A DNA stretch of 64,000 bases. Source: Candidatus Hydrothermarchaeum profundi (GTDB taxonomy: Archaea > Hydrothermarchaeota > Hydrothermarchaeia > Hydrothermarchaeales > Hydrothermarchaeaceae). This document shows, piece after piece, positions 1 through 64,000 of the stretch (positions within the stretch are counted from its first letter, which is position 1; every line of letters begins with the position of its first letter). The stretch is taken from positions 840,989 to 904,988 of the forward strand of contig MTMF02000009.1 of the NCBI GenBank assembly GCA_002011125.2. The letters run 5' to 3'. Position numbers and translations under genes: made by a program. The notes below the pieces were generated by a model. It saw only the letters and a program-made list of their open reading frames with translations, was not told the DNA's origin and made no database searches.

Positions 1-62
1 AGAATGTCCGCATGGAAAGTCGATTCCGCGAGGAAAATGTTGCCCTAAGGCTTAGAGCGATT

Positions 63-470
63 TTAAAGTGAAAACATATATTGAGTTGTTGTTGGAAGCT
101 CTCTACGCAATTTCCTTAGATCGGGTCTGTATATGAATGTCTCGTCTTCTCTATAACTTTCTCTCCCGAGAATTTTCGCTACGACCATGCATTCTATCTT
201 ACCACTTATTCTAGCTGTTCCACGGCCGTATTTCCCAGAACTCAATTCTATGTAGATAGGCAGGAAAAGCTTACTGTGATACTCTTTAGGGATAAGTTCT
301 GCAAGCTTTTCTAACTCTTTGATATCAATAGAATGTGCAGTCTCGTCTCTAAGAACAATTTTAGGCTTTTCCTCCTTCAAAAGACTTTTTAGGTCTATCT
401 TCTTTTTTGCCAAGTGCCTATTCATCAAGTCAAGCTGCTTGGCTAAGATTCTACTCGTCCTATCCATCAC
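63..470 (-). CDS. DUF61/UPF0216 family protein
   Basis: 135 aa, ends LPTTTQYMF; overlaps atpD stop, a position typical for this family in euryarchaeal atp operons. Confidence 0.8.
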
Positions 471-1099
471 TTCATTTTAGCTTTTATTCTTTTGAGTTTA
501 AAGAAATTCTCCCTCTCCATTTCGTCAAGTCGCATTTCTATATATTTTACTGTTCCATTAACCCTAGGAATAACAATATTCTCAAGAGCATTGACTCTCC
601 TCTTAGTACTCTCAATTTCTTCAGCGAGGAGCATTATGGACTTCTCTTCTTCTGCCAGCTCAGCTATCACGTTAAGAGCCCTTTCAAATCTCCTAGCGGC
701 TTCATCTAACTGAGAAGAAGTATCGGTCAGTCCATATCCCCTTTCGAGAAGGATCCTTTTTGTTTCTCCAAGCTTTAGTACTGGTACCTTTACTCCCATT
801 ATACTTCTCGTTTCTGTCTCGATTTCTTCAGCCGGTTTAACTGCTAAGGAGGCCTCATTAACTTTTGTTGCCCCAAGTGTAGCCTGTGCTAGTATTAGTG
901 CTCTAAAAGCCTGTGCCAGTTCTCTTTCAGTTCTCTTTCGAATCCCTCTAGCCTCTTCTAATATTGCGAAGAACTCCATTATCAGGGCATCTCTTTTTTC
1001 TTTGAGGAGACGGTGGCCTTTTTTTGCCAGCTTGAGTTTATTCTTGAGCTTTAGGAGCTCCATCCTGGTAGGGTTTACACCCTCAATCTTCTCAACCAT
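467..1099 (-). CDS. atpD: A/V-type ATP synthase subunit D
   Basis: [29 protein letters not shown] motifs. Confidence 0.97.
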
Positions 1100-1117
1100 T
1101 CTAATCCTCTACGCAGT

Positions 1118-2515
1118 TCAGCTTGACCTATACTTGGGATGATACTTCTTGATGTAGTCTTCCTTTATCCTCTTGAGTTCTCTCTCAGGTAGAATGCTAA
1201 GAAGGTCCCAGCCTATATCAAGCGTGGTTTCTATTGATCTGTCTTCGTCTTTTCCTTGGTTGACGAATTCCCGTTCAAAGCGGTCAGCAAACTCTAAGTA
1301 TTTCTTATCCTTCTCGGTAAGAGCCTCTTCACCAACAACTGCTACAAGGTCTCTCAAGTCTCTACCTTCTGCGTATGCTGAGTATAGCTGATCGCTCACG
1401 TTCGCATGGTCTTCCCTTGTTCTGCCCTCCCCGATTCCTCCTTTCATTAGCCTTGATAGTGATGGAAGTACATCCACTGGAGGATAAATACCCTTTCTAT
1501 GAAGCTCCCTTGATAGAACGAACTGTCCCTCAGTTATATAACCAGTCAAGTCCGGTATAGGGTGTGTTATATCGTCGTCAGGCATTGTTAAAATCGGCAT
1601 TTGAGTGATAGATCCTTTTTTACCTACAACCCTGCCAGCTCTTTCATAAATTGTTGCCAAGTCTGTATACATGTATCCGGGATATCCTCTTCTACCTGGC
1701 ACTTCACTCCTAGCAGCTGCTATCTCCCTTAGAGCTTCACAGTAATTAGTGAGATCGGTTGTTATTACTAGTACGTGCATGTCATGTTCAAATGCGAGAT
1801 ACTCAGCGGTCGTTAAGGCCATTCTTGGAGTAATTATTCTCTCTATCGCAGGATCGTCGGCAAGATTAAGAAAGGCCGTTACCCTTTCAAGAGCTCCAGT
1901 TTTTTCAAAATCCCGCATGAAAAATGAAGCTTCTTCATAAGTTATACCCATGGCCGCAAAAACTACTGCAAATTCTTCTTCCTTTCCCAAAACTTTTGCT
2001 TGTCTTGCTATCTGTGCAGCCAGCTCGTTATGTGGGAGTCCTGAACCAGAAAAGATTGGCAGCTTCTGACCTCTAACCAGAGTATTCATGCAGTCTATTG
2101 TCGAAATACCTGTTTGAATAAAGTCTCTCGGAAACTCCCTCGCAGTAGGGTTCATGGGGTTACCATGTATGTCATACTTATCCTCTGCAATTATCTCTGG
2201 GCCTTTATCGATAGGCCTACCTGTGCCATCGAATATCCTGCCAACCATTTCTATTGAAACAGGCAATTTAACGGTTTCTCCAGTAAACCTTACTTTAGTG
2301 CTTGAGGTGTCTATACCTCTAGTTCCCTCAAATACCTGGACAACAGCCATATTCTCAGCTGCCTCGAGGACTTGTCCTCGGCGTTTCTCGCCTGAAGGAG
2401 TTTCAATCTCTACCACTTCACCATAGCTTACGCCTTCAACCCCTTCCACAATCATCAGGGGCCCGGCTACCTCGCTAACAGATGTATACTCTTTGATCTT
2501 AAGTTCAGGAATCAC
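1118..2515 (-). CDS. atpB: A/V-type ATP synthase subunit B
   Basis: [40 protein letters not shown]. Confidence 0.98.
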
Positions 2516-2520
2516 TTATA

Positions 2521-4287
<1,767 letters not shown>

Positions 4288-4300
4288 TCTTTCACTCCCG

Positions 4301-4618
4301 CTAGAATTTTATCTCAACACCTACAGCTCTTTTGATAAGTTCTTTAATCGGATCAACTTTCTTTTCAATGGGACCTCCTTTGTCTGGTATCTCGACTAGG
4401 AGGGGCATAGTTCGACATTCGAATATAGATTTTGTTTCACTCCTTATTTCATCTGCAATTTTTTCAGTTATGATTATCAAGCCCACGTTTTTATCTTTTA
4501 CTAGCTCTTTTAAAATTGGAACAGCATCTTTGGGCTCTACTACTTCATGTGCGTCTTTTATGCCAGCTAACCTGAAACCTACTATCGTGTCAAAATCTCC
4601 AATTACGCTGATTCTCAT
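4301..4618 (-). CDS. atpF: A/V-type ATP synthase subunit F
   Basis: [16 protein letters not shown], [17 protein letters not shown]. Confidence 0.95.
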
Positions 4619-4783
4619 TGTCTCACAACTATATGGATAGCCTTATAAATTTTTTGCAGAGTCATCTGGGTTTTTTAATAAAAGCTATTAAGCTTAATGT
4701 GAGATTTCAAATATAAAAATTATTCTTACATATGCGCATCCATTAAGGTAAAAAATTTAAGGCAAAAGAGAAGACAAAATACT

Positions 4784-5068
4784 ATGTATAAAGACGAGCT
4801 TATTCACCTTCATCAGTTACTGGAGTTCATTATGAAGTTTATGACCCGGGAAGGGGTTTCCGAAGAGTATTTCAAAAAATACTTAGAAGCTGGAATATTT
4901 TCTCATCATATATATAAGACGAAAGAAGAACATGAATATGCCGTATTACTTCTTTCAAGTGAACTCTCCAATCTCCTAGCTAAAACTTATGATGACATCC
5001 CGGAAAGCGTTTCCCAGAGATTTGAAAAGCTTGCAGAGAGGGCAAAAAATAGGCGGAGTAAAGGGTAA
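4784..5068 (+). CDS. UPF0058 family protein
   Basis: MYKDELIHLHQ...HIYKTKEEHEYAV pattern, 94 aa. Confidence 0.8.
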   Translation: MYKDELIHLHQLLEFIMKFMTREGVSEEYFKKYLEAGIFSHHIYKTKEEHEYAVLLLSSELSNLLAKTYDDIPESVSQRFEKLAERAKNRRSKG

Positions 5069-5075
5069 TGAGAGA

Positions 5076-5603
5076 ATGCGCCTTTTACTACACGTATGTT
5101 GCGCTCCGGATTTAACGCATCCGTTCACTTTATTAAGGGAGGATTATAGTGTTTCTGCTTTCTTCTATAATCCGAATATCCATCCAGAGGAAGAGTATTA
5201 TAAAAGGATAGGTGAAACAAGAAAATTATCTAAGCTTTGGGGGATTCCATTATTGGAAGGGGAGTATAACGCGGAGGACTGGTTTAACATCACTGCTCAG
5301 TATAAAAACGAGCCAGAAGGCGGCAAAAGGTGTGAGCTTTGTTTCAAGTTTCGTTTGGAAAAAACCGCTCAACTTGCTAAAGAAAAAGGATACTCCATTT
5401 TCTGCACTACTCTCACAATAAGCCCCCATAAGAATAGCAATATAATAAACAGGTTAGGTAAAGAAATAGGTGAAAAGTATGGTATCCACTACTTGGAGAG
5501 TGATTTTAAAAAGAAAGACGGATTTAAAAAGAGTGTAGAAATTAGTAAAAAACTAGGATTATATAGGCAAAAATACTGTGGCTGCATTTATTCAATGAAA
5601 TAA
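5076..5603 (+). CDS. queH: Epoxyqueuosine reductase QueH (DUF208) family
   Basis: LLLHVCCAPD, YNPNIHP, EGGKRCELCF, TTLTISPHK, YRQKYCGC; start set at ATG 5076 (MRLLLH) to avoid a long overlap with the upstream gene. Confidence 0.9.
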   Translation: MRLLLHVCCAPDLTHPFTLLREDYSVSAFFYNPNIHPEEEYYKRIGETRKLSKLWGIPLLEGEYNAEDWFNITAQYKNEPEGGKRCELCFKFRLEKTAQLAKEKGYSIFCTTLTISPHKNSNIINRLGKEIGEKYGIHYLESDFKKKDGFKKSVEISKKLGLYRQKYCGCIYSMK

Positions 5604-5653
5604 TGAAATCACTAAACTTTAAGTATAAATAATAATAAAAAAAGCAGGGGAAA

Positions 5654-6583
5654 ATGGAAACATATGATGTTATAGTTATAGGAGCAGGACCTGCAGGGCT
5701 TAGTGCAGCAATTTATACTGCAAGAGCAGGGTTAAAAACCTTGATATTGGAGCGAGAGTTCCCTGGTGGGAGACTCGCAAAGGCTCCTAAAATAGAAAAT
5801 TATCCTGGCGTTATGAAAACTTCTGGCCCGGAGCTTGTTGCGACTATGAAACAGCAAGCTGAAAGATTTGGAGCTGAGATCCGGTCTGGTGAAGATGTAG
5901 TTCAGTTGGAATTGGCTGGAGATGAAAAAATTGTCCGCACCCATAGTGGCAATGCCTTTAAGGCTTTGGCAGTTATAGTCGCAATCGGAACTAATAAGAA
6001 AAAGCTGGTAGTACCTGGTGAAGAGAAGTTCTTAGGTTCGGGGGTTTCTTACTGTGCTATATGTGATGCCCCGTTTTACAGGGATAAAGTTGTAGTGATA
6101 GTTGGAAATGGGCAGGAGGCGGGTGAAGAAGCTATCATCCTATCGGAGTTTGCAAAAGAGGTAATTATTATTCCTAACGGGGAACTTGAAATGGAACATG
6201 CGTTATTGGAGGACTTAAAGAATAAGAGTAACGTGAGTATCTTGGAGGATACAAGGGTAAGAGAAATCAAGGGAGATTCGATGGTTAGCAGTATTTTAGT
6301 AGAGGATTTAAATGGCGATAACGGTAGGGAAATACCCGTTGGAGGCGTTTTCATCTCGCTTGGAGGGGTTCCGATGTCCAATGTGATAAAAAATGCGGGA
6401 ATAAATGTAGATAATGGCGGGTGCATTATTGTTGATAGGAATCAGCGAACAAACATTGAGGGAGTTTTTGCCGCTGGAGAATGTACTTGTGGGGGTATGC
6501 AGGCTATAACATCAGCGGGTGAGGGGGCTATGGCGGGGATAAAAGCCTCAAGCTACGTTAAGAAAAAGAAAAGGGGAAAATGA
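5654..6583 (+). CDS. trxB: Thioredoxin-disulfide reductase family flavoprotein
   Basis: GAGPAGLSAAIY, IENYPG, GVSYCAICD redox CxxC. Confidence 0.88.
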   Translation: METYDVIVIGAGPAGLSAAIYTARAGLKTLILEREFPGGRLAKAPKIENYPGVMKTSGPELVATMKQQAERFGAEIRSGEDVVQLELAGDEKIVRTHSGNAFKALAVIVAIGTNKKKLVVPGEEKFLGSGVSYCAICDAPFYRDKVVVIVGNGQEAGEEAIILSEFAKEVIIIPNGELEMEHALLEDLKNKSNVSILEDTRVREIKGDSMVSSILVEDLNGDNGREIPVGGVFISLGGVPMSNVIKNAGINVDNGGCIIVDRNQRTNIEGVFAAGECTCGGMQAITSAGEGAMAGIKASSYVKKKKRGK

Positions 6584-6725
6584 GGTTATCTTCCGTTCAT
6601 AAGTCCAAATTTTTGATGGATAAAATAATTGTAGTTGAAAATAACCTTAAAAAGATGGTAGCCCCTAATTATTGATTTTAGGGTATATAAAAAATAAAAA
6701 AAGAGCTTGGTTGAGGCAAAAATAA

Positions 6726-6938
6726 TTAGCAGGAGCTATGAACAATAGCTTCTTCAGGACAAGCTTCAACGCAGGCACAGCATTCTATACATTCTTCGAC
6801 ATTTGGGGCGGTAGATTTTCCGTCCACAAGCTCGTATACACTTACAGGACACACATCGACACAATCGCCATGTCCCTTGCATTTATCGTGGTCAATATTT
6901 ATCGTTACCACGTCTGACTTAAATGTTTTTACAACCAT
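6726..6938 (-). CDS. Dicluster-type ferredoxin
   Basis: CKGHGDCVDVCP and CIECCACVEACP; GGAGGT RBS upstream. Confidence 0.92.
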   Translation of the reverse strand: MVVKTFKSDVVTINIDHDKCKGHGDCVDVCPVSVYELVDGKSTAPNVEECIECCACVEACPEEAIVHSSC

Positions 6939-7097
6939 CGTTTACCTCCTTTTTTGGATTTTTTAAGGATAAATTAATCCGCATACAAAATGAGGCCGGA
7001 TTTTTAACTTCACTTCTTATTTTTTAAAGTCTTATTGTAATATATCGAAAGTCTTTTCTAAATCTTCTGAGTATACCTCCAACGTAGGTTGATTTAA

Positions 7098-8042
7098 ATG
7101 GACAAGGATACGATAATGGCAATTGCTGACGCATATAGGGAGTCTAAAATCCTCCTTGCTGCCAATGAGTATGATATCTTCACTATTCTATCAAAAAGAC
7201 CGTTAATGTCTGTAGAGCTGGCAGAGTTAGTTAACGCAGACACTAGGGCATTGGAATTGTTGATGAACTCTCTTGTCGCCATGGGGTTTTTGAAAAAGAA
7301 TCGTGATAAATATTCAAACACTAAGGTTGCTGAAAAATACTTGGTTAAAAATACGCCTGATTATATTGGAGACTGGGTAAGACACGCAAATGATGGATAC
7401 CTTACTTGGGGCCGTCTTGAAGAGAGGGTATTTAAGAGCAAGCCTGTGAGAAAAGATTGGAAGGAGAGGTTTCTTAGGGCACTTGATAATACAGCTATTG
7501 AAAAGGCAGAAGAAATAATGGATAAGGTAGAATTAAAAGGGAAATGCCTACTAGATTTAGGCGGTGGTTCTGGAGCTTATTCCTGGGTTTTCGTTAAAAA
7601 ACGGGGAGGTAAGGCAACTATTGTTGAGACTCCAGAGATGGCTGATTTTACGAGGAAAATCCTTCAAGAAAAAAATGCGGAAAACATAGACGTTATTGAG
7701 GGGGATTTTTTAAAAGACCCTATTGGAGAAAGCTATGATATTGCTCTTATTTCTAACATAATCCACTTTCAAAGCATCGAGGAGAATAAGCTATTAATAA
7801 AGCGAGCATACCAAGCGCTTGTTAGGGGAGGTGCGGTGGTTATACATGATTATCTCCTTAATGATGATATGACAAGTCCTAGATTTGCAACGATATTTGC
7901 TATACATATGCTTTTAAATTCTGATGAAGGGAGGACCTATTCTTGGAGTGAGGTAGAGGGTTGGCTTAGAGAAGCAGGCTTCAGGGATCTACGCAGGTAT
8001 CAGCTTAAAGAGAGCAGGATTATAACCGGGGTGAAGCATTGA
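7098..8042 (+). CDS. O-methyltransferase (Methyltransf_2 with dimerisation domain)
   Basis: N-terminal wHTH dimerisation region, LDLGGGSG, GDFL, SNIIH, GRTYS. Confidence 0.88.
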   Translation: MDKDTIMAIADAYRESKILLAANEYDIFTILSKRPLMSVELAELVNADTRALELLMNSLVAMGFLKKNRDKYSNTKVAEKYLVKNTPDYIGDWVRHANDGYLTWGRLEERVFKSKPVRKDWKERFLRALDNTAIEKAEEIMDKVELKGKCLLDLGGGSGAYSWVFVKKRGGKATIVETPEMADFTRKILQEKNAENIDVIEGDFLKDPIGESYDIALISNIIHFQSIEENKLLIKRAYQALVRGGAVVIHDYLLNDDMTSPRFATIFAIHMLLNSDEGRTYSWSEVEGWLREAGFRDLRRYQLKESRIITGVKH

Positions 8043-8671
8043 AGGAGGATGAGAGGGCAGTAGAAATAATAAAGCGCCTTAAAAAGGAATATTCGAATGC
8101 TAGGACTTCCCTAAAGTTTTCAAACAATTTCGAGATACTTGTTGCGACTATGCTTTCTGCTCAGAGCACAGACAAGCAGGTAAATAAAGTAACTCAAGAG
8201 CTTTTCAAAAAATACCGTAAGCCTGAGGACTACGTAAATGCTCCTCTAAGTGAACTTGAAGAAGACATTAAATCGTTGGGTATTTACCGGAACAAAGCTA
8301 GGAACATTAAAGAGACGGCTAGGATGATAGTTGAAAAGTATGGTTCTAAAGTACCAAAAACTATGGCTGAACTCCTTACTTTGCCCGGAGTTGCACGAAA
8401 AACCGCGAATATAGTTTTAGGGAACGCATATGGTATTGTAGAGGGGATAGCAGTAGACACCCATGTCACAAGGCTCTCTAGAAGGTTAGGTTTGACAAAA
8501 CACAGAGACCAGAACAAGATAGAGAGAGACCTTATGAAAATAATACCTAAAGAAGAATGGTTTAATATAACAAATCTTATGATAGCGCATGGTAGAGCGG
8601 TTTGCGTTGCAAGGAATCCGGCTCATGATAAATGCGTTTTATATGACTTATGTCCCTCTAGGGATACGTAG
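8039..8671 (+). CDS. nth: Endonuclease III
   Basis: LSAQSTD, HhH LPGVARKTAN, AVDTHV, C-terminal Cys cluster. Confidence 0.95.
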   Translation: MKEDERAVEIIKRLKKEYSNARTSLKFSNNFEILVATMLSAQSTDKQVNKVTQELFKKYRKPEDYVNAPLSELEEDIKSLGIYRNKARNIKETARMIVEKYGSKVPKTMAELLTLPGVARKTANIVLGNAYGIVEGIAVDTHVTRLSRRLGLTKHRDQNKIERDLMKIIPKEEWFNITNLMIAHGRAVCVARNPAHDKCVLYDLCPSRDT

Positions 8672-8672
8672 G

Positions 8673-9389
8673 CTACTTCTTTATTGCTTTGTATATCTTC
8701 CACTCCCGATACGCTCTATACGAGTCAGATTTCGAAAATGAGCGCAATCCGGCCTTCACGAATAATAGAGGCAGTACTTCGAAAGGCGTATTAAACGCAA
8801 GGAAACCGCCCAGTACTATAAGAGTCCAGCTAGGGGCTCCCAATAAATATGCCATAGCAAGGAAAAGCAAAAAGACAAGAGTGCTTATTATAGGTCCGGT
8901 CGCATGCATTATAGCTCTGTGGAGAGGATCAGCCCTCAGATAGGTCGAGTAATCTGTTTTTAGAGTAGGCTCTATTAAGGCAGGTCCGTCTGGAAAATAG
9001 TATAGGAACCGTATTCCGAATATTCTTCCTACTAGATAGTGCACCAAAGGATGTAGTGTTGTCATTAAGGCAAACGCTCCTATTACTAGGCCAATACCCG
9101 GGATATTTCCTGGGGTTTTGGCTGTATAAAAAACTAGAGTAATAGAAGCTAATGTGGCCGCTATTTCAATTGCATGACCAATATTTAGTGGCATAGTAAT
9201 TTTTGCCCATTTTCGGAAAATCGCCGCGTCTATCCTGCCTATCTGGTCCGCAAACTCCTCGATTAATTCTGGGTTTCTCTTGACTAAGGATACTACCCTA
9301 TAGAAACCCATCTCCTTTACTTGGTAGTTACCTCTCTTGACCTCGCCCTCGATATAATCTAATTTTTTCTTTATCTCATGTTTCTCCAT
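8673..9389 (-). CDS. Membrane protein with degenerate M50/S2P-like motifs
   Basis: Several hydrophobic helices, HPLVH and ATGP motifs; start chosen at MEKHE. Confidence 0.55.
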   Translation of the reverse strand: MEKHEIKKKLDYIEGEVKRGNYQVKEMGFYRVVSLVKRNPELIEEFADQIGRIDAAIFRKWAKITMPLNIGHAIEIAATLASITLVFYTAKTPGNIPGIGLVIGAFALMTTLHPLVHYLVGRIFGIRFLYYFPDGPALIEPTLKTDYSTYLRADPLHRAIMHATGPIISTLVFLLFLAMAYLLGAPSWTLIVLGGFLAFNTPFEVLPLLFVKAGLRSFSKSDSYRAYREWKIYKAIKK

Positions 9390-9477
9390 TGAAATAAGAG
9401 TATTATCTCCGAAGCATATAATCTTAACCAAGAAGAGGTGGAACCGTAAGGTGTCGCTTTAGAGCTACCGCAGGATT

Positions 9478-10668
9478 TTAAGGTCTTTTCTTCAAAAGAA
9501 GTTTCATAAACTCTTCTCCTACCAGAGAACCAGCTCTCCCGCTCTTAGCAGCTATTTCATTGAATTCAGTAACACTATCCTTCTCATTAATAGAAGAGTA
9601 TATAGAGAAAGGAACTGGGGTTTTAATATGAGTTCTAACCTTGATAGGCGTGAAATGATCAGGTAAAACCGCTATCTTATATTCTCCTTCTAGCTTATCA
9701 AGTACCCTGCCTAATAGTCTGCGATCAAAATCTTCAATTGTCTTGATTTTCATCTCTAAGTCCCCTGCGTGAGCCGCTTCATCAATGGCTTCAACATGAA
9801 CGTATACGTAATCATGATCTTCAAGGGCTTTGAGGGCGTAGTCCGCTTTTCCCTCATAGTTTGTATCGTAGTATCCTGTTGCACCGGGAACATTTATTAC
9901 ACTCATGCCTGCGTAGACGCCTATCCCCTTGATAAGGTCCACGGCCGAAACTATGGCTCCCTTCACACCATACTTTTGAAATAGGGTTTCCATCTGGGGT
10001 CTTTTTCCCTGTCCCCACAGCCATATCATATTCGCAGGGTTTTTACCTTTCTCCTCCCTTTCAATATTAATAGGGTGCTTAGATAGTATGTTCTTTGAAT
10101 CTAGAATCATATCATTTAGTTTTTCAGCGATGGGGTTATCTCTTGGTTTTATGAGATGATCGGAAATCGTTCCTCCAATTACATCGTGTGGAGGCGTACA
10201 TATTAGATCCTCATCAGCCTCTCTCAATAAAAAGAGATGTCTATAGCTTACACCTGCGTAGAATTCTCCAATCTCACTATAAGATTCGTTGAGTGTATCG
10301 ATTAGTTTTTTAGCCTCCTCAGTGGAGATATGGTCAGCACAGTAGTCTGCTAGTTTTCCGTCTTTCTCGGTTATAAGATTACACCTAAAAGCAATATCCT
10401 TTGAACCCATCTTTACCCCTATACTCGCAGCCTCTAAAGGGCCTCGCCCAGTATAATATTTTCGAGGATCGTAACCAAGAATTGAAAGATTAGCTACATC
10501 AGAGCCTGCGCCCATCTCCTCAGGTATAGTCTTAAGGGTGCCGCTTACACCTCTTGCAGCGACCTCGTCCATATTTGGTGTATTAGCTACTTGAAGCGGG
10601 GTTTTACCTCCAAGCTCTTTTATCGGGTAGTCTGCCATCCCGTCTCCAACTACAACAAGGTATTTCAT
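9478..10668 (-). CDS. apgM: Cofactor-independent phosphoglycerate mutase family (proposed homoserine kinase subfamily)
   Basis: GDGMAD, GSDVANLS, GRGPLEA, DEAAH, PDHFTP; lies downstream of hom. Confidence 0.9.
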   Translation of the reverse strand: MKYLVVVGDGMADYPIKELGGKTPLQVANTPNMDEVAARGVSGTLKTIPEEMGAGSDVANLSILGYDPRKYYTGRGPLEAASIGVKMGSKDIAFRCNLITEKDGKLADYCADHISTEEAKKLIDTLNESYSEIGEFYAGVSYRHLFLLREADEDLICTPPHDVIGGTISDHLIKPRDNPIAEKLNDMILDSKNILSKHPINIEREEKGKNPANMIWLWGQGKRPQMETLFQKYGVKGAIVSAVDLIKGIGVYAGMSVINVPGATGYYDTNYEGKADYALKALEDHDYVYVHVEAIDEAAHAGDLEMKIKTIEDFDRRLLGRVLDKLEGEYKIAVLPDHFTPIKVRTHIKTPVPFSIYSSINEKDSVTEFNEIAAKSGRAGSLVGEEFMKLLLKKRP

Positions 10669-10722
10669 GGCTCAAGAACTGAAAAGATTGACGTTAAAAA
10701 TTTTTTCTTGGGCGATAGAAAT

Positions 10723-11730
10723 CTAGCTCCTTTTTCTCCATATGCTGATTATATCGCTAAGCAATGCACTGTTGGTCTCAATCGCCCCTGCGCCTTTCCC
10801 GACTATAGTGATCTCTCCTGCTATGTCTGTTTCGAACATTGCTACGTTAAGGGCACCATCTACATTTAACGGATGATTGACAGGAACTAGCCTAGGAGAG
10901 ACCTCTAACCTGCTGTTTCTAACTTCCCCTATAAGTTTTATTACATATCCCTCTTCTTTAGCGAGTTTGACGGCCTCCAAAGTCACCCTTCTTATCCCCT
11001 TCACTCGGACATCCTTATACGAGACATCCATACCCATTAATGCATTCGCTAGGATAACGAGCTTGCTAGCCGTATCAATGCCATCAATGTCGTAAGATGG
11101 GTCTGCCTCAGCAATTCCTAGCTCCTGAGACTCCCTTAGGACTATATCAAAAGGGCTTTCTTTCCTGTGCATTCCCGTCAAAATGTAGTTTGTGGTACCG
11201 TTAAGAATTCCTTCGATAGCGATTATGTCATCCCCGGATAAGCATTCTCTGGCGAGATTTATTATAGGCATGGCTCCTCCGGCAGTGGCTTCATATTTGA
11301 ATTCTACCCCGGTTTTAGATGCAGCCTCTTTCAATTTTTTAAAGCTAAGTGCGAGGGGGCCCTTATTTGAGGTCACGACATGCTTTCCAATCTCAAAGGC
11401 TTTTAGCATATGGCTCATTCCAGGTTCTCCGGTTTCTATGTTGGAGGGAGTCGCTTCTACCACAACATCTGCGGGTACTTCTTCTATTGCCTCAAGACCC
11501 GAAATCTTCTTAGCTCCTGGATAGTCTATTATTTTGCCTGTTTTTTCCATAGTTGCAAGCGCTTTCTGTAAGTTTAGTCCTTTCTCGTCTATTGCGGTGC
11601 CGCTTATATCGGATATCGAAACGACTTGTAGATCTATACCATACCTCTCCCTAAGGCTCCTTGTTTTCTTCAGTAATACCTGAGCAAAGCCTTGGCCGAT
11701 GTTGCCAAACCCTACAAGTTGAACCTTCAT
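10723..11730 (-). CDS. hom: Homoserine dehydrogenase
   Basis: [42 protein letters not shown]. Confidence 0.96.
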
Positions 11731-12233
11731 TGTCTACCTCCCCATAGAGACTTTATAATAAACAGGTCTTTTTCTTCTGCGATTTCCTCTAGCCTCTCTA
11801 AGGCTTTTTTTACCTTCGCATGTCCGGAAACCTCTATCTCCATCCTAGCAGATGACTCTTTTTCTGGATCCGGCATAGCTAGAGCTACATCCGCAACCAT
11901 AACGCCTTCGATTTCGTTTAACCGATCTATTGTATCTCTTAAGTCTGTGTCGACAATATGTCCAGTAATTACTACGACTATCTTCTCCTTTCTTTTTACC
12001 TCACCAAGCTTGGAAACCCAAATATCTCTTTTTTCAAGCTCGTTTACTATCTTGTTCAATCTATCAGGGTCTTTAACCTCAAAGGTTATATGTACAGGTA
12101 CTCTACCCCCTTTTATGGCTTCCCGCAGATGAACGATGCTTATGATATTCCCGCCGTATTCTGAAATAGGCTCTAGGGCTTTAACTAGCTGCCCTGGAAT
12201 ATCCTTTAGGACCATGTCGAGACTTACTTTCAT
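11727..12233 (-). CDS. ACT-domain allosteric regulator of homoserine dehydrogenase
   Basis: [24 protein letters not shown]; ATGA overlap with hom. Confidence 0.88.
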
Positions 12234-12309
12234 GGTTTCTTGTTACCCGGATTTCTTTTTAATTCTTTCGCAAATAGAATTATAATATCCTAGGGAGAAA
12301 TAGATACCG

Positions 12310-13275
12310 ATGGATTTGGTTTCCTTAGCCCAAGAATTAAGGAATTACATTGGGGTAGTAAGAAAGAGGAGAATAGGAACCCTAGTAAAGGAGATCGAAA
12401 AAGTCGATAGCCCCGCGGTATTAGCAAGCTTTGGAGAAGATACAGGGGTAATAGAGCTTGGGGATAGGGCTATACTATTTTCCGCTGAGGGAATATGGGA
12501 TAAGATAGTTAAAAAGAACCCTTATTGGGCTGGTTATTGTTCTGTTATAGTTAATGTTAATGATACACTGGCTATGGGAGGAAAGCCCTTAGCAATAGTT
12601 GATGTGATAGCGTCAAGTAAAGAAGAAGTCTACTTAAAAATGGCGAGAGGATTAAAAGACGCATCAGAAAAATATGGAGTACCCATCGTGAGCGGGCACT
12701 TTCATCCAGACACAGAGTATGACATGATATCAGCAGCTATCATTGGAGAGACAGATAAGGACAGCGTGATTTACAGCCACACTGCTAGGGAGGGTGATTA
12801 TATCATAATGGCTATAGATTTGAGAGGAAAATTGCACCCTGATTTTGAGTTTAACTGGGATAGCATCACAGATAAGAGGAAGGATGAAATAAAGGGACTA
12901 ATTAGGTTGATGGAAAAGCTCGGAGAAGCTAGGCTTGTAAGCGCAGGTAAAGATATTAGCAATCCAGGAATCATAGGCACTCTAGCAATGCTTTGTGAAA
13001 CAAGCGGAGTTGGAGCAATAGTGAACATCAACAGGGTCCCTCGCCCCTTTACAATAGATATTCCTCATTGGCTAAAGGTTTACCCTGGATACGGATTCAT
13101 TTTGACAGCTAGTGAAGAAAATATTAGCCATTGTTTGAAGCTTTTCAGAGAGGAAGGAATAAATGCGGAGGTAGTAGGTAGAGTAGAAAGAGAGATGAAA
13201 GTTATAATATCCGATGGACGAAAAAAGGAGGTTGTTTTTGACCTCGAAAAGGACCGGATCACTGGGACTGTTTAA
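12310..13275 (+). CDS. PurM/AIR-synthase-like protein (methanogenesis marker 2 family)
   Basis: SFGED, VNVNDTLAMGG, GHFHPD, AGKDISNPG, YPGYGF. Confidence 0.85.
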   Translation: MDLVSLAQELRNYIGVVRKRRIGTLVKEIEKVDSPAVLASFGEDTGVIELGDRAILFSAEGIWDKIVKKNPYWAGYCSVIVNVNDTLAMGGKPLAIVDVIASSKEEVYLKMARGLKDASEKYGVPIVSGHFHPDTEYDMISAAIIGETDKDSVIYSHTAREGDYIIMAIDLRGKLHPDFEFNWDSITDKRKDEIKGLIRLMEKLGEARLVSAGKDISNPGIIGTLAMLCETSGVGAIVNINRVPRPFTIDIPHWLKVYPGYGFILTASEENISHCLKLFREEGINAEVVGRVEREMKVIISDGRKKEVVFDLEKDRITGTV

Positions 13276-13344
13276 TGGAGGAGGATAGCATATAGGATGC
13301 GAGTACAAAGTCTTAGAAGTGATAATGAGTAATGGATAGGTTTT

Positions 13345-14664
13345 TCAGCGCTCTATTACTGCGAGGAAGGTTGCTAATGGTATTATTAAAGGCTTTGTAG
13401 AGAATTTGTTTTTCGAGATTATGATAAACTCTTTCAAATTTTTAGGGCGAGAGGCTGTGAATTTATCACTCCACTTGACTTCAAATCCCTTTAAACCGTC
13501 TTCATCGTTTATGACGACATCTACTTCGCTGGAATTCCTCCAGTAGAATATGTTCTCTACAATTCCACTTAAATGCGTGGCGACTGAGGACTCTGCGAGT
13601 ATGCTTTCTCGGTTTTTCAATCTTACCATACACCACTCTTCAAATATTTCTAATAAGAGGGGGTCTATGAAATGTATTTTCTTGTTTTTTCCAAATTTTA
13701 TAGTTCTAGCGCTAATGTCTACGTGATAAAGGACGATAAGTGCGAACATAGATCGAAGCAACTCTACATATTTAGCAACAGTCTTCGGTGATTTTATCTC
13801 TATTTCCTTGGATATGCCCTCCCAGCTTACTGGTGTCTGCAATTTTTCAAGAAGGGATTTTAGGATTTCTCTTGCGATGATGTCACTTCTCCCTGATTTA
13901 AGAATCCCAGTTTTTATCCAGCTTAGATATGCTTTCTTCGCTTCCTCTTTTTCTTCTAAAGCCAAAGGAAAGCCGCCATAGTTGAAGTATTTCTCAAGAA
14001 GAGAATTAAGCTCCTTAATAAAAACCATGGCTTGGATCGATTTTTCCTCTAATTCTTCAGTTGTTATTCTTTCAACAGGGGATATCTTCTCATAAAGCTG
14101 AGGGCTCATAACTTTAATGAACTCTCTAAAGGATAAAGGGAGAAGGAGATAGTCACGTCCCTTACCTCTTCTTCCAGGAAAAAGCTCTGTCTGCCTCTTT
14201 ACACTAATACTGGTCGAGCCGGTTAAAACTACAACATCATCTTTTAGTCTCCCTCTGTCTACTAAAGATTTTATTGCCCGATACCATTCAGCAGGAGAGG
14301 TTATCTCGTCTAAGAAAATACATGAGCTTTTTATTTTTGATTTATCTTTTAGTTCTAGATAAGTCTCCAATACTTCGAGAAGTTCCTTATAATCGGCAAG
14401 CTCTTCACAGTTAAAATAAAACAGGCTTCTAGGATCTCTATCTTCAAGAAGCTTCCTAATTAACAATTTTAATGTCGTTGTTTTTCCAACTTGTCTTGGA
14501 CCAAGCAGGATATGAAGTGAAAAAGGTTCTAGCGTAATACTTCCTACTAATTCAGGTGTCCAATGATATTTCCTCTCCTTCCATTTGACAATATCGTAGT
14601 CCTCTTCTATTAATCTCTTATCCTTCCACCAGGCATTCTGTTCAACTAAGATACCTATATCCAT
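13345..14664 (-). CDS. AAA+ ATPase (AAA_14/DUF4143 type) with wHTH and C-terminal PD-(D/E)xK-like motif
   Basis: Walker A GPRQVGKTT, Walker B FLDE, TGS, GGFP, EVDVV..FEVKW; start chosen at MDIG. Confidence 0.88.
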   Translation of the reverse strand: MDIGILVEQNAWWKDKRLIEEDYDIVKWKERKYHWTPELVGSITLEPFSLHILLGPRQVGKTTTLKLLIRKLLEDRDPRSLFYFNCEELADYKELLEVLETYLELKDKSKIKSSCIFLDEITSPAEWYRAIKSLVDRGRLKDDVVVLTGSTSISVKRQTELFPGRRGKGRDYLLLPLSFREFIKVMSPQLYEKISPVERITTEELEEKSIQAMVFIKELNSLLEKYFNYGGFPLALEEKEEAKKAYLSWIKTGILKSGRSDIIAREILKSLLEKLQTPVSWEGISKEIEIKSPKTVAKYVELLRSMFALIVLYHVDISARTIKFGKNKKIHFIDPLLLEIFEEWCMVRLKNRESILAESSVATHLSGIVENIFYWRNSSEVDVVINDEDGLKGFEVKWSDKFTASRPKNLKEFIIISKNKFSTKPLIIPLATFLAVIER

Positions 14665-14666
14665 AT

Positions 14667-14717
14667 CAGTATTTAGAATACCGGTAATTAAATGTTTTTC
14701 GGTATTTAGAATACCGA
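14667..14717. promoter_or_regulatory. Tandem palindromic operator-like sites (CGGTATT-tag-AATACCG x2)
   Basis: Perfect TCGGTATT-TAG-AATACCGA at 14699-14717 and a one-mismatch copy CAGTATTTAGAATACCG at 14667-14683, 33 bp apart, just upstream of the ATPase ATG. Confidence 0.65.
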
Positions 14718-14720
14718 TAA

Positions 14721-15635
14721 TCACCACATCAACTGTAACTGATACTTTGGATGAGGCTTGAATTTCTTCTCAATGATTTCACAGGATATCTCAATATCCT
14801 CGGAAGAGGGAGCCTTCAAATAGTAAAGGTATCCTACCTTTCTAGGATTAAAACCCATTAATTTAGTACAAATAACATCACATTCTACAGGATCGCCTGC
14901 TAGCGCCATATCCCACGGCACAGGGTCTCCTCCAGTAGGACCGGCTCCTTCCATGCCCACGTAGCCGTCTATAACCCCAAGAGCCGGCTTAGAGTATTCT
15001 ATGAGGGTTACGAGGTTCTTATGGATGACTTTTGCTCCCAGTATGTACCTCTCTTTTTCTACTTCTGTTGAAGAGTACAGTTTCCTTAAGACCTTAAACT
15101 TTGATAAATGGGAGGCTACTTTCCTTATGGGTTTTATCGCCATTGCCTTTGAAAAGAGGGATACATAGCCGTGAACCTTGGTTCGATCCCTAGGATGCAC
15201 AAATCCCAGCATGTTCTTAAGGGTCAGAGTTACAATAGCATGGTCATGGGTTTTAGGCAGAGCTAATGATATAATCTGCTCTTTGGCTAGCCTTGATATT
15301 CTTACTTTCTGTGGTTGCCCATATATGTCCAGAAATTCAATTTCATTCCAATCAGAAGTATGATTAATATCCACTAAATCTATTCCATACTCCTTAGCAA
15401 TTGCTTTGTAACCTAGAGAGGAGAAGAGTTCTCCGGTATCCACTGCGCTACCCTCTGCTATAATATCTATATCTATCGAATCAACCACAGCTCTTACTGC
15501 ATCTATATGAGTAGCGGCAAGTCCCCCAGTTACCAGATTAGGCTTCAAAATAGTCTTTCGTTTAGGGAGCCTTATATTTTCAAGAACCGCTTTTATGTTT
15601 TTGTATCTTCCTAACCCTTGGCTTGCGTATATCAT
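14721..15635 (-). CDS. DUF362 family (Fe-S related) protein
   Basis: [38 protein letters not shown]. Confidence 0.85.
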
Positions 15636-15913
15636 CTGAAGTATCTTATCTCGAAGCTATCAAATTCTCCCTTGTATTCCTCCCACTTAACGTCAACACG
15701 GTCAACCCTGGCATATGAGGGGCCCTTATGGCACCATTTTATTATCTCATCTACCTTTTCTTTCTCTCCCTCAAATACTGCTTCCACTCTACCATCAGGC
15801 AGGTTCCTAACCCAGCCTTTAACTCCTAATCTCACAGCCTCCTCTTTTGTATAAGCCCTGAAAAAAACTCCTTGCACTCGACCGGAGATGTATACATGAG
15901 CCCTGGTCTTCAT
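15632..15913 (-). CDS. acyP: Acylphosphatase
   Basis: [21 protein letters not shown]. Confidence 0.96.
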
Positions 15914-15958
15914 ATAAGAAACAGTTTATATTTTTTAGATAAATAAAAGTTATCTACG

Positions 15959-16990
15959 ATGCAGTACTCCACTGTAGTTGAATCCCCGTTATATGAGAAG
16001 AAGGGGGACAGGGTCAAATGTGGCATTTGTGAGAGAAGGTGCATAATCCCTCCAGAGAAAAAAGGTTTTTGCAATACTAGAGTAAATATCTCAGGAAGAT
16101 TATATACCTTAGCCTATGGGGATATCAGTGCAGTAGAAAGCAGACCCATAGAGATAAAGCCTTTCTTTCATTTTTATCCAGGCTCAACTGCGCTGACCTT
16201 CTCAACTTGGGGGTGCAACTTCAGGTGCCCTTGGTGTCAGAACTGGCATTTATCTAGAGAGGAGCCAGATCCCAAGAGAGCAAACTATATCCCCCCAGAA
16301 AGGATGATAGAAATGACTGTCCAGTATGGCGATTCCGGTTTATGCGTAAGCTTTCAGGAGCCAACTATGCTTTTTGAATATTCCGTAAGCATATTCCCAA
16401 TGGCAAAATCTAGGGGGTTATACAACTGCTACGTTTCAAATGGATACCTTTCCTCCGAAGCTCTCTCAATGCTACGAAATGCAGGCATGGATGCTATTAA
16501 TATCGATATAAAAGGAGATAGAGAGGTCTACACCAAATACTGTGGGGGAATTGATGTAAACGTGGTCTGGAGGAATGCTGCTGAAGCCAAAAAAATGGGA
16601 ATGCACGTAGAGATGGTAAACCTCATAGTAACCGATGTAAACGATGACGAGGAATGCATCAACTGGATAATCAATTCACATCTTAGAAATCTCGGACCAG
16701 AGATACCACTACATTTCACTAGATATCATCCAGCTTACAAGTTTACTAAGCCCAGCACTAGTGTAGAGATTCTAGAAAATGCCTACAGCTTGGCTAAAGA
16801 TGCTGGTATTATGTACCCTTATTTGGGTAATGTTCCTGGTCATGATTTTGAAAACACGTACTGCCCTAATTGTGGAAAATTGCTGATAAAAAGAATGAGT
16901 TATACTGTGCTACGCTACGAGATAACAGAGAAGAAGAAATGCCCGAAGTGTGGTGAGAGTATACCAATCTACGGTTCTTATAGGAGGTGA
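15959..16990 (+). CDS. AmmeMemoRadiSam-type radical SAM enzyme
   Basis: CGICERRC..GFC, PIEIKPFFHFYPG, GCNFRCPWCQNW, YLGNVPG, C-terminal Zn ribbon. Confidence 0.9.
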   Translation: MQYSTVVESPLYEKKGDRVKCGICERRCIIPPEKKGFCNTRVNISGRLYTLAYGDISAVESRPIEIKPFFHFYPGSTALTFSTWGCNFRCPWCQNWHLSREEPDPKRANYIPPERMIEMTVQYGDSGLCVSFQEPTMLFEYSVSIFPMAKSRGLYNCYVSNGYLSSEALSMLRNAGMDAINIDIKGDREVYTKYCGGIDVNVVWRNAAEAKKMGMHVEMVNLIVTDVNDDEECINWIINSHLRNLGPEIPLHFTRYHPAYKFTKPSTSVEILENAYSLAKDAGIMYPYLGNVPGHDFENTYCPNCGKLLIKRMSYTVLRYEITEKKKCPKCGESIPIYGSYRR

Positions 16991-16995
16991 TAGGT

Positions 16996-18126
16996 TTAAG
17001 AGAGCAAGTGAATATTACCTACCCTCACTCTCTTAAGGTATCTCCTCGCTACTTTTAGACATTCCTCTGCTTGCTTGCGGCTCGTAGTAGGCATATCAAC
17101 CATCATATAATGAGGATAAAATGCCAGCAGGGAATAGGGTATCTCCTCGTCTAAACCAGCTATAAATTTAGCTAGCGCTCTAACCTCCTCTACGTCAACA
17201 TAACCAGGTACAAGGAGAGTGCTTGCCACTAGAAAAGGAGGGTCTCTCCTATCCCCAAATCCAGCTAGCCATTCAAAGTTTTTCAGGGTTTGAATATTAC
17301 TTGTTCCAGTGAGTGCTATATTTAAGTTCTCATTCCATGCTTTCAAATCGAATTTTATGCAGCCCCCGCTTTCTAAGGAAAGCTCTGCAGCTTTTTTTAA
17401 CATACCATGTGACATAGACCCGTTGCTTTCGAAACATATTCTTAGTATTCTACCCTCAGCTTCTCTAAGAGCTAACTCACTAGTTTTTATAGCATGAGGC
17501 ATCTGCGGAGTAGGGTCTCCACCAAAATAGCAGATACATGAGGTTTTTTCATCTACTTTGCTCGCTAGATCCCTTGCAGTAATTATAGGGCTCATCCTCT
17601 TAGTGTTCTCTCTAAAATGCCAGTTTTGGCAGAATAGACAGTCATAAGAGCATGCACCATAAAACACCGCTAGATTCTTGTACCCGTATTCTGGGCCATC
17701 TTTTGCATGTGAGTATTTAGGATACCCAGCTCCTGTGCCACCTGGACAGCACCACTCTGCGACACAGTTAGTAGGCAGGGGATCGTGGTACCATTCAGCT
17801 ATTCCTCTTTCAGGAGTTCTAGCAAGGTGTACTAGCTTGCCATTTACATTTTCTCTTAGACCGCAGTAGCCTCTGCTCCCTTCGGGTATCCTACAATCAT
17901 TAACACATAGCCCGCATCTAACGCCGTTAAAGTCTTTAGGCGGCTTAGGCGGCAAAGAGTGTCTTTTTCTACTCTCTGCGTGAATCTCTTCAACTATTGA
18001 CATTCCTCTGCCCTTTTTTATACATTGGCCGCAAACTCTTAAATGCTTAGAGATAAGGGGCGATCTACTGCCGCACTCAACACAAGTGCCCTCTTCGACA
18101 CCTAGTTTCTCCAGAAATCTAAACAT
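16996..18126 (-). CDS. Radical SAM protein (PFL-activating-enzyme-like) with N-terminal Cys motifs
   Basis: CSYDCLFCQNW, YFGGDP, DPLPTNC, VRVGNIHLL. Confidence 0.85.
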   Translation of the reverse strand: MFRFLEKLGVEEGTCVECGSRSPLISKHLRVCGQCIKKGRGMSIVEEIHAESRKRHSLPPKPPKDFNGVRCGLCVNDCRIPEGSRGYCGLRENVNGKLVHLARTPERGIAEWYHDPLPTNCVAEWCCPGGTGAGYPKYSHAKDGPEYGYKNLAVFYGACSYDCLFCQNWHFRENTKRMSPIITARDLASKVDEKTSCICYFGGDPTPQMPHAIKTSELALREAEGRILRICFESNGSMSHGMLKKAAELSLESGGCIKFDLKAWNENLNIALTGTSNIQTLKNFEWLAGFGDRRDPPFLVASTLLVPGYVDVEEVRALAKFIAGLDEEIPYSLLAFYPHYMMVDMPTTSRKQAEECLKVARRYLKRVRVGNIHLLS

Positions 18127-18159
18127 AGTATATATAGTAAAAATAACAAAAAAAGGAGT

Positions 18160-18324
18160 ATGGGGAAACCTATTAAGGACATGTTCCTTCGAATAGTTGA
18201 AGAGTGGGAGAGGAAATGGAGAGACGAGATAGGGTTTTATGATTTTCTCACCGATTACGTTGAGATCAATGACGATCAGAGAACCTTCGTTATTAAAAAG
18301 AAAAGAAGAAGGCCAGAATTCTAA
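18160..18324 (+). CDS. Putative 54-aa small protein (not in ORF track)
   Basis: MGKPIKDMFLRIVEEWERKWRDEIGFYDFLTDYVEINDDQRTFVIKKKRRRPEF*; fills the gap and abuts the next gene's stop. Confidence 0.55.
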   Translation: MGKPIKDMFLRIVEEWERKWRDEIGFYDFLTDYVEINDDQRTFVIKKKRRRPEF

Positions 18325-18932
18325 TGCTTCTTATGTCCGATAGGCATGATATATATAGGCTTATGATCGTTCGGGATCTCTAGTACATGCTGGACTTCTT
18401 TATCATAGAAGGCTCCTACCGCTACTGTCGAAAGCCCCAGAGACTCGCACTCGAGGTAGACATTTTGAGAAACATGCCCCGCTTCTGCATACACGTATCT
18501 ATGCCCTCTGTCCCCATACTTAGCCATAGTCCTCTCAAAGACAGCTGTTATTACCAACACCAGCGGCGCTTCCTCTATGAAAGATTGACCGAGAGCAGCC
18601 CTAGCCAGGCTTCTCCTCACGTCATTATCTGATATTTTTATAAGCTTATGCGGCTCTGGGAGATAGTGAAATATACCATCTTTTGTAGCTAAGTATATTT
18701 CAATAGGGTATAACGCTCCTGCAGACGGAACGGACCTTAGCTTATACCCCCATTCCTCACCGGTTATCCCCTGGGCAGCCCAGAGGATCATAGATATTTC
18801 TCCGAGGGTAATCGGTTCTTTCTTGAAACTCCTAATCGACCTTCTTCTCGAGATCGCTTCTTCTACAGCGATACCTTTAAACTTTGGAAGTGGTAGGCTA
18901 ACACTATTCAAGGATTTTTCCACTCCCACCAC
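18321..18932 (-). CDS. SagB/ThcOx family nitroreductase-like dehydrogenase
   Basis: RRRSIRSF, LWAAQG, PSAGALYP, KYGDRGHRY, EAGHVSQN, VGAF. Confidence 0.9.
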   Translation of the reverse strand: MVGVEKSLNSVSLPLPKFKGIAVEEAISRRRSIRSFKKEPITLGEISMILWAAQGITGEEWGYKLRSVPSAGALYPIEIYLATKDGIFHYLPEPHKLIKISDNDVRRSLARAALGQSFIEEAPLVLVITAVFERTMAKYGDRGHRYVYAEAGHVSQNVYLECESLGLSTVAVGAFYDKEVQHVLEIPNDHKPIYIMPIGHKKH

Positions 18933-19554
18933 AAAACCTCGTTATAATTTCTACCGCTACCTGAGCAGAATCTTTGAGATAATCCAGTGGAATACCCTTT
19001 ACTCCAGCGAGAACGAGCATAGCGTTCTCAGTGTCCTCTGTGATCTTAGTTAGCTCAGAGTCCCTGTAAGGATATATGTTCAATATTTTATCTTTGTCTG
19101 CCATTACTATCTCGCCGTTCGTTACTAGCTCTTTTCCTCCAATTCCAGTAAATTTTTCGCCTCGGGAGGTTCGAATTCTAAGTTCCCCGTTTATCTTGCT
19201 TAGATCATAGGCGCCCATAGAGATAAGCGTCAAAATGGATGCGAGATTGTAGGAATCGACGACGTTATTTATTCTCGGTATCTTCTTACCGCTGAGCACC
19301 CTTCTTAGGAGTGCCTCTGAGGAGGGTCTAATCTTAGTCGGGTCTATACCTATTCTCCAATAGAAGTCTCTATAGCTCCGTATAATGGGATTATCTTTCA
19401 AATTCTCTAAATCGAATTTCTTTTTAATTTCCTCTATTTTCTGGGACTCAAATAACTCGAATTCCTCACTAGATTTTTCTATCTTGACTCCTTCTATCTC
19501 AGCAGATACTACTCTTATGTCATATTTCTCCTTAAGTTCATCATCAACGATCAT
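18904..19554 (-). CDS. B3/B4 domain (PheRS beta-like, tRNA editing) protein
   Basis: YRDFYWRIGIDPTKIRPSSEALLRR, INNVVD, YPYRDS. Confidence 0.9.
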   Translation of the reverse strand: MIVDDELKEKYDIRVVSAEIEGVKIEKSSEEFELFESQKIEEIKKKFDLENLKDNPIIRSYRDFYWRIGIDPTKIRPSSEALLRRVLSGKKIPRINNVVDSYNLASILTLISMGAYDLSKINGELRIRTSRGEKFTGIGGKELVTNGEIVMADKDKILNIYPYRDSELTKITEDTENAMLVLAGVKGIPLDYLKDSAQVAVEIITRFCGGSGKILE

Positions 19555-19556
19555 TT

Positions 19557-20021
19557 TCAGCTAACAAAGAAGAGCTTATTTGCGAACTCAATCAAGTCTA
19601 CACCCAGATAGAGTTTTAAGATTAAGCCGGTAACAATCTGCGCTAGTAGTGCAAGTCCCCATACTTTCCAGGCTTGTAGCCAGGTGGTATTGAGATATAT
19701 CTTCAAGACGTAGATCATGGCACAAATTCCTAGAATGAATCCAAGGATACCACCCACTACAGGTATAACTGATAAAACCAAAACCACAATCCATTGGACA
19801 GCCATCACAGCTGTGGCAGTTAATAATACTTTAGTAAATGTTACTTCATAAATACCTGCGGCAGTAGCCCCGAAAAGTAGGAATAAGGTAAACAAAACTA
19901 TCATTAAAGCAAGGGTAGAAAAAAACATTAACGGATTCTCCCTCATTAGAATCAAGGGATATAAGGGCTGCATAATTATTTTTGATTTCACAATATTTAT
20001 ATTATTTTCGTGAAAATCCAA
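19557..20021 (-). CDS. Hypothetical membrane protein
   Basis: About four hydrophobic segments; true start probably downstream of the ORF-track start. Confidence 0.6.
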   Translation of the reverse strand: MDFHENNINIVKSKIIMQPLYPLILMRENPLMFFSTLALMIVLFTLFLLFGATAAGIYEVTFTKVLLTATAVMAVQWIVVLVLSVIPVVGGILGFILGICAMIYVLKIYLNTTWLQAWKVWGLALLAQIVTGLILKLYLGVDLIEFANKLFFVS

Positions 20022-20052
20022 GTCTAAAGGTTATTAATCGGAGGATAAAGTC

Positions 20053-21294
20053 TTGAAAATCGGAATAATCGGAGCAGGATTAGGTGGACTCCTTGCTGGA
20101 GTAGCGCTTCAAAAAAAAGGATTTGATGTGGTGATCTTTGAAAGACTCTCACAACCTGGGGGAAGATTCACAAACTATGAATGCAAGGGATTCCAGCTCT
20201 CTACTGGAGCACTCCATATGATACCACACGGTGAAAATGGGCCACTTGGAAGAATGCTAAAGAGTTTAGATGCAGATGTTGAAATAATACCCTCTAAGCC
20301 GGAAGGATACTTCCGGATTAATGGAGAAGACTATCTATTTACCGAGCTGAAGAGTTTGCTTTCTCTGCCTGATAGAATAAGAACGAGCCTAATTTTCACG
20401 CTCCTAAAATTTAGTAGAGGAGGAAAAGAGAGTTATCGGGAATGGTTAGAGAATAAAATTAATAACCCTCTGGTATTTCAAATAGCAGATTCTTTCTGCG
20501 GCTGGTCATTAAGCTTGTCAGCTTCAGATGTTTCTTCGAGGGAGCTTATATCTATAGCTAAGAACATTTATCGCCGGGGGGGACCTGGTATACCGCTAGG
20601 AGGATGCGGAGGAGTAACAAATGCTCTGGTTCAAGAGTTTGAGAATTTAGGTGGTAGGATAAGATATAAAGAAACGGTTAAAGGAATAATCACAGAGTCA
20701 AGAGAAGCTAAGGGTATTATCGCGAGTGAAAAGCATCAGTACGATATAATTATAAGCAATATAGGCCCAAAGGCGACGATAAGGCTTTGCGACAAAGGAT
20801 GCTTCGATGAGCTGTATATTAAAAAGATTGAGGGTATAAGAGAGGCAGCAGGTATCAAGATATCGATAGCATGTGAGAAGCCCATGCTTGGACATTCTGG
20901 TGTCCTTTTCACGCCCCAAGCTAAACGTATTGATGGGCTGAATGAAGTAACAAACGTAGATCCCTCGCTTGCACCAGAGGGTAAGCATCTACTAATGTCT
21001 CACCAATCCTTAAAGCCAGGTAAAAACATTAAAGAAGAGGTTAGACTAGCAAAAGAGGATCTTAGGAACCTATTTCCCGACTTTGATTCAGTCTGCAAAA
21101 TTTTAGCTGTGCAAGTTTATAGGGGAGGTTGGCCTGTTAATAGGGCGCCCTCTGGGGTCTATGTAGACCCAGTATCTCCTCTAAGAGGCCTATACTATGT
21201 TGGGGACGCTATCAAACCAGAAGGCTGGATGGAAACTGATGGAGTGGCAGCAGGGGCGTTAGAGGTGCTAAGAGCTATCGAAGATCAGTGGTAA
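20053..21294 (+). CDS. Phytoene desaturase-like FAD-dependent oxidoreductase
   Basis: GAGLGGLL, GGRFTN..GFQLSTGALHMIPHG, WPVNRA, YYVGD. Confidence 0.85.
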   Translation: MKIGIIGAGLGGLLAGVALQKKGFDVVIFERLSQPGGRFTNYECKGFQLSTGALHMIPHGENGPLGRMLKSLDADVEIIPSKPEGYFRINGEDYLFTELKSLLSLPDRIRTSLIFTLLKFSRGGKESYREWLENKINNPLVFQIADSFCGWSLSLSASDVSSRELISIAKNIYRRGGPGIPLGGCGGVTNALVQEFENLGGRIRYKETVKGIITESREAKGIIASEKHQYDIIISNIGPKATIRLCDKGCFDELYIKKIEGIREAAGIKISIACEKPMLGHSGVLFTPQAKRIDGLNEVTNVDPSLAPEGKHLLMSHQSLKPGKNIKEEVRLAKEDLRNLFPDFDSVCKILAVQVYRGGWPVNRAPSGVYVDPVSPLRGLYYVGDAIKPEGWMETDGVAAGALEVLRAIEDQW

Positions 21295-22019
21295 ATAATT
21301 CTGGAAAATCTTTTGGCATCTTCATCCATATATACATTGTTAAAAAGCACGTAAATCTCTTCGCTTCTAATTTCTTTACATATTTTTGATAGTCTTTGAA
21401 GTTCCTCATCGGTGTATTGGTGCTTATAGTTTATTCTATTATTTTTATATGCACCATGAAGCCTAAAGTATAAGATATTTGTCTTTATTGATGGAAGATT
21501 TAGGAGTGGGTCAACGCAGTGTACTAGTTCTAATTTATCGCACAGTTCTCTGACTATATCAGAGTTCCACTCTCCCCTAGGCTCCCACGCTAGTATCAGA
21601 TTATCTCTATCTATTGATTGGAAAAAAGTAATCATATTTTGAATATTCCTTTCGATTGGTTTAAAGCTCTTGGGGCATTGGAAAACTACGACTCTAGTGT
21701 TTAATGCTTTGCATATCTTTCTGGTCTCATCCCATGCGTTTAATACTTCATCGGTGAGTTTAAAGAATCCATATCGTTCCTTATCTTCATTATCGACCTT
21801 TATTCTTGCTTTTTTATAGGTAGGGCTTGTTGGGGGATGGGTAATAAGTTGCCATGCTTTCAATGAAAACTCAAAATCTTCAGGCGCCTTCTTCCTCCAT
21901 TTTTCTGCGGTTTCTAGTTTTGGCAAATCATAAAAAGTCTTTTGAACCTCTACCAAGTTGAAACTCTTGAAATAGGATTCCATACCCTTGGTAAATCCGC
22001 AGCAACCAACTTTTATCAT
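21285..22019 (-). CDS. DUF72 family protein
   Basis: VGCCGF, VEVQKTFY, KAWQLITH, WEPRG, YFRLHG, FNN. Confidence 0.92.
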   Translation of the reverse strand: MIKVGCCGFTKGMESYFKSFNLVEVQKTFYDLPKLETAEKWRKKAPEDFEFSLKAWQLITHPPTSPTYKKARIKVDNEDKERYGFFKLTDEVLNAWDETRKICKALNTRVVVFQCPKSFKPIERNIQNMITFFQSIDRDNLILAWEPRGEWNSDIVRELCDKLELVHCVDPLLNLPSIKTNILYFRLHGAYKNNRINYKHQYTDEELQRLSKICKEIRSEEIYVLFNNVYMDEDAKRFSRIIYH

Positions 22020-22084
22020 ATTATTTTTTAGTAAGACTTCATGGATAGTAAATTTTATCTATTCACATAGTATATTAAAAGCGG

Positions 22085-22846
22085 ATGGTCTACCTCTATT
22101 TCATGGGCACAGCTGGGAGTGGGAAGACAACTCTAACCTACGCTTTTCAGCTTTGGATGAATCAGGCAGGATATGACAGCATAACCGTCAACTTAGATCC
22201 AGGGGCAGAGAGGATACCTTACCCTGCTGACGTGGATGTGAGAGACTGGGTGTCACTGCCTGAAGTGATGGATCGCTATAGCTTAGGACCGAATGGAGCG
22301 CAGATAATATGCGCTGATATGCTGGCTTTGAACGCCGTCAAAATAAAGGAAGCGATGGATGAGTTCAAGGCAGATTATTTCCTCATAGATACCCCTGGGC
22401 AGGTTGAGTTATTTGCGTACCGTGACGCATCAAAGACGGTGATAGAGACCTTCGGCGAAAGGGACTCAATGATAGCGTTCCTAATAGACCCGGCCTTGGC
22501 TAAAACTCCGACCGGATTTATTTCCCTTGCATTGCTGAGTTGCTCAATCCAGTTCAGACTAGAGTTGCCCACGGTTAACGTATTGAGTAAAGTAGACTTA
22601 CTTGATGAAGACGAGAAGGAAAAGATAATAAGATGGAGCCAAGAGGGCGAGGAACTCCAACGTGCACTCATGGAATCCCCAACTACAATGCAAACACAGA
22701 TGAGCTATGAACTTTTCAAAGTATTAGAATCAAGCGGGGCTTTCAGAGGATTGACGCCCGTATCGAGTGAATCTCTTTTCGGCATGGAGGATCTCTATAA
22801 CGCGGTGCAACAGATATTCTTCGGTGGAGAGGACTTAGAGAAATAG
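22085..22846 (+). CDS. GPN-loop GTPase
   Basis: GTAGSGKTT, NLDPG, LGPNG, DTPGQVELF. Confidence 0.95.
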   Translation: MVYLYFMGTAGSGKTTLTYAFQLWMNQAGYDSITVNLDPGAERIPYPADVDVRDWVSLPEVMDRYSLGPNGAQIICADMLALNAVKIKEAMDEFKADYFLIDTPGQVELFAYRDASKTVIETFGERDSMIAFLIDPALAKTPTGFISLALLSCSIQFRLELPTVNVLSKVDLLDEDEKEKIIRWSQEGEELQRALMESPTTMQTQMSYELFKVLESSGAFRGLTPVSSESLFGMEDLYNAVQQIFFGGEDLEK

Positions 22847-22962
22847 TTGCATGCTTGCTTATCCCTCATACTACTTTGGTTCGCAGCATAAATTTACCCT
22901 CGACTATCGTATGACGTCAAAGCAACTGCAATCGTTCCGTTACTATGTTCCCTCTTCCCGTC

Positions 22963-23448
22963 TCACCCTAGTTTATACCCTATATCTCGCAAGAACTTCT
23001 TTCTAGCTTGAGTGTCTTCCTCCCCTTCAATGCCCTTTGATTTATGCCCATCTATAACCCCTAAAATACCCCGGCCTTGCTCGGTTTCTCCAATGATAAC
23101 TTCCACATCATTTGCAGTAGCACAGTATATTCGGCAGACTTCAGGTACATCCTTTACAGCATTTAGGACATTTATAGGATATGCGTTTTCCAATATTATA
23201 ATAAAACTATGACCTGCAGACAGCGCTAGCGCATTTTTCCCTGCCAGTTTCTCCAATTTTTCATCATTACCTTCCACCCGAACTAAACAGGGTCCTGAGG
23301 ATTCACAAAATGCAAGACCAAACTTTATACCTGGAACAGAGTTAATCAGCACTTCATATAGGTCTTCCACGGTTTTAATAAAGTGGGCTTGCCCGAGAAT
23401 TATATTAGCTTCTTTAGGTTTTTCTATTCTAACGGTTTTTAATTCCAT
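22963..23448 (-). CDS. Adenosine-specific kinase family (DUF355)
   Basis: GQAHFIKTVEDLYE, AFCESSGPCL, YPINVLN, CATAN; start at MELKT. Confidence 0.9.
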   Translation of the reverse strand: MELKTVRIEKPKEANIILGQAHFIKTVEDLYEVLINSVPGIKFGLAFCESSGPCLVRVEGNDEKLEKLAGKNALALSAGHSFIIILENAYPINVLNAVKDVPEVCRIYCATANDVEVIIGETEQGRGILGVIDGHKSKGIEGEEDTQARKKFLRDIGYKLG

Positions 23449-24928
23449 CTCCAGGCACCTTTGTAAGTAGTTTAGCAAATTTTCGTTCTACAGATTGCCT
23501 ATGAATAGTGTTATAGGTGCAGAACGGTATAACTCTCCCATCAGGAACAGCATAGTGTATAACACATCTTTGAATCCTTTCTCTATCAAGGTTATATGGA
23601 TCCATAAAGTGCATGCAACCAATAAATATCGAGTTCTTAAATAATTCTGCCAGAGCTTCCCTTTTCCCCTCTTTCAAAAGATTAGTGACAAGATGTGGGA
23701 TGTTACTTGACTTTGGCATTTGTTTAAGGTCAACTAGCTTTAGAATCTCTTTGGAAAGCTTAGCAAGCGAGGTGATCTTACCTATCTTGCCTTTATTTTT
23801 TATCTCACCTGTGAGTTCGTCTAAGAGTTCGAATAACCCTTCAACGTCTATGAAGCGGGTTATAGGTATAAGCTTACCATCCTCTACAAATACAAATGTA
23901 GCTGCTCCACATGCGGGATGGCAGGTGGGAAATCCTACCGGCTCATTCTTCCAAGCCTCGATGAAGTTAGCTATGGAACCTACGCAAGGTACTGGATAAA
24001 AATCTTCTTTTCTTATTTGACCATCTGTTTGTTCTTCAACTAATTGGAGAAAATCAGGAATGGTTATCCTTTTTTCTTTAAGTTCTCTTTTTGAAATCCT
24101 TCCAGTAAAGGACACCGGTTGAACATTTAGAGATCTAACTACGTCTCTATTTTCAACTACAAACCTAATCATATCACCAATTTGATGGTCGTTAACACCT
24201 CTCACAAGAGTGGGTACAAGGGTTATACTATCGAAGCCTATCTTTCTACAGTTTTCTATGACCTTAAGTTTCTTAGGAAGAGCATTATACCCGCGTGCTT
24301 CTATATAAGGCGCTTCTGTTATGCCATCGAACTGGAGGTATATTGTATTAAGACCTGCGTCCTTGAGTTTCTTTAGGTATTCTATGTCTTCAGCGATTCT
24401 CACTCCATTGGTGGCGACTTGTATTTGTGAGAAGCCCATCTCCTTAGCCATTCTAATTAAGTCTGGTAGGTCCTCCCTCACGGTAGGTTCTCCCCCAGAG
24501 AATTGAATAACAGAGCAGGGCACGGGCTTTTGGTTTCTAAGCACCTCAAACATTTTTTTTATCTGCTCTTTTGAAGGTTCGAAGACATAACCTTGAACAG
24601 CGGCATTAGCAAAGCAAATCGGACATCGCTGATTGCACCTATTTGTTATATCAATATTGCATAAGATTGTAGACGATTTATGCTCAGGACAGATGCCACA
24701 GTCATAGGGACATCCCTCTTCTGTTTTAGTTAGAGGGTTTTTCAGGGGGAATATATAATGGTCGTATTTCATAAAGCGTTTCAAAAGTTTGGAGTCGCTC
24801 CAGTAAACGTCTTCGAATTCTCCATGTTCTGGACATATCTTTCTCATCATTACTTTGCCATTTTCTTCATAGACCTCAGCATCTATTCGACTAAGGCATT
24901 CAGGACACAAAGATACGGTCTTACTCAT
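23429..24928 (-). CDS. tes: Tetraether (GDGT) synthase Tes, radical SAM
   Basis: N-terminal SLCPEC..CPEHG, GCPYDCGICPEH, TNRCNQRCPICFANA, QFSGGEPT, CHPACG, FMDPYN, RCVIHY, IPFC. Confidence 0.92.
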   Translation of the reverse strand: MSKTVSLCPECLSRIDAEVYEENGKVMMRKICPEHGEFEDVYWSDSKLLKRFMKYDHYIFPLKNPLTKTEEGCPYDCGICPEHKSSTILCNIDITNRCNQRCPICFANAAVQGYVFEPSKEQIKKMFEVLRNQKPVPCSVIQFSGGEPTVREDLPDLIRMAKEMGFSQIQVATNGVRIAEDIEYLKKLKDAGLNTIYLQFDGITEAPYIEARGYNALPKKLKVIENCRKIGFDSITLVPTLVRGVNDHQIGDMIRFVVENRDVVRSLNVQPVSFTGRISKRELKEKRITIPDFLQLVEEQTDGQIRKEDFYPVPCVGSIANFIEAWKNEPVGFPTCHPACGAATFVFVEDGKLIPITRFIDVEGLFELLDELTGEIKNKGKIGKITSLAKLSKEILKLVDLKQMPKSSNIPHLVTNLLKEGKREALAELFKNSIFIGCMHFMDPYNLDRERIQRCVIHYAVPDGRVIPFCTYNTIHRQSVERKFAKLLTKVPGDGIKNR

Positions 24929-24970
24929 TTCACCACCTTTTCCCTAAGTGAGAATTCCCCACTCAATAAA

Positions 24971-25522
24971 TTATTGTTTTCTTACATTTATAAGATTTTT
25001 TAGAATTTCCAATCCCGTTCCATTTTTAGCAGAAAATGGAACAATTATGCTATCCCATTTACACCATGGCGGGGAGAGCCCGAGAAGGCTGCTTATCTTA
25101 TTAAGAGTTTCGTCCTTATTCTTAACTTTATCGATTTTGTTAGCTACGACTATAGGATTAAGCTTCATTTCATTAAGAAAATAAAACATCTCTATCTCTA
25201 CCGGGATTTCCCCTCTGTTATACCATCTCTCTGCAATTTCAATAAAAGAGTTCGCATCAATAACTTGTATAGCGAAAAGAATTTCCTCATTTTCTATAAA
25301 CTTAACTATAAAGTCTTTTATTTTTTCCTGCTTATAACTGCTAACCCCCGGCATATATCCAAACCCTGGCATGTCTACGAGTATTATATCTCCATATGGG
25401 ATAAAGTAGGGCTTTAGCGTCACTCCAGGCCTTTTTCCAGTTTTTATTTTTTCCCCAGTAAGCAATTTTAAAACACTGCTCTTCCCAACATTTGACCTGC
25501 CCACAACTACTACTTTATTCAT
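24971..25522 (-). CDS. engB: GTP-binding protein EngB
   Basis: GRSNVGKSS, GKRPGVT, DMPGFG, NKID. Confidence 0.92.
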   Translation of the reverse strand: MNKVVVVGRSNVGKSSVLKLLTGEKIKTGKRPGVTLKPYFIPYGDIILVDMPGFGYMPGVSSYKQEKIKDFIVKFIENEEILFAIQVIDANSFIEIAERWYNRGEIPVEIEMFYFLNEMKLNPIVVANKIDKVKNKDETLNKISSLLGLSPPWCKWDSIIVPFSAKNGTGLEILKNLINVRKQ

Positions 25523-25597
25523 CTTATTCTAAGATTGTTTTAAAGCTAATAACATTTTTCTTCATATTTTTAAAGGAAAAGTTGCAAAAAGGATACT

Positions 25598-26113
25598 ATG
25601 AAAATATTGGTTACAGGGCCTCCAGGATGCGGTAAAACAACTTTAGTAAAAAACGTAATAGCATCTTCTAAAAAAAAAGTAGGCGGAATTATTACTGAGG
25701 AAATCCGATGCGGGGGGGTGAGAGTAGGTTTTAAGTTGATTGATTTATCTACTAATAGTGAGGGGATATTATCCCATGTAGAACAAAAAAAGGGGCCTAG
25801 AGTAGGTAAGTATCGAGTAAATCTGCCTGATTTAGATGATATAGGCATAAAAGCAATAGAAAATGCGATAGAAGAAGGGGAAGTAATTGTAATAGATGAA
25901 ATAGGCCCTATGGAATTGCATAGCGAAAAATTTATTAAGACCGTTGAAAAAGCATTTGACTCTGGAAAAGATATTATAGCAACGATTCATTTCAAGTCTA
26001 AGCATCCATTCATTGAAGATTTAAAGAAAAAAAGCGATGTTTTGTATATCTTGAATGAGAATAATAGGAACACTATAAGGAAAGAAATAGTGAGGTATCT
26101 AAATGAAGATTAA
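25598..26113 (+). CDS. Nucleoside triphosphatase THEP1 family
   Basis: TGPPGCGKTT, RVGKYRV, IDEIGPMEL. Confidence 0.93.
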   Translation: MKILVTGPPGCGKTTLVKNVIASSKKKVGGIITEEIRCGGVRVGFKLIDLSTNSEGILSHVEQKKGPRVGKYRVNLPDLDDIGIKAIENAIEEGEVIVIDEIGPMELHSEKFIKTVEKAFDSGKDIIATIHFKSKHPFIEDLKKKSDVLYILNENNRNTIRKEIVRYLNED

Positions 26114-26555
26114 GCTTGTAGGCTTTAGAGGCTCCCGGAGAGGGGTATATAATGATTATGGAATTTTAGAAGTTGAAAATGAAAATCCAGTAGATCTCAT
26201 TGGAGAAAAGGTGGTTTGGACCACACCTACCGGGAAAACTATAATCGGAAAAATATTACGGCAACATGGCTCTCGCAATCTCTTAGCAAAATTTAGAAAA
26301 GGCTTGCCTGGAAATGCTTTAGGAGACGAACTCAAACTTTCAAAGCTATCTAAAGCAAAAGAGAAAATTGAAAAAGCCCCTGAGAAACCTCTTAAAGTAA
26401 AAAAATCTAAAGTAAAAGAAGAAAAAGCTCCAAAACCTAAGAAAGAAGAAAAAGCTAAAAAGAAAAAGACGGCACCAAAAAAAGGTAAAAAAAGTAAGGA
26501 GACCGCAAAGAAAAAACCCGCTTCGAAGAAAAAATCTACTTCAAAGAAAAAGTAG
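26103..26555 (+). CDS. rpl35ae: 50S ribosomal protein L35Ae with Lys-rich C-terminal extension
   Basis: LIGEKVVW..GKTIIGKI..HG..AKFRKGLPG core followed by about 70 aa K/A/P/E-rich tail. Confidence 0.8.
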   Translation: MKIKLVGFRGSRRGVYNDYGILEVENENPVDLIGEKVVWTTPTGKTIIGKILRQHGSRNLLAKFRKGLPGNALGDELKLSKLSKAKEKIEKAPEKPLKVKKSKVKEEKAPKPKKEEKAKKKKTAPKKGKKSKETAKKKPASKKKSTSKKK

Positions 26556-26557
26556 GT

Positions 26558-26965
26558 TCATGTAACCTTAAGTTCCTCCTCGATGAACTTTCCCTTTCTT
26601 TCATCCCATATCCAAGACGAGATCGTTCCGCTGGGGACTGATATTATAATATAAGATGCTCCACTCCAGCTGGCTCTCTCAGAGTCGATTATAGAAGGGT
26701 AGCTACCTCCCGATGGATGTGAATGAAAAAAGCCTACAATTTCAAGAGCTTTTTCATTTGCATGATCCATGATTTTAAGAATCTCTTTTGGGTCGATTGT
26801 GTATCTCGCTATTGGGTAAGCATCAACATTAGTGCACAGGTGGACTTCTTTAACAATCTTGACATCTCCCCATTCCCCCACCAATATACCACAGGACTCC
26901 TTAGGCGCCTCACTGCGTGCATGTTGAAGTATTTTCTTGACGTGATCTTGTTTTAGAATAATCAT
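26558..26965 (-). CDS. JAMM/MPN+ (M67) metallopeptidase
   Basis: ESCGIL, FFHSHP...PSxxD. Confidence 0.92.
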   Translation of the reverse strand: MIILKQDHVKKILQHARSEAPKESCGILVGEWGDVKIVKEVHLCTNVDAYPIARYTIDPKEILKIMDHANEKALEIVGFFHSHPSGGSYPSIIDSERASWSGASYIIISVPSGTISSWIWDERKGKFIEEELKVT

Positions 26966-27038
26966 TTACTCCTCACAGAGAAAGTTATTATACAAGTTCC
27001 TTTTATCGCAAGTCTTATTTATTCTGTTATTTATCAAT

Positions 27039-27704
27039 GTGAGTATGAACCTTTTGGATTTTTCTTGGACGGAGATTGAGGAGTATTTAAAATATAAAAC
27101 TGCGATTTTTTTGCCAATAGGATCTGTAGAAGAGCACGGTTATCATCTGCCCTTATCGACAGATGGCGATATTGCACTAGCAGTTTGCAATACTCTAAGC
27201 CAGAAAACAGGCATACTGGTAGCTCCCATAATTTGGTATGGTTATTCTAATTCCACTAGAGGTTATCCAGGCACGATAATGGTAGGAATTCAGGAGCTGA
27301 AAAATTATATTTTTGGAGTACTCCTCGGGCTAAAGGAGAGCGGTTTTAAGACGGTTTATATAGTTTCAGGGCATTATAGCAATGAGCACATCACGGCGTT
27401 AGTTGAAGCAGGAAAAAATATCAGAGGTATCAGGGTTAAGCTACTCGATTTTTCTAAAATCGATTTTTCTGATATATTAGAAACCAAGCCAATGCATGCT
27501 TGCGAGGCAGAGACTTCTTTGATGTTATACCTATTCCCTCAGAAGGTTAAATTAGAAAAGGCAGTAAATGAGGATATAGCTTTTGAGGGGGATAAGCTGA
27601 AAAAAACGAAAAGCGGGGTTTTTGGAACCCCTACTAAGGCTTCAAAAGAAAAAGGGAAACTTCTCTTTGAACGAATAATTGGAGAGCTGGAGAAGCTTTT
27701 ATGA
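27039..27704 (+). CDS. Creatininase family amidohydrolase
   Basis: PIGSVEEHGYHLPLSTD, SGH, HACEAETS, SGVFG. Confidence 0.9.
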   Translation: MSMNLLDFSWTEIEEYLKYKTAIFLPIGSVEEHGYHLPLSTDGDIALAVCNTLSQKTGILVAPIIWYGYSNSTRGYPGTIMVGIQELKNYIFGVLLGLKESGFKTVYIVSGHYSNEHITALVEAGKNIRGIRVKLLDFSKIDFSDILETKPMHACEAETSLMLYLFPQKVKLEKAVNEDIAFEGDKLKKTKSGVFGTPTKASKEKGKLLFERIIGELEKLL

Positions 27705-28852
27705 GGAATTTGAATTTTGTAATGGCGTGTTTTTTAACATTCATAACATATGTAGGGATTTTCATGAGGATCCCTATAATCCCTCTTTATGCGAAGTCTA
27801 TAGGAGCATCAACGATGGAGGTGGGGTTAATTGCCTTTTCGTTTATGATCATCGCTTCGTCTCTGGCTATCCCTCTAGGTTCTCTCTCTGATAACCTAGG
27901 TAGAAGGCGTTTAATCTCAATAGGCGTTATCTTAACTGCGGCAGCCTCGTTCCTCTTACCTTTAACTAATACCCCTCTTCAAATCATGATAATTTATGGA
28001 TTAGCCGGACTAGGTGCATCTTCCTTTGCACCGGCAATGGCATCCTTTGTAGGGGATATAACTTCAATGCAACGTATGGGGCGATCGTATGGGTGGTATA
28101 CAGCTTCGATGCAACTTGGCATGGCCTCCGGCCCTAGTATTGGAGGATTTATCGCTGGATATGCAGGGTATAAGGCTGTATTCTTATTCTCCGGATTAAT
28201 CGCATTATTAGGGTTAATCGTTGTTACCAGATTACCTAAGTTATCGGTTCAGAGCAGTGTTTATAATTTACATCAAATTAGTAGAGGTATTCTCGAGCTA
28301 AGTAAAAACAGTAAAATAATTGCTGCATGGCTTGCTACTTTCTTTGTAGCATTTGCCTTTGGAGTATTTCAACCTTTTTTTCCTTTATATGCGAAAGATA
28401 TAGGGATCACCGAGTTCTTTATCGGTATAATATTCGGGGTTAATGCGGTCTTTAGTGCTTTTGGTAGAATTCCAGCAGGCTATTTATCTGATAAGATAGG
28501 TAGAAGGTATCCATTTATCCTAGCTGGGATGATAATTTTTGCGTTCTGCATTTCTATTATTGGTTTGCTGGAAACTATATATCCTATACTGGTTACAGTA
28601 GGCATAGCCGGGCTAGCTATGGGGGTTACAACAATGGCTGTTACTACTTCTCTCGCAGTGACCGCAGAGAAGGAAAATAGAGGCATCGCTCTCGGGGGAT
28701 TCAGCACCTCGCTGTATGGGGGATTCGCACTAAGTGGTATCATAGGTGGGAAAATAATATCAAGCTATGGCTTCACCACGGGTTTTGCTACCGCTGGCAT
28801 AGTTTGCGGAGTAGGAGCGGTAATTTTCTATATAATAAGATACTTGACATAA
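27701..28852 (+). CDS. MFS transporter
   Basis: Multiple TM helices; motif A GSLSDNLGRR and GYLSDKIGRR. Confidence 0.93.
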   Translation: MRNLNFVMACFLTFITYVGIFMRIPIIPLYAKSIGASTMEVGLIAFSFMIIASSLAIPLGSLSDNLGRRRLISIGVILTAAASFLLPLTNTPLQIMIIYGLAGLGASSFAPAMASFVGDITSMQRMGRSYGWYTASMQLGMASGPSIGGFIAGYAGYKAVFLFSGLIALLGLIVVTRLPKLSVQSSVYNLHQISRGILELSKNSKIIAAWLATFFVAFAFGVFQPFFPLYAKDIGITEFFIGIIFGVNAVFSAFGRIPAGYLSDKIGRRYPFILAGMIIFAFCISIIGLLETIYPILVTVGIAGLAMGVTTMAVTTSLAVTAEKENRGIALGGFSTSLYGGFALSGIIGGKIISSYGFTTGFATAGIVCGVGAVIFYIIRYLT

Positions 28853-28906
28853 CAAATCTTATATTCTATCTTTACATATTTTCTATAAAACTGGGGGATT
28901 CTAAAT

Positions 28907-29209
28907 ATGGAGTCTTTAAAAAAGCTCGGACTATTGGGTATTGGTCTTGCAGCTCTAACGCAAGAAAAGCTTCAAGAGTTGATAAAAGAACTAGAAGAAA
29001 AAGGAGAGTTAACTAAAGAGGAAGGTAAAAAGATTGCAGAGGAAGCTATAGCAGAAAGAGAGAAGAAAGCACAGGAAATACAAAAAAAGGTAGCAGCTGA
29101 AGTGACAAAAGCTTTAGAAAAGTTAGATGTAGCGACTAAGAAAGACTTGGAGAAATTGAACAGAAGGATAGCTAAGCTTGAAAAAGCTCTTGAAAAATTA
29201 TCAAAGTGA
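28907..29209 (+). CDS. Phasin-like coiled-coil protein (COG3937-like)
   Basis: LLGIGLAALT, ELEEKGELTKEEG, ATKKDLEKLNRRIAKLE. Confidence 0.75.
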   Translation: MESLKKLGLLGIGLAALTQEKLQELIKELEEKGELTKEEGKKIAEEAIAEREKKAQEIQKKVAAEVTKALEKLDVATKKDLEKLNRRIAKLEKALEKLSK

Positions 29210-29210
29210 T

Positions 29211-30878
29211 ATGCGAATTGGTTTGCTGAGGAGATATGAAGAGATACAGAGGCTCCATCAGATAGTGGATGTCCTGATAAAACACGGTCTGGGTTATCTC
29301 GCAAAAAGGATAGAGCTACATTCACTTATACCCTTCAGGAAAAGAATTTTTGGGCCGAAACAGGTAGAAGTCGAGCCGTTGCCAGTTACGGCTAGAAAAA
29401 TACTAGAAGAGTTAGGTCCAACCTTCATTAAATTTGGGCAAATTTTAAGCAGTAGACCAGACCTTATACCTAGAGAATATGTGGTCGAATTTAGCAAACT
29501 TTTGGACAGGGTACCCCCTTTCAGTTATGAAGAGGTAGAGAAACAGATAGAAAATGAACTCGGCGCCCCTATAAGCGAGTTATTTGATTTCTTTGATAAA
29601 AAACCCTTTGCGTCGGCCTCAATAGGACAAGTACATGTAGCATGTTTAAAGACTGGAGAAAAAGTTGTAGTAAAAATACAACGTCCCGGAATAGAGGATA
29701 TCATAGAGTCGGATATTAATGTCCTTTATACTCTGGCGAAACTAGTTGAAAGACATCTGCCAGAAACGAGGCCATATGATCCTACTGGCATAGTAAGGGA
29801 ATTCGCAAAAACCATCCGGAAGGAGTTAGATTACACACGTGAAGCAAGAAATGCAGAGAAATTTCAAAGGAATTTTAAAGAAATAGAATACATACGAATT
29901 CCGAAAGTTTATAGGGAGTATACTAGCAGAAGGGTCCTAACCCTTGAGTATCTAGAAGGGATAAAATTAGGAGACATTGAAGAGTTAGAGCGTAGGGGCT
30001 ATGATAGAAAAAGGATAGCAGAAAATCTTGCAAAATCGTTTTTAAAGCAGGTTTATGTTGACGGATTCTTCCAGGGAGATCCCCACCCGGCGAATATACT
30101 GGTACTCGAAGATGAGTCCTTAGGGTTCATTGATTTTGGGATGATAGGGAGGCTGGATAAAGACTTAATGAACAAACTTGCTGATATATTCATAGCTGTA
30201 GTTAGAAAGGATATAGATAAGGTAGTTAAGGGATATTTGGAGATTGGCATAATAGACGTTAGCACAGATATACAAGATTTCAAGTTAGATGCGCAAGAAC
30301 TCATAGAACATTATTATGGAGTTCCTATTAAGGAAATAGACACGACAGCTCTGATGAAGGAAATCATGGATATGGCGATGGAGTATCGGATTAGAATACC
30401 CTCTAATTTTTCACTATTTATAAAAAGTCTTGCTACTGTAGAGTCGGTTGCCAGACAACTTGACCCCGAGTTTAACCTTTCAGTAGTGGCTGAACCATTC
30501 GTAAAAGAGATGGTAAAAAGTAGGATTCATCCAAAAGTCATTGCGTCTGAATTTCTTAAAAGCGTTTCGGAGCTTGGCGAGAGTGCAATCACTATCCCTA
30601 AGAAAGTGGAACGCGTTCTTGAAAAGGTAGAGAAAGATCAGCTCGTATTAGAGCATAGAGGATTTGACAGATTTATTTCTGAGTTAAATGCAACAGGCAA
30701 TAGGATATCTTTAGCTCTCATAGTTTCGGCCATAATTGTTTCATCAGCGCTAATAATGCAGACCGGTAAGGGCCCATTATTCTTAGGTCTTCCATTTTTT
30801 AGTCTCTTAGGCTTTACTATCGCAGGAATACTTGGGGCAATATTAGTTATAACGATTGTTCGCTCTGGAAGATTATGA
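29211..30878 (+). CDS. UbiB/AarF/ABC1 family atypical kinase
   Basis: LGPTFIKFGQ, ASASIGQVH, VVKIQRP, ELDY, GDPHPAN, DFG; C-terminal TMs. Confidence 0.93.
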   Translation: MRIGLLRRYEEIQRLHQIVDVLIKHGLGYLAKRIELHSLIPFRKRIFGPKQVEVEPLPVTARKILEELGPTFIKFGQILSSRPDLIPREYVVEFSKLLDRVPPFSYEEVEKQIENELGAPISELFDFFDKKPFASASIGQVHVACLKTGEKVVVKIQRPGIEDIIESDINVLYTLAKLVERHLPETRPYDPTGIVREFAKTIRKELDYTREARNAEKFQRNFKEIEYIRIPKVYREYTSRRVLTLEYLEGIKLGDIEELERRGYDRKRIAENLAKSFLKQVYVDGFFQGDPHPANILVLEDESLGFIDFGMIGRLDKDLMNKLADIFIAVVRKDIDKVVKGYLEIGIIDVSTDIQDFKLDAQELIEHYYGVPIKEIDTTALMKEIMDMAMEYRIRIPSNFSLFIKSLATVESVARQLDPEFNLSVVAEPFVKEMVKSRIHPKVIASEFLKSVSELGESAITIPKKVERVLEKVEKDQLVLEHRGFDRFISELNATGNRISLALIVSAIIVSSALIMQTGKGPLFLGLPFFSLLGFTIAGILGAILVITIVRSGRL

Positions 30879-31054
30879 TTTATCTTCTTAGCGCCCCCTT
30901 ATTTAGTATCTTATAACGATATTTCTCTGCAGAGCGCTGAAATTTTTTTTAGTTATGGGGTATTCTTTAAAATAATAAATTTTGGCTAGATATAGTACTT
31001 TAGAGATGAAAAGTGTAAATATGCTGTCACTTTAATATATAAGGGGGTGATATC

Positions 31055-31240
31055 TTGCCAGTAGTTAAGATAGAAATGTGGGAAGGTAGAACAAAAGAGC
31101 AAAAAGCGGAATTAGCAAGGGTAATAACAGAGGCTTTAGTAAGGATAGCAAAAACCTCGCCTGAGCATGTCCACATAATTTTCGAAGATGTAAAAAAGGA
31201 GAATTGGGCTATCGGCGGAGTTCTTTCATCAGATCTCTAG
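31055..31240 (+). CDS. 4-oxalocrotonate tautomerase family protein
   Basis: TTG start with GGGGTGA RBS, N-terminal catalytic Pro, GRTKEQK, NWAIGG. Confidence 0.9.
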   Translation: MPVVKIEMWEGRTKEQKAELARVITEALVRIAKTSPEHVHIIFEDVKKENWAIGGVLSSDL

Positions 31241-31243
31241 TTT

Positions 31244-31317
31244 GCCCCTGTGGTCCAGTTTGGATAAGACAGGAGCCTCCGGAGCTCCTAACCCGGGTTC
31301 GAATCCCGGCAGGGGCA
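31244..31317 (+). tRNA. tRNA-Arg(CCG)
   Basis: Acceptor stem GCCCCTG/CAGGGGC, anticodon arm GGAGC-CTCCGGA-GCTCC, T arm CCGGG-TTCGAAT-CCCGG; no intron, CCA not encoded. Confidence 0.95.
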
Positions 31318-31360
31318 TTAAACCATAAGTAATAAATATATTTCTAAATTATTGTTTTTT

Positions 31361-31766
31361 ATGATGCCTAGGATACATATCTACGGCTATAGTGGGAGTC
31401 TGAGGGTAGTAGAGGAGGGACTGAAGAAGACCAACCCCGTCCCTAGACGGGACCCAAGTTCAGGTGCTTCCTCGCCAGAAGCTTGGGAGCTGGCTGGGGG
31501 AGGTAGAAAGGGGAGATAAAAACCCGGAAGAATCGGAAGTGAATCTGTATTCAAGAAAAGACTAGAAATGCCATTTGAAGAGGCGGGGAGAGAAGAAAGG
31601 GAAGAAACGGAAGAAATAAAAGAGAAAATAAAAAAAGGATAAGAATGGAGGGGAGGAGATCGAGCTTCCTTCCTATGGAGGCAGGGGAACTCTTCGCAGG
31701 CATATGGTCCAGAAGGGGTATACTGTCCTGGGAAGTAAGAATGAATTACCATGCTAGGGTAATATA
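31361..31766 (+). pseudogene. Degenerate coding-like remnant
   Basis: Purine-rich coding-like sequence broken by stops in all + frames; directly after the tRNA 3' end; origin unidentified. Confidence 0.4.
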
Positions 31767-32798
31767 TTAAGAAAAGGTTTTGATTTTCTCAAATCCTTCC
31801 TGCGGCACTAAATTAGTTGGAATAACCGACCAAACGTAAAAGTAGATGAGCATTATTAACAAAGGCGATATCAGTTTGAACTCTTTGGAGTCTAGAATGT
31901 CTTCAAAGGCTATTAGTGCAAATGGGGAAAGCGGTATCAAATATCTGCTGAGATCAGGGTGAACTACGAAAAGTAGGGGGAGGTAGAGAGAGAAGGTAAT
32001 AATAGAGAGGTCTAGATACCTTCTCCTATAAAGGATTACTCCTGCAAGAGCGTAAATTAAATACTGGAAGAGATGATCTTCCCCATATATCAAAATCGAC
32101 GAAAAAGGATAATTAAAAGCAACCAACCCTGCATTCCATTTGAAATAGGAAAATAAATCTCCAAAAGCTAGGTAATGTAGATAGAAATTTAGAAAAAGAG
32201 ATGTTGGGATAATTAAAAAGAGAGGAATTTTTCTATAAAGCCCTCTCCTCAAAGCTAAGATAGCATAGGCTGGAAAAAGGACTATCCCATGAATTCTAGT
32301 GGCTGTCGCAAATGCCGCGGAGAGAGAGCAAACCATTAGCCTTTCCTTCTTGAACATATACAGCGAAAGAAGCAAGGAGAAAAGGAATATTGGCTCCGAT
32401 GCTCCAACGGAATGGTATATTAGCCACCTTGGAGGGAGAAATATGAAAAGCAGGGCGATGAAAAACGGATTCTTTACGTAATTAAATTCTTCAAGAAGAT
32501 AGTAGAACATCAAAACCGACAGAACTGAGAAAATTAAGGTCACAAGAATCATTGAATTGAAAAATCCTATTGGGGAGAAAATACGTATGAGCAGAGGATA
32601 AACTATCAAATGGGTTGAATAATAATATTCAGGCAGGGGAAAAGGGTTTGATTGGATATGATAAAAATTCTGGGCCACTATCACATAAAGAGGGCCATCA
32701 TAATACCTCAAAATAGTATCGAAGTTTCCTAGAAATGGTAAATACACATAGGCAGACGAAGATAATGTTGCTACTATTAGCATAATCTTCTTATTCAT
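31767..32798 (-). CDS. GT-C fold membrane glycosyltransferase (mannosyltransferase-like)
   Basis: YDGPLY after first TM, YPLLIR, SEPIF, TRIHG, SRY; many TMs; AT-rich. Confidence 0.7.
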   Translation of the reverse strand: MNKKIMLIVATLSSSAYVYLPFLGNFDTILRYYDGPLYVIVAQNFYHIQSNPFPLPEYYYSTHLIVYPLLIRIFSPIGFFNSMILVTLIFSVLSVLMFYYLLEEFNYVKNPFFIALLFIFLPPRWLIYHSVGASEPIFLFSLLLSLYMFKKERLMVCSLSAAFATATRIHGIVLFPAYAILALRRGLYRKIPLFLIIPTSLFLNFYLHYLAFGDLFSYFKWNAGLVAFNYPFSSILIYGEDHLFQYLIYALAGVILYRRRYLDLSIITFSLYLPLLFVVHPDLSRYLIPLSPFALIAFEDILDSKEFKLISPLLIMLIYFYVWSVIPTNLVPQEGFEKIKTFS

Positions 32799-32902
32799 AT
32801 TACATACCTTTTAAATAACGAAAAAGAAACTCAATTGAATACGAGACTAATTTCGTATATATAAATATTTTTTTTATTTGTCGTCTTGGCCGCCAAGGAG
32901 GC

Positions 32903-33508
32903 ATGCAGGAGGCTAAAGGAATAAATATAGAGACTGTAGGGAGTTCACTGACGAGAGAGCGAAGGCCCGAAAATGGAGGATCTCCAACTGAGGTCGAGAA
33001 GGTTCTTCAGTGTGTGATCGGAGCCTATGAGTGGGAGAATGGGGAGATACATAGGCTCAGGATAATCTAGAGTCTCTTAAGGAACTACTTATGATAGGAA
33101 AGACAGGCACAGAGAAGAACAGCACTGATCTTACTTTCAGGTTTGTAGGAGAAAAGGGACTCCTCCTTAAGGCATTCAGGTCCTTTACTGAAAAGAGAAG
33201 AAGCTCTATCAGCAGTCGAGGACTTCAAGAAAGTCTTTACGGCAGGCGAGATGGATGTGAAACCTGTCAATTACAAAAAATGTGAGGGCCACGATCCCAG
33301 TGTTGAGAATCTCATAGAGCTGATAGAGATTATAATAATGGACCCGTTCTTAAAGAGTATGATGGCTAGTACTAGGATTAAGCGGATGGAGAAGCTGGGG
33401 GGGACTTGGGGATCTTCTCAGACTCTGGGGATCCCCATGCAGAAGGCATCTTTATACTCAAAGATTAACTCTTGGCAGGGGCGTATTTCAATATATCTCT
33501 TTTACTAA
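32903..33508 (+). pseudogene. Fragmented ORF series (55, 64, 85 aa), probable pseudogene
   Basis: AAGGAGG RBS + ATG at 32903, then short overlapping + strand ORFs interrupted by stops and frameshifts. Confidence 0.4.
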
Positions 33509-33639
33509 AAGTATTTAATATGTTAATATATTGAGATAATTCTGAGGGGATGGACAGCCCAGATAGTACTCCTCTCTCCTCCTTCCCCTCCTCTCCTTCC
33601 TTACTTTTTTTATATATTCATAGAGTTATTTTCTGATAT

Positions 33640-34743
33640 ATGTTTAAAGAAATTCAAGAAGGTAAAACTAGGTTATTGGTTCCAATTAAAGAGTCACCCC
33701 TAGTAGAGAAACCTCCCGTCTTTTATAATCCACGAATGAAACTCAATAGAGATATCTGCTGTTCTGTTGTAAAAGTTCTAATGAAAAAGGAGGATATCAC
33801 CTTCGCTGACTTGTTGGCAGGTACTGGAGCCAAGGGTATTAGAGTTGCTAATGAGACTGGATGTAAGGTGCATCTTAATGATGCAAATACTGAGGCTTAT
33901 CATCTAATTCTAAAAAATGCGAAACTTAATAATTTACGGGTATATATCTCAAATAAAGAAGCTAATTTATTCCTACACGAAAAAGGGAGATTTGAATTTA
34001 TAGACATAGACCCTTTTGGCACGCCGGTTCCTTTCTTAGACGCTGCAGTTATGAGGGTCAAAAGGACCGGATATCTCGGAGTAACGGCGACTGATACAGC
34101 ACCACTTTGTGGGGTGTACCCTAAGACATGTTATCGAAAATATGGGGCGATTCCCATTAGATCAGAGTTTTGCCATGAGATTGGTCTGCGGATATTACTT
34201 GGATATATAGCTAAGACCGCTGCAAAATATGGTAGAGGGATTAATTGTCTTATCAGTCATTCTACTGACCATTACTTTAGGATATACGTGCAGTTATCTG
34301 AAGGAAACACAATAGCAAAAAAAGCCTTGGAAAATTTAGGCTATGTGTATTATTGCAGAAAATGCAAAATCCGGGAGTATGAAAAAGGAGTTTTTCCATC
34401 TTCTAAAAAATGCAACTGTGATAGATCTTACGAAGTAGGCGGTCCGCTTTGGTTAGGAAAAATAAAAGACCAAAAGTTTAGCAGTGCCGTGTTAAAAGAA
34501 TCTGAGTATTTAAACGACAGGAGACTTCATAACCTCCTTACCCTAATTTGTGAGGAAGTAGAAATACCCTTCTACTATGATATCCACAAGCTCTGCAAAT
34601 CTCTTAAAAGAAGTGCACCGCCGATAGACAAGATCATTTCAAAATTGAGAAGTAAAGGATACATAGCTTCTAGGACTCATTTTTCTCCGACGAGCATTAA
34701 AACAGATGCTCCAATTGAGGAATTAAATTTCATCCTCCTCTAA
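33640..34743 (+). CDS. trm1: tRNA (guanine26-N2)-dimethyltransferase
   Basis: PVFYNPRMKLNRD, IDIDPFGTP, VTATD, HEIGLRIL, GPLWLG, SRTHF. Confidence 0.95.
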   Translation: MFKEIQEGKTRLLVPIKESPLVEKPPVFYNPRMKLNRDICCSVVKVLMKKEDITFADLLAGTGAKGIRVANETGCKVHLNDANTEAYHLILKNAKLNNLRVYISNKEANLFLHEKGRFEFIDIDPFGTPVPFLDAAVMRVKRTGYLGVTATDTAPLCGVYPKTCYRKYGAIPIRSEFCHEIGLRILLGYIAKTAAKYGRGINCLISHSTDHYFRIYVQLSEGNTIAKKALENLGYVYYCRKCKIREYEKGVFPSSKKCNCDRSYEVGGPLWLGKIKDQKFSSAVLKESEYLNDRRLHNLLTLICEEVEIPFYYDIHKLCKSLKRSAPPIDKIISKLRSKGYIASRTHFSPTSIKTDAPIEELNFILL

Positions 34744-34857
34744 GCAATACTCGCAGAGCATTTCAACAGGGTCTCCACATTTGTCGCAGAACTCTATACT
34801 GCACTGTGAGCACTTGTATATCGTTGTTTTATCGTTGCATATACCACATTCCTTCAT
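34723..34857 (-). CDS. 44-aa four-CxxC zinc-finger microprotein (not in ORF track)
   Basis: MKECGICNDKTTIYKCSQCSIEFCDKCGDPVEMLCEYCLEEDEI*; ATG 1 nt after rlmE stop; similar ORF at 42630. Confidence 0.85.
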   Translation of the reverse strand: MKECGICNDKTTIYKCSQCSIEFCDKCGDPVEMLCEYCLEEDEI

Positions 34858-34858
34858 G

Positions 34859-35479
34859 CTATCTACCTACTTCTTTTGGATATTTAAATCCTTTTCCAAT
34901 TATGTAGATCTCAGCGCTTTTTCCCCTAGAGGCTTTAGGTTTAGTTCTCTTAGCTAACGTAAAATTGTCTTTTACTTCCTTAAAGAAATCATCTACTTCC
35001 CGCCCTTGGAATATTTTCACTAGAAAGTTTCCTCTATTTCTGAGAACCATAGTTGCAATCTCTAAGGCACTTCTACACAACTCTACCGACCGATAGTGAT
35101 CGATATCCCAAACCCCTGAGATATTGGGTGAGGCATCAGATATCACAGCATCGACATATCCTACTGTATCAATTATTTTCTGTACCGTCTCTTTATTGGT
35201 GAAGTCGCCTTTTAGTGTTATGACATTATCAAATCCAAGTTCTTCTATTTCTTCCAAATCCACTCCTAACACGAAGCCCTCTTTAGCTACCAGCTCTCTA
35301 GTAACTTGCATCCATCCCCCCGGGGCAGCTCCTAAGTCAACGACCTTATAGCCTCTCCTAATTAAATCGAATTTTCTGTTTAACTGCTTCAACTTATAGG
35401 CGGCTCTAGAACGGTATCTCTCTCTTTTTGCCTTTTTATAATAGTATTCGTTTTTCTTATCTTTATACCATCGTGTCAT
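34859..35479 (-). CDS. rlmE: 23S rRNA 2'-O-methyltransferase RlmE/FtsJ
   Basis: YRSRAAYKL, DLGAAPGGW, SDASPN, KPKASR..SAEIY. Confidence 0.96.
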   Translation of the reverse strand: MTRWYKDKKNEYYYKKAKRERYRSRAAYKLKQLNRKFDLIRRGYKVVDLGAAPGGWMQVTRELVAKEGFVLGVDLEEIEELGFDNVITLKGDFTNKETVQKIIDTVGYVDAVISDASPNISGVWDIDHYRSVELCRSALEIATMVLRNRGNFLVKIFQGREVDDFFKEVKDNFTLAKRTKPKASRGKSAEIYIIGKGFKYPKEVGR

Positions 35480-35480
35480 T

Positions 35481-35861
35481 TTATTTCTCCAGCATTATCA
35501 CGAGTTCCTCATTCTCAAGCCGTTTCTCTACTATCCTATATTCTTTTGGTATCGCAAAGAGCTTGAAGTATACTTTATCCCCTTTTTTGGCTCTAACTTC
35601 CAGTGAGTTCTCAAGTCTCTTAATATCAACATCTCTTAGGGATACTTCAGGTATTTTTACCCACACCACTATAGAGTGATTTTTTCTAAGGATTTTAGAA
35701 TGCGGCTCTACAACCTCCTTATGACCGATTCTTTTAGCTTTCCTCTTGTTTATCTCCTCTTCTAACTTAAATCTGACTTCGTCAAAAAAACTCTTAAAAA
35801 TGAAAAAAAGCAGTATCAACCCCAAAATCAATGGGATCAATCTTAGGAGAAACATGACCAT
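35481..35861 (-). CDS. Membrane-anchored Hsp20/alpha-crystallin-like protein
   Basis: N-terminal TM, then VKIPEVSLRDVDIKRLENSLEVRAKKGDKVYFK..ENEELVI (Hsp20/GvpH-like). Confidence 0.6.
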   Translation of the reverse strand: MVMFLLRLIPLILGLILLFFIFKSFFDEVRFKLEEEINKRKAKRIGHKEVVEPHSKILRKNHSIVVWVKIPEVSLRDVDIKRLENSLEVRAKKGDKVYFKLFAIPKEYRIVEKRLENEELVIMLEK

Positions 35862-38491
35862 CAGGATTTCCCCTTCAACTCTTTTAATATCTCTTCAAGT
35901 TTAGTTAACTCTTCTCCATATTTTGCCCAGTTACCCTCCCGCAAGTATTCCTTGGCTTTATCGTAATGTGTTAGCGCCTCACTTATCAGTTCTTCTACGG
36001 TCTTTTCCCCCATCTTTTTGACTACAACTTTCTTAGGCGCTTTGCCAAAAATAACTTCTAATGATTCCTCGAGGGTTTCCTGCATTGTTAGCCTATCCCC
36101 GTAAGCTACTATAACTCTCTTTAACTCTGGAAGCGAGCCTTCTTGTTCAGCTCTCAAATATATCGGTTCGACATAAAGCAATGATTTTTTCACCGGTATC
36201 ACAAGAAGATTACCTCTCAAAACCCTAGAACCTGCTTGGCTCCAAAGGGTGAATCTTTGTGATATTTCAGCATCTTGATCTATTCTTGCTTCTATTTGAA
36301 TAGGACCATATACGAGCTTACCTTTGGGGAAAATATAAACAATCTTGTGGCCGTAGTTAGGCACATCTCCCCTAGCCGCTAGCCAAGCTATCATATTGTT
36401 TTTTCCTCTCGGCGTGAAGGGTGTAAGTATTATAAATTCTTCTTTTTCCTCCCCTGGTAGTTTCGTTATAAGATAATACGGCTCTAATTTGATCCTGTTT
36501 CCCTCATATATCTCTTCAGGAATATCCCATGCGTCCTCTCTATTGTAGAAAACTCTAGGATCTTTCATATGGTAGACAGCATATTTCTCTGCCTGTATTT
36601 TGAATAAATCTTCAGGATACCTTATATGCATCTTGGGATCCTTCGGCATTTCAGAAAATGGCTTGAAAAGCTTTGGGAATATGTTCATGTAGGTGCTTAT
36701 AATAGGATCTTCTTCAACAACATAGAAATCTGTGTCTCCATTATATGCGTCTATAGTAATTTTTACTGTGTTTCTGATGTAATTATATCCTCCAGTAGGC
36801 TCAGAGTAGGGGTATCTATTTGTAACGGTATATGCATCTAGCATCCAATATAATCTCCCATCGGAAGACACAACTAGGTAGGGGTCGCTGTCATAAACTA
36901 AAAATGGAGCTATAGCGTTAACTCTTTCCATTATGTTTCTATTGAAAATGATCCTACTCTCACTTGTTACGGAGTTACTTACGAGAATCCTGAGTGTGTT
37001 GAATCTAAATGCCATAGCCATTTTTCTAATGTAAGATGAGAGTGGAATTCCTCCTGTGCCTTGATAGGTTGTATAGACTCCAAGATCTCCTCTGGGATAG
37101 TCGAATTCTTCGGTCGTCGTTTTAACTATCACATAATCTTTCACAATTTCTCCGTAGTATATTTCCGGCCTTGTGATATTGAAGTAGGGAGATACTGGAG
37201 GTATATCTTTAATATAAAAAATTGGCAATCCTTCACTAGAAACCTCTCTCACAGGGCTCATCGCAAGTCCATATCCGTGAGTGAAAGTAAGTCTTTCTTT
37301 AACCCACGACCTCTCTTGGAGAAGTTCTGGGTTAATCTCCCTCGCTGAAAGCATAACTTGTTTGTAGTCTCCGTTAATGTAATATCTATCAACGTCTACA
37401 TCGTTGAACTCGTAGTAAGTTCGTATCAACTGGACCTGCCGATAGGTTCTCATGAGAGGACGCCAGTCCCACAATCGTATATTATCTATTATCTGAGAAT
37501 TATTTGCAATATCCTCGTATGTGAGATCTAAAGCGGCTGGAAATTCGATCTCTTCGATGTCGGTAAGACCGTATGCATATCTTGTCGCATCAATATTGTA
37601 CTTCAGATACTCTTTCTCGAGATTAAACTCATCGGGTGAGACCTCATATTGTTGAACTATCCCCGCGATACTATTACCTATTATCCCAACCACAATTAAG
37701 AGGGCTATTCCAGCAGCCGGGATTTTAATGTTCCTAACTCTCATGGTTGCGAAGAAGGCCAGAGCCACAAATAGAGAAAGGATCGCTGTGAAGGTTATAA
37801 GAGGGAGCTGGACTTTTATATCTGTATAACCGGCACCATAAACTGCGCCTCTAGTTGAATAGAGTATGGAATACCTATCCAGTACATATCCGATGGATAT
37901 CAGGAGGAATATTATGCCAACCAATAAATATAGATGGTTTAATGCGGATTTTTCGAGCTTCGGATATTCTATTCCGTACCTTCCATATTCGTCTTTCACA
38001 ATAGCGCCGCTAAATAGCATATAAAAACCAAAAGACATTAGGGCAACTATACCTATCCCAAAAAGGAGGATGTTTTTAATGTAAAAATAAAAGGGAAGGG
38101 TGAAAACATAGAAACTTATATCTTTATTGAAAATAGGGTCTGCGATATTAAAGGGGACTTGGTTTTTGTACTTTAAAACCGTCTCCCATCCTACGGTGGA
38201 GACAAGTCCCATGAAAATAGCGAAAATTAGAATAACGGTTAAAGTTATAGGGGTAAAGCCTGCGCCTTCTCCTAATGAGGCTTTCATCGCCCATTTCACA
38301 TTTATATAGGCTAATACGAAAAATAAGACGCCCCATATAATGGCGAGAGTTACTTTAGTTTCTAAAATAGTTAAGAAAACGCTTAGATACCCCACTTCTG
38401 TAAACCACAAGTAGTCTACGTAGAATCCTATTAATGCCGGTATGAATAGAAAGGAAGCTACTATTAGGCCTATGATGAGTTTGAAGTTCAT
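35861..38491 (-). CDS. UPF0182 family membrane protein
   Basis: DYLWFTEVGY, DPIFNKDISFYVF, GAGYTD, NIRLWD, DVDRY, FTHGYG, YIRNTVK, GNLLVIP. Confidence 0.95.
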   Translation of the reverse strand: MNFKLIIGLIVASFLFIPALIGFYVDYLWFTEVGYLSVFLTILETKVTLAIIWGVLFFVLAYINVKWAMKASLGEGAGFTPITLTVILIFAIFMGLVSTVGWETVLKYKNQVPFNIADPIFNKDISFYVFTLPFYFYIKNILLFGIGIVALMSFGFYMLFSGAIVKDEYGRYGIEYPKLEKSALNHLYLLVGIIFLLISIGYVLDRYSILYSTRGAVYGAGYTDIKVQLPLITFTAILSLFVALAFFATMRVRNIKIPAAGIALLIVVGIIGNSIAGIVQQYEVSPDEFNLEKEYLKYNIDATRYAYGLTDIEEIEFPAALDLTYEDIANNSQIIDNIRLWDWRPLMRTYRQVQLIRTYYEFNDVDVDRYYINGDYKQVMLSAREINPELLQERSWVKERLTFTHGYGLAMSPVREVSSEGLPIFYIKDIPPVSPYFNITRPEIYYGEIVKDYVIVKTTTEEFDYPRGDLGVYTTYQGTGGIPLSSYIRKMAMAFRFNTLRILVSNSVTSESRIIFNRNIMERVNAIAPFLVYDSDPYLVVSSDGRLYWMLDAYTVTNRYPYSEPTGGYNYIRNTVKITIDAYNGDTDFYVVEEDPIISTYMNIFPKLFKPFSEMPKDPKMHIRYPEDLFKIQAEKYAVYHMKDPRVFYNREDAWDIPEEIYEGNRIKLEPYYLITKLPGEEKEEFIILTPFTPRGKNNMIAWLAARGDVPNYGHKIVYIFPKGKLVYGPIQIEARIDQDAEISQRFTLWSQAGSRVLRGNLLVIPVKKSLLYVEPIYLRAEQEGSLPELKRVIVAYGDRLTMQETLEESLEVIFGKAPKKVVVKKMGEKTVEELISEALTHYDKAKEYLREGNWAKYGEELTKLEEILKELKGKS

Positions 38492-38591
38492 GGAATTAAT
38501 GTAAAATTTATAGTATATATGGATTTAGGATGCAATATGTAAAGACAACCCATATTTGAAATGACACTACAATAAAATTTTTATACGATAA

Positions 38592-38615
38592 TTTAGTAAC
38601 TTTTTGTAGAAAAAA
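38592..38615. promoter_or_regulatory. Phr-type heat-shock repressor operator (candidate)
   Basis: TTTAGTAACTTTTTGTAGAAAAAA vs Thermococcales consensus TTTAnnnACnnnnnGTnAnnAAAA (one mismatch); just downstream of a TTTTTATA box at about 38578-38585. Confidence 0.55.
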
Positions 38616-38894
38616 GGTGGGCACTAGAACTTTCGTGATGTTGCAAATCTAGGTCTGCGACATCTAACATGATGTTGATAGGCCTTCTTTGAAGTAGCTA
38701 AAAAATTCTGGAGGTACTTTCATGAAGGTTCTGGTGAATGGTCGGGGTAAAAATTTAAAGCAGGGTATAGTAGGGGTCTTGTATCAAGTACTACCTCTAA
38801 TTAATCAGGGAAGACTATCGAAGTATAATTACCAGAGTTATTCTGTGCTGACTCTTACTTTTAATACTTAAATAATAAGTAGGAGGTGAAGGCG

Positions 38895-39998
38895 TTGGGA
38901 AAGGTAAAAGTAGCTATAGCTGGCGTGGGCAATTGTGCCTCATCTTTAGTGCAAGGTGTGGAATACTATAAAGACGCAGACCCAGAGGACTTTATACCCG
39001 GGCTTATGCACGTAAATTTTGGGGGATACCACATTTCTGATATAGAATTCGTTGCAGCCTTTGATGTAAATGCAAATAAAGTAGGAAAAGATTTAAGCGA
39101 AGCTATCTTTACTGAACCCAACTGCACCACAAAGTTTTCAGAAGTTCCCTATTTAGGAGTAGAAGTTCAAAAAGCTCCAGTAATGGATGGAATAGGTAAA
39201 TACCTGAGGGGGGTCGTTCCTATAGACAAGCATCAAGAGCCAGTGGATGTGGTGGAAGTCTTAGAAGATGCTGGAGCTGATATATTAGTAAATTATCTAC
39301 CGGTAGGAAGCGCTAAATCAACACAATTCTATGCACAGGCAGCCATAGATGCCGGATGTGGTTTTGTAAACTGTATACCAGAATTTATAGCCTCCGACCA
39401 AAAGTGGGCGGACATGTTCGATAAGGCAGGGCTCCCTGTTGCAGGCGATGACATAAAGAGTCAGGTCGGTGCAACGATATTACACAGAACATTGATTCAG
39501 TTGCTGAAGGATAGGGGAGTTAAGGTCAAGAAGACTTATCAGCTTAATATCGGAGGAAATACCGATTTCCAGAATATGCTACAAGAGTCCCGGCTGAAAT
39601 CAAAGAGAATATCCAAAACAGAGGCAGTGACCTCTATCTTAGACTACGATTTTCCAACAAGGATAGGTCCAAGCGATTATGTACCTTTCTTGAATGATAA
39701 TAAACAGGCCTTTATACATGTAGAGGGGGAGAAGTTTGGTGGTGTGCCGTTAACTATCGATCTACGGCTGTCAGTAGAAGACTCTCCAAACAGCGCTGGG
39801 GTATCTGTGGATGCGATAAGAGCAGTAAAGATAGCGTTGGATAATGGCGTATCAGGACCATTGGAGGGCGTTTCAGCATATTTCTTCAAGCATCCACCGG
39901 TCCAGTATCCAGATAGGATAGCGAGACAAATGGTCGAAGAATTTATAGAGAAATACAGTGTTTCTCCAAAAGTTGCTCCAGAGATTGAAGTTCCCTGA
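38895..39998 (+). CDS. ino1: myo-inositol-1-phosphate synthase
   Basis: GVGNCASSLVQG, NYLPVGS, GDDIKSQVGAT, GGNTDF, DSPNSAG; TTG start after AGGAGGTGA. Confidence 0.96.
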   Translation: MGKVKVAIAGVGNCASSLVQGVEYYKDADPEDFIPGLMHVNFGGYHISDIEFVAAFDVNANKVGKDLSEAIFTEPNCTTKFSEVPYLGVEVQKAPVMDGIGKYLRGVVPIDKHQEPVDVVEVLEDAGADILVNYLPVGSAKSTQFYAQAAIDAGCGFVNCIPEFIASDQKWADMFDKAGLPVAGDDIKSQVGATILHRTLIQLLKDRGVKVKKTYQLNIGGNTDFQNMLQESRLKSKRISKTEAVTSILDYDFPTRIGPSDYVPFLNDNKQAFIHVEGEKFGGVPLTIDLRLSVEDSPNSAGVSVDAIRAVKIALDNGVSGPLEGVSAYFFKHPPVQYPDRIARQMVEEFIEKYSVSPKVAPEIEVP

Positions 39999-40008
39999 GT
40001 TGAATAAA

Positions 40009-41301
40009 ATGGGGGGTTTAAAAATTAAGGCGGTCATACTGGCTGCCGGGAAAGGCGAGAGGTTCGGGGATAGTTTGCCTAAGCCTCTCGCGAAACTCTT
40101 TGAAAAGCCATTGATAGAGTATATAATAGAGAGCTTAGAAAAAGTTGGTATTTCCGAGATAATTGTTGTATACCATGATGAAAGAGTTCGAGATTTTGTG
40201 CGGAGCAGATGTAAAACCGTCTACAACCCGCATGTTGAAAGAGGAGAAGGTTATTCTCTCTTACTAGGTGCAAAAGCATCTGGAGGCGGTCCATTTCTAC
40301 TTTTAATGTCAGATCATTTTTTTGATAGAGAAATTCTTAGTAGACTCTTAAATTCTAACACAAAAAGCACTACTCTCTGTATTGACAAGGATATCTATGA
40401 TAAAGACTTGGATGAAGCAACTAAAGTTCTAGTGGAAGGCTCTAAAATAATAAGTATAGGAAAAAATATAAAGAAATTTAATGCTATAGACACAGGGATT
40501 TTTCTCTGCACTAATGAAGTAACCGAGATCGCTGGGGAGTTTGAGGGTAAGTTTACTGTGACCGATGTAATGAGTAAACTATCTCAAAAGGGAAAACTAT
40601 TGGCATGCGATGTAACAGGATTCTTTTGGCGTGATATAGATACAAAAGAGGAACTCATAAAAGTAGAGAATTTTATTTTAAAATCGTTGGTGAAACCTTC
40701 TGATGGCATTATTTCGAGGCATATTAACAGGAAGCTTTCTATACCTCTTTCAAGATTGCTCGTAAAGACTAGGATAACTCCGAATCAAATGACTTTTGTT
40801 TCATTCTTTTTCGGCATCCTATCCGCAGTTCTCTTTGGGTTGAATAAAAATATATATGCCGGTATATTCGCACAGATTACCTCAATATTAGATGGATGCG
40901 ATGGCGAAATAGCGAGAATAAAGGGCACGGAATCAAAGTTTGGAGCATATTTTGATTCTATCACAGATAGATACGCGGATATCGCTATTATCCTTGGCAT
41001 GATTGCCACAGCACCTGACAAGCTCTGGCTTATAGGAAGCCTAGCTCTTTTGGGTACTTACTCTATAAGCTATAGCGTTTCAAGGATGGAGACTTTAGCA
41101 AACAAGAGGTTTATTGGCGGTATAGCGGGATTTATGACGCGAGATGTTAGACTCTTTATAATAATGATAGGGGGCCTCTTTAACCAAATATTTCTGACTC
41201 TCTTAATTCTCGCAATTTTCACGAATTTCGTAGTGTTATCAAGGATACTTAGTGCTAGAAAGGTGATGGAACATGTCTCGCTTACTAAGCAAGGCATGTA
41301 G
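40009..41301 (+). CDS. Bifunctional inositol-1-P cytidylyltransferase / di-myo-inositol-phosphate-phosphate synthase (IPCT/DIPPS)
   Basis: N-terminal LAAGKGERF..PKPL NTP transferase, MSDH; C-terminal DGIISRHINRKLS, TPNQMT, DGCDGEIAR..GAYFDSITD; follows ino1. Confidence 0.92.
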   Translation: MGGLKIKAVILAAGKGERFGDSLPKPLAKLFEKPLIEYIIESLEKVGISEIIVVYHDERVRDFVRSRCKTVYNPHVERGEGYSLLLGAKASGGGPFLLLMSDHFFDREILSRLLNSNTKSTTLCIDKDIYDKDLDEATKVLVEGSKIISIGKNIKKFNAIDTGIFLCTNEVTEIAGEFEGKFTVTDVMSKLSQKGKLLACDVTGFFWRDIDTKEELIKVENFILKSLVKPSDGIISRHINRKLSIPLSRLLVKTRITPNQMTFVSFFFGILSAVLFGLNKNIYAGIFAQITSILDGCDGEIARIKGTESKFGAYFDSITDRYADIAIILGMIATAPDKLWLIGSLALLGTYSISYSVSRMETLANKRFIGGIAGFMTRDVRLFIIMIGGLFNQIFLTLLILAIFTNFVVLSRILSARKVMEHVSLTKQGM

Positions 41302-42652
41302 GCATTTTTTAAACCATGTAGTTGCGGGATACCTTGGATCAGATAATGGTTCTTCTTTGGGAAAGCTATATTCTCTACCTGTGAAAGAGTTAGAGGAATT
41401 TGTAAGAAGAAGAATGAGGGTAAGTAAGGAGGAGGTAGAGGGGATTCTGGAGAACCCTGCCTATAGGAGGGCTCTGTTTATCGCTGCTAAAAGTGTCGCT
41501 GAATATGGTGTAACAAAACCACAAAAGCTTATTTCTCCCTTTTTGGTTGTATGGAACTTTACCAACCGGTGTAACCTCAAATGTAAACATTGCTATCAAT
41601 CCGCTGGCAAAGCATTAGATAACGAGCTAAGTTTAGAAGAAAAACTTGATACTGTGCATCAACTTGCTTCAGCAAACTTACCCTATTTAGCGCTCTCGGG
41701 AGGTGAACCACTTTTATCCGAGGATATATTCCCTGTAGCTAAAGAGGCTTCCTCTCTAGGTATTTATACTTCGATCGCTACAAATGGCACATTGTTAACC
41801 AAAAAAATAGTGAAGAGGCTAAAGGTATCCGGGATTTCTTATATACAAGTTAGTGTAGATGGAGCTTTTCCTGAGCTTCATGACTCCTTTCGCGGGGTAG
41901 AGGGATGTTGGAAAAGAACTATTAAAGGTATAAAAAATGCTGTTGAAGAAGGTCTTACTGTTTCAATAGCTACTACTATAACCACTTACAACTATCACCA
42001 TTTTGATGAAATACTTCAATTAGCTAAAAAGTTAAAGGTTAACAAGTTAACTATATACAATTTTATTCCGACAGGTAGAGGGAGGGATATAGTGAAAAAC
42101 GACCTTAGTCCACAGATGAGGGAAACTATACTGAAAAAAGCTCAAAAAGAACTTTCCAATGGTTTTGATGTACTAACAACGGCTCCACAGTTTTCTAGAG
42201 TATGTATTGAAGCTGGCGGAGGAACGGTTGGGGTAGCACATTTTGGCAGAATAGGAAATGACAAAGGAAATAACAAGGCAGAATTTATTGCGGATTTCTT
42301 AGGAGGATGTGGTGCGGGAAGGACTTATTGTGCTATCCAGCCAAATGGAAAAGTTACTCCCTGTGTTTTCATTCCTCTTGAAGCAGGAGACTTGAGGAAA
42401 GAGAAATTTATATCTATTTGGAGGAATTCTCCATTACTAAATCTCTTAAGAGACAGAGAGGACTTGAAAGGCCATTGCGGGAAATGTAGATTTAGGGCCT
42501 CATGTGGCGGATGTCGGGCTAGGGCATTAAGTTACTTTAATGACCTTAAAGCTCCAGATGCTGGTTGTATATTTAATCTTCATGCGTGGGAAGCCTTAAA
42601 TAAATTTGAATTCCTAGGGGAGGTAGAAAGTGCCCATATGTCATGTATGTAA
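41273..42652 (+). CDS. Radical SAM/SPASM protein (candidate GMGT synthase Gms-like)
   Basis: VWNFTNRCNLKCKHCY, SGGEP, GCGAGRTYC..TPC, CGKCRFRASCGGCRARA..DAGC; the Gms assignment is from recalled similarity only. Confidence 0.85.
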   Translation: MSRLLSKACRHFLNHVVAGYLGSDNGSSLGKLYSLPVKELEEFVRRRMRVSKEEVEGILENPAYRRALFIAAKSVAEYGVTKPQKLISPFLVVWNFTNRCNLKCKHCYQSAGKALDNELSLEEKLDTVHQLASANLPYLALSGGEPLLSEDIFPVAKEASSLGIYTSIATNGTLLTKKIVKRLKVSGISYIQVSVDGAFPELHDSFRGVEGCWKRTIKGIKNAVEEGLTVSIATTITTYNYHHFDEILQLAKKLKVNKLTIYNFIPTGRGRDIVKNDLSPQMRETILKKAQKELSNGFDVLTTAPQFSRVCIEAGGGTVGVAHFGRIGNDKGNNKAEFIADFLGGCGAGRTYCAIQPNGKVTPCVFIPLEAGDLRKEKFISIWRNSPLLNLLRDREDLKGHCGKCRFRASCGGCRARALSYFNDLKAPDAGCIFNLHAWEALNKFEFLGEVESAHMSCM

Positions 42653-42770
42653 AAAAGAATCAGAAGTGCTCTATACATGTATGAGTTGTGGGATGCCTTA
42701 CTGTACAGACTGCGGGGACATTGACGAGCAAATATGTGACGAGTGCTTAGCTGAGTGGCAACCAGAGTAA
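42630..42770 (+). CDS. 46-aa four-CxxC zinc-finger microprotein (not in ORF track)
   Basis: GGGGAGGT RBS, GTG start: MPICHVCKKESEVLYTCMSCGMPYCTDCGDIDEQICDECLAEWQPE*. Confidence 0.85.
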   Translation: MPICHVCKKESEVLYTCMSCGMPYCTDCGDIDEQICDECLAEWQPE

Positions 42771-42778
42771 TCTTGATA

Positions 42779-43312
42779 TCACACAAATCTTCTTGTTTCC
42801 AGCTCTGTTATAACTTTCACAGGATTTTTCAGGATACTTCCTACTGGAGAGGTTTTTACAACTGCTTCATTTAGTTCTTTAAGTTTTTCTTTACTTAGCG
42901 GCTCTTTCGTTTTCAAAAAAACTCTTGCTCGAACTTCTGTAAATCCAGGCCAAACTTTTTCTGGGGGTTCTAGTCCAAGGAAGCCTGGGAGATCTATGTT
43001 GCCTTCTAATTCTATTTCAACTTTAGCTAATTCTATTCCTCTTACTGCGGCATTCATAACGTACCCCACTATGAGGCAACAGCCATAAGCACCCAAAACC
43101 ATCTCCACCATATTTGGAGCCGTATTAGTTCCCCCTAAGTCTTCAGGTTCATCCATATTAACGACAAAGTCTCTTATTCTTGCTTCGCATTTAAATCCGC
43201 TCTTCCACTTTGTATTAGCTCTCCAGATTGTTTTTCCTAAATCTGGATTTTCTTTAACTAACTCTACAACTTTCTTGAGGTGATCTACATCTACACCGTT
43301 TACTATTTTCAT
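42779..43312 (-). CDS. OsmC family protein
   Basis: VNGVDV, DEPEDLGGTNTAPN, GAYGCC, AAVRGI, TSPV. Confidence 0.88.
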   Translation of the reverse strand: MKIVNGVDVDHLKKVVELVKENPDLGKTIWRANTKWKSGFKCEARIRDFVVNMDEPEDLGGTNTAPNMVEMVLGAYGCCLIVGYVMNAAVRGIELAKVEIELEGNIDLPGFLGLEPPEKVWPGFTEVRARVFLKTKEPLSKEKLKELNEAVVKTSPVGSILKNPVKVITELETRRFV

Positions 43313-43398
43313 AAAAACACAAAGAGAGTTACTTATGTTTAATACTTTTTATTTCAAAAAAGAAACTTTCAAGATAGTTTTTTGACATAGTGGAATGA

Positions 43399-43953
43399 TT
43401 GAAAATGAATAGGAATGCAATATATACAAAATACTCTAGTATACTTCAGGGCCACCTCGACGTAAACTCCAAAATACTGGAACTTGAAGGCGCCATAGCC
43501 AACCCTAAGGAACTGACCCACCCAGCAGAAATTTTGAAGAAAAATTTTATAATTTATGTATCAACCGATGTATCTTCCCAGCTCAAGGAAGTAAAGGAGC
43601 ATAAAAAAATTGATTGCGTCGTAGTAGATAGCAGAATTTTACCTTTCAAGAATAAAACTTTTGACCTTGTTCATGTTACTTTCCCTGCAAGGGTCCCAGA
43701 ATTCAGGTATAAAGGCAAAACTATTAACCCTACCTTCTCGGGTAGGGGTATACCTAAAAGTGCTGCTGAGATTCAAAGAGTATTAAAAGAGGATGGCTTA
43801 TTAGTTATATTTCCATTTTTTAAATATAAGGACGATCTAGATGAATTTTGGCAAAATAGAATTAGTAAGACGTTCATTAGTATGGGTTTTAAGATGGATG
43901 AAAAAGAAGTGTATCCCCAACATTCAGCTGCTATTTTCACAGTAGTAAGATAA
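43399..43953 (+). CDS. Putative class I SAM methyltransferase-like protein
   Basis: LPFKNKTFDLV and EIQRVLKEDG motifs; glycine-rich motif I degenerate. Confidence 0.55.
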   Translation: MKMNRNAIYTKYSSILQGHLDVNSKILELEGAIANPKELTHPAEILKKNFIIYVSTDVSSQLKEVKEHKKIDCVVVDSRILPFKNKTFDLVHVTFPARVPEFRYKGKTINPTFSGRGIPKSAAEIQRVLKEDGLLVIFPFFKYKDDLDEFWQNRISKTFISMGFKMDEKEVYPQHSAAIFTVVR

Positions 43954-43971
43954 TGAGGTAATAATGAATAG

Positions 43972-44046
43972 TGGGGCCGCTGAGATTTGAACTCAGGTCC
44001 ATGGCTCCCGAAGCCACGAGGATAGACCAAACTACCCTACGGCCCC
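43972..44046 (-). tRNA. tRNA-Pro(CGG)
   Basis: Minus strand GGGGCCG..CGGCCCCA acceptor, anticodon arm GTGGC-TTCGGGA-GCCAT, T arm CTGAG-TTCAAAT-CTCAG. Confidence 0.95.
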
Positions 44047-44167
44047 TTTTTTTAATGAATATCTGGTACTTGGTCTTTAAATTTTTTCTATTACGACTAT
44101 AGACGAATTTTAATTAGATTTATGCCGAAAAACATATATATCTGAGATTAAAAGAAGGCAATGAAAG

Positions 44168-44881
44168 GTGGCATTAGTGACTCTTGAGGAAGAATTTTCC
44201 AAAATGATCGCAGGTGAAATCGTGTTGTCAGCAAATCCGAGCAACACACTAAGAAAATGGAGAGAAACTTTCGGTCTTTCTAAGACGGATTTAGCAAAGC
44301 GCATAGGAATTTCACCTTCAGTTATATGCGACTACGAGAAAGGGAGGCGGAAATCTCCTGGAACCAAGATTATTAAAAAAATCATATCTGCATTATTGGA
44401 GAGCGACATTGAGAGGGGTAGACCAGTCCTAAAGAGTTATGAAAGGTGTATAGGAGTAACTCGAGGAGGAGCTATACTTGATATTAAGGAATTCTCAATG
44501 CCACTCAAAGCTAGAGATATATGCGATATAGCTAGAGGCAAGGTTCTAGTCAATAAAGATCAGCTAGGAAAAGAGCTATATGGGTATACAGTATTAGACA
44601 GCCTTAAAGCTATACTTGAGATGTCTTCCGATGAGTTTTTAAAGGTGTATGGCCTTACTTCGGAGAGAGCGCTTATATTCACGAAAGTTGCTAGCGGGAG
44701 GTCCCCCTTTGTCGCAATTAGAGTTACTAGTATAAAACCTGGGCTAGTGATTTTGCATGGATTGAAAGATGTTGACTCTTTAGGATTGGAAATAGCATTA
44801 AAAGAAAAGATTCCAGTAGCTATTTCCGAGATTGATGACGTTCAAGTGTTAATAGAGGAGTTGAGGAGAAACACTTCATGA
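44168..44881 (+). CDS. XRE HTH transcriptional regulator (archaeal, typically upstream of HMG-CoA synthase)
   Basis: [40 protein letters not shown]. Confidence 0.9.
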
Positions 44882-45933
44882 AGCTTGAGGGAGTAGGAAT
44901 AGTAGGTTATGGGGTATACATCCCCCGATACAGGATAAAGGTCGAAGAAATCGCAAAAATATGGGGTGGAGACGCAAAAAGCATTTCTAATGGTCTTAAA
45001 ATATTTGAAAAGGCCGTAGCAGATTACGATGAAGATGCAGCTACGATAGCAGTTGAGGCTGCTAGAAACGCTGTTAGGATGGCGAGTATTGATCCAAAAG
45101 ACATAGGTGCAATTTATGTTGGATCGGAAAGCCATCCATACACAGTAAAACCTACTGCAACGATTGTTGCTGAGGCCATAGGGGCTTCCCCAGAACTCAC
45201 GGCGGCAGATTATGAATTCGCTTGTAAGGCGGGTACTGCTGGAATCCAAACATGCATGGGATTAGTAGCCTCAAATATAATAAAATATGGATTAGCTATA
45301 GGAAGCGATACTGCTCAGGGGGCTCCAGGAGATGCCTTGGAATATACAGCATCATCAGGAGGGGTAGCGTATATAATAGGTAAGGATAAGCTAATTGCAA
45401 GTATTGAGGGTACATACTCATATACTACTGACACACCTGATTTTTGGAGAAAAGAAGGCCAGCCCTATCCTAGGCATGGTGGAAGGTTTACAGGTGCGCC
45501 CGCATTTTTTAAGCACGTGTATAATGCGTCAATAGGGTTGATGGAGTCTTTGAATCTTAAGCCGCAAGATTTTGATTATGCGGTATTCCATCAGCCAAAT
45601 GGAAAGTTTCCAAGAAAAGTTGCAAAAATGCTAGGCTTTACAATAGAGCAGATAGAGGAGGGTATACTCGTTGATAAAATAGGAAATACTTACTCTGGGT
45701 CCTCTCTTATGGGGCTTGCAGCGGTCTTAGATAAGGCAGAGTCTGGTGAAAGAATAATGCTCACATCATTTGGTTCTGGTGCGGGGAGTGATAGTTTTAG
45801 CATACTTGTTGAAGAGGGTATAAAAAAAATTAGAGGAAAGGTTCCATCAGTTGAAGATTACATTAAAAGGAAAAAATACTTGGATTATGCAACCTACGCC
45901 AAGTTAAGAAGAAAAATAAAGGTGATCTCGTGA
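44878..45933 (+). CDS. Hydroxymethylglutaryl-CoA synthase
   Basis: [39 protein letters not shown]. Confidence 0.96.
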
Positions 45934-47084
45934 AAGTAGCGATAATAGGGGTAGGGCTTACAAGATTTGGGGAGCTCTGGGAAACCTCATTTAGTCATCT
46001 ATTTGTAGAAGCAGGGGCAAATGCGTTACGGGATGCGGGAGTAGACGGTAAAGATGTGGAGGCAATTTTTGTTGGAAACATGTCTGCAGGTAGATTTGTT
46101 GATCAAGAGCATATCTCATGTCTCATTGCAGATCAAGCCGGATTAAACCCTATACCCGCTACAAGAATAGAGGCAGCATGCGCATCTGGAGGTCATGCTT
46201 TACGACAAGGTATTATGTCGATTTTATCCGGATTTCATGATTTAGTAGTTGTAGGTGGAGTAGAAAAGATGACTGACGTTATGACGGAGAGTACAACCCA
46301 GACTTTAGCTACGGCAGCAGATCAAGAGTGGGAAGCATTCTTAGGCATGACTTTCCCCGGGTTATATGCAATGATGGCGAGACGTCACATGTACGAATTC
46401 GGAACTACTCGAGAGCAACTTGCACTTGTGTCTGTGAAGAACCATAGGAATGCTATTCATAATCCCTATGCTCAGTATCATGTTGAGATAACGGTTGACG
46501 ATGTATTAAATTCCCCTATAATAGCAGATCCATTAAGATTGCTTGATTGTTCTCCAATCACAGATGGTGCAGCATGTGTGGTGTTAGCGTCAGAACGTAA
46601 AGCTAGGGAATATACTGATTCTCCGATATATATAACGGGTAGCGGTCAGGCAACAAGTACTTTATCTCTACATAGCAGGAAGCAAATCCCGGTTGTGGAT
46701 TCCACAATTAATGCAGCAAAGGAAGCATATAAGAGAGCAGGGAAAAGTCCAAAAGATATTCAGGTAGCGGAAGTGCATGATGCTTTTACCATTGGGGAGA
46801 TAATGGCAATAGAAAATTTAGGGTTTTTCAATATTGGAGAAGGAGGGAAGGCAACAGAAGAAGGGGAGACTGAGATTGGTGGTAAAATACCAGTGAACAC
46901 GTCAGGAGGCCTTAAAGCGAAAGGTCATCCAGTAGGAGCTACGGGTGTAGCTCAGGCAGTCGAGATAGTACTACAATTACGAGGAGATGCTAAGGGTAGG
47001 CAAGTTGATGCTGATATAGGATTAACGCACAATGTGGGCGGCTCAGGAGGAACTGCAGTGGTGCATATTTATGAGAAGGGATAA
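45930..47084 (+). CDS. Acetoacetyl-CoA thiolase
   Basis: [36 protein letters not shown]. Confidence 0.95.
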
Positions 47085-47087
47085 AAG

Positions 47088-47489
47088 ATGAGTAACGTTC
47101 CAAGATTTTGGAGAAACTTAAAGCGCAGATATAATTTGATAGGTACTAAATGTCTAAACTGTAATGAGCTCTATTTTCCTCCTAGACAGCTTTGTCCAAA
47201 ATGTAGAAGAGCGAGTAAAATAGAAGATGTGCAGCTTAAGGGACGAGGAGAAGTTTTAACTTATACAATAATTCATTCGGCACCTAAGAGATTTGAAGGA
47301 CAGACTCCTTACATAATGGCAATAATCCAGCTTGAAGAGGGCCCCAAACTTACAGCCCAGATAGTAGACTGTGATCCTACTGAAATTGATATAGGAATGA
47401 AAGTGGAGATGGTGTTTAGGAGGATACAAGAAGATGGAGACGCAGGGCTCATTTACTATGGGTACAAATTTAGACCTATAGCAAACTAA
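47088..47489 (+). CDS. DUF35 Zn-ribbon/OB-fold scaffold of the thiolase-HMGCS complex
   Basis: CLNC..FPPR..CPKC, GLIYYGYKF; follows thiolase. Confidence 0.93.
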   Translation: MSNVPRFWRNLKRRYNLIGTKCLNCNELYFPPRQLCPKCRRASKIEDVQLKGRGEVLTYTIIHSAPKRFEGQTPYIMAIIQLEEGPKLTAQIVDCDPTEIDIGMKVEMVFRRIQEDGDAGLIYYGYKFRPIAN

Positions 47490-47512
47490 GCTCAAATTGT
47501 CACGTTTGTCTC

Positions 47513-48442
47513 TTAGTCTCTCACGCCCACTTCAGATAGGGAGAATATTGCTTCTCCTTCAGGTAGGTTTGGAGAATCGATCAGCCGGCCAACTCTCTTA
47601 CCGCCTTTAGATTTTCTGAGATATATCCGGAAAGTAGATGAATGTCCTACGACATGTCCCCCAATAGGAGCAGTAGGGTCTCCAAAGAAGAAGTCAGGTC
47701 TGGCCATTACCTGATTAGTAACGACCACCGCTAAATTATGTATGTCACATAACCGTTGAAGATCATGCATATGGCGATTCAATTTTTGCTGCCGGTCAGC
47801 GAGCATGCCTCTGCCGGTATAGTCCGACCTAAAGTGTGAAGTAAGTGAATCAACCGCGATTAATCCTATATTTTTTTCTTTAATAAGTTCGCTTGCTTTC
47901 TCTGTAATAAGGATCTGATGATCACTATTGTAGGCTCTAGCAATTATTATATTTTCAAGAACTGTGTCGGGATCTAGATCCATACCTTTTGCCATCTGAA
48001 TTATACGCTCTGGTCTGAACGTATTTTCAGTATCAATATACAGCGCATTTCTCTCTAATCCGCCTCTTTCTTCTGGTAGCTGGACGTTTACTGCCAACTG
48101 ATGACAGATCTGAGTTTTTCCAGAACCGAATTCTCCAAATAGTTCAGTAATAGCTTGAGTCTCAATTCCCCCTCCAAGGAGTTCATCAAGTTTTTTGCTG
48201 CCAAGTGTAATCTTCCGCATATTCTTTCTTTTTTCCATAACTTCGGTACCGGTCATAAAACGCATCTGTAGTGTATTGCGCGCTGCATCTATTATCTTCA
48301 TTAATGTGCCCTCCCCCATGCCTGAAATCTCTTTTAGCTCTCCAATACTGGCAACGGCTATAGATTCTACGGTTTTATAACCAGCTTCCCTTAATTTTTC
48401 GGCAGTAGCTTCCCCAACCCCAGGTAATTCTTCAAGTTCCAT
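47513..48442 (-). CDS. radA: DNA repair and recombination protein RadA
   Basis: LPGVG Hh[32 protein letters not shown]; no intein. Confidence 0.97.
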
Positions 48443-48446
48443 CTAA

Positions 48447-49748
48447 TTACTCCTCCTTAGTTCTTTGTTTAGCCTCCTTTAATAAAATTTCAGCTTCAAC
48501 TTTCGGATCTGGATTAAGGTTTATATCTTCCACAACCAACTCAGCTCTGCCAGAAAATTCGTTATGAATTACTCTAACTATTGCGATAACCTCTTTGCCT
48601 AATAGTTGTTTTCTTCGCTGGGAGATCTCTTCTGTAATATCGCTTTCTAAAGCTTTTTTTAGAGGCATATTTAAAAGAATCTCAGCCATCCTGTCGTAAA
48701 ATGCTGCTCTCATAGCAGCTGTACCATCATCTATCACTGCATTTATTACCATTCCTTTTCCATCATCTCTGTCGAAGATTTTGAGGTTTTCGTAAACTTC
48801 TACCAAAGCTCCTCTAATCTCAGCTTTTTCGCCAACTGAAAGGTCGCTCATATTCTTTCTAGTGATCTCTGCAGGACTCTCTTCTGGAACTTCTCCAATT
48901 TCTTCTTCAGGATTAAGCACTATTTTGCCGTATCTTCCAACGTTTATCTCCGGCTCCTGAAATCTCATCTTTACATATCCTCTCTTTACCTTTATAGTGT
49001 CTCCCTCTTTTATTCTACCTTCTTCTACTAGTGCTACATCTTCGTCCCACAACACAAGCTTCCCTCTCCCCGTTTCATCCCCTACGATAAGATTTACAAC
49101 TTTACCTTTTGTATCATCATCTCTCTCGAATTCTCTAGGTTCATAGATCCTTATAATTTTACAAACTACATCCACGCTACTCGTATCTTCTGTTAGATCT
49201 GCAATTTTTTTCTTTCTTTCCTCTGGTAAGGGTATTTCCTTATCATCGACATCCTTTGGGTTAGGTATTACTCTCGTTCTTATGCCGATATGTAGTTCTG
49301 GTTCTCCGTTAATATTCTCCTTAGTATACCCGTCTCTAATTCTAAGAATTTTTCCTTCTTCAATGTCCCCTCTCTCAATTAATGAAACATCCTTTCCCCA
49401 GAAAACCGTTCTTATCGTACCAGTGTCGTCTCCTAATATTATACTGCAAACCCTTCCCCTACTTCCATCCTCTTTTTCAAACTCCTTAGGTTCAAAAACT
49501 CGCATTACCCTGCCAATGATATCTACGCTGTTCATACCTGGAATGATATTCTCTATCTTCAACTCAGGCTTTTTAGATATACTTTCAAACAAGTTTATTC
49601 CCATTTCATTGGCAACTATATGGGCGGCCCCTTCTATTGTAATTAGGCCCCCAAGCTCTTTCTGTTTATTCTCTATTTTTACTTTAATCTCTTTTTCTTC
49701 TATATTAGTTTCCTCAGAAATCTTCCTAATTATATCTGCTATATCCAT
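48447..49748 (-). CDS. rpa: Replication protein A (multi-OB-fold ssDNA-binding protein)
   Basis: Repeated OB folds (GDDTG, GDETG, DDGTA); directly upstream of radA. Confidence 0.88.
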   Translation of the reverse strand: MDIADIIRKISEETNIEEKEIKVKIENKQKELGGLITIEGAAHIVANEMGINLFESISKKPELKIENIIPGMNSVDIIGRVMRVFEPKEFEKEDGSRGRVCSIILGDDTGTIRTVFWGKDVSLIERGDIEEGKILRIRDGYTKENINGEPELHIGIRTRVIPNPKDVDDKEIPLPEERKKKIADLTEDTSSVDVVCKIIRIYEPREFERDDDTKGKVVNLIVGDETGRGKLVLWDEDVALVEEGRIKEGDTIKVKRGYVKMRFQEPEINVGRYGKIVLNPEEEIGEVPEESPAEITRKNMSDLSVGEKAEIRGALVEVYENLKIFDRDDGKGMVINAVIDDGTAAMRAAFYDRMAEILLNMPLKKALESDITEEISQRRKQLLGKEVIAIVRVIHNEFSGRAELVVEDINLNPDPKVEAEILLKEAKQRTKEE

Positions 49749-49941
49749 ATCTTATACACCCTAAAAGCGGATAAGGCTGCCCCCTTATAAAGTGGTTGAA
49801 TATCGGAAAAATATTTACCTTCATGCTATTTATAGTTAAACTCTACAAATATACTTTTTTCGTAAGAGCACAGGAAAAGTATATTCATTTCAAGTAGGTT
49901 AAATCATATCGTATGAGCAAAATAAAAAGGAGGCATATCAA

Positions 49942-50445
49942 ATGGGAGATGTAATGAAAGACTTGGCGGATGCTTTTTCTGGAGAAAGTCAAGCCAATAG
50001 GAAATATACGATATTTGCCAGCAAGGCCGAGCAGGAGGGGCTGCCAAATATTGCTTTGTTATTTAAGGCAGCAGCGGAAGCTGAAGCGGTACATGCTCAA
50101 GCTCATTTAAGAGTTATAGGAGGAGTGAAATCTACAAAAGAAAACCTAGAAGCAGCTATAAGAGGCGAAGCGCACGAGTTTAAAGAAATGTATCCTAGTT
50201 TCATAAAAGACGCTGAGGAAGAAGGCAATAAGTCTGCGTTAATAAGTTTTAAGAACGCTAATGCAGTTGAGGAGATACATCACAATCTCTACAAAGAGGC
50301 TTTAGAAGCGGTAGAGAAGGGGCAAGATTTGCCTAAGAGGGATATCTATGTATGCCAAATCTGTGGTAATACCGTATATGGTGAACCTCCTGAAAGATGT
50401 CCTATATGCAATGCGCCTAGAAAGCGGTTTAAGAAGATAGAATAA
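49942..50445 (+). CDS. rbr: Rubrerythrin
   Basis: AFSGESQANRKY, EAVHA, EEIH, C-terminal CQICG..CPIC. Confidence 0.95.
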   Translation: MGDVMKDLADAFSGESQANRKYTIFASKAEQEGLPNIALLFKAAAEAEAVHAQAHLRVIGGVKSTKENLEAAIRGEAHEFKEMYPSFIKDAEEEGNKSALISFKNANAVEEIHHNLYKEALEAVEKGQDLPKRDIYVCQICGNTVYGEPPERCPICNAPRKRFKKIE

Positions 50446-50482
50446 GAGGCATCTGAGAGTATTCTCATCTTTGTACTAAACA

Positions 50483-52063
50483 TTAAAACTGGATAATCGC
50501 TCTAGTCATTTCAATAGGCTTGCACATGCCGGTATTTCTCCAGGCTTCATAAAGCTTCTCACCAGCCTTAAAAAAATCTATATCATTGTTTAAGTTTTCG
50601 GCATAGAGGAACTCTACATACTCTCTACTGAGAGATTGATAATAGAGCCGTACCTCTGCAGAAACAGAGTTTTGGGGTATTGAGTATAGAGTTATATCCC
50701 AATTCTGGCCATCAGCGTAGGATGCTCCTCTTATATATGCTTTATATTCTTCGTAATCTTTATTTCTGAATCCCGCGGGCGGTATCCGGTTGTCATAGTA
50801 TATGTAATTATTTGCTGCGAAATGGAAGCTTGGCCCTTCCGGAATTCCAAGGCGATCAGGGAGAGCTTCAGTTATGCCGACATATTTTATACCTGGTTTT
50901 ATTTCGTAGGTCTTAAGTTCTGGGTCCACTAGCAGTCTAGCTTCCTCGGGATCATACTTCCCAGATTCTTTAATTATTTTTCCATTAGAGTCATAAAATT
51001 TAACATTAACCCACATGATTCTCCCCTCACTATACCCTGTAGGTAATTTGTGGCCAGCTCTGTTTATAACTTTTACTTTCAGATTCCCTCCGTCTTTTGA
51101 GAGTTCGAGCTCAGCCGCGCTCTGGAGCATCTTTTCTGCATTTTCTTTCGATTTTTGTAATGCTTTAAGGGTAGTTTGGTCTTTTATGTCGTAGAGATAA
51201 ACTAACATATCTTGGACGCAGGTACTGCCTCCAGCAAAATCATGTCTATAGACCTTATCTCGTAGTACACGAGCCTCTCTTATTGCACATGCGAATCCAT
51301 CCTCTACGGCGGGCATATGGCAATCCTGACATGATACTTGATTGCCGTCGGAAGCGTATAGTCCGTAGGCGCTATATCTCCATTCGGTATATGTTCTTTC
51401 GAGGGGCTCATTCCCGTATAGGGGGTTATCAATGTCGTGACATGTACCGCAAAAGTCGGATCTTGTATGGAAATCCGAATACTCGCTTACGTGGCCTGTG
51501 GCTATAGGCTGATATGGTCCTCTCTTAGTTGATTGGGGTGACACTATAAACTGGCTATTGTGGTATGCGTCAACTGTACCATTTGTCTGAAGCTTTTTAC
51601 CTTCCTCAGTGAATGGATCAACCATCCGATGGCAAAAATCACAGATAACTCCGTCAAAGTCTTTTTCCGCCTCGCTAAGAGCTGAGCCGTCTACCGGCTT
51701 AGAGCGGCCTTCTAGCCAAGCCTTGGGAGTATGACATCTTAGGCAGTAATCTCCTACCTCAGCAATGCCATCGAAATCCTTATTTGATATCGCTAATGCT
51801 GCGAGAAATATGGGGTCTCTTCCTGCATGACTCATCATCGATCCCCGCCAAGTATCGTACGGGCTATAGTTAGAATAGTTTCCATGGCAGAAATAGCAAA
51901 AGAGCTGGGTCTCAAAGAGTAACCCCTCTTCTGGCTGGCTTCCTGGGAGGAAAACTTCAGTAGGTTTTATTAGAGTCTCTGTGGTATCCTCTGGGGGAGT
52001 AGTAGGTCCGCTTAAGCATCCACTTACGAATAAAAGAAGCAGGATCGACACGAGAGATTTCAT
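50483..52063 (-). CDS. Multiheme c-type cytochrome lipoprotein (5 CxxCH)
   Basis: Lipobox FVSGC; CYFCH, CLRCH, CDFCH, CGTCH, CQDCH; AGHKLPTG. Confidence 0.9.
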   Translation of the reverse strand: MKSLVSILLLLFVSGCLSGPTTPPEDTTETLIKPTEVFLPGSQPEEGLLFETQLFCYFCHGNYSNYSPYDTWRGSMMSHAGRDPIFLAALAISNKDFDGIAEVGDYCLRCHTPKAWLEGRSKPVDGSALSEAEKDFDGVICDFCHRMVDPFTEEGKKLQTNGTVDAYHNSQFIVSPQSTKRGPYQPIATGHVSEYSDFHTRSDFCGTCHDIDNPLYGNEPLERTYTEWRYSAYGLYASDGNQVSCQDCHMPAVEDGFACAIREARVLRDKVYRHDFAGGSTCVQDMLVYLYDIKDQTTLKALQKSKENAEKMLQSAAELELSKDGGNLKVKVINRAGHKLPTGYSEGRIMWVNVKFYDSNGKIIKESGKYDPEEARLLVDPELKTYEIKPGIKYVGITEALPDRLGIPEGPSFHFAANNYIYYDNRIPPAGFRNKDYEEYKAYIRGASYADGQNWDITLYSIPQNSVSAEVRLYYQSLSREYVEFLYAENLNNDIDFFKAGEKLYEAWRNTGMCKPIEMTRAIIQF

Positions 52064-52131
52064 TATTATTTATTTTTTCTTATTTTTTATAAACTCTTTT
52101 TGCTGAAATCTCAGGTGTTTTGATATTGATT

Positions 52132-53151
52132 TTAGTGTACTCCCTTAACAGCTTTGACTGTTCTTTTAAGCAATAATTGAGCAACTTTTTGATCTGGCCA
52201 TGCGCCTAATCCACAATCAGGACCAGCGTATAACATTCTGTCGCCAAAAAATTCTTTTGCTTTAATATACCTTTTTCTTATTTCATTTACATCGTCTACT
52301 AATTTGTTTCCCTCTGGGGTAATTCCTTTTTCCATCAGTTCTGCGATTATGTAATCGATATTTGTCCGACTAACGCCTCCTCTTATAAATTTATCATAAT
52401 TCTCTAGCTCACTTTTCTTAATTAACTCCATATTCATAGGTGAAGATGCAAACTCCCCGGTTAATATGTCTACTCCTGAGGCTCTTAGAGGTAACTCTGC
52501 GGCCTTCAAAGAGTGTAAGTGTATTTGCACATCTGTAGAGACAGATTCAACAGATTTTTCTATAGAGGATACTAAGTCATCCTTTTCGACATCTAACAGA
52601 TCGACTATTCCCAGACTAGGCTCGTCTATAGCTACTGCTTGAGTTTTTACATATTTCGTGTTCAAAATAGAGTTTTTAAGAAAACGGTTTACGCTCTTAG
52701 CTAGATTGTCTAAAACATCCTTATAGATGTGATATCCGAAGGGGGTTTTAAGATAGAGTTCAATGCATCCAGTTACGCATACTTTTAGCTTTAACTTTTC
52801 TTCCTTATTTTCATAATATCCTTTGGCTTCTGATTCGACGATAGAAAGCTCTGGAATTACAGCATATTTTCTTTCTATTAAGTAGGGCTCTCTTTGATGT
52901 TCCTCTATAGCATCTAAAAACTGTTTATGCATATCATAATGCTGTGGATAATTAATTACATCTAAACCTGAATTGATCTTATATCTCAATGAACTTTCAA
53001 CAGCTAGACAAAACGCTTTTAACTCAGATAGCTCATGTAGGTCTTTACCCTCTGCGTATGCTTTTTGAGCGAGGGGATATATCTTATTAAATTCGTCTTT
53101 AGTTACCTCTTGAGGGAGAGGAAAGCTGCCTATGTCGTCGACATATACCAT
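52132..53151 (-). CDS. Cobalamin-independent methionine synthase-like (core MetE/MesA-type) protein
   Basis: DDIGSFP, IDEPSLG, GPDCGL; single-barrel length. Confidence 0.75.
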   Translation of the reverse strand: MVYVDDIGSFPLPQEVTKDEFNKIYPLAQKAYAEGKDLHELSELKAFCLAVESSLRYKINSGLDVINYPQHYDMHKQFLDAIEEHQREPYLIERKYAVIPELSIVESEAKGYYENKEEKLKLKVCVTGCIELYLKTPFGYHIYKDVLDNLAKSVNRFLKNSILNTKYVKTQAVAIDEPSLGIVDLLDVEKDDLVSSIEKSVESVSTDVQIHLHSLKAAELPLRASGVDILTGEFASSPMNMELIKKSELENYDKFIRGGVSRTNIDYIIAELMEKGITPEGNKLVDDVNEIRKRYIKAKEFFGDRMLYAGPDCGLGAWPDQKVAQLLLKRTVKAVKGVH

Positions 53152-53190
53152 AGTAAGTATGCGGCTTTTATTTTATAATTTTCTTTCGAA

Positions 53191-53676
53191 TTAAAGTATC
53201 AGATTTTCCTCAGTCATGCCACCACAACCATTGGATCCAAATGACCTGTAACATCCTCCCGGGGAATAGCATGCATCTCCAGTATACCCACTAGGATTAG
53301 TGAACTTGATCCATTCTCTTACAGCTCTCTCGAGTTGTTCGGCATTATAATTGTGCTCGGCGATAAGATAGTTCGAGAGACCCCATACGCTTTTAGCTAG
53401 ATTACATTCGCAACAGCAGGTTAAAACTGGATAGTCTGAGCAGCATGGGGCAGGGATAGATTTTAGGACTTCCCATTTTATTTTTTCTTGCTCTGGTGTT
53501 AGTTTTATAGAGTGGAAGTATCCTATGAATTCAGGAGTCTGAGATTTTACGTCGTAGAAGCTAAAATCAGGTATTTTTACTTCACTTTGTTCGCTAAGAG
53601 TATTTTCGCTGCTTGAGCCTATACATCCACCGAATAGAAGGAGGACAACTCCCAGTAAAAATGCTTTTAAAGGCAT
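53191..53676 (-). CDS. Cys-rich hypothetical lipoprotein
   Basis: Lipobox LFGGC; PCC, CCCEC, plus three further Cys; start chosen at MPLK. Confidence 0.7.
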   Translation of the reverse strand: MPLKAFLLGVVLLLFGGCIGSSSENTLSEQSEVKIPDFSFYDVKSQTPEFIGYFHSIKLTPEQEKIKWEVLKSIPAPCCSDYPVLTCCCECNLAKSVWGLSNYLIAEHNYNAEQLERAVREWIKFTNPSGYTGDACYSPGGCYRSFGSNGCGGMTEENLIL

Positions 53677-53715
53677 ATTAGGTAGCATTTCTCTATCTAA
53701 CATCATATTTAATAT

Positions 53716-54180
53716 TTATAAGTGATCTTTGGCTTCTTTTCCATGATGTTCGTCTTCCCAAGCGGCATATTTAGGATTTAATACCGTATAATGCTGAGGG
53801 GAGTATGGTTTGATATCTAGCACAGGTGAGCCGTCCATAGCGTCTAGGCCTTTCAAATAAAGCTTATTTCCCTTAACTTTCAGTATCCTGCAGGGAGTTA
53901 CGCCTATAGGATTAGGATGGAATGGACCGCCGCTAGCGAAAACTCCTATCTTTGGGAATCTGGGATCGTTGAAGGGTCTTACTATCATATCCGCTCTCTT
54001 AGCCATATGCATGTGGTATACAATAATTACATGGGAGAAATGTTTTTCGATATCTTTTAATCCTCTCTCATATTCAGAAAAAACCTCTACTATGCCTTCT
54101 CCATCTCTTTCGTAATAGTCGCTTTGCTCTGGCGATTTGAAATCTGATCTTACAACTCCAATAGGCTCGTAGTTTATCAT
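53716..54180 (-). CDS. TsaA/TrmO-like SAM-binding protein
   Basis: PIGVVRS, GVFA....PNPIG, GLDAMDGSPVLDIKPY. Confidence 0.85.
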   Translation of the reverse strand: MINYEPIGVVRSDFKSPEQSDYYERDGEGIVEVFSEYERGLKDIEKHFSHVIIVYHMHMAKRADMIVRPFNDPRFPKIGVFASGGPFHPNPIGVTPCRILKVKGNKLYLKGLDAMDGSPVLDIKPYSPQHYTVLNPKYAAWEDEHHGKEAKDHL

Positions 54181-54297
54181 AGTATCAAAAATTTAATATA
54201 TCCAACAAATAATTTTTGGACTATAATCGGGCCAAACTTTTCTAATGTAGCTGTTGGTTATAAATTGGAGAGGCGATACATAAGGAGTGGTTGAATA

Positions 54298-55230
54298 ATG
54301 AATCTAAATTTGAAGGCAGTTAAAATAGTTGAGGAGCTTATCTTAAAAAAAAGCGAGCTGAAAGTAGGATTTACTGAGCTAGAAAATGGATGTAAAATAG
54401 TAGATTGCGGTATAAAATATGAAGGCTCGCTTGAAGCTGGGAGACTTTACACTTTAGCATGTTTGGGAGGGGTTGCCGATGTTCAGCTGGGAGAAATAGA
54501 CTATGGCGATTTCTCAATGAAAGAAGTGGTGGTGGCGACAGAATATCCGCTTATAGCATGTCTTTCATCTCAGAAAGCAGGATGGAATATAAAGGGTGAT
54601 GGTTTCTTTGCTCTAGGCTCTGGGCCTGCAAGGATACTAGCTAAAAAGCCTAAAGACACTTATGAGAAAATAGGATACTCTGAAAAATCAGAAAAAGCTG
54701 TGTTAGCGTTAGAATGCAGTAAATATCCTCCGGCAGAAGTATGTGACGAAATTGCAAACGCTTGTAATGTAGCCCCTGAAAATCTTTACATTTTAGTTGC
54801 TAGGACGGCTTCTTTGACAGGAACCATTCAAATTTCTGCAAGAGCATTAGAGACGTGTCTTTATAAAATGGACCATCTGGGACTTAATTTAAAATCGGTA
54901 GTAAGAGGCAAAGGTTCTGCTCCTGTGCCTCCAATAGTCGGAGGGGATTCTAAAATGATGGGTATCACGAATGATATGATAATCTACGGAGCCAGAGTTT
55001 ATTTGGAATCTGAAGAGGATATTGATATTAAAAAAGTACCTTCGAATTCTTCTCCAGCCTATGGAAAGCCTTTTGAAGAGATATTCAAAGAAGCAGGATA
55101 CGATTTCTATAAGATTAACCCGGCTATTTTTGCACCAGCCGAGGTAACACTAAAAAATTTAAAAACAGGAAAAACTAGGAAGGCAGGAGAAGTTAATATA
55201 GGAGTATTGAAGAAATCGATTGGCGTATGA
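54298..55230 (+). CDS. mch: Methenyltetrahydromethanopterin cyclohydrolase
   Basis: SQKAGW, FFALGSGPAR, TASLTG, TNDMIIYG, YGKPF, DFYKINPAIFAPA. Confidence 0.95.
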   Translation: MNLNLKAVKIVEELILKKSELKVGFTELENGCKIVDCGIKYEGSLEAGRLYTLACLGGVADVQLGEIDYGDFSMKEVVVATEYPLIACLSSQKAGWNIKGDGFFALGSGPARILAKKPKDTYEKIGYSEKSEKAVLALECSKYPPAEVCDEIANACNVAPENLYILVARTASLTGTIQISARALETCLYKMDHLGLNLKSVVRGKGSAPVPPIVGGDSKMMGITNDMIIYGARVYLESEEDIDIKKVPSNSSPAYGKPFEEIFKEAGYDFYKINPAIFAPAEVTLKNLKTGKTRKAGEVNIGVLKKSIGV

Positions 55231-55952
55231 GTAAGGTCTATTTGGTTGGAGCAGGCCCTGGTGATCCTGGACTAATCACAGTTAAGGGCATGGAGTTGTT
55301 AAAAAAAGCGGATGTTATAATCTATGATAGGCTTGGAGGTGGAGGTAAGCTTTTAAAACACGCTAGACCTGATGCGGAACTAATTTATGTGGGAAAGAAA
55401 GCTGGTGCTCATACAATTAAGCAGGATAGGATAAATCAGATCTTAGTGGAAAAAGCGAGAGAGGGGAAAATGGTTGTAAGACTTAAAGGAGGGGACCCTT
55501 TTGTCTTTGGTAGAGGCGGGGAAGAAGTAATGCACCTAGTAAAAAAAGGTATAGACTACGAGATTGTTCCAGGCATCACGACACCTATAGCGCTACCAGC
55601 ACTTGCAGGGATACCTATCACTGATCGGAGATATTCTTCTAGCTTCACTGTCGTAACTGGGCATCGTGCTAGAGGGAAGCGTCTAATAAACTACTCTGAG
55701 TTAAAAGCTGATACGATAATTGTTTTAATGGGCGTTAAGAATCTTCCCCTTATAATCGATGATTTACTTAAAACCCGTAGCCCGAAAACCCCGGTGGCTA
55801 TTATAGAAAAAGGGACAACTTCTCAAGAGCGCACTATAATCACCACCTTAGGTGAAGCTAAGGAGGTTGCAAAATCAGAGAATGTTAGGCCGCCAGCAGT
55901 AACGATAATTGGGGAAGTTGTAAATCTCAGGAAGAGATTTGTTAAGGAGTGA
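55227..55952 (+). CDS. cobA: Uroporphyrinogen-III C-methyltransferase
   Basis: LVGAGPGDPGLIT, RLKGGDPFVFGRGGEE, VPGIT, VTGH. Confidence 0.95.
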   Translation: MSKVYLVGAGPGDPGLITVKGMELLKKADVIIYDRLGGGGKLLKHARPDAELIYVGKKAGAHTIKQDRINQILVEKAREGKMVVRLKGGDPFVFGRGGEEVMHLVKKGIDYEIVPGITTPIALPALAGIPITDRRYSSSFTVVTGHRARGKRLINYSELKADTIIVLMGVKNLPLIIDDLLKTRSPKTPVAIIEKGTTSQERTIITTLGEAKEVAKSENVRPPAVTIIGEVVNLRKRFVKE

Positions 55953-55954
55953 CT

Positions 55955-56797
55955 CTATCCTTTAATAAGGTGAGAGCCGTCACATGTGACCTCGTTGGGG
56001 AGGCCTTCTCTACAGGTGGCAAACGTGATGCCCCAGTGTCTACAGTTTTCTTTTACCTGTTGCATTAGCTTAACTCGTAGTTCTCTTGGGAGGTAATATG
56101 AGTTGTTATGTTTTGATCCCTTCTTAAAATAAAGTTCCTCTAACTCCTTAGCGATGTCTCTAAATGTAGAGGAAAACCTTTTCCATGAGTCATATCTCGG
56201 TTTAAATGTAGAGGAAACTATGTGTTTGACGCCGATATCTGAAAGTTCTTTGACTATTCTCTTTGTATCTTCGTTTAGTCCTGGTATTATTGGGTCTATT
56301 CTACACGAGACAGGTATCCCCTTTTCAATAAGTTCGTGAATCGCTCGCAATCTCTTTTCAGGTGTAGGTGCATGCGGCTCTAACTTCCTCGCTAGATTCT
56401 CGTCTAGTGTTGTTATCGTCATACTCACGCTAGTCCGCATGTTCTTTAATAGGTCTGCGTCTCTTACAACGAGATCGGATTTTGTTATTATCAGTATTTT
56501 AAAGTCCTTCAATATTTTTAGGCAGGCTCTCGTAATCTTATGAGTCTTCTCTAGGGGAGTGTAAGGATCAGAGCTGTTTGACATGGATATAGGTATGTTT
56601 GGATTTAGTTTTTTCTTTTCCTTCATAACGGTCTTAAGCAGATTCTTTTTAATTCTCCCCTCATGTCCCCGTGGAATGTATGAAGTAATATAACAGTATA
56701 CACATTTATGCTCGCATCCAGTGTAAGGATTAAATGAGTATTTCTTTGGGCACGTGCACAGATCTCCTTTCCATGGGTCGAAGTATCGTATGAGCAT
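55955..56797 (-). CDS. SplB-like radical SAM protein
   Basis: FDPWK..CTCP, NPYTGCEHKCVYCY, SNSSDPY, TKS, LEP..P, RIDPIIP. Confidence 0.88.
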   Translation of the reverse strand: MLIRYFDPWKGDLCTCPKKYSFNPYTGCEHKCVYCYITSYIPRGHEGRIKKNLLKTVMKEKKKLNPNIPISMSNSSDPYTPLEKTHKITRACLKILKDFKILIITKSDLVVRDADLLKNMRTSVSMTITTLDENLARKLEPHAPTPEKRLRAIHELIEKGIPVSCRIDPIIPGLNEDTKRIVKELSDIGVKHIVSSTFKPRYDSWKRFSSTFRDIAKELEELYFKKGSKHNNSYYLPRELRVKLMQQVKENCRHWGITFATCREGLPNEVTCDGSHLIKG

Positions 56798-56866
56798 CTT
56801 TCAAGCTCCGCTTGCTTTAATAGAAGTTCTACTTTTATTTATGAGAAGTGACGTTTTCCTTCAATT

Positions 56867-57241
56867 ATGAAAGTGGTTAATAGGAATAAAATTAGGGCGT
56901 TCATTACTAAAGATAAGTCCCTCATTAGAGAAATATTGCATCCTAAAAATTCAGAGGTTAAAAACCAAAGTCTCGCAGAAGCTATTGTAAAACCCGGGGG
57001 ATCCACTCTACCCCACAAGCACATTAGATCTGAGGAAATATACTATATTTTAGAAGGTAGAGGAAGGGTCACGGTCGGTGAGGAAACTGCGGTGGTTTCT
57101 GAGTTTGACGCTATCCTTATACCTCCCGGCATGATTCATTATATTGAAAATATAGGAGATAAGGACTTGGTATTTCTTTGCGTGAGTTCTCCGCCATATT
57201 CTCACACCGATTCACAATTATGTAGTAATTCTTATATATAA
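56867..57241 (+). CDS. Cupin domain protein
   Basis: TKDKSLIRE, SLAEA, HKH..SEEIYY, PPGMIH, PPYSH. Confidence 0.88.
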   Translation: MKVVNRNKIRAFITKDKSLIREILHPKNSEVKNQSLAEAIVKPGGSTLPHKHIRSEEIYYILEGRGRVTVGEETAVVSEFDAILIPPGMIHYIENIGDKDLVFLCVSSPPYSHTDSQLCSNSYI

Positions 57242-57262
57242 AAAAAGCTACATATCAGAAGG

Positions 57263-57592
57263 ATGCAAGACGATCTCGCTATTAAAAAGATGGTCAAGGG
57301 ATTTCGGGAATTAATTATAATTCTCTTCTTAACACAGAAGCCTATGCATGGCTACGAAATAAAAAAGAAGTTCGAAGACTTGTTCTATGTTAATTATCCT
57401 TCGAGTGTCATTTATCCCATGTTGCGTGGGCTTGAAAAAAAAGGGTACATAAAATCTGAATGGAAACAGGCTGGCGGTAGGAGAAAGAGGCTGTACTCAG
57501 CGACTGAGGAAGGCAGAGCCGTTTTAAAGAGATCTAGGGAGATACTTGAAAAGCCTGCAAGAGAGGTTTTGATGTCTATAATTGGGGAATGA
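57263..57592 (+). CDS. PadR family transcriptional regulator
   Basis: PMHGYEI, IYPMLRGLEKKGYI, RKRLYSATEEG. Confidence 0.93.
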   Translation: MQDDLAIKKMVKGFRELIIILFLTQKPMHGYEIKKKFEDLFYVNYPSSVIYPMLRGLEKKGYIKSEWKQAGGRRKRLYSATEEGRAVLKRSREILEKPAREVLMSIIGE

Positions 57593-57596
57593 TCCC

Positions 57597-58655
57597 ATGG
57601 GACTCAGATATTGGCTGTGGAAGCTAGGCGAATTTCAAGCAAAACATGCGGCAGCGATATTTGCGGTTTCTTTAGCGTTTACTGTCTTTATGGGAGTTGG
57701 AGTAACTAAGATAAAGCTACAAACAGATCTATCAAAGGAGTTGCCAGAGGATGCACCGCCTATAGAGTTAATGAGAGATGTCGCCTCAAAGTTTGGAGGG
57801 AATGACCTATTTATTATTTTATTTGAAGTAGACAGAGAAGCAAAAGACCCGGATAGAGTCGTTGACATTAGGGACCCCAGAGCGTTATACATTATATCGG
57901 AGCTTGAAAATAAGCTTAGGAGAGAAGCAGAAATCGCTGAGGTTATATCTTTTGCGTCAAATGGGGAATTTAGCAAAGATTATTCTTCTACTGTTATATT
58001 CGCAACAGTTGATCTAGGGGGTAAAGAGGAAAGAATTAAAGAAGTAGCCGAGTTAGTAGGAGAGGATATTGAGTCCCTACCATTGATACCCGGTCTTAAA
58101 ATCAGGCTTACGGGTACCCCTTTAATGAGAACCACTCTAATGGAGCTTCTCGTAAGTGATGCAACCTACACTATATTTTTGTCTGCAGTCATAATACTGA
58201 TAATGCTTATTTTCATGAGTAGACCTTTCACTCGGGGTTTCCTTATTTTCCTCCCTTTAATAAATGGGCTTACCTGGACCCTTGGAACGATGGGTTGGTT
58301 GAATATCCCCCTCTCCATAGCTACGGTGGGTATTGGTGCTATGATCCTTGGGCTTGGAGTTGAGTATGGGGTCTTTATTGTTAGGGGTTATGAGGCCGAG
58401 AGGCGTAAAGGTAGAAGCCAGCGAGAGGCTTTAACGACGGTTATTTCAGGCATAGGCACCGCTATTACTGGCTCTGCTACCACTACAATCATAGGTTTTC
58501 TCGCATTGCTTCTAGCAAGTATGCCTATGATTCAACACATGGGAAGTACTTTAGCCCTCGGTATATTCTACTGTTTTGTCGCTGCAGTAATAGTGAATCC
58601 CTCTTTTATCGTACTAGAAGAAAATTTTATGAGGAGGCTGAGGCATGCCAGTTAG
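57597..58655 (+). CDS. MMPL/RND half-transporter 1
   Basis: TM + extracytoplasmic domain + 5 TMs, LGLGVEYG, SATTTIIGF. Confidence 0.88.
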   Translation: MGLRYWLWKLGEFQAKHAAAIFAVSLAFTVFMGVGVTKIKLQTDLSKELPEDAPPIELMRDVASKFGGNDLFIILFEVDREAKDPDRVVDIRDPRALYIISELENKLRREAEIAEVISFASNGEFSKDYSSTVIFATVDLGGKEERIKEVAELVGEDIESLPLIPGLKIRLTGTPLMRTTLMELLVSDATYTIFLSAVIILIMLIFMSRPFTRGFLIFLPLINGLTWTLGTMGWLNIPLSIATVGIGAMILGLGVEYGVFIVRGYEAERRKGRSQREALTTVISGIGTAITGSATTTIIGFLALLLASMPMIQHMGSTLALGIFYCFVAAVIVNPSFIVLEENFMRRLRHAS

Positions 58656-59784
58656 ACTTATAGAGAGGTATGGCCAATTAGTTGCTCGTTATCCCTTTAT
58701 ATCCTTAGTGTTTGTGATCATGATCACAGTGGGAGCATTCTATGGTGCTTCTAGGGTTTCTATGAGAGGCATGAGCTTTAGTTCAATGTTTCCTAGTGAT
58801 ATAGAAGTTAAAAGGACCATGAAGGTAGTTGAGGATAACTTCGGAGGCTCAGAAAGTGTGAATATAGTAGTCCATCTTGATCCGGAACAAACAGGTTATA
58901 ATTCGATTATGGATATCCGTGATCCAGAAGTTTTGAGATTTGTTGATATACTAAGTAAAAAAAGTAGGGATGTAGAGAATGTTCTACAAGTGACGTCTAT
59001 AGCTGATATATTAAGGAATGAGAATAATGGCATACTACCGAATTCTAAAAGAGAGATTCTCTCTTTACTTAAAGCCTCACAGAGGAGTAGAAGTTATGTT
59101 TCCGAAGACTATTCTACAACCTTAGTTAAGATTAGATTAGGTAATATTGAAGGCCAGGAAGAAGTATTAGTATCTGATCTTGAGGAAATTATAGCTCAGA
59201 CTACGCCCCCCTCTGGCGTAAAGGCCGAAATCTCAGGTTCTCCTGTAATATATGTGCTTTTCAAAGAGTCAACTGGGCCTGATATGTCGAGGACTACTAT
59301 GTATTCTTTTATAGGAATCTTGGTCGTAGCAATCTTGTTATTTGCTTCGATAAAGCATGGAATTATACCTATCATTAGTGTGGCTATAGGACTTTTGTGG
59401 GCTTTTGGATTAATGGGGGTCCTTGGAATAAGAATAAGCTCTAATATGGCGGGGTTTGGCTCGATGGTCATGGGGATAGGTATAGATTTCGCTATACAAG
59501 TTGTAAACAGGTTCAGATTGGAGAAAGAAGGGCTTTTCAGCGATAACCAGAAGAAAAAGCCTGAAGAGGCTCTAGCAAAAGCTCTTTCGAACACTTTTAT
59601 TCCTATGAGTACAACTACTCTAGCGGCGTTAATCGGGTTTAGAGCTATGTCTTTAGGTAAACTAACGATAATGGGAGATCTTGGAACTGTTATGTCTCTT
59701 GGGGTACTCGCATGTATGGGCACCGCTCTAACATTAGTTCCATCTCTCCTTATTATAAGTGAAAAATTTGAGAAGGTGGTTTAA
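58645..59784 (+). CDS. MMPL/RND half-transporter 2
   Basis: GIGIDFAIQ, TTLAALIGF; paralogous to the upstream gene. Confidence 0.88.
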   Translation: MPVRLIERYGQLVARYPFISLVFVIMITVGAFYGASRVSMRGMSFSSMFPSDIEVKRTMKVVEDNFGGSESVNIVVHLDPEQTGYNSIMDIRDPEVLRFVDILSKKSRDVENVLQVTSIADILRNENNGILPNSKREILSLLKASQRSRSYVSEDYSTTLVKIRLGNIEGQEEVLVSDLEEIIAQTTPPSGVKAEISGSPVIYVLFKESTGPDMSRTTMYSFIGILVVAILLFASIKHGIIPIISVAIGLLWAFGLMGVLGIRISSNMAGFGSMVMGIGIDFAIQVVNRFRLEKEGLFSDNQKKKPEEALAKALSNTFIPMSTTTLAALIGFRAMSLGKLTIMGDLGTVMSLGVLACMGTALTLVPSLLIISEKFEKVV

Positions 59785-61032
59785 ATGAGAATATTATTAA
59801 TATTAGTGGTTTTGTGTCTTGTCCCGGCTTCTTATGCTATAGAGGCTGATTTTTATCTTATGGATATCAGTCCACAAAAAGTTGTGCCAGGTGAGAATAC
59901 AACTCTGAACATAACCCTTAAGAATCTTGCTCCCGCGCTAGCCAGCTATGTGAAAGCGAGTCTGGATCCTGAAGATGTAGCCCCTATAGACCCATTGGGG
60001 GCTGGAAAATATTTCTTAACTAAGAAGGCTGTTAAAGCGTCAGGAGATGAGAAGTATTTTGGGGCCGTATGGCAATATGAGGAGCTGTATTTGTCAATAC
60101 CTATCTACACCAAGTCCGGCACAGCTGAAGGTGTATACAATGTCCCTCTGGTAGTAGAATGGAAAAATGAGAAGCTTGAAGACAAGTCTCAAACCCTATA
60201 TGTCAACTTACTTGTTCAAGGCGAGATTGATATTGGACTAACTTCATTCTCTACCGAGCCATCTAAGATTAGGAGTGGTGATGAGGATATTAAAGTAACA
60301 TTCACCTTTGAGAATACTGGGGAGGCTGCAGCTCAAAATATTGAGATCCGTCTACTACTAGCGCCACCTTTTTCCACTACTTATTCTCACGGTGATAGGG
60401 CCTATATAGGGAGCTTAGGACCAGGTGAAGCGCAGTCAGTGACTTTTTATATAGATATCGACGAAAACGTAAAGCCAGGAAAATACTCTATACCATTCGA
60501 GATAACTTACAAGGATAAAAGAAACGACAGGTATGCAAAGAAAGATAGCGTAGAGGTTATTATAGAACCAAAACCCTATTTTGAAATCTCTAGCACCAAT
60601 TTGAAGCCCTCTACTCTAAAGCCTGGAGATCATTCGCTTCTCTATATAAATTTGAAGAACATAGGATTTGAGAAGGCAGAAGCTGTTGACGTAAGAGTAG
60701 TAAGAGAGACTGGGCAGCCTTTCAGATATGATGTAAGAAGTGACTTTATTGGAACTTTGAAACCGAACGAGACAGGTACAGCGGTTCTAGAATTTGATGT
60801 TGAGAAAGATGCAATTCCAAAAGAATACCTTTTAAGGATTATAGTTAGATGTACAGGAGACACTGAAAAAGGAGATACAAATGTTTACACTCAAGAATTA
60901 AAGGTGCCATTATTAGTTAATGAAGGAAGTTCTGAAAATATAAGCTTAAAATATCTCGCAGTAATTGTAGTGTTGTTAGCGGGTTTAATAGCTTGGCTAA
61001 AGTTAAGAAAGCCAAAGGAAACCGAAGAATAA
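59785..61032 (+). CDS. COG1361 S-layer-domain (CARDB-like repeats) protein
   Basis: Signal peptide, repeated PG..LKN.G Ig-like units, C-terminal TM with basic tail. Confidence 0.82.
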   Translation: MRILLILVVLCLVPASYAIEADFYLMDISPQKVVPGENTTLNITLKNLAPALASYVKASLDPEDVAPIDPLGAGKYFLTKKAVKASGDEKYFGAVWQYEELYLSIPIYTKSGTAEGVYNVPLVVEWKNEKLEDKSQTLYVNLLVQGEIDIGLTSFSTEPSKIRSGDEDIKVTFTFENTGEAAAQNIEIRLLLAPPFSTTYSHGDRAYIGSLGPGEAQSVTFYIDIDENVKPGKYSIPFEITYKDKRNDRYAKKDSVEVIIEPKPYFEISSTNLKPSTLKPGDHSLLYINLKNIGFEKAEAVDVRVVRETGQPFRYDVRSDFIGTLKPNETGTAVLEFDVEKDAIPKEYLLRIIVRCTGDTEKGDTNVYTQELKVPLLVNEGSSENISLKYLAVIVVLLAGLIAWLKLRKPKETEE

Positions 61033-61066
61033 AAAGTAGCCAGGTCTTTCGGAAAAATTGTGAAAA

Positions 61067-61702
61067 CTATTCAGTCCTAGCCATTTCTATGAATCTTTTT
61101 ACCTTCTCTAGGTCTTTTATCCCTTTTTCAGTCTCCACACCGCTTGAAACATCAACTGCATAAGGCCTAACAACTTTAATAGCATCTTTGACGTTCTCCG
61201 GGGTTAGACCACCTGCCAAAAATACAGGCTTTTCTACTTCCTCAACTATCCTTCTAGAAATCTCCCAGTCATGCGTTTCCCCCGAGCCGCCCATTTCTTT
61301 AGAGCTTGTATCTAACAAGATAGCATCACTAAACTTGGAGTGATCTTTTGCTTTCTTGATTGCATCTTCTCCTACATGTATCGTCTTAATAATATTGCAA
61401 GGAATGAGGCTTCGGAGCTGTTTAACGAAAGCTGGGGGTTCATTTCCATGTAGTTGTAGATAGTCAGGTCTCACTGTATTATACAGTCTAACAGCTTCTT
61501 CAATAGTCGTAGGCATTATTACAGCTACGCCGGAGGCCTCGTATTCTACTGCTCTGAGTATTTCTCTTGCTTTAGATGCGGTTACTTTTCTTGGCGTATT
61601 CACAGGCACTTCTACAATGACGCCAATATAGTCCGCTCCCATTTGTGCTATTTTAACTGCAAGTTCTGGCTCGGTATTTCCGCATATTTTTACTGCAACC
61701 AT
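61067..61702 (-). CDS. trpF: Phosphoribosylanthranilate isomerase
   Basis: VKICG, QLHGNE, LLD..GGSG, LAGGLTPENV, VDVSSGVE. Confidence 0.95.
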   Translation of the reverse strand: MVAVKICGNTEPELAVKIAQMGADYIGVIVEVPVNTPRKVTASKAREILRAVEYEASGVAVIMPTTIEEAVRLYNTVRPDYLQLHGNEPPAFVKQLRSLIPCNIIKTIHVGEDAIKKAKDHSKFSDAILLDTSSKEMGGSGETHDWEISRRIVEEVEKPVFLAGGLTPENVKDAIKVVRPYAVDVSSGVETEKGIKDLEKVKRFIEMARTE

Positions 61703-61751
61703 GATTTCACTTTGATTATGTTACCCCTGATAAACTTTGTCAATCTGGTAG

Positions 61752-62831
61752 TTATTTTGCTACACCGGTCTTTTCAAGGCATATCTCGAAGTCTTTTTTC
61801 TGCGGATCTTGATCCTCTATAATCGTGTATCTGTGGGGTCTGATAGTTTTCGAATACATAAGAGCTTCCAGCATCATTTTTTTGTTTAAGTTAATCTCTT
61901 TTGCTGTGGTTGGGGCAAGAATTTTCTCTAGCGAGTTTTTAAGTATCTCCCAGTCCCCTTCTCCATAACATTGCTGGTGCATGTATTCCATTATTATGGT
62001 GCCAATACCAACTTGTTCTCCATGAGTTCCGTCGCCGTAGCCCAAGTAATCTAGAGCATGGCTAAACTTATGGGCTGAGCCAGATACCGGTCTAGATGAC
62101 CCATACATGTTAATCGCTAGTCCACTCAATATCAGTCCACGCACTAGAAGCCTTAGAGAGCTGGTATTTTGGAAATTTAGTTCTCTAGAACTCTTTAAAA
62201 GCAGCATCGCAGGCATTGTAGATATGCTCGCGACTATTTCATCGTAGTCTTCGTCTCTCTTTTCTACTCCTAACATCCAATCTTTAACTTCAACGACATT
62301 TGATATAAGGTCCCCATATCCTGATCTTAGAAGTCTAACAGGACTGTCCTTAATGATTTCAAGGTCTGCGATAATAGAAACAGGGGATCCGACTTTGATT
62401 GAGATAGGTTTTCCTCTCTCCTTAAAACTAGCCAATGGTGAAGCTATTCCATCATGGGCCGCATTCGTAGGTATACTGATTAGAGGAGCATTTGAATGAA
62501 AGGCAACAACCTTAGCGACATCTAGCACTTTTCCACCGCCAACGCCAATAACAGCATCAGCATCACCTAAGCCGGCTCCTATCTCTTCCTCAATTTTCTT
62601 TGCAACTTGGCGTGAAGCGTTTCTGACAATAAATTTTTTAGTTCTACACTCCATAAGTTTCTGAACTTTTCTACCGGCCACCTTATCTGTTTTAGCTCCC
62701 GTCAATAATACTGCAAAGTTTATATCGTACTTTCTAGCGATTTTTTTTACATGCTCTATAGCGCCCCTATATACCCTAACATCAACAGGCAGGGATATCT
62801 GTTTTAAATGTTTAAACATCATATTTATCAC
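61752..62831 (-). CDS. egsA: sn-glycerol-1-phosphate dehydrogenase
   Basis: GGGKVLDVAK, HDGIASP, GDLISN, SRPVSGSAHKFSHALD, HGEQVG, RYTI. Confidence 0.88.
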   Translation of the reverse strand: MINMMFKHLKQISLPVDVRVYRGAIEHVKKIARKYDINFAVLLTGAKTDKVAGRKVQKLMECRTKKFIVRNASRQVAKKIEEEIGAGLGDADAVIGVGGGKVLDVAKVVAFHSNAPLISIPTNAAHDGIASPLASFKERGKPISIKVGSPVSIIADLEIIKDSPVRLLRSGYGDLISNVVEVKDWMLGVEKRDEDYDEIVASISTMPAMLLLKSSRELNFQNTSSLRLLVRGLILSGLAINMYGSSRPVSGSAHKFSHALDYLGYGDGTHGEQVGIGTIIMEYMHQQCYGEGDWEILKNSLEKILAPTTAKEINLNKKMMLEALMYSKTIRPHRYTIIEDQDPQKKDFEICLEKTGVAK

Positions 62832-63397
62832 ATCTGTTTCATTGAGTATATCATTCTATGAAATGTTGTAATAAATCCCAGCAGAGCTAGGAAAGCTAAG
62901 AGGTAGTAAATTTCTCCTATAAGCACTCCTATTATTATTGCCAGTATTCTGAAGTCTCGGGTTGCTAGGCCTACTTTACATTCAGCATCTACAGCTTCAG
63001 CCATTATCCTAGATACACTAACCAAGAAAGTTCCAACGATGGCGAGAGTACCCACCAGCCAGTATTTAAATGGATTAAGCGCTATTAAGGCGATTATCAG
63101 TCCTGCGTCTACAAATCGGTCTAATACTCTATCCAGATATGCGCCTTTTTTAGTCACCTTACCCGTCAACCTCGCTAAATCACCATCTGCGCAGTCCAGT
63201 ATTTGAGAGAATAGCAATACAACTACCCCGGCTATCGCATTATTTTTGGAAAGTAAATATGCTGCATAAAAGCCCGAAAATGTAGCAATCCATGTTACAT
63301 AGTTAGGGGAGATACCCGTAGGTATTAGCAGCCTAGCGAGAGGTATGGAAAATCTCCTGTAAACATAATTTGTTAAAGGATACTTCAGCTCTATCAT
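62828..63397 (-). CDS. CDP-alcohol phosphatidyltransferase family protein
   Basis: SPNYVT, DCADGDLAR...GAYLDRVLD signature. Confidence 0.92.
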   Translation of the reverse strand: MIELKYPLTNYVYRRFSIPLARLLIPTGISPNYVTWIATFSGFYAAYLLSKNNAIAGVVVLLFSQILDCADGDLARLTGKVTKKGAYLDRVLDRFVDAGLIIALIALNPFKYWLVGTLAIVGTFLVSVSRIMAEAVDAECKVGLATRDFRILAIIIGVLIGEIYYLLAFLALLGFITTFHRMIYSMKQM

Positions 63398-63555
63398 TTT
63401 TATTTTAAAGTTACTACGCGAAATATTAAAAGGGGACTCCGCGCATTTTCCTCTTTCTTATTTATTATTTTGCTTTTATTCCAACTAAACCCTATTTATC
63501 AGACAAAATTACTTACAACAAAACTTATTATAGTTCAATTTGTCTCTAAAGTAAA

Positions 63556-64000
63556 ATGAAGGCAGTGATTTTAGCAGCGGGAATGGGGAATAGGTTAGGG
63601 AGGCATACAGAGAACCTACCTAAGACTCTTTTACAGGTTGGCGGTAAGCCTCTATTACTCCATATTGTAGAGTGTATATACTCTAATGGTTTCAAAAAGC
63701 TGGTGATAGTTACAGGTTTTCAGCAAGATAAGATAAAGAAAGCCGTAGAGGAATTCTCCCTTCCAGATCTAGATGTAATCTATGCTCATAACCCGGATTA
63801 TGATTCTACAAACAACATATACAGCCTTAGGCTATCCGAGGAAGCTGTCCTCCCAGATGGTTTCCTTATCCTCAATTCTGATGTATATTTTCACCCATCT
63901 ATCTTGCAAAGGCTCATCGAATATAAAAAAGAGGGAATTATCTTATCGGTGGACGTAGAAAAAAAGTTGGGCAAGGAAGAGATGAAAGTGTCAATTAAGG
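63556..64000 (+). CDS. Nucleotidyltransferase (LicC/IPCT-like), partial at window end
   Basis: MKAVILAAGMGNRL..PKTLL, NPDYDSTNNIYSL, LNSD, EEMKV; runs off the window. Confidence 0.88.
   Translation, partial: MKAVILAAGMGNRLGRHTENLPKTLLQVGGKPLLLHIVECIYSNGFKKLVIVTGFQQDKIKKAVEEFSLPDLDVIYAHNPDYDSTNNIYSLRLSEEAVLPDGFLILNSDVYFHPSILQRLIEYKKEGIILSVDVEKKLGKEEMKVSIK

Follow-up and report, generated by a model that had tools for sequence, protein, structure and literature searches.

Trm112 is a small zinc-knuckle activator of several methyltransferases and contains four cysteines, while the zf-HIT and AN1 domains are protein-binding modules that act in RNP assembly or in stress and proteasome pathways. 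True FYVE domains possess basic PI3P-binding motifs. Among the Archaea, the Haloferax volcanii micro-protein HVO_2753 has four CxxC-type motifs and binds one zinc. Mutants of H. volcanii that lack zinc-finger micro-proteins are reported to show phenotypes in stress adaptation. A 2026 preprint reports a link between UPF0182 and membrane-protein quality control of the FtsH/YccA type, and a small TM membrane protein as its partner.

Here we describe a locus of Candidatus Hydrothermarchaeum profundi, an uncultured archaeon from hot vents, in which a UPF0182-family protein is encoded close to two cysteine-rich microproteins, termed ZnF_L and ZnF_R. The stretch of DNA analysed, referred to as the window, is 64,000 nucleotides long.

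Organisation of the locus

The initial annotation described two tightly spaced gene strings, each terminating in a four-CxxC ORF of 44 or 46 aa, and the ORF list and Pfam searches confirm this in full. Eight ORFs form divergent minus and plus strings, and are listed here with the intergenic region and the flanking genes:

33640..34743, plus strand: Trm1, tRNA m2,2G methyltransferase (Pfam TRM, 403 bits)
34723..34857, minus strand: ZnF_L, 44 aa, eight Cys (4xCxxC), acidic tail EEDEI (ORF)
34859..35479, minus strand: RlmE/FtsJ-type 2'-O-methyltransferase (Pfam FtsJ, 190 bits)
35481..35861, minus strand: TM protein, 126 aa; a TM helix at the N terminus is followed by a truncated alpha-crystallin (Hsp20-like) domain (ACD)
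35861..38491, minus strand: large membrane protein of the UPF0182 family, which opens the left string (Pfam UPF0182, 925 bits)
38492..38885, no strand: divergent intergenic region, 394 bp (sequence)
38886..39998, plus strand: Ino1, myo-inositol-1-phosphate synthase (Pfam Inos-1-P_synth, 125 bits)
39958..41301, plus strand: bifunctional IPCT/DIPPS (Pfam NTP_transf_3 and CDP-OH_P_transf)
41273..42652, plus strand: radical SAM/SPASM enzyme (Pfam Radical_SAM and SPASM)
42630..42770, plus strand: ZnF_R, 46 aa, eight Cys, paralogue of ZnF_L (ORF)
42779..43312, minus strand: OsmC-like protein (Pfam OsmC, 60 bits)

The gene for the 126-aa TM protein overlaps UPF0182 by 1 nt and is separated by 1 nt from rlmE, which in turn lies upstream of ZnF_L with a gap of 1 nt. 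The trm1 gene, which was not mentioned in the initial annotation, converges on ZnF_L and the 3' ends overlap by 21 nt. On the right, IPCT/DIPPS combines a CTP:inositol-1-phosphate cytidylyltransferase and a di-myo-inositol-phosphate-phosphate synthase in one fusion protein. The last 23 nt of the radical SAM gene are shared with ZnF_R, and the OsmC-like gene, convergent on ZnF_R, forms the right boundary of the plus string. An assembly error at the divergent junction can be dismissed, because an independent metagenome run yielded a 4045-nt contig that spans 36085-40129 with zero differences from the window.

The initial annotation interpreted the whole 8-kb region as one co-regulated thermal-stress module for membrane, ribosome and compatible solute, with the microproteins as shared regulators or adaptors. 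Both strings would then be driven from the intergenic region between them, and a microprotein would close each operon. We regard this as improbable. [quoted passage not shown] However, the upstream regions of 12 candidate stress genes revealed no common palindromic operator, a Phr-type operator pattern gave no match, and the locus lacks the ArsR-type regulator found at the head of the DIP operon in relatives, a homologue being located on contig C19. The intergenic region itself contains TATA-like stretches rich in AT and a 49-codon upstream ORF (38722-38871) that has a GGAGGT motif of its own. A long hairpin is predicted at approximately 38622-38737 (RNA fold of 38600-38895, -78.9 kcal/mol, z -2.89); the region has no match in Rfam, and it yielded no conserved operator.

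The microprotein family

ZnF_L and ZnF_R align over 42 residues with 15 identities (36%, E 4e-8) and have all eight cysteines in common, which upholds the earlier proposal that the two arms end in paralogous microproteins. A search of the entire 2,186,281-bp assembly in all six frames detected exactly two copies of the 4xCxxC scaffold, these being ZnF_L and ZnF_R. Purifying selection acts on the microproteins, and they are real genes, since orthologues of ZnF_L have pN/pS values of 0.04-0.45 in 8/8 comparable pairs; in ZnF_R, the Shine-Dalgarno motif GGGGAGGT is situated 5 nt ahead of the GTG start.

Phylogenetic analysis separated 22 sequences linked to RlmE or Trm1 (the ZnF_L clade) from seven others with support of 96/98. 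The latter group includes ZnF_R, which clusters with the DIPPS-linked fingers of genomes G012 and G020 and with other non-L copies. The position of the two microproteins in different, well-supported clades shows that the duplication is old, and they are ancient paralogues, each with its own older neighbourhood; this argues against their having been shared elements of a single module. An origin as recent copies was rejected on the same clade support. An observation that favours a single module is the proximity of the only two copies, 7.9 kb apart in a 2.19-Mb genome, for which we calculate a chance of about 0.7% under random placement; pure accident thus leaves a residue unexplained.

An AlphaFold2 model of ZnF_L (pLDDT 92) places the microproteins in a FYVE/RIM-like fold class (Z 6.0-4.5 in structure comparison), although structural Z values below 8 may reflect merely a common small-finger arrangement. 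Neither ZnF_L nor ZnF_R reaches any Pfam zinc-finger cut-off; a multi-repeat relative (P0047) passes that for FYVE (30.6 bits, cut-off 27.8). At E<=1e-3 the finger family comprises 451 representative clusters, mostly of 40-100 aa with acidic tails, and all its named members are labelled 'hypothetical protein'. Judged from the model, the members of this large, unnamed archaeal family are predicted to be cross-brace fingers of the FYVE/RIM-like type, with eight Cys, two zinc ions and a short acidic tail.

Gene neighbourhoods in related genomes

Synteny was compared over approximately 40 Hydrothermarchaeales relatives, and the locus resolves into three blocks, each with a separate synteny of its own. 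UPF0182 is present in 25/41 genomes searched, and in eight genomes from three families it is directly followed by a gene for a TM-anchored ACD protein. The 126-aa protein in the window has no Pfam match and scores well under the cut-off of the NCBIfam archaeal Hsp20 model (E 8.2e-6, 25.5 bits against 140); profile-profile comparison of its C-terminal domain with four canonical Hsp20s (hhalign 96.4%, E 1.4e-9, 78 columns) nevertheless identifies it as a sequence homolog of these proteins. UPF0182 and the membrane-anchored, truncated ACD protein, which form the first block, are probably a membrane-protein quality-control pair. The suggestion that the locus might hint at the role of UPF0182 is strengthened by this conserved gene order, and independently by the 2026 preprint.

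The second block, in which rlmE and ZnF_L are read towards trm1, is found across the order and is joined to the first only in the family to which the window belongs. It is an RNA-modification cluster. Trm1 is the most conserved neighbour of ZnF_L-type genes, being adjacent and convergent in 18/22 genomes; RlmE is encoded directly upstream in 8/22, and 2/22 have neither. No stress genes surround this cluster in relatives from other families, which counts against a single thermal-stress module.

It is possible, but rather unlikely, that the microproteins serve the cell in some general way that has nothing to do with the adjacent genes and merely hitch-hike at operon ends, for example as AN1/FYVE-like adaptors for proteostasis machinery or as acidic decoys for basic proteins. 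According to this view the adjacency to Trm1 is frozen, and it could have been retained simply through the overlapping 3' ends, which extend over 4-41 nt in several genomes. The upstream genes vary by lineage (RlmE, DIPPS, radical SAM, glutamine amidotransferase, epimerases, PLP enzyme and phosphoribosyltransferase), as do the C-terminal extensions (acidic, basic or membrane-spanning), and two other phyla mostly have one match per genome (in 69/151 and 83/201 genomes). On the other hand, co-directional RlmE-ZnF pairs with gaps of 1-75 nt are kept in four families, and a finger follows DIPPS in two; both patterns look like operon partners and argue against a general role.

The third block is the DIP operon. 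Ino1 is 76-82% identical to relatives and matches TIGR03450 with 491 bits (cut-off 638), and an alternative TTG start is located at 38895 behind GGAGGTGA. IPCT/DIPPS matches NF041135 with 318 bits (equivalog cut-off 580) and is matched over its full length in 21 relatives, with one match truncated by the end of a contig. An ArsR-type HTH protein heads the ino1-IPCT/DIPPS pair in 7/13 loci examined, and in two genera the pair is flanked by thermosome or Hsp20 genes, the order being thermosome...ArsR-HTH-ino1-DIPPS-ZnF-Hsp20 in G020 (Hsp20 PF00011, E 2.8e-21) and thermosome-Zn-ribbon-ACD-HTH-ino1-DIPPS in G010. The heat-stress character proposed for the locus therefore stands for the right arm and fails for the RlmE-ZnF-Trm1 cluster. 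In many relatives the operon has its own ArsR-type regulator and lies amid thermosome, Hsp20 and tetraether-synthase-like genes; in the window, the upstream regulator was probably lost and the radical SAM enzyme and second finger gained. A finger is found directly behind DIPPS only in G000 (the genome containing the window), G012 and G020, which represent two genera in two families.

The radical SAM/SPASM enzyme belongs to the NirJ/AhbD-like group, carries an N-terminal extension of about 90 aa, and has its best NCBIfam scores against NirJ2 (264 bits), AhbD (258) and TIGR04053 (246), all below the respective cut-offs. Orthologues occur in seven other genomes and none adjoins DIPPS. Since ZnF_R overlaps the 3' end of this gene, we considered whether the fingers might be rubredoxin-like iron or redox proteins, with ZnF_R as electron donor to the adjacent enzyme, by analogy with Dph3/Kti11, which donates electrons to Dph1-Dph2. 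The CxxCG knuckles and weak rubredoxin matches in a PDB sequence search (E 0.016-0.2) are in keeping with this, and in G038/G041 the orthologous radical SAM gene has a related finger gene on its own strand, about 1.2 kb upstream; in G038, however, a TetR gene and a phosphoribosyltransferase gene separate the two. The DIPPS-linked fingers of G012 and G020 have no radical SAM neighbour, 7/7 other radical SAM orthologues lack a directly adjacent finger, no redox enzyme is encoded beside ZnF_L, and in superposition the model matches two-metal cross-brace fingers and not rubredoxin. A redox function is thus very improbable.

The two arms are unlinked in relatives, an outcome that the initial annotation itself named as one that would refute its single module: UPF0182 adjoins ino1/DIPPS in 0/11 relatives that have both genes, and adjoins rlmE in 2/19, both in the window's own family. 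We therefore lean, with moderate confidence, towards a lineage-specific juxtaposition of independently conserved blocks, in which the fingers would be adaptors of neighbouring enzymes. On this reading the mirror-image layout reflects chance in the local gene order and does not mark a conserved stress module. Our best guess, by analogy, is that each finger is a small accessory subunit or adaptor that binds proteins and works with an enzyme encoded beside it, whereby ZnF_L would serve RlmE and/or Trm1 in a Trm112-like manner, and ZnF_R would serve IPCT/DIPPS or surrounding stress proteins. A single fixed partner is argued against by the unrelated genes that the family follows outside the order: a PLP-dependent enzyme in 4/5 Bathyarchaeota loci and, in the phylum of G038, a PyrE-like phosphoribosyltransferase. 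The finger is fused to a membrane domain in the phylum to which G039 belongs, which likewise argues against one fixed partner. Within the order, copies of the ZnF_R clade also follow a glutamine amidotransferase (G020, contig C39) or sugar epimerases (G011, contig C47).

Comparison with known systems

The closest structural match to the ZnF_L model is the RIM zinc finger 2cjs_C (Z 6.0, rmsd 2.1 A over 43 residues, 37% identity), with FYVE domains at Z 4.5-5.2. The FYVE, RIM and rabphilin fingers are eukaryotic eight-Cys, two-zinc cross-braces with four CxxC pairs, as here, and the predicted fold superposes on 42-44 of the 44 residues. In contrast to these, the window's fingers are stand-alone archaeal proteins of 44-46 aa, which are acidic and lack the basic motifs of true FYVE domains.

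Among Pfam families the best similarities are to zf-HIT (PF04438; 19.0 and 23.6 bits) and AN1 (PF01428; 17 bits), under the gathering cut-offs of 24.7 and 27.9. By our reading the spacing of the first six ligands agrees, whereas the last pair is CxxC in the window's fingers and contains His in zf-HIT and AN1; structural Z values are 2.4 for the Bcd1 HIT and 3.1 for the Cuz1 AN1 domain. The C(P)XCG micro-proteins of H. volcanii, such as HVO_2753 (PDB 6ydh, DUF1610), are likewise archaeal and under 70 aa, but their spacing differs, the acidic tail is a feature of the window's proteins, and no sequence relationship to HVO_2753 was detectable in a PDB sequence search (6ydh, E 0.21, partial).

ZnF_L, like Trm112 small and rich in Cys, is encoded next to genes for SAM-dependent RNA methyltransferases, and Trm112 serves as a working analogy for its relation to RlmE and Trm1, although ZnF_L has twice as many cysteines (eight against four) and the Pfam search gave no Trm112 (PF03966) match at E<=0.01. 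Actinobacterial UPF0182 (MSMEG1959) belongs to the same Pfam family as the protein in the window. Neither FtsH nor BI-1/YccA was found in the window's genome, so that the actinobacterial model is not transferable as it stands. The TM-ACD protein may nevertheless take a role like that of the small TM partner described in the preprint; unlike its actinobacterial counterpart, this candidate partner bears an alpha-crystallin domain.

Anatomy of the locus

The initial annotation described two tightly coupled gene strings that diverge from a shared spacer and each end in a paralogous microprotein with four CxxC motifs. The list of open reading frames reproduces this anatomy exactly, Pfam confirms every large gene, and a convergent trm1 gene, absent from that account, overlaps the last gene of the left string.

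Genes of the divergent locus, in window coordinates, with sources
33640-34743 (+): Trm1, convergent with the ZnF_L gene, 21-nt overlap
34723-34857 (-): ZnF_L, four-CxxC microprotein of 44 aa, 1-nt gap to rlmE (ORF list)
34859-35479 (-): RlmE, 1-nt gap to the gene for the 126-aa protein (ORF list, Pfam)
35481-35861 (-): TM-ACD, 126-aa protein, 1-nt overlap with the UPF0182 gene (ORF list)
35861-38491 (-): UPF0182 protein (ORF list, Pfam)
38886-39998 (+): Ino1 (ORF list, Pfam)
39958-41301 (+): IPCT/DIPPS, of di-myo-inositol phosphate (DIP) synthesis (ORF list, Pfam)
41273-42652 (+): radical SAM/SPASM protein (ORF list, Pfam)
42630-42770 (+): ZnF_R, paralogous microprotein of 46 aa (ORF list)

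The kinship of the two microproteins is borne out by all eight cysteines being held in common and by 15 identities in 42 residues (E 4e-8). When the entire assembly (2.19 Mb in 19 contigs, 97.65% complete) was scanned in all six frames, the four-CxxC scaffold turned up at these two places only, 7.9 kb apart, a distance with a chance of about 0.7% under random placement, although this figure is post hoc. A strong Shine-Dalgarno motif precedes the ZnF_R gene, and orthologues of ZnF_L give pN/pS values of 0.04-0.45 in all eight pairs of equal length, two pairs of unequal length having been left out. A contig assembled from another, independent metagenome spans the divergent junction without any difference.

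Conservation of the two arms

It had also been proposed that both arms form one co-regulated thermal-stress module in which the microproteins serve as shared regulators or adaptors. Our comparison drew on 37 same-class genomes and three more distant ones; the genome of the window (G000) is the sole member of its genus, and its three family-mates are 62-82% complete. Adjacency of UPF0182 and DIPPS was observed in none of the 11 relatives that possess UPF0182 together with a bifunctional DIPPS, and in one genome (G032) the two genes share a strand but are separated by 10 kb. The striking mirror-image layout of this one genome is conserved in no relative examined, which calls for caution. The region is a composite in which three units meet: UPF0182 paired with the ACD gene, the rlmE-ZnF-trm1 cluster, and a DIP operon that has here acquired a radical SAM gene as well as another finger, of ancient divergence from the first. 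What survives of the stress interpretation is its general flavour, as the right arm and the UPF0182-ACD pair have real proteostasis and heat-shock associations in relatives, and the clue to UPF0182; the conserved mirror module and the shared regulators are not supported.

UPF0182 and its membrane-anchored partner

The match to UPF0182 (PF03699) is full-length (925 bits, covering positions 3-770 of the 770 in the profile), and the family was found in 25 of the 41 genomes searched. Full-length orthologues of the 126-aa protein are encoded directly downstream of UPF0182 in genomes from three families (G000, G006, G014, G026, G028, G031, G032 and G033). This protein has an N-terminal transmembrane helix and a C-terminal domain that escapes every Pfam model. 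It gives no PF00011 row at E<=1, short of the Pfam cut-off for Hsp20, and scores 25.5 bits against the NCBIfam Hsp20 model NF041800, below the cut-off of 140. Comparison by hhalign of 17 rows of the family with four PF00011-positive Hsp20s reveals homology to bona fide alpha-crystallin domains (ACDs; probability 96.4%, E 1.4e-9, 78 columns), with the long ACD loop of about 16 residues missing from the 126-aa family. ACD paralogues of 170-220 aa carry an N-terminal zinc ribbon in place of the transmembrane helix. Paralogues give weak ArsA_HSP20, CS and PIH1_CS rows.

The junction of rlmE with UPF0182 is found in only two of the 19 relatives with both genes (G001 and G002); these belong to the family of the window and are without the ACD gene. 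It is not readable in G003, where rlmE ends its contig. Searches with tblastn at 80 UPF0182 loci of other phyla placed RlmE, Ino1, ZnF or TM-ACD beside UPF0182 at none of them, and one weak match to the TM-ACD HMM lies 3 kb from UPF0182 at locus L001.

A preprint ties UPF0182 in Actinobacteria to membrane-protein quality control of the FtsH/YccA type, with a small transmembrane partner. Neither FtsH nor BI-1 was found in G000. The conserved membrane-anchored alpha-crystallin partner in archaea without FtsH provides a second, independent genomic clue to UPF0182 and fits the proposal that this family acts in membrane-protein homeostasis.

The rlmE-ZnF-trm1 cluster

Profile searches recovered the finger in 26 of the 41 genomes, with a further copy, missed by the profile, added by eye (G002). 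Of the 22 genes that make up the ZnF_L clade, 18 have Trm1 next to them in convergent orientation, eight lie downstream of a co-directional RlmE gene (gaps of 1-75 nt), and two adjoin neither (G005 and G036). In broken clusters the finger keeps Trm1 in most families and RlmE in one (G012 and G020). Overlapping 3' ends alone may make the pairing of Trm1 with the finger hard to break. The Trm1 of G001, a genome 78% complete, appears as two overlapping tblastn pieces (L087 / L118:1803-2468) and may be frameshifted or mis-assembled.

The DIP operon and its neighbours

The IPCT/DIPPS protein contains PF12804 at residues 25-135 and PF01066 at 273-420, with ino1 directly upstream, and so has the make-up of the bifunctional enzyme; it scores 318 bits against the NCBIfam equivalog NF041135, a Thermococcales-specific model with a cut-off of 580. 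Full-length bifunctional enzymes are encoded in 21 relatives, including G027, where the copy is cut at a contig end. A gene for an ArsR-type winged-helix protein stands directly ahead of ino1 at seven of 13 annotated loci (G010, G012, G015, G020, G026, G028 and G032). For example, the order is thermosome > Zn-ribbon-ACD > HTH > ino1 > DIPPS in G010, thermosome .. HTH > ino1 > DIPPS > ZnF > Hsp20 in G020, and HTH > ino1 > DIPPS > ZnF > PAS kinase in G012, and one genus has a tetraether-synthase-like radical SAM enzyme with a PF23545 zinc ribbon after DIPPS. In Pyrococcus the DIP pathway is documented to be heat-induced and repressed by Phr. The Hydrothermarchaeales operon, often with an ArsR-type regulator among thermosome, Hsp20 and tetraether-synthase-like genes, constitutes a concrete regulon to test.

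This regulator is absent from the DIP locus of G000, which encodes a 33%-identical homologue on a 2.8-kb contig (C19; L263). There a Cdc48/VAT AAA+ fragment (33-1133, +) converges on the ArsR-type HTH gene (1166-1687, -), an arrangement reminiscent of archaeal heat-shock regulator loci. In other phyla, where 609 DIPPS relatives were found, no finger lies within 4 kb on either side of DIPPS at any of 80 loci; the best finger HMM match (E 0.0094) covers a mere 20 positions and falls within DIPPS itself, at L233.

The radical SAM enzyme of the right arm is NirJ/AhbD-like (NirJ2 264 bits, AhbD 258 bits, TIGR04053 246 bits) and scores below every equivalog cut-off (500 bits or more for AhbD and NirJ, 395 for TIGR04053). 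None of its seven orthologues elsewhere is next to DIPPS; those of one genus come after Hsp20 and a tetraether-synthase-like enzyme. At L318 and L319 (G004 and G021) the string reads Hsp20 (PF00011), tetraether-synthase-like radical SAM enzyme, SPASM orthologue of the window type, and this shared string with Hsp20 suggests that the two radical SAM enzymes act together in a heat-related, perhaps lipid, pathway.

Further genes of related type occur in the window. About 10 kb to the left of the locus (23429-24928, -) lies the gene for a 499-aa radical SAM protein that is 46% identical to the zinc-ribbon (PF23545) tetraether-synthase-like enzyme found right after DIPPS in a different genus of the order. 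A stand-alone CDP-alcohol phosphatidyltransferase (62828-63397, -) and a divergently encoded nucleotidyltransferase that runs off the window (63556-63999, +) each resemble one half of IPCT/DIPPS at 35-37% identity. They may be a synthase pair for archaetidylinositol phosphate, or else belong to a second, split inositol pathway. In G028 a single frame of 791 aa (L148:5131-7506, a greedy ORF call) spans the positions of ino1 and IPCT/DIPPS; the IPCT and DIPPS domains that Pfam detects lie from residue 370 onward, the 370 residues ahead of them give no Ino1 match, and a gene fusion is a bare possibility.

The ino1 leader

The leader of ino1 (38622-38871, +) contains a 49-codon ORF (38722-38871) with its own ribosome-binding GGAGGT motif, and the start of this ORF is buried in a long predicted hairpin (38622-38737). 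The fold energy is -78.9 kcal/mol (z -2.89), with none of 200 shuffles folding as well. The element may encode a leader peptide or work as a thermosensing RNA. A Phr-type palindrome, in a pattern search of low sensitivity, has no match in the window against 0.21 expected. A simple screen for gapped palindromes with 5-nt arms, also of low sensitivity, was run upstream of three Hsp20, four thermosome and two Zn-ribbon-ACD genes, the HTH gene of C19, ino1 and UPF0182, and yielded none occurring in more than two regions, leaving aside the spacer that ino1 and UPF0182 share. The only Rfam row over 33000-44500 was a sub-threshold tmRNA match that coincides with tRNA-Pro (CGG; 43971-44046, -).

The finger family

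In a maximum-likelihood tree of 29 fingers, the 22 whose genes are linked to RlmE or Trm1 stand apart from the remaining seven, and this split has 96/98 support; the tree has 45 columns, is coarse and resolves nothing finer. The seven comprise ZnF_R, the G012 and G020 copies that are linked to DIPPS, two with basic tails and two from other contexts. On this coarse tree the split excludes a recent tandem duplication as the origin of ZnF_L and ZnF_R, and points to an old duplication in which the nearness of the G000 copies reflects no fresh tandem event.

Searched with the finger profile, a set of 1.84 billion representatives returned 451 clusters (50% identity) at E<=1e-3. The members are mostly 40-100 aa in length; the finger is N-terminal and the acidic tail behind it varies greatly in length, some members are tandem repeats, and they are named only as hypothetical proteins. 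ZnF_L is absent from the ESM Atlas, where a homologue (P0025) leads only to archaeal clusters of hypothetical proteins, and a related-locus search with P0025 found no relative. Neither ZnF_L nor ZnF_R passes any Pfam zinc-finger cut-off, the closest being zf-HIT (PF04438; 19.0 and 23.6 bits, gathering cut-off 24.7). Neither gives a FYVE row (PF01363) at E<=0.01, and only a distant multi-repeat relative (P0047) passes the FYVE cut-off.

The AlphaFold2 model of the finger, built from 27 sequences, has a pLDDT of 92. Foldseek gave no match at E<=0.001, its best rows being RIM, PHD, FYVE and AN1 fingers, and the top hit of an exhaustive structural aligner was the zinc finger of RIM, at Z 6.0 and 2.1 A for 43 residues. 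FYVE domains came next (Z 4.5-5.2, with 42-44 residues superposed at an rmsd of 1.5-2.7 A), although a Z below 8 can reflect a generic small-finger arrangement. On the basis of this model we read the microproteins as putative two-zinc cross-brace fingers of the FYVE/RIM type.

Other architectures and neighbours are found beyond the order. In the phylum of G038 (69 of 151 genomes, mostly single-copy) the finger has a basic tail or is fused to a PyrE-like phosphoribosyltransferase; at L154, L177, L316 and L317 it is fused to, or directly upstream of, such an enzyme, and in G038 and G041 the string continues with TetR, an orthologue of the SPASM radical SAM enzyme and a B12-radical SAM enzyme. 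In the phylum of G039 (83 of 201 genomes, mostly single-copy) the finger is joined to a C-terminal membrane domain; at L286-L311 it forms the N-terminus of proteins of 120-170 aa that end in a two-helix membrane domain with a GPIPI-like motif, an unnamed family. In Bathyarchaeota an acidic-tailed member follows a PLP-dependent enzyme at four of five loci.

Possible function and comparison with known fingers

Microproteins of this kind are often skipped by gene callers, and a widespread archaeal family is now defined, whose putative two-zinc cross-brace fold comes from a model of high pLDDT and whose gene partners recur across one order. We infer that each finger binds, as a small accessory subunit, an enzyme whose gene adjoins its own. 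The diversity of finger neighbours outside the Hydrothermarchaeales weakens this reading and leaves some weight with a less likely rival, that the fingers have a general role and merely hitch-hike beside neighbouring genes.

A wider scheme can also be drawn, which we regard as improbable. The acidic-tailed, eight-cysteine fingers would be a new family of FYVE-like micro-subunits in archaea, docking onto particular enzymes, and the ZnF_R lineage would have been recruited to the DIP pathway and its heat-shock neighbourhood. ZnF_R would there act as a sensor or adaptor, binding an inositol-phosphate ligand or IPCT/DIPPS and tuning solute synthesis in thermal stress, while UPF0182, together with its membrane-anchored ACD partner, would make up an archaeal unit for membrane-protein quality control that works independently of FtsH. 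The nearness of the only two finger copies, and the 49-codon ORF within a stable leader hairpin, remain odd. What is new here lies in the finger family, which has no name, and in the pairing of UPF0182 with the ACD protein, each a version of something known; the literature we searched on inositol in Hydrothermarchaeota and on FYVE in archaea yielded no description of the finger family.

Among solved structures none is convincingly related to ZnF by sequence, the top rows being spurious C2H2 repeats. The HVO_2753/DUF1610 microproteins differ in showing no detectable homology (6ydh_A, E 0.21 over 19 profile positions). FYVE domains possess basic phosphoinositide-binding motifs around the third cysteine. 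In contrast, the archaeal fingers lack the basic lipid-binding motif, show x-Y-x-C-x-x-C-G-x-x-F-C with no conserved basic run, and have acidic tails. If the scheme were true, the link between ZnF_R and inositol phosphate would represent a prokaryotic forerunner of the FYVE-inositide connection.
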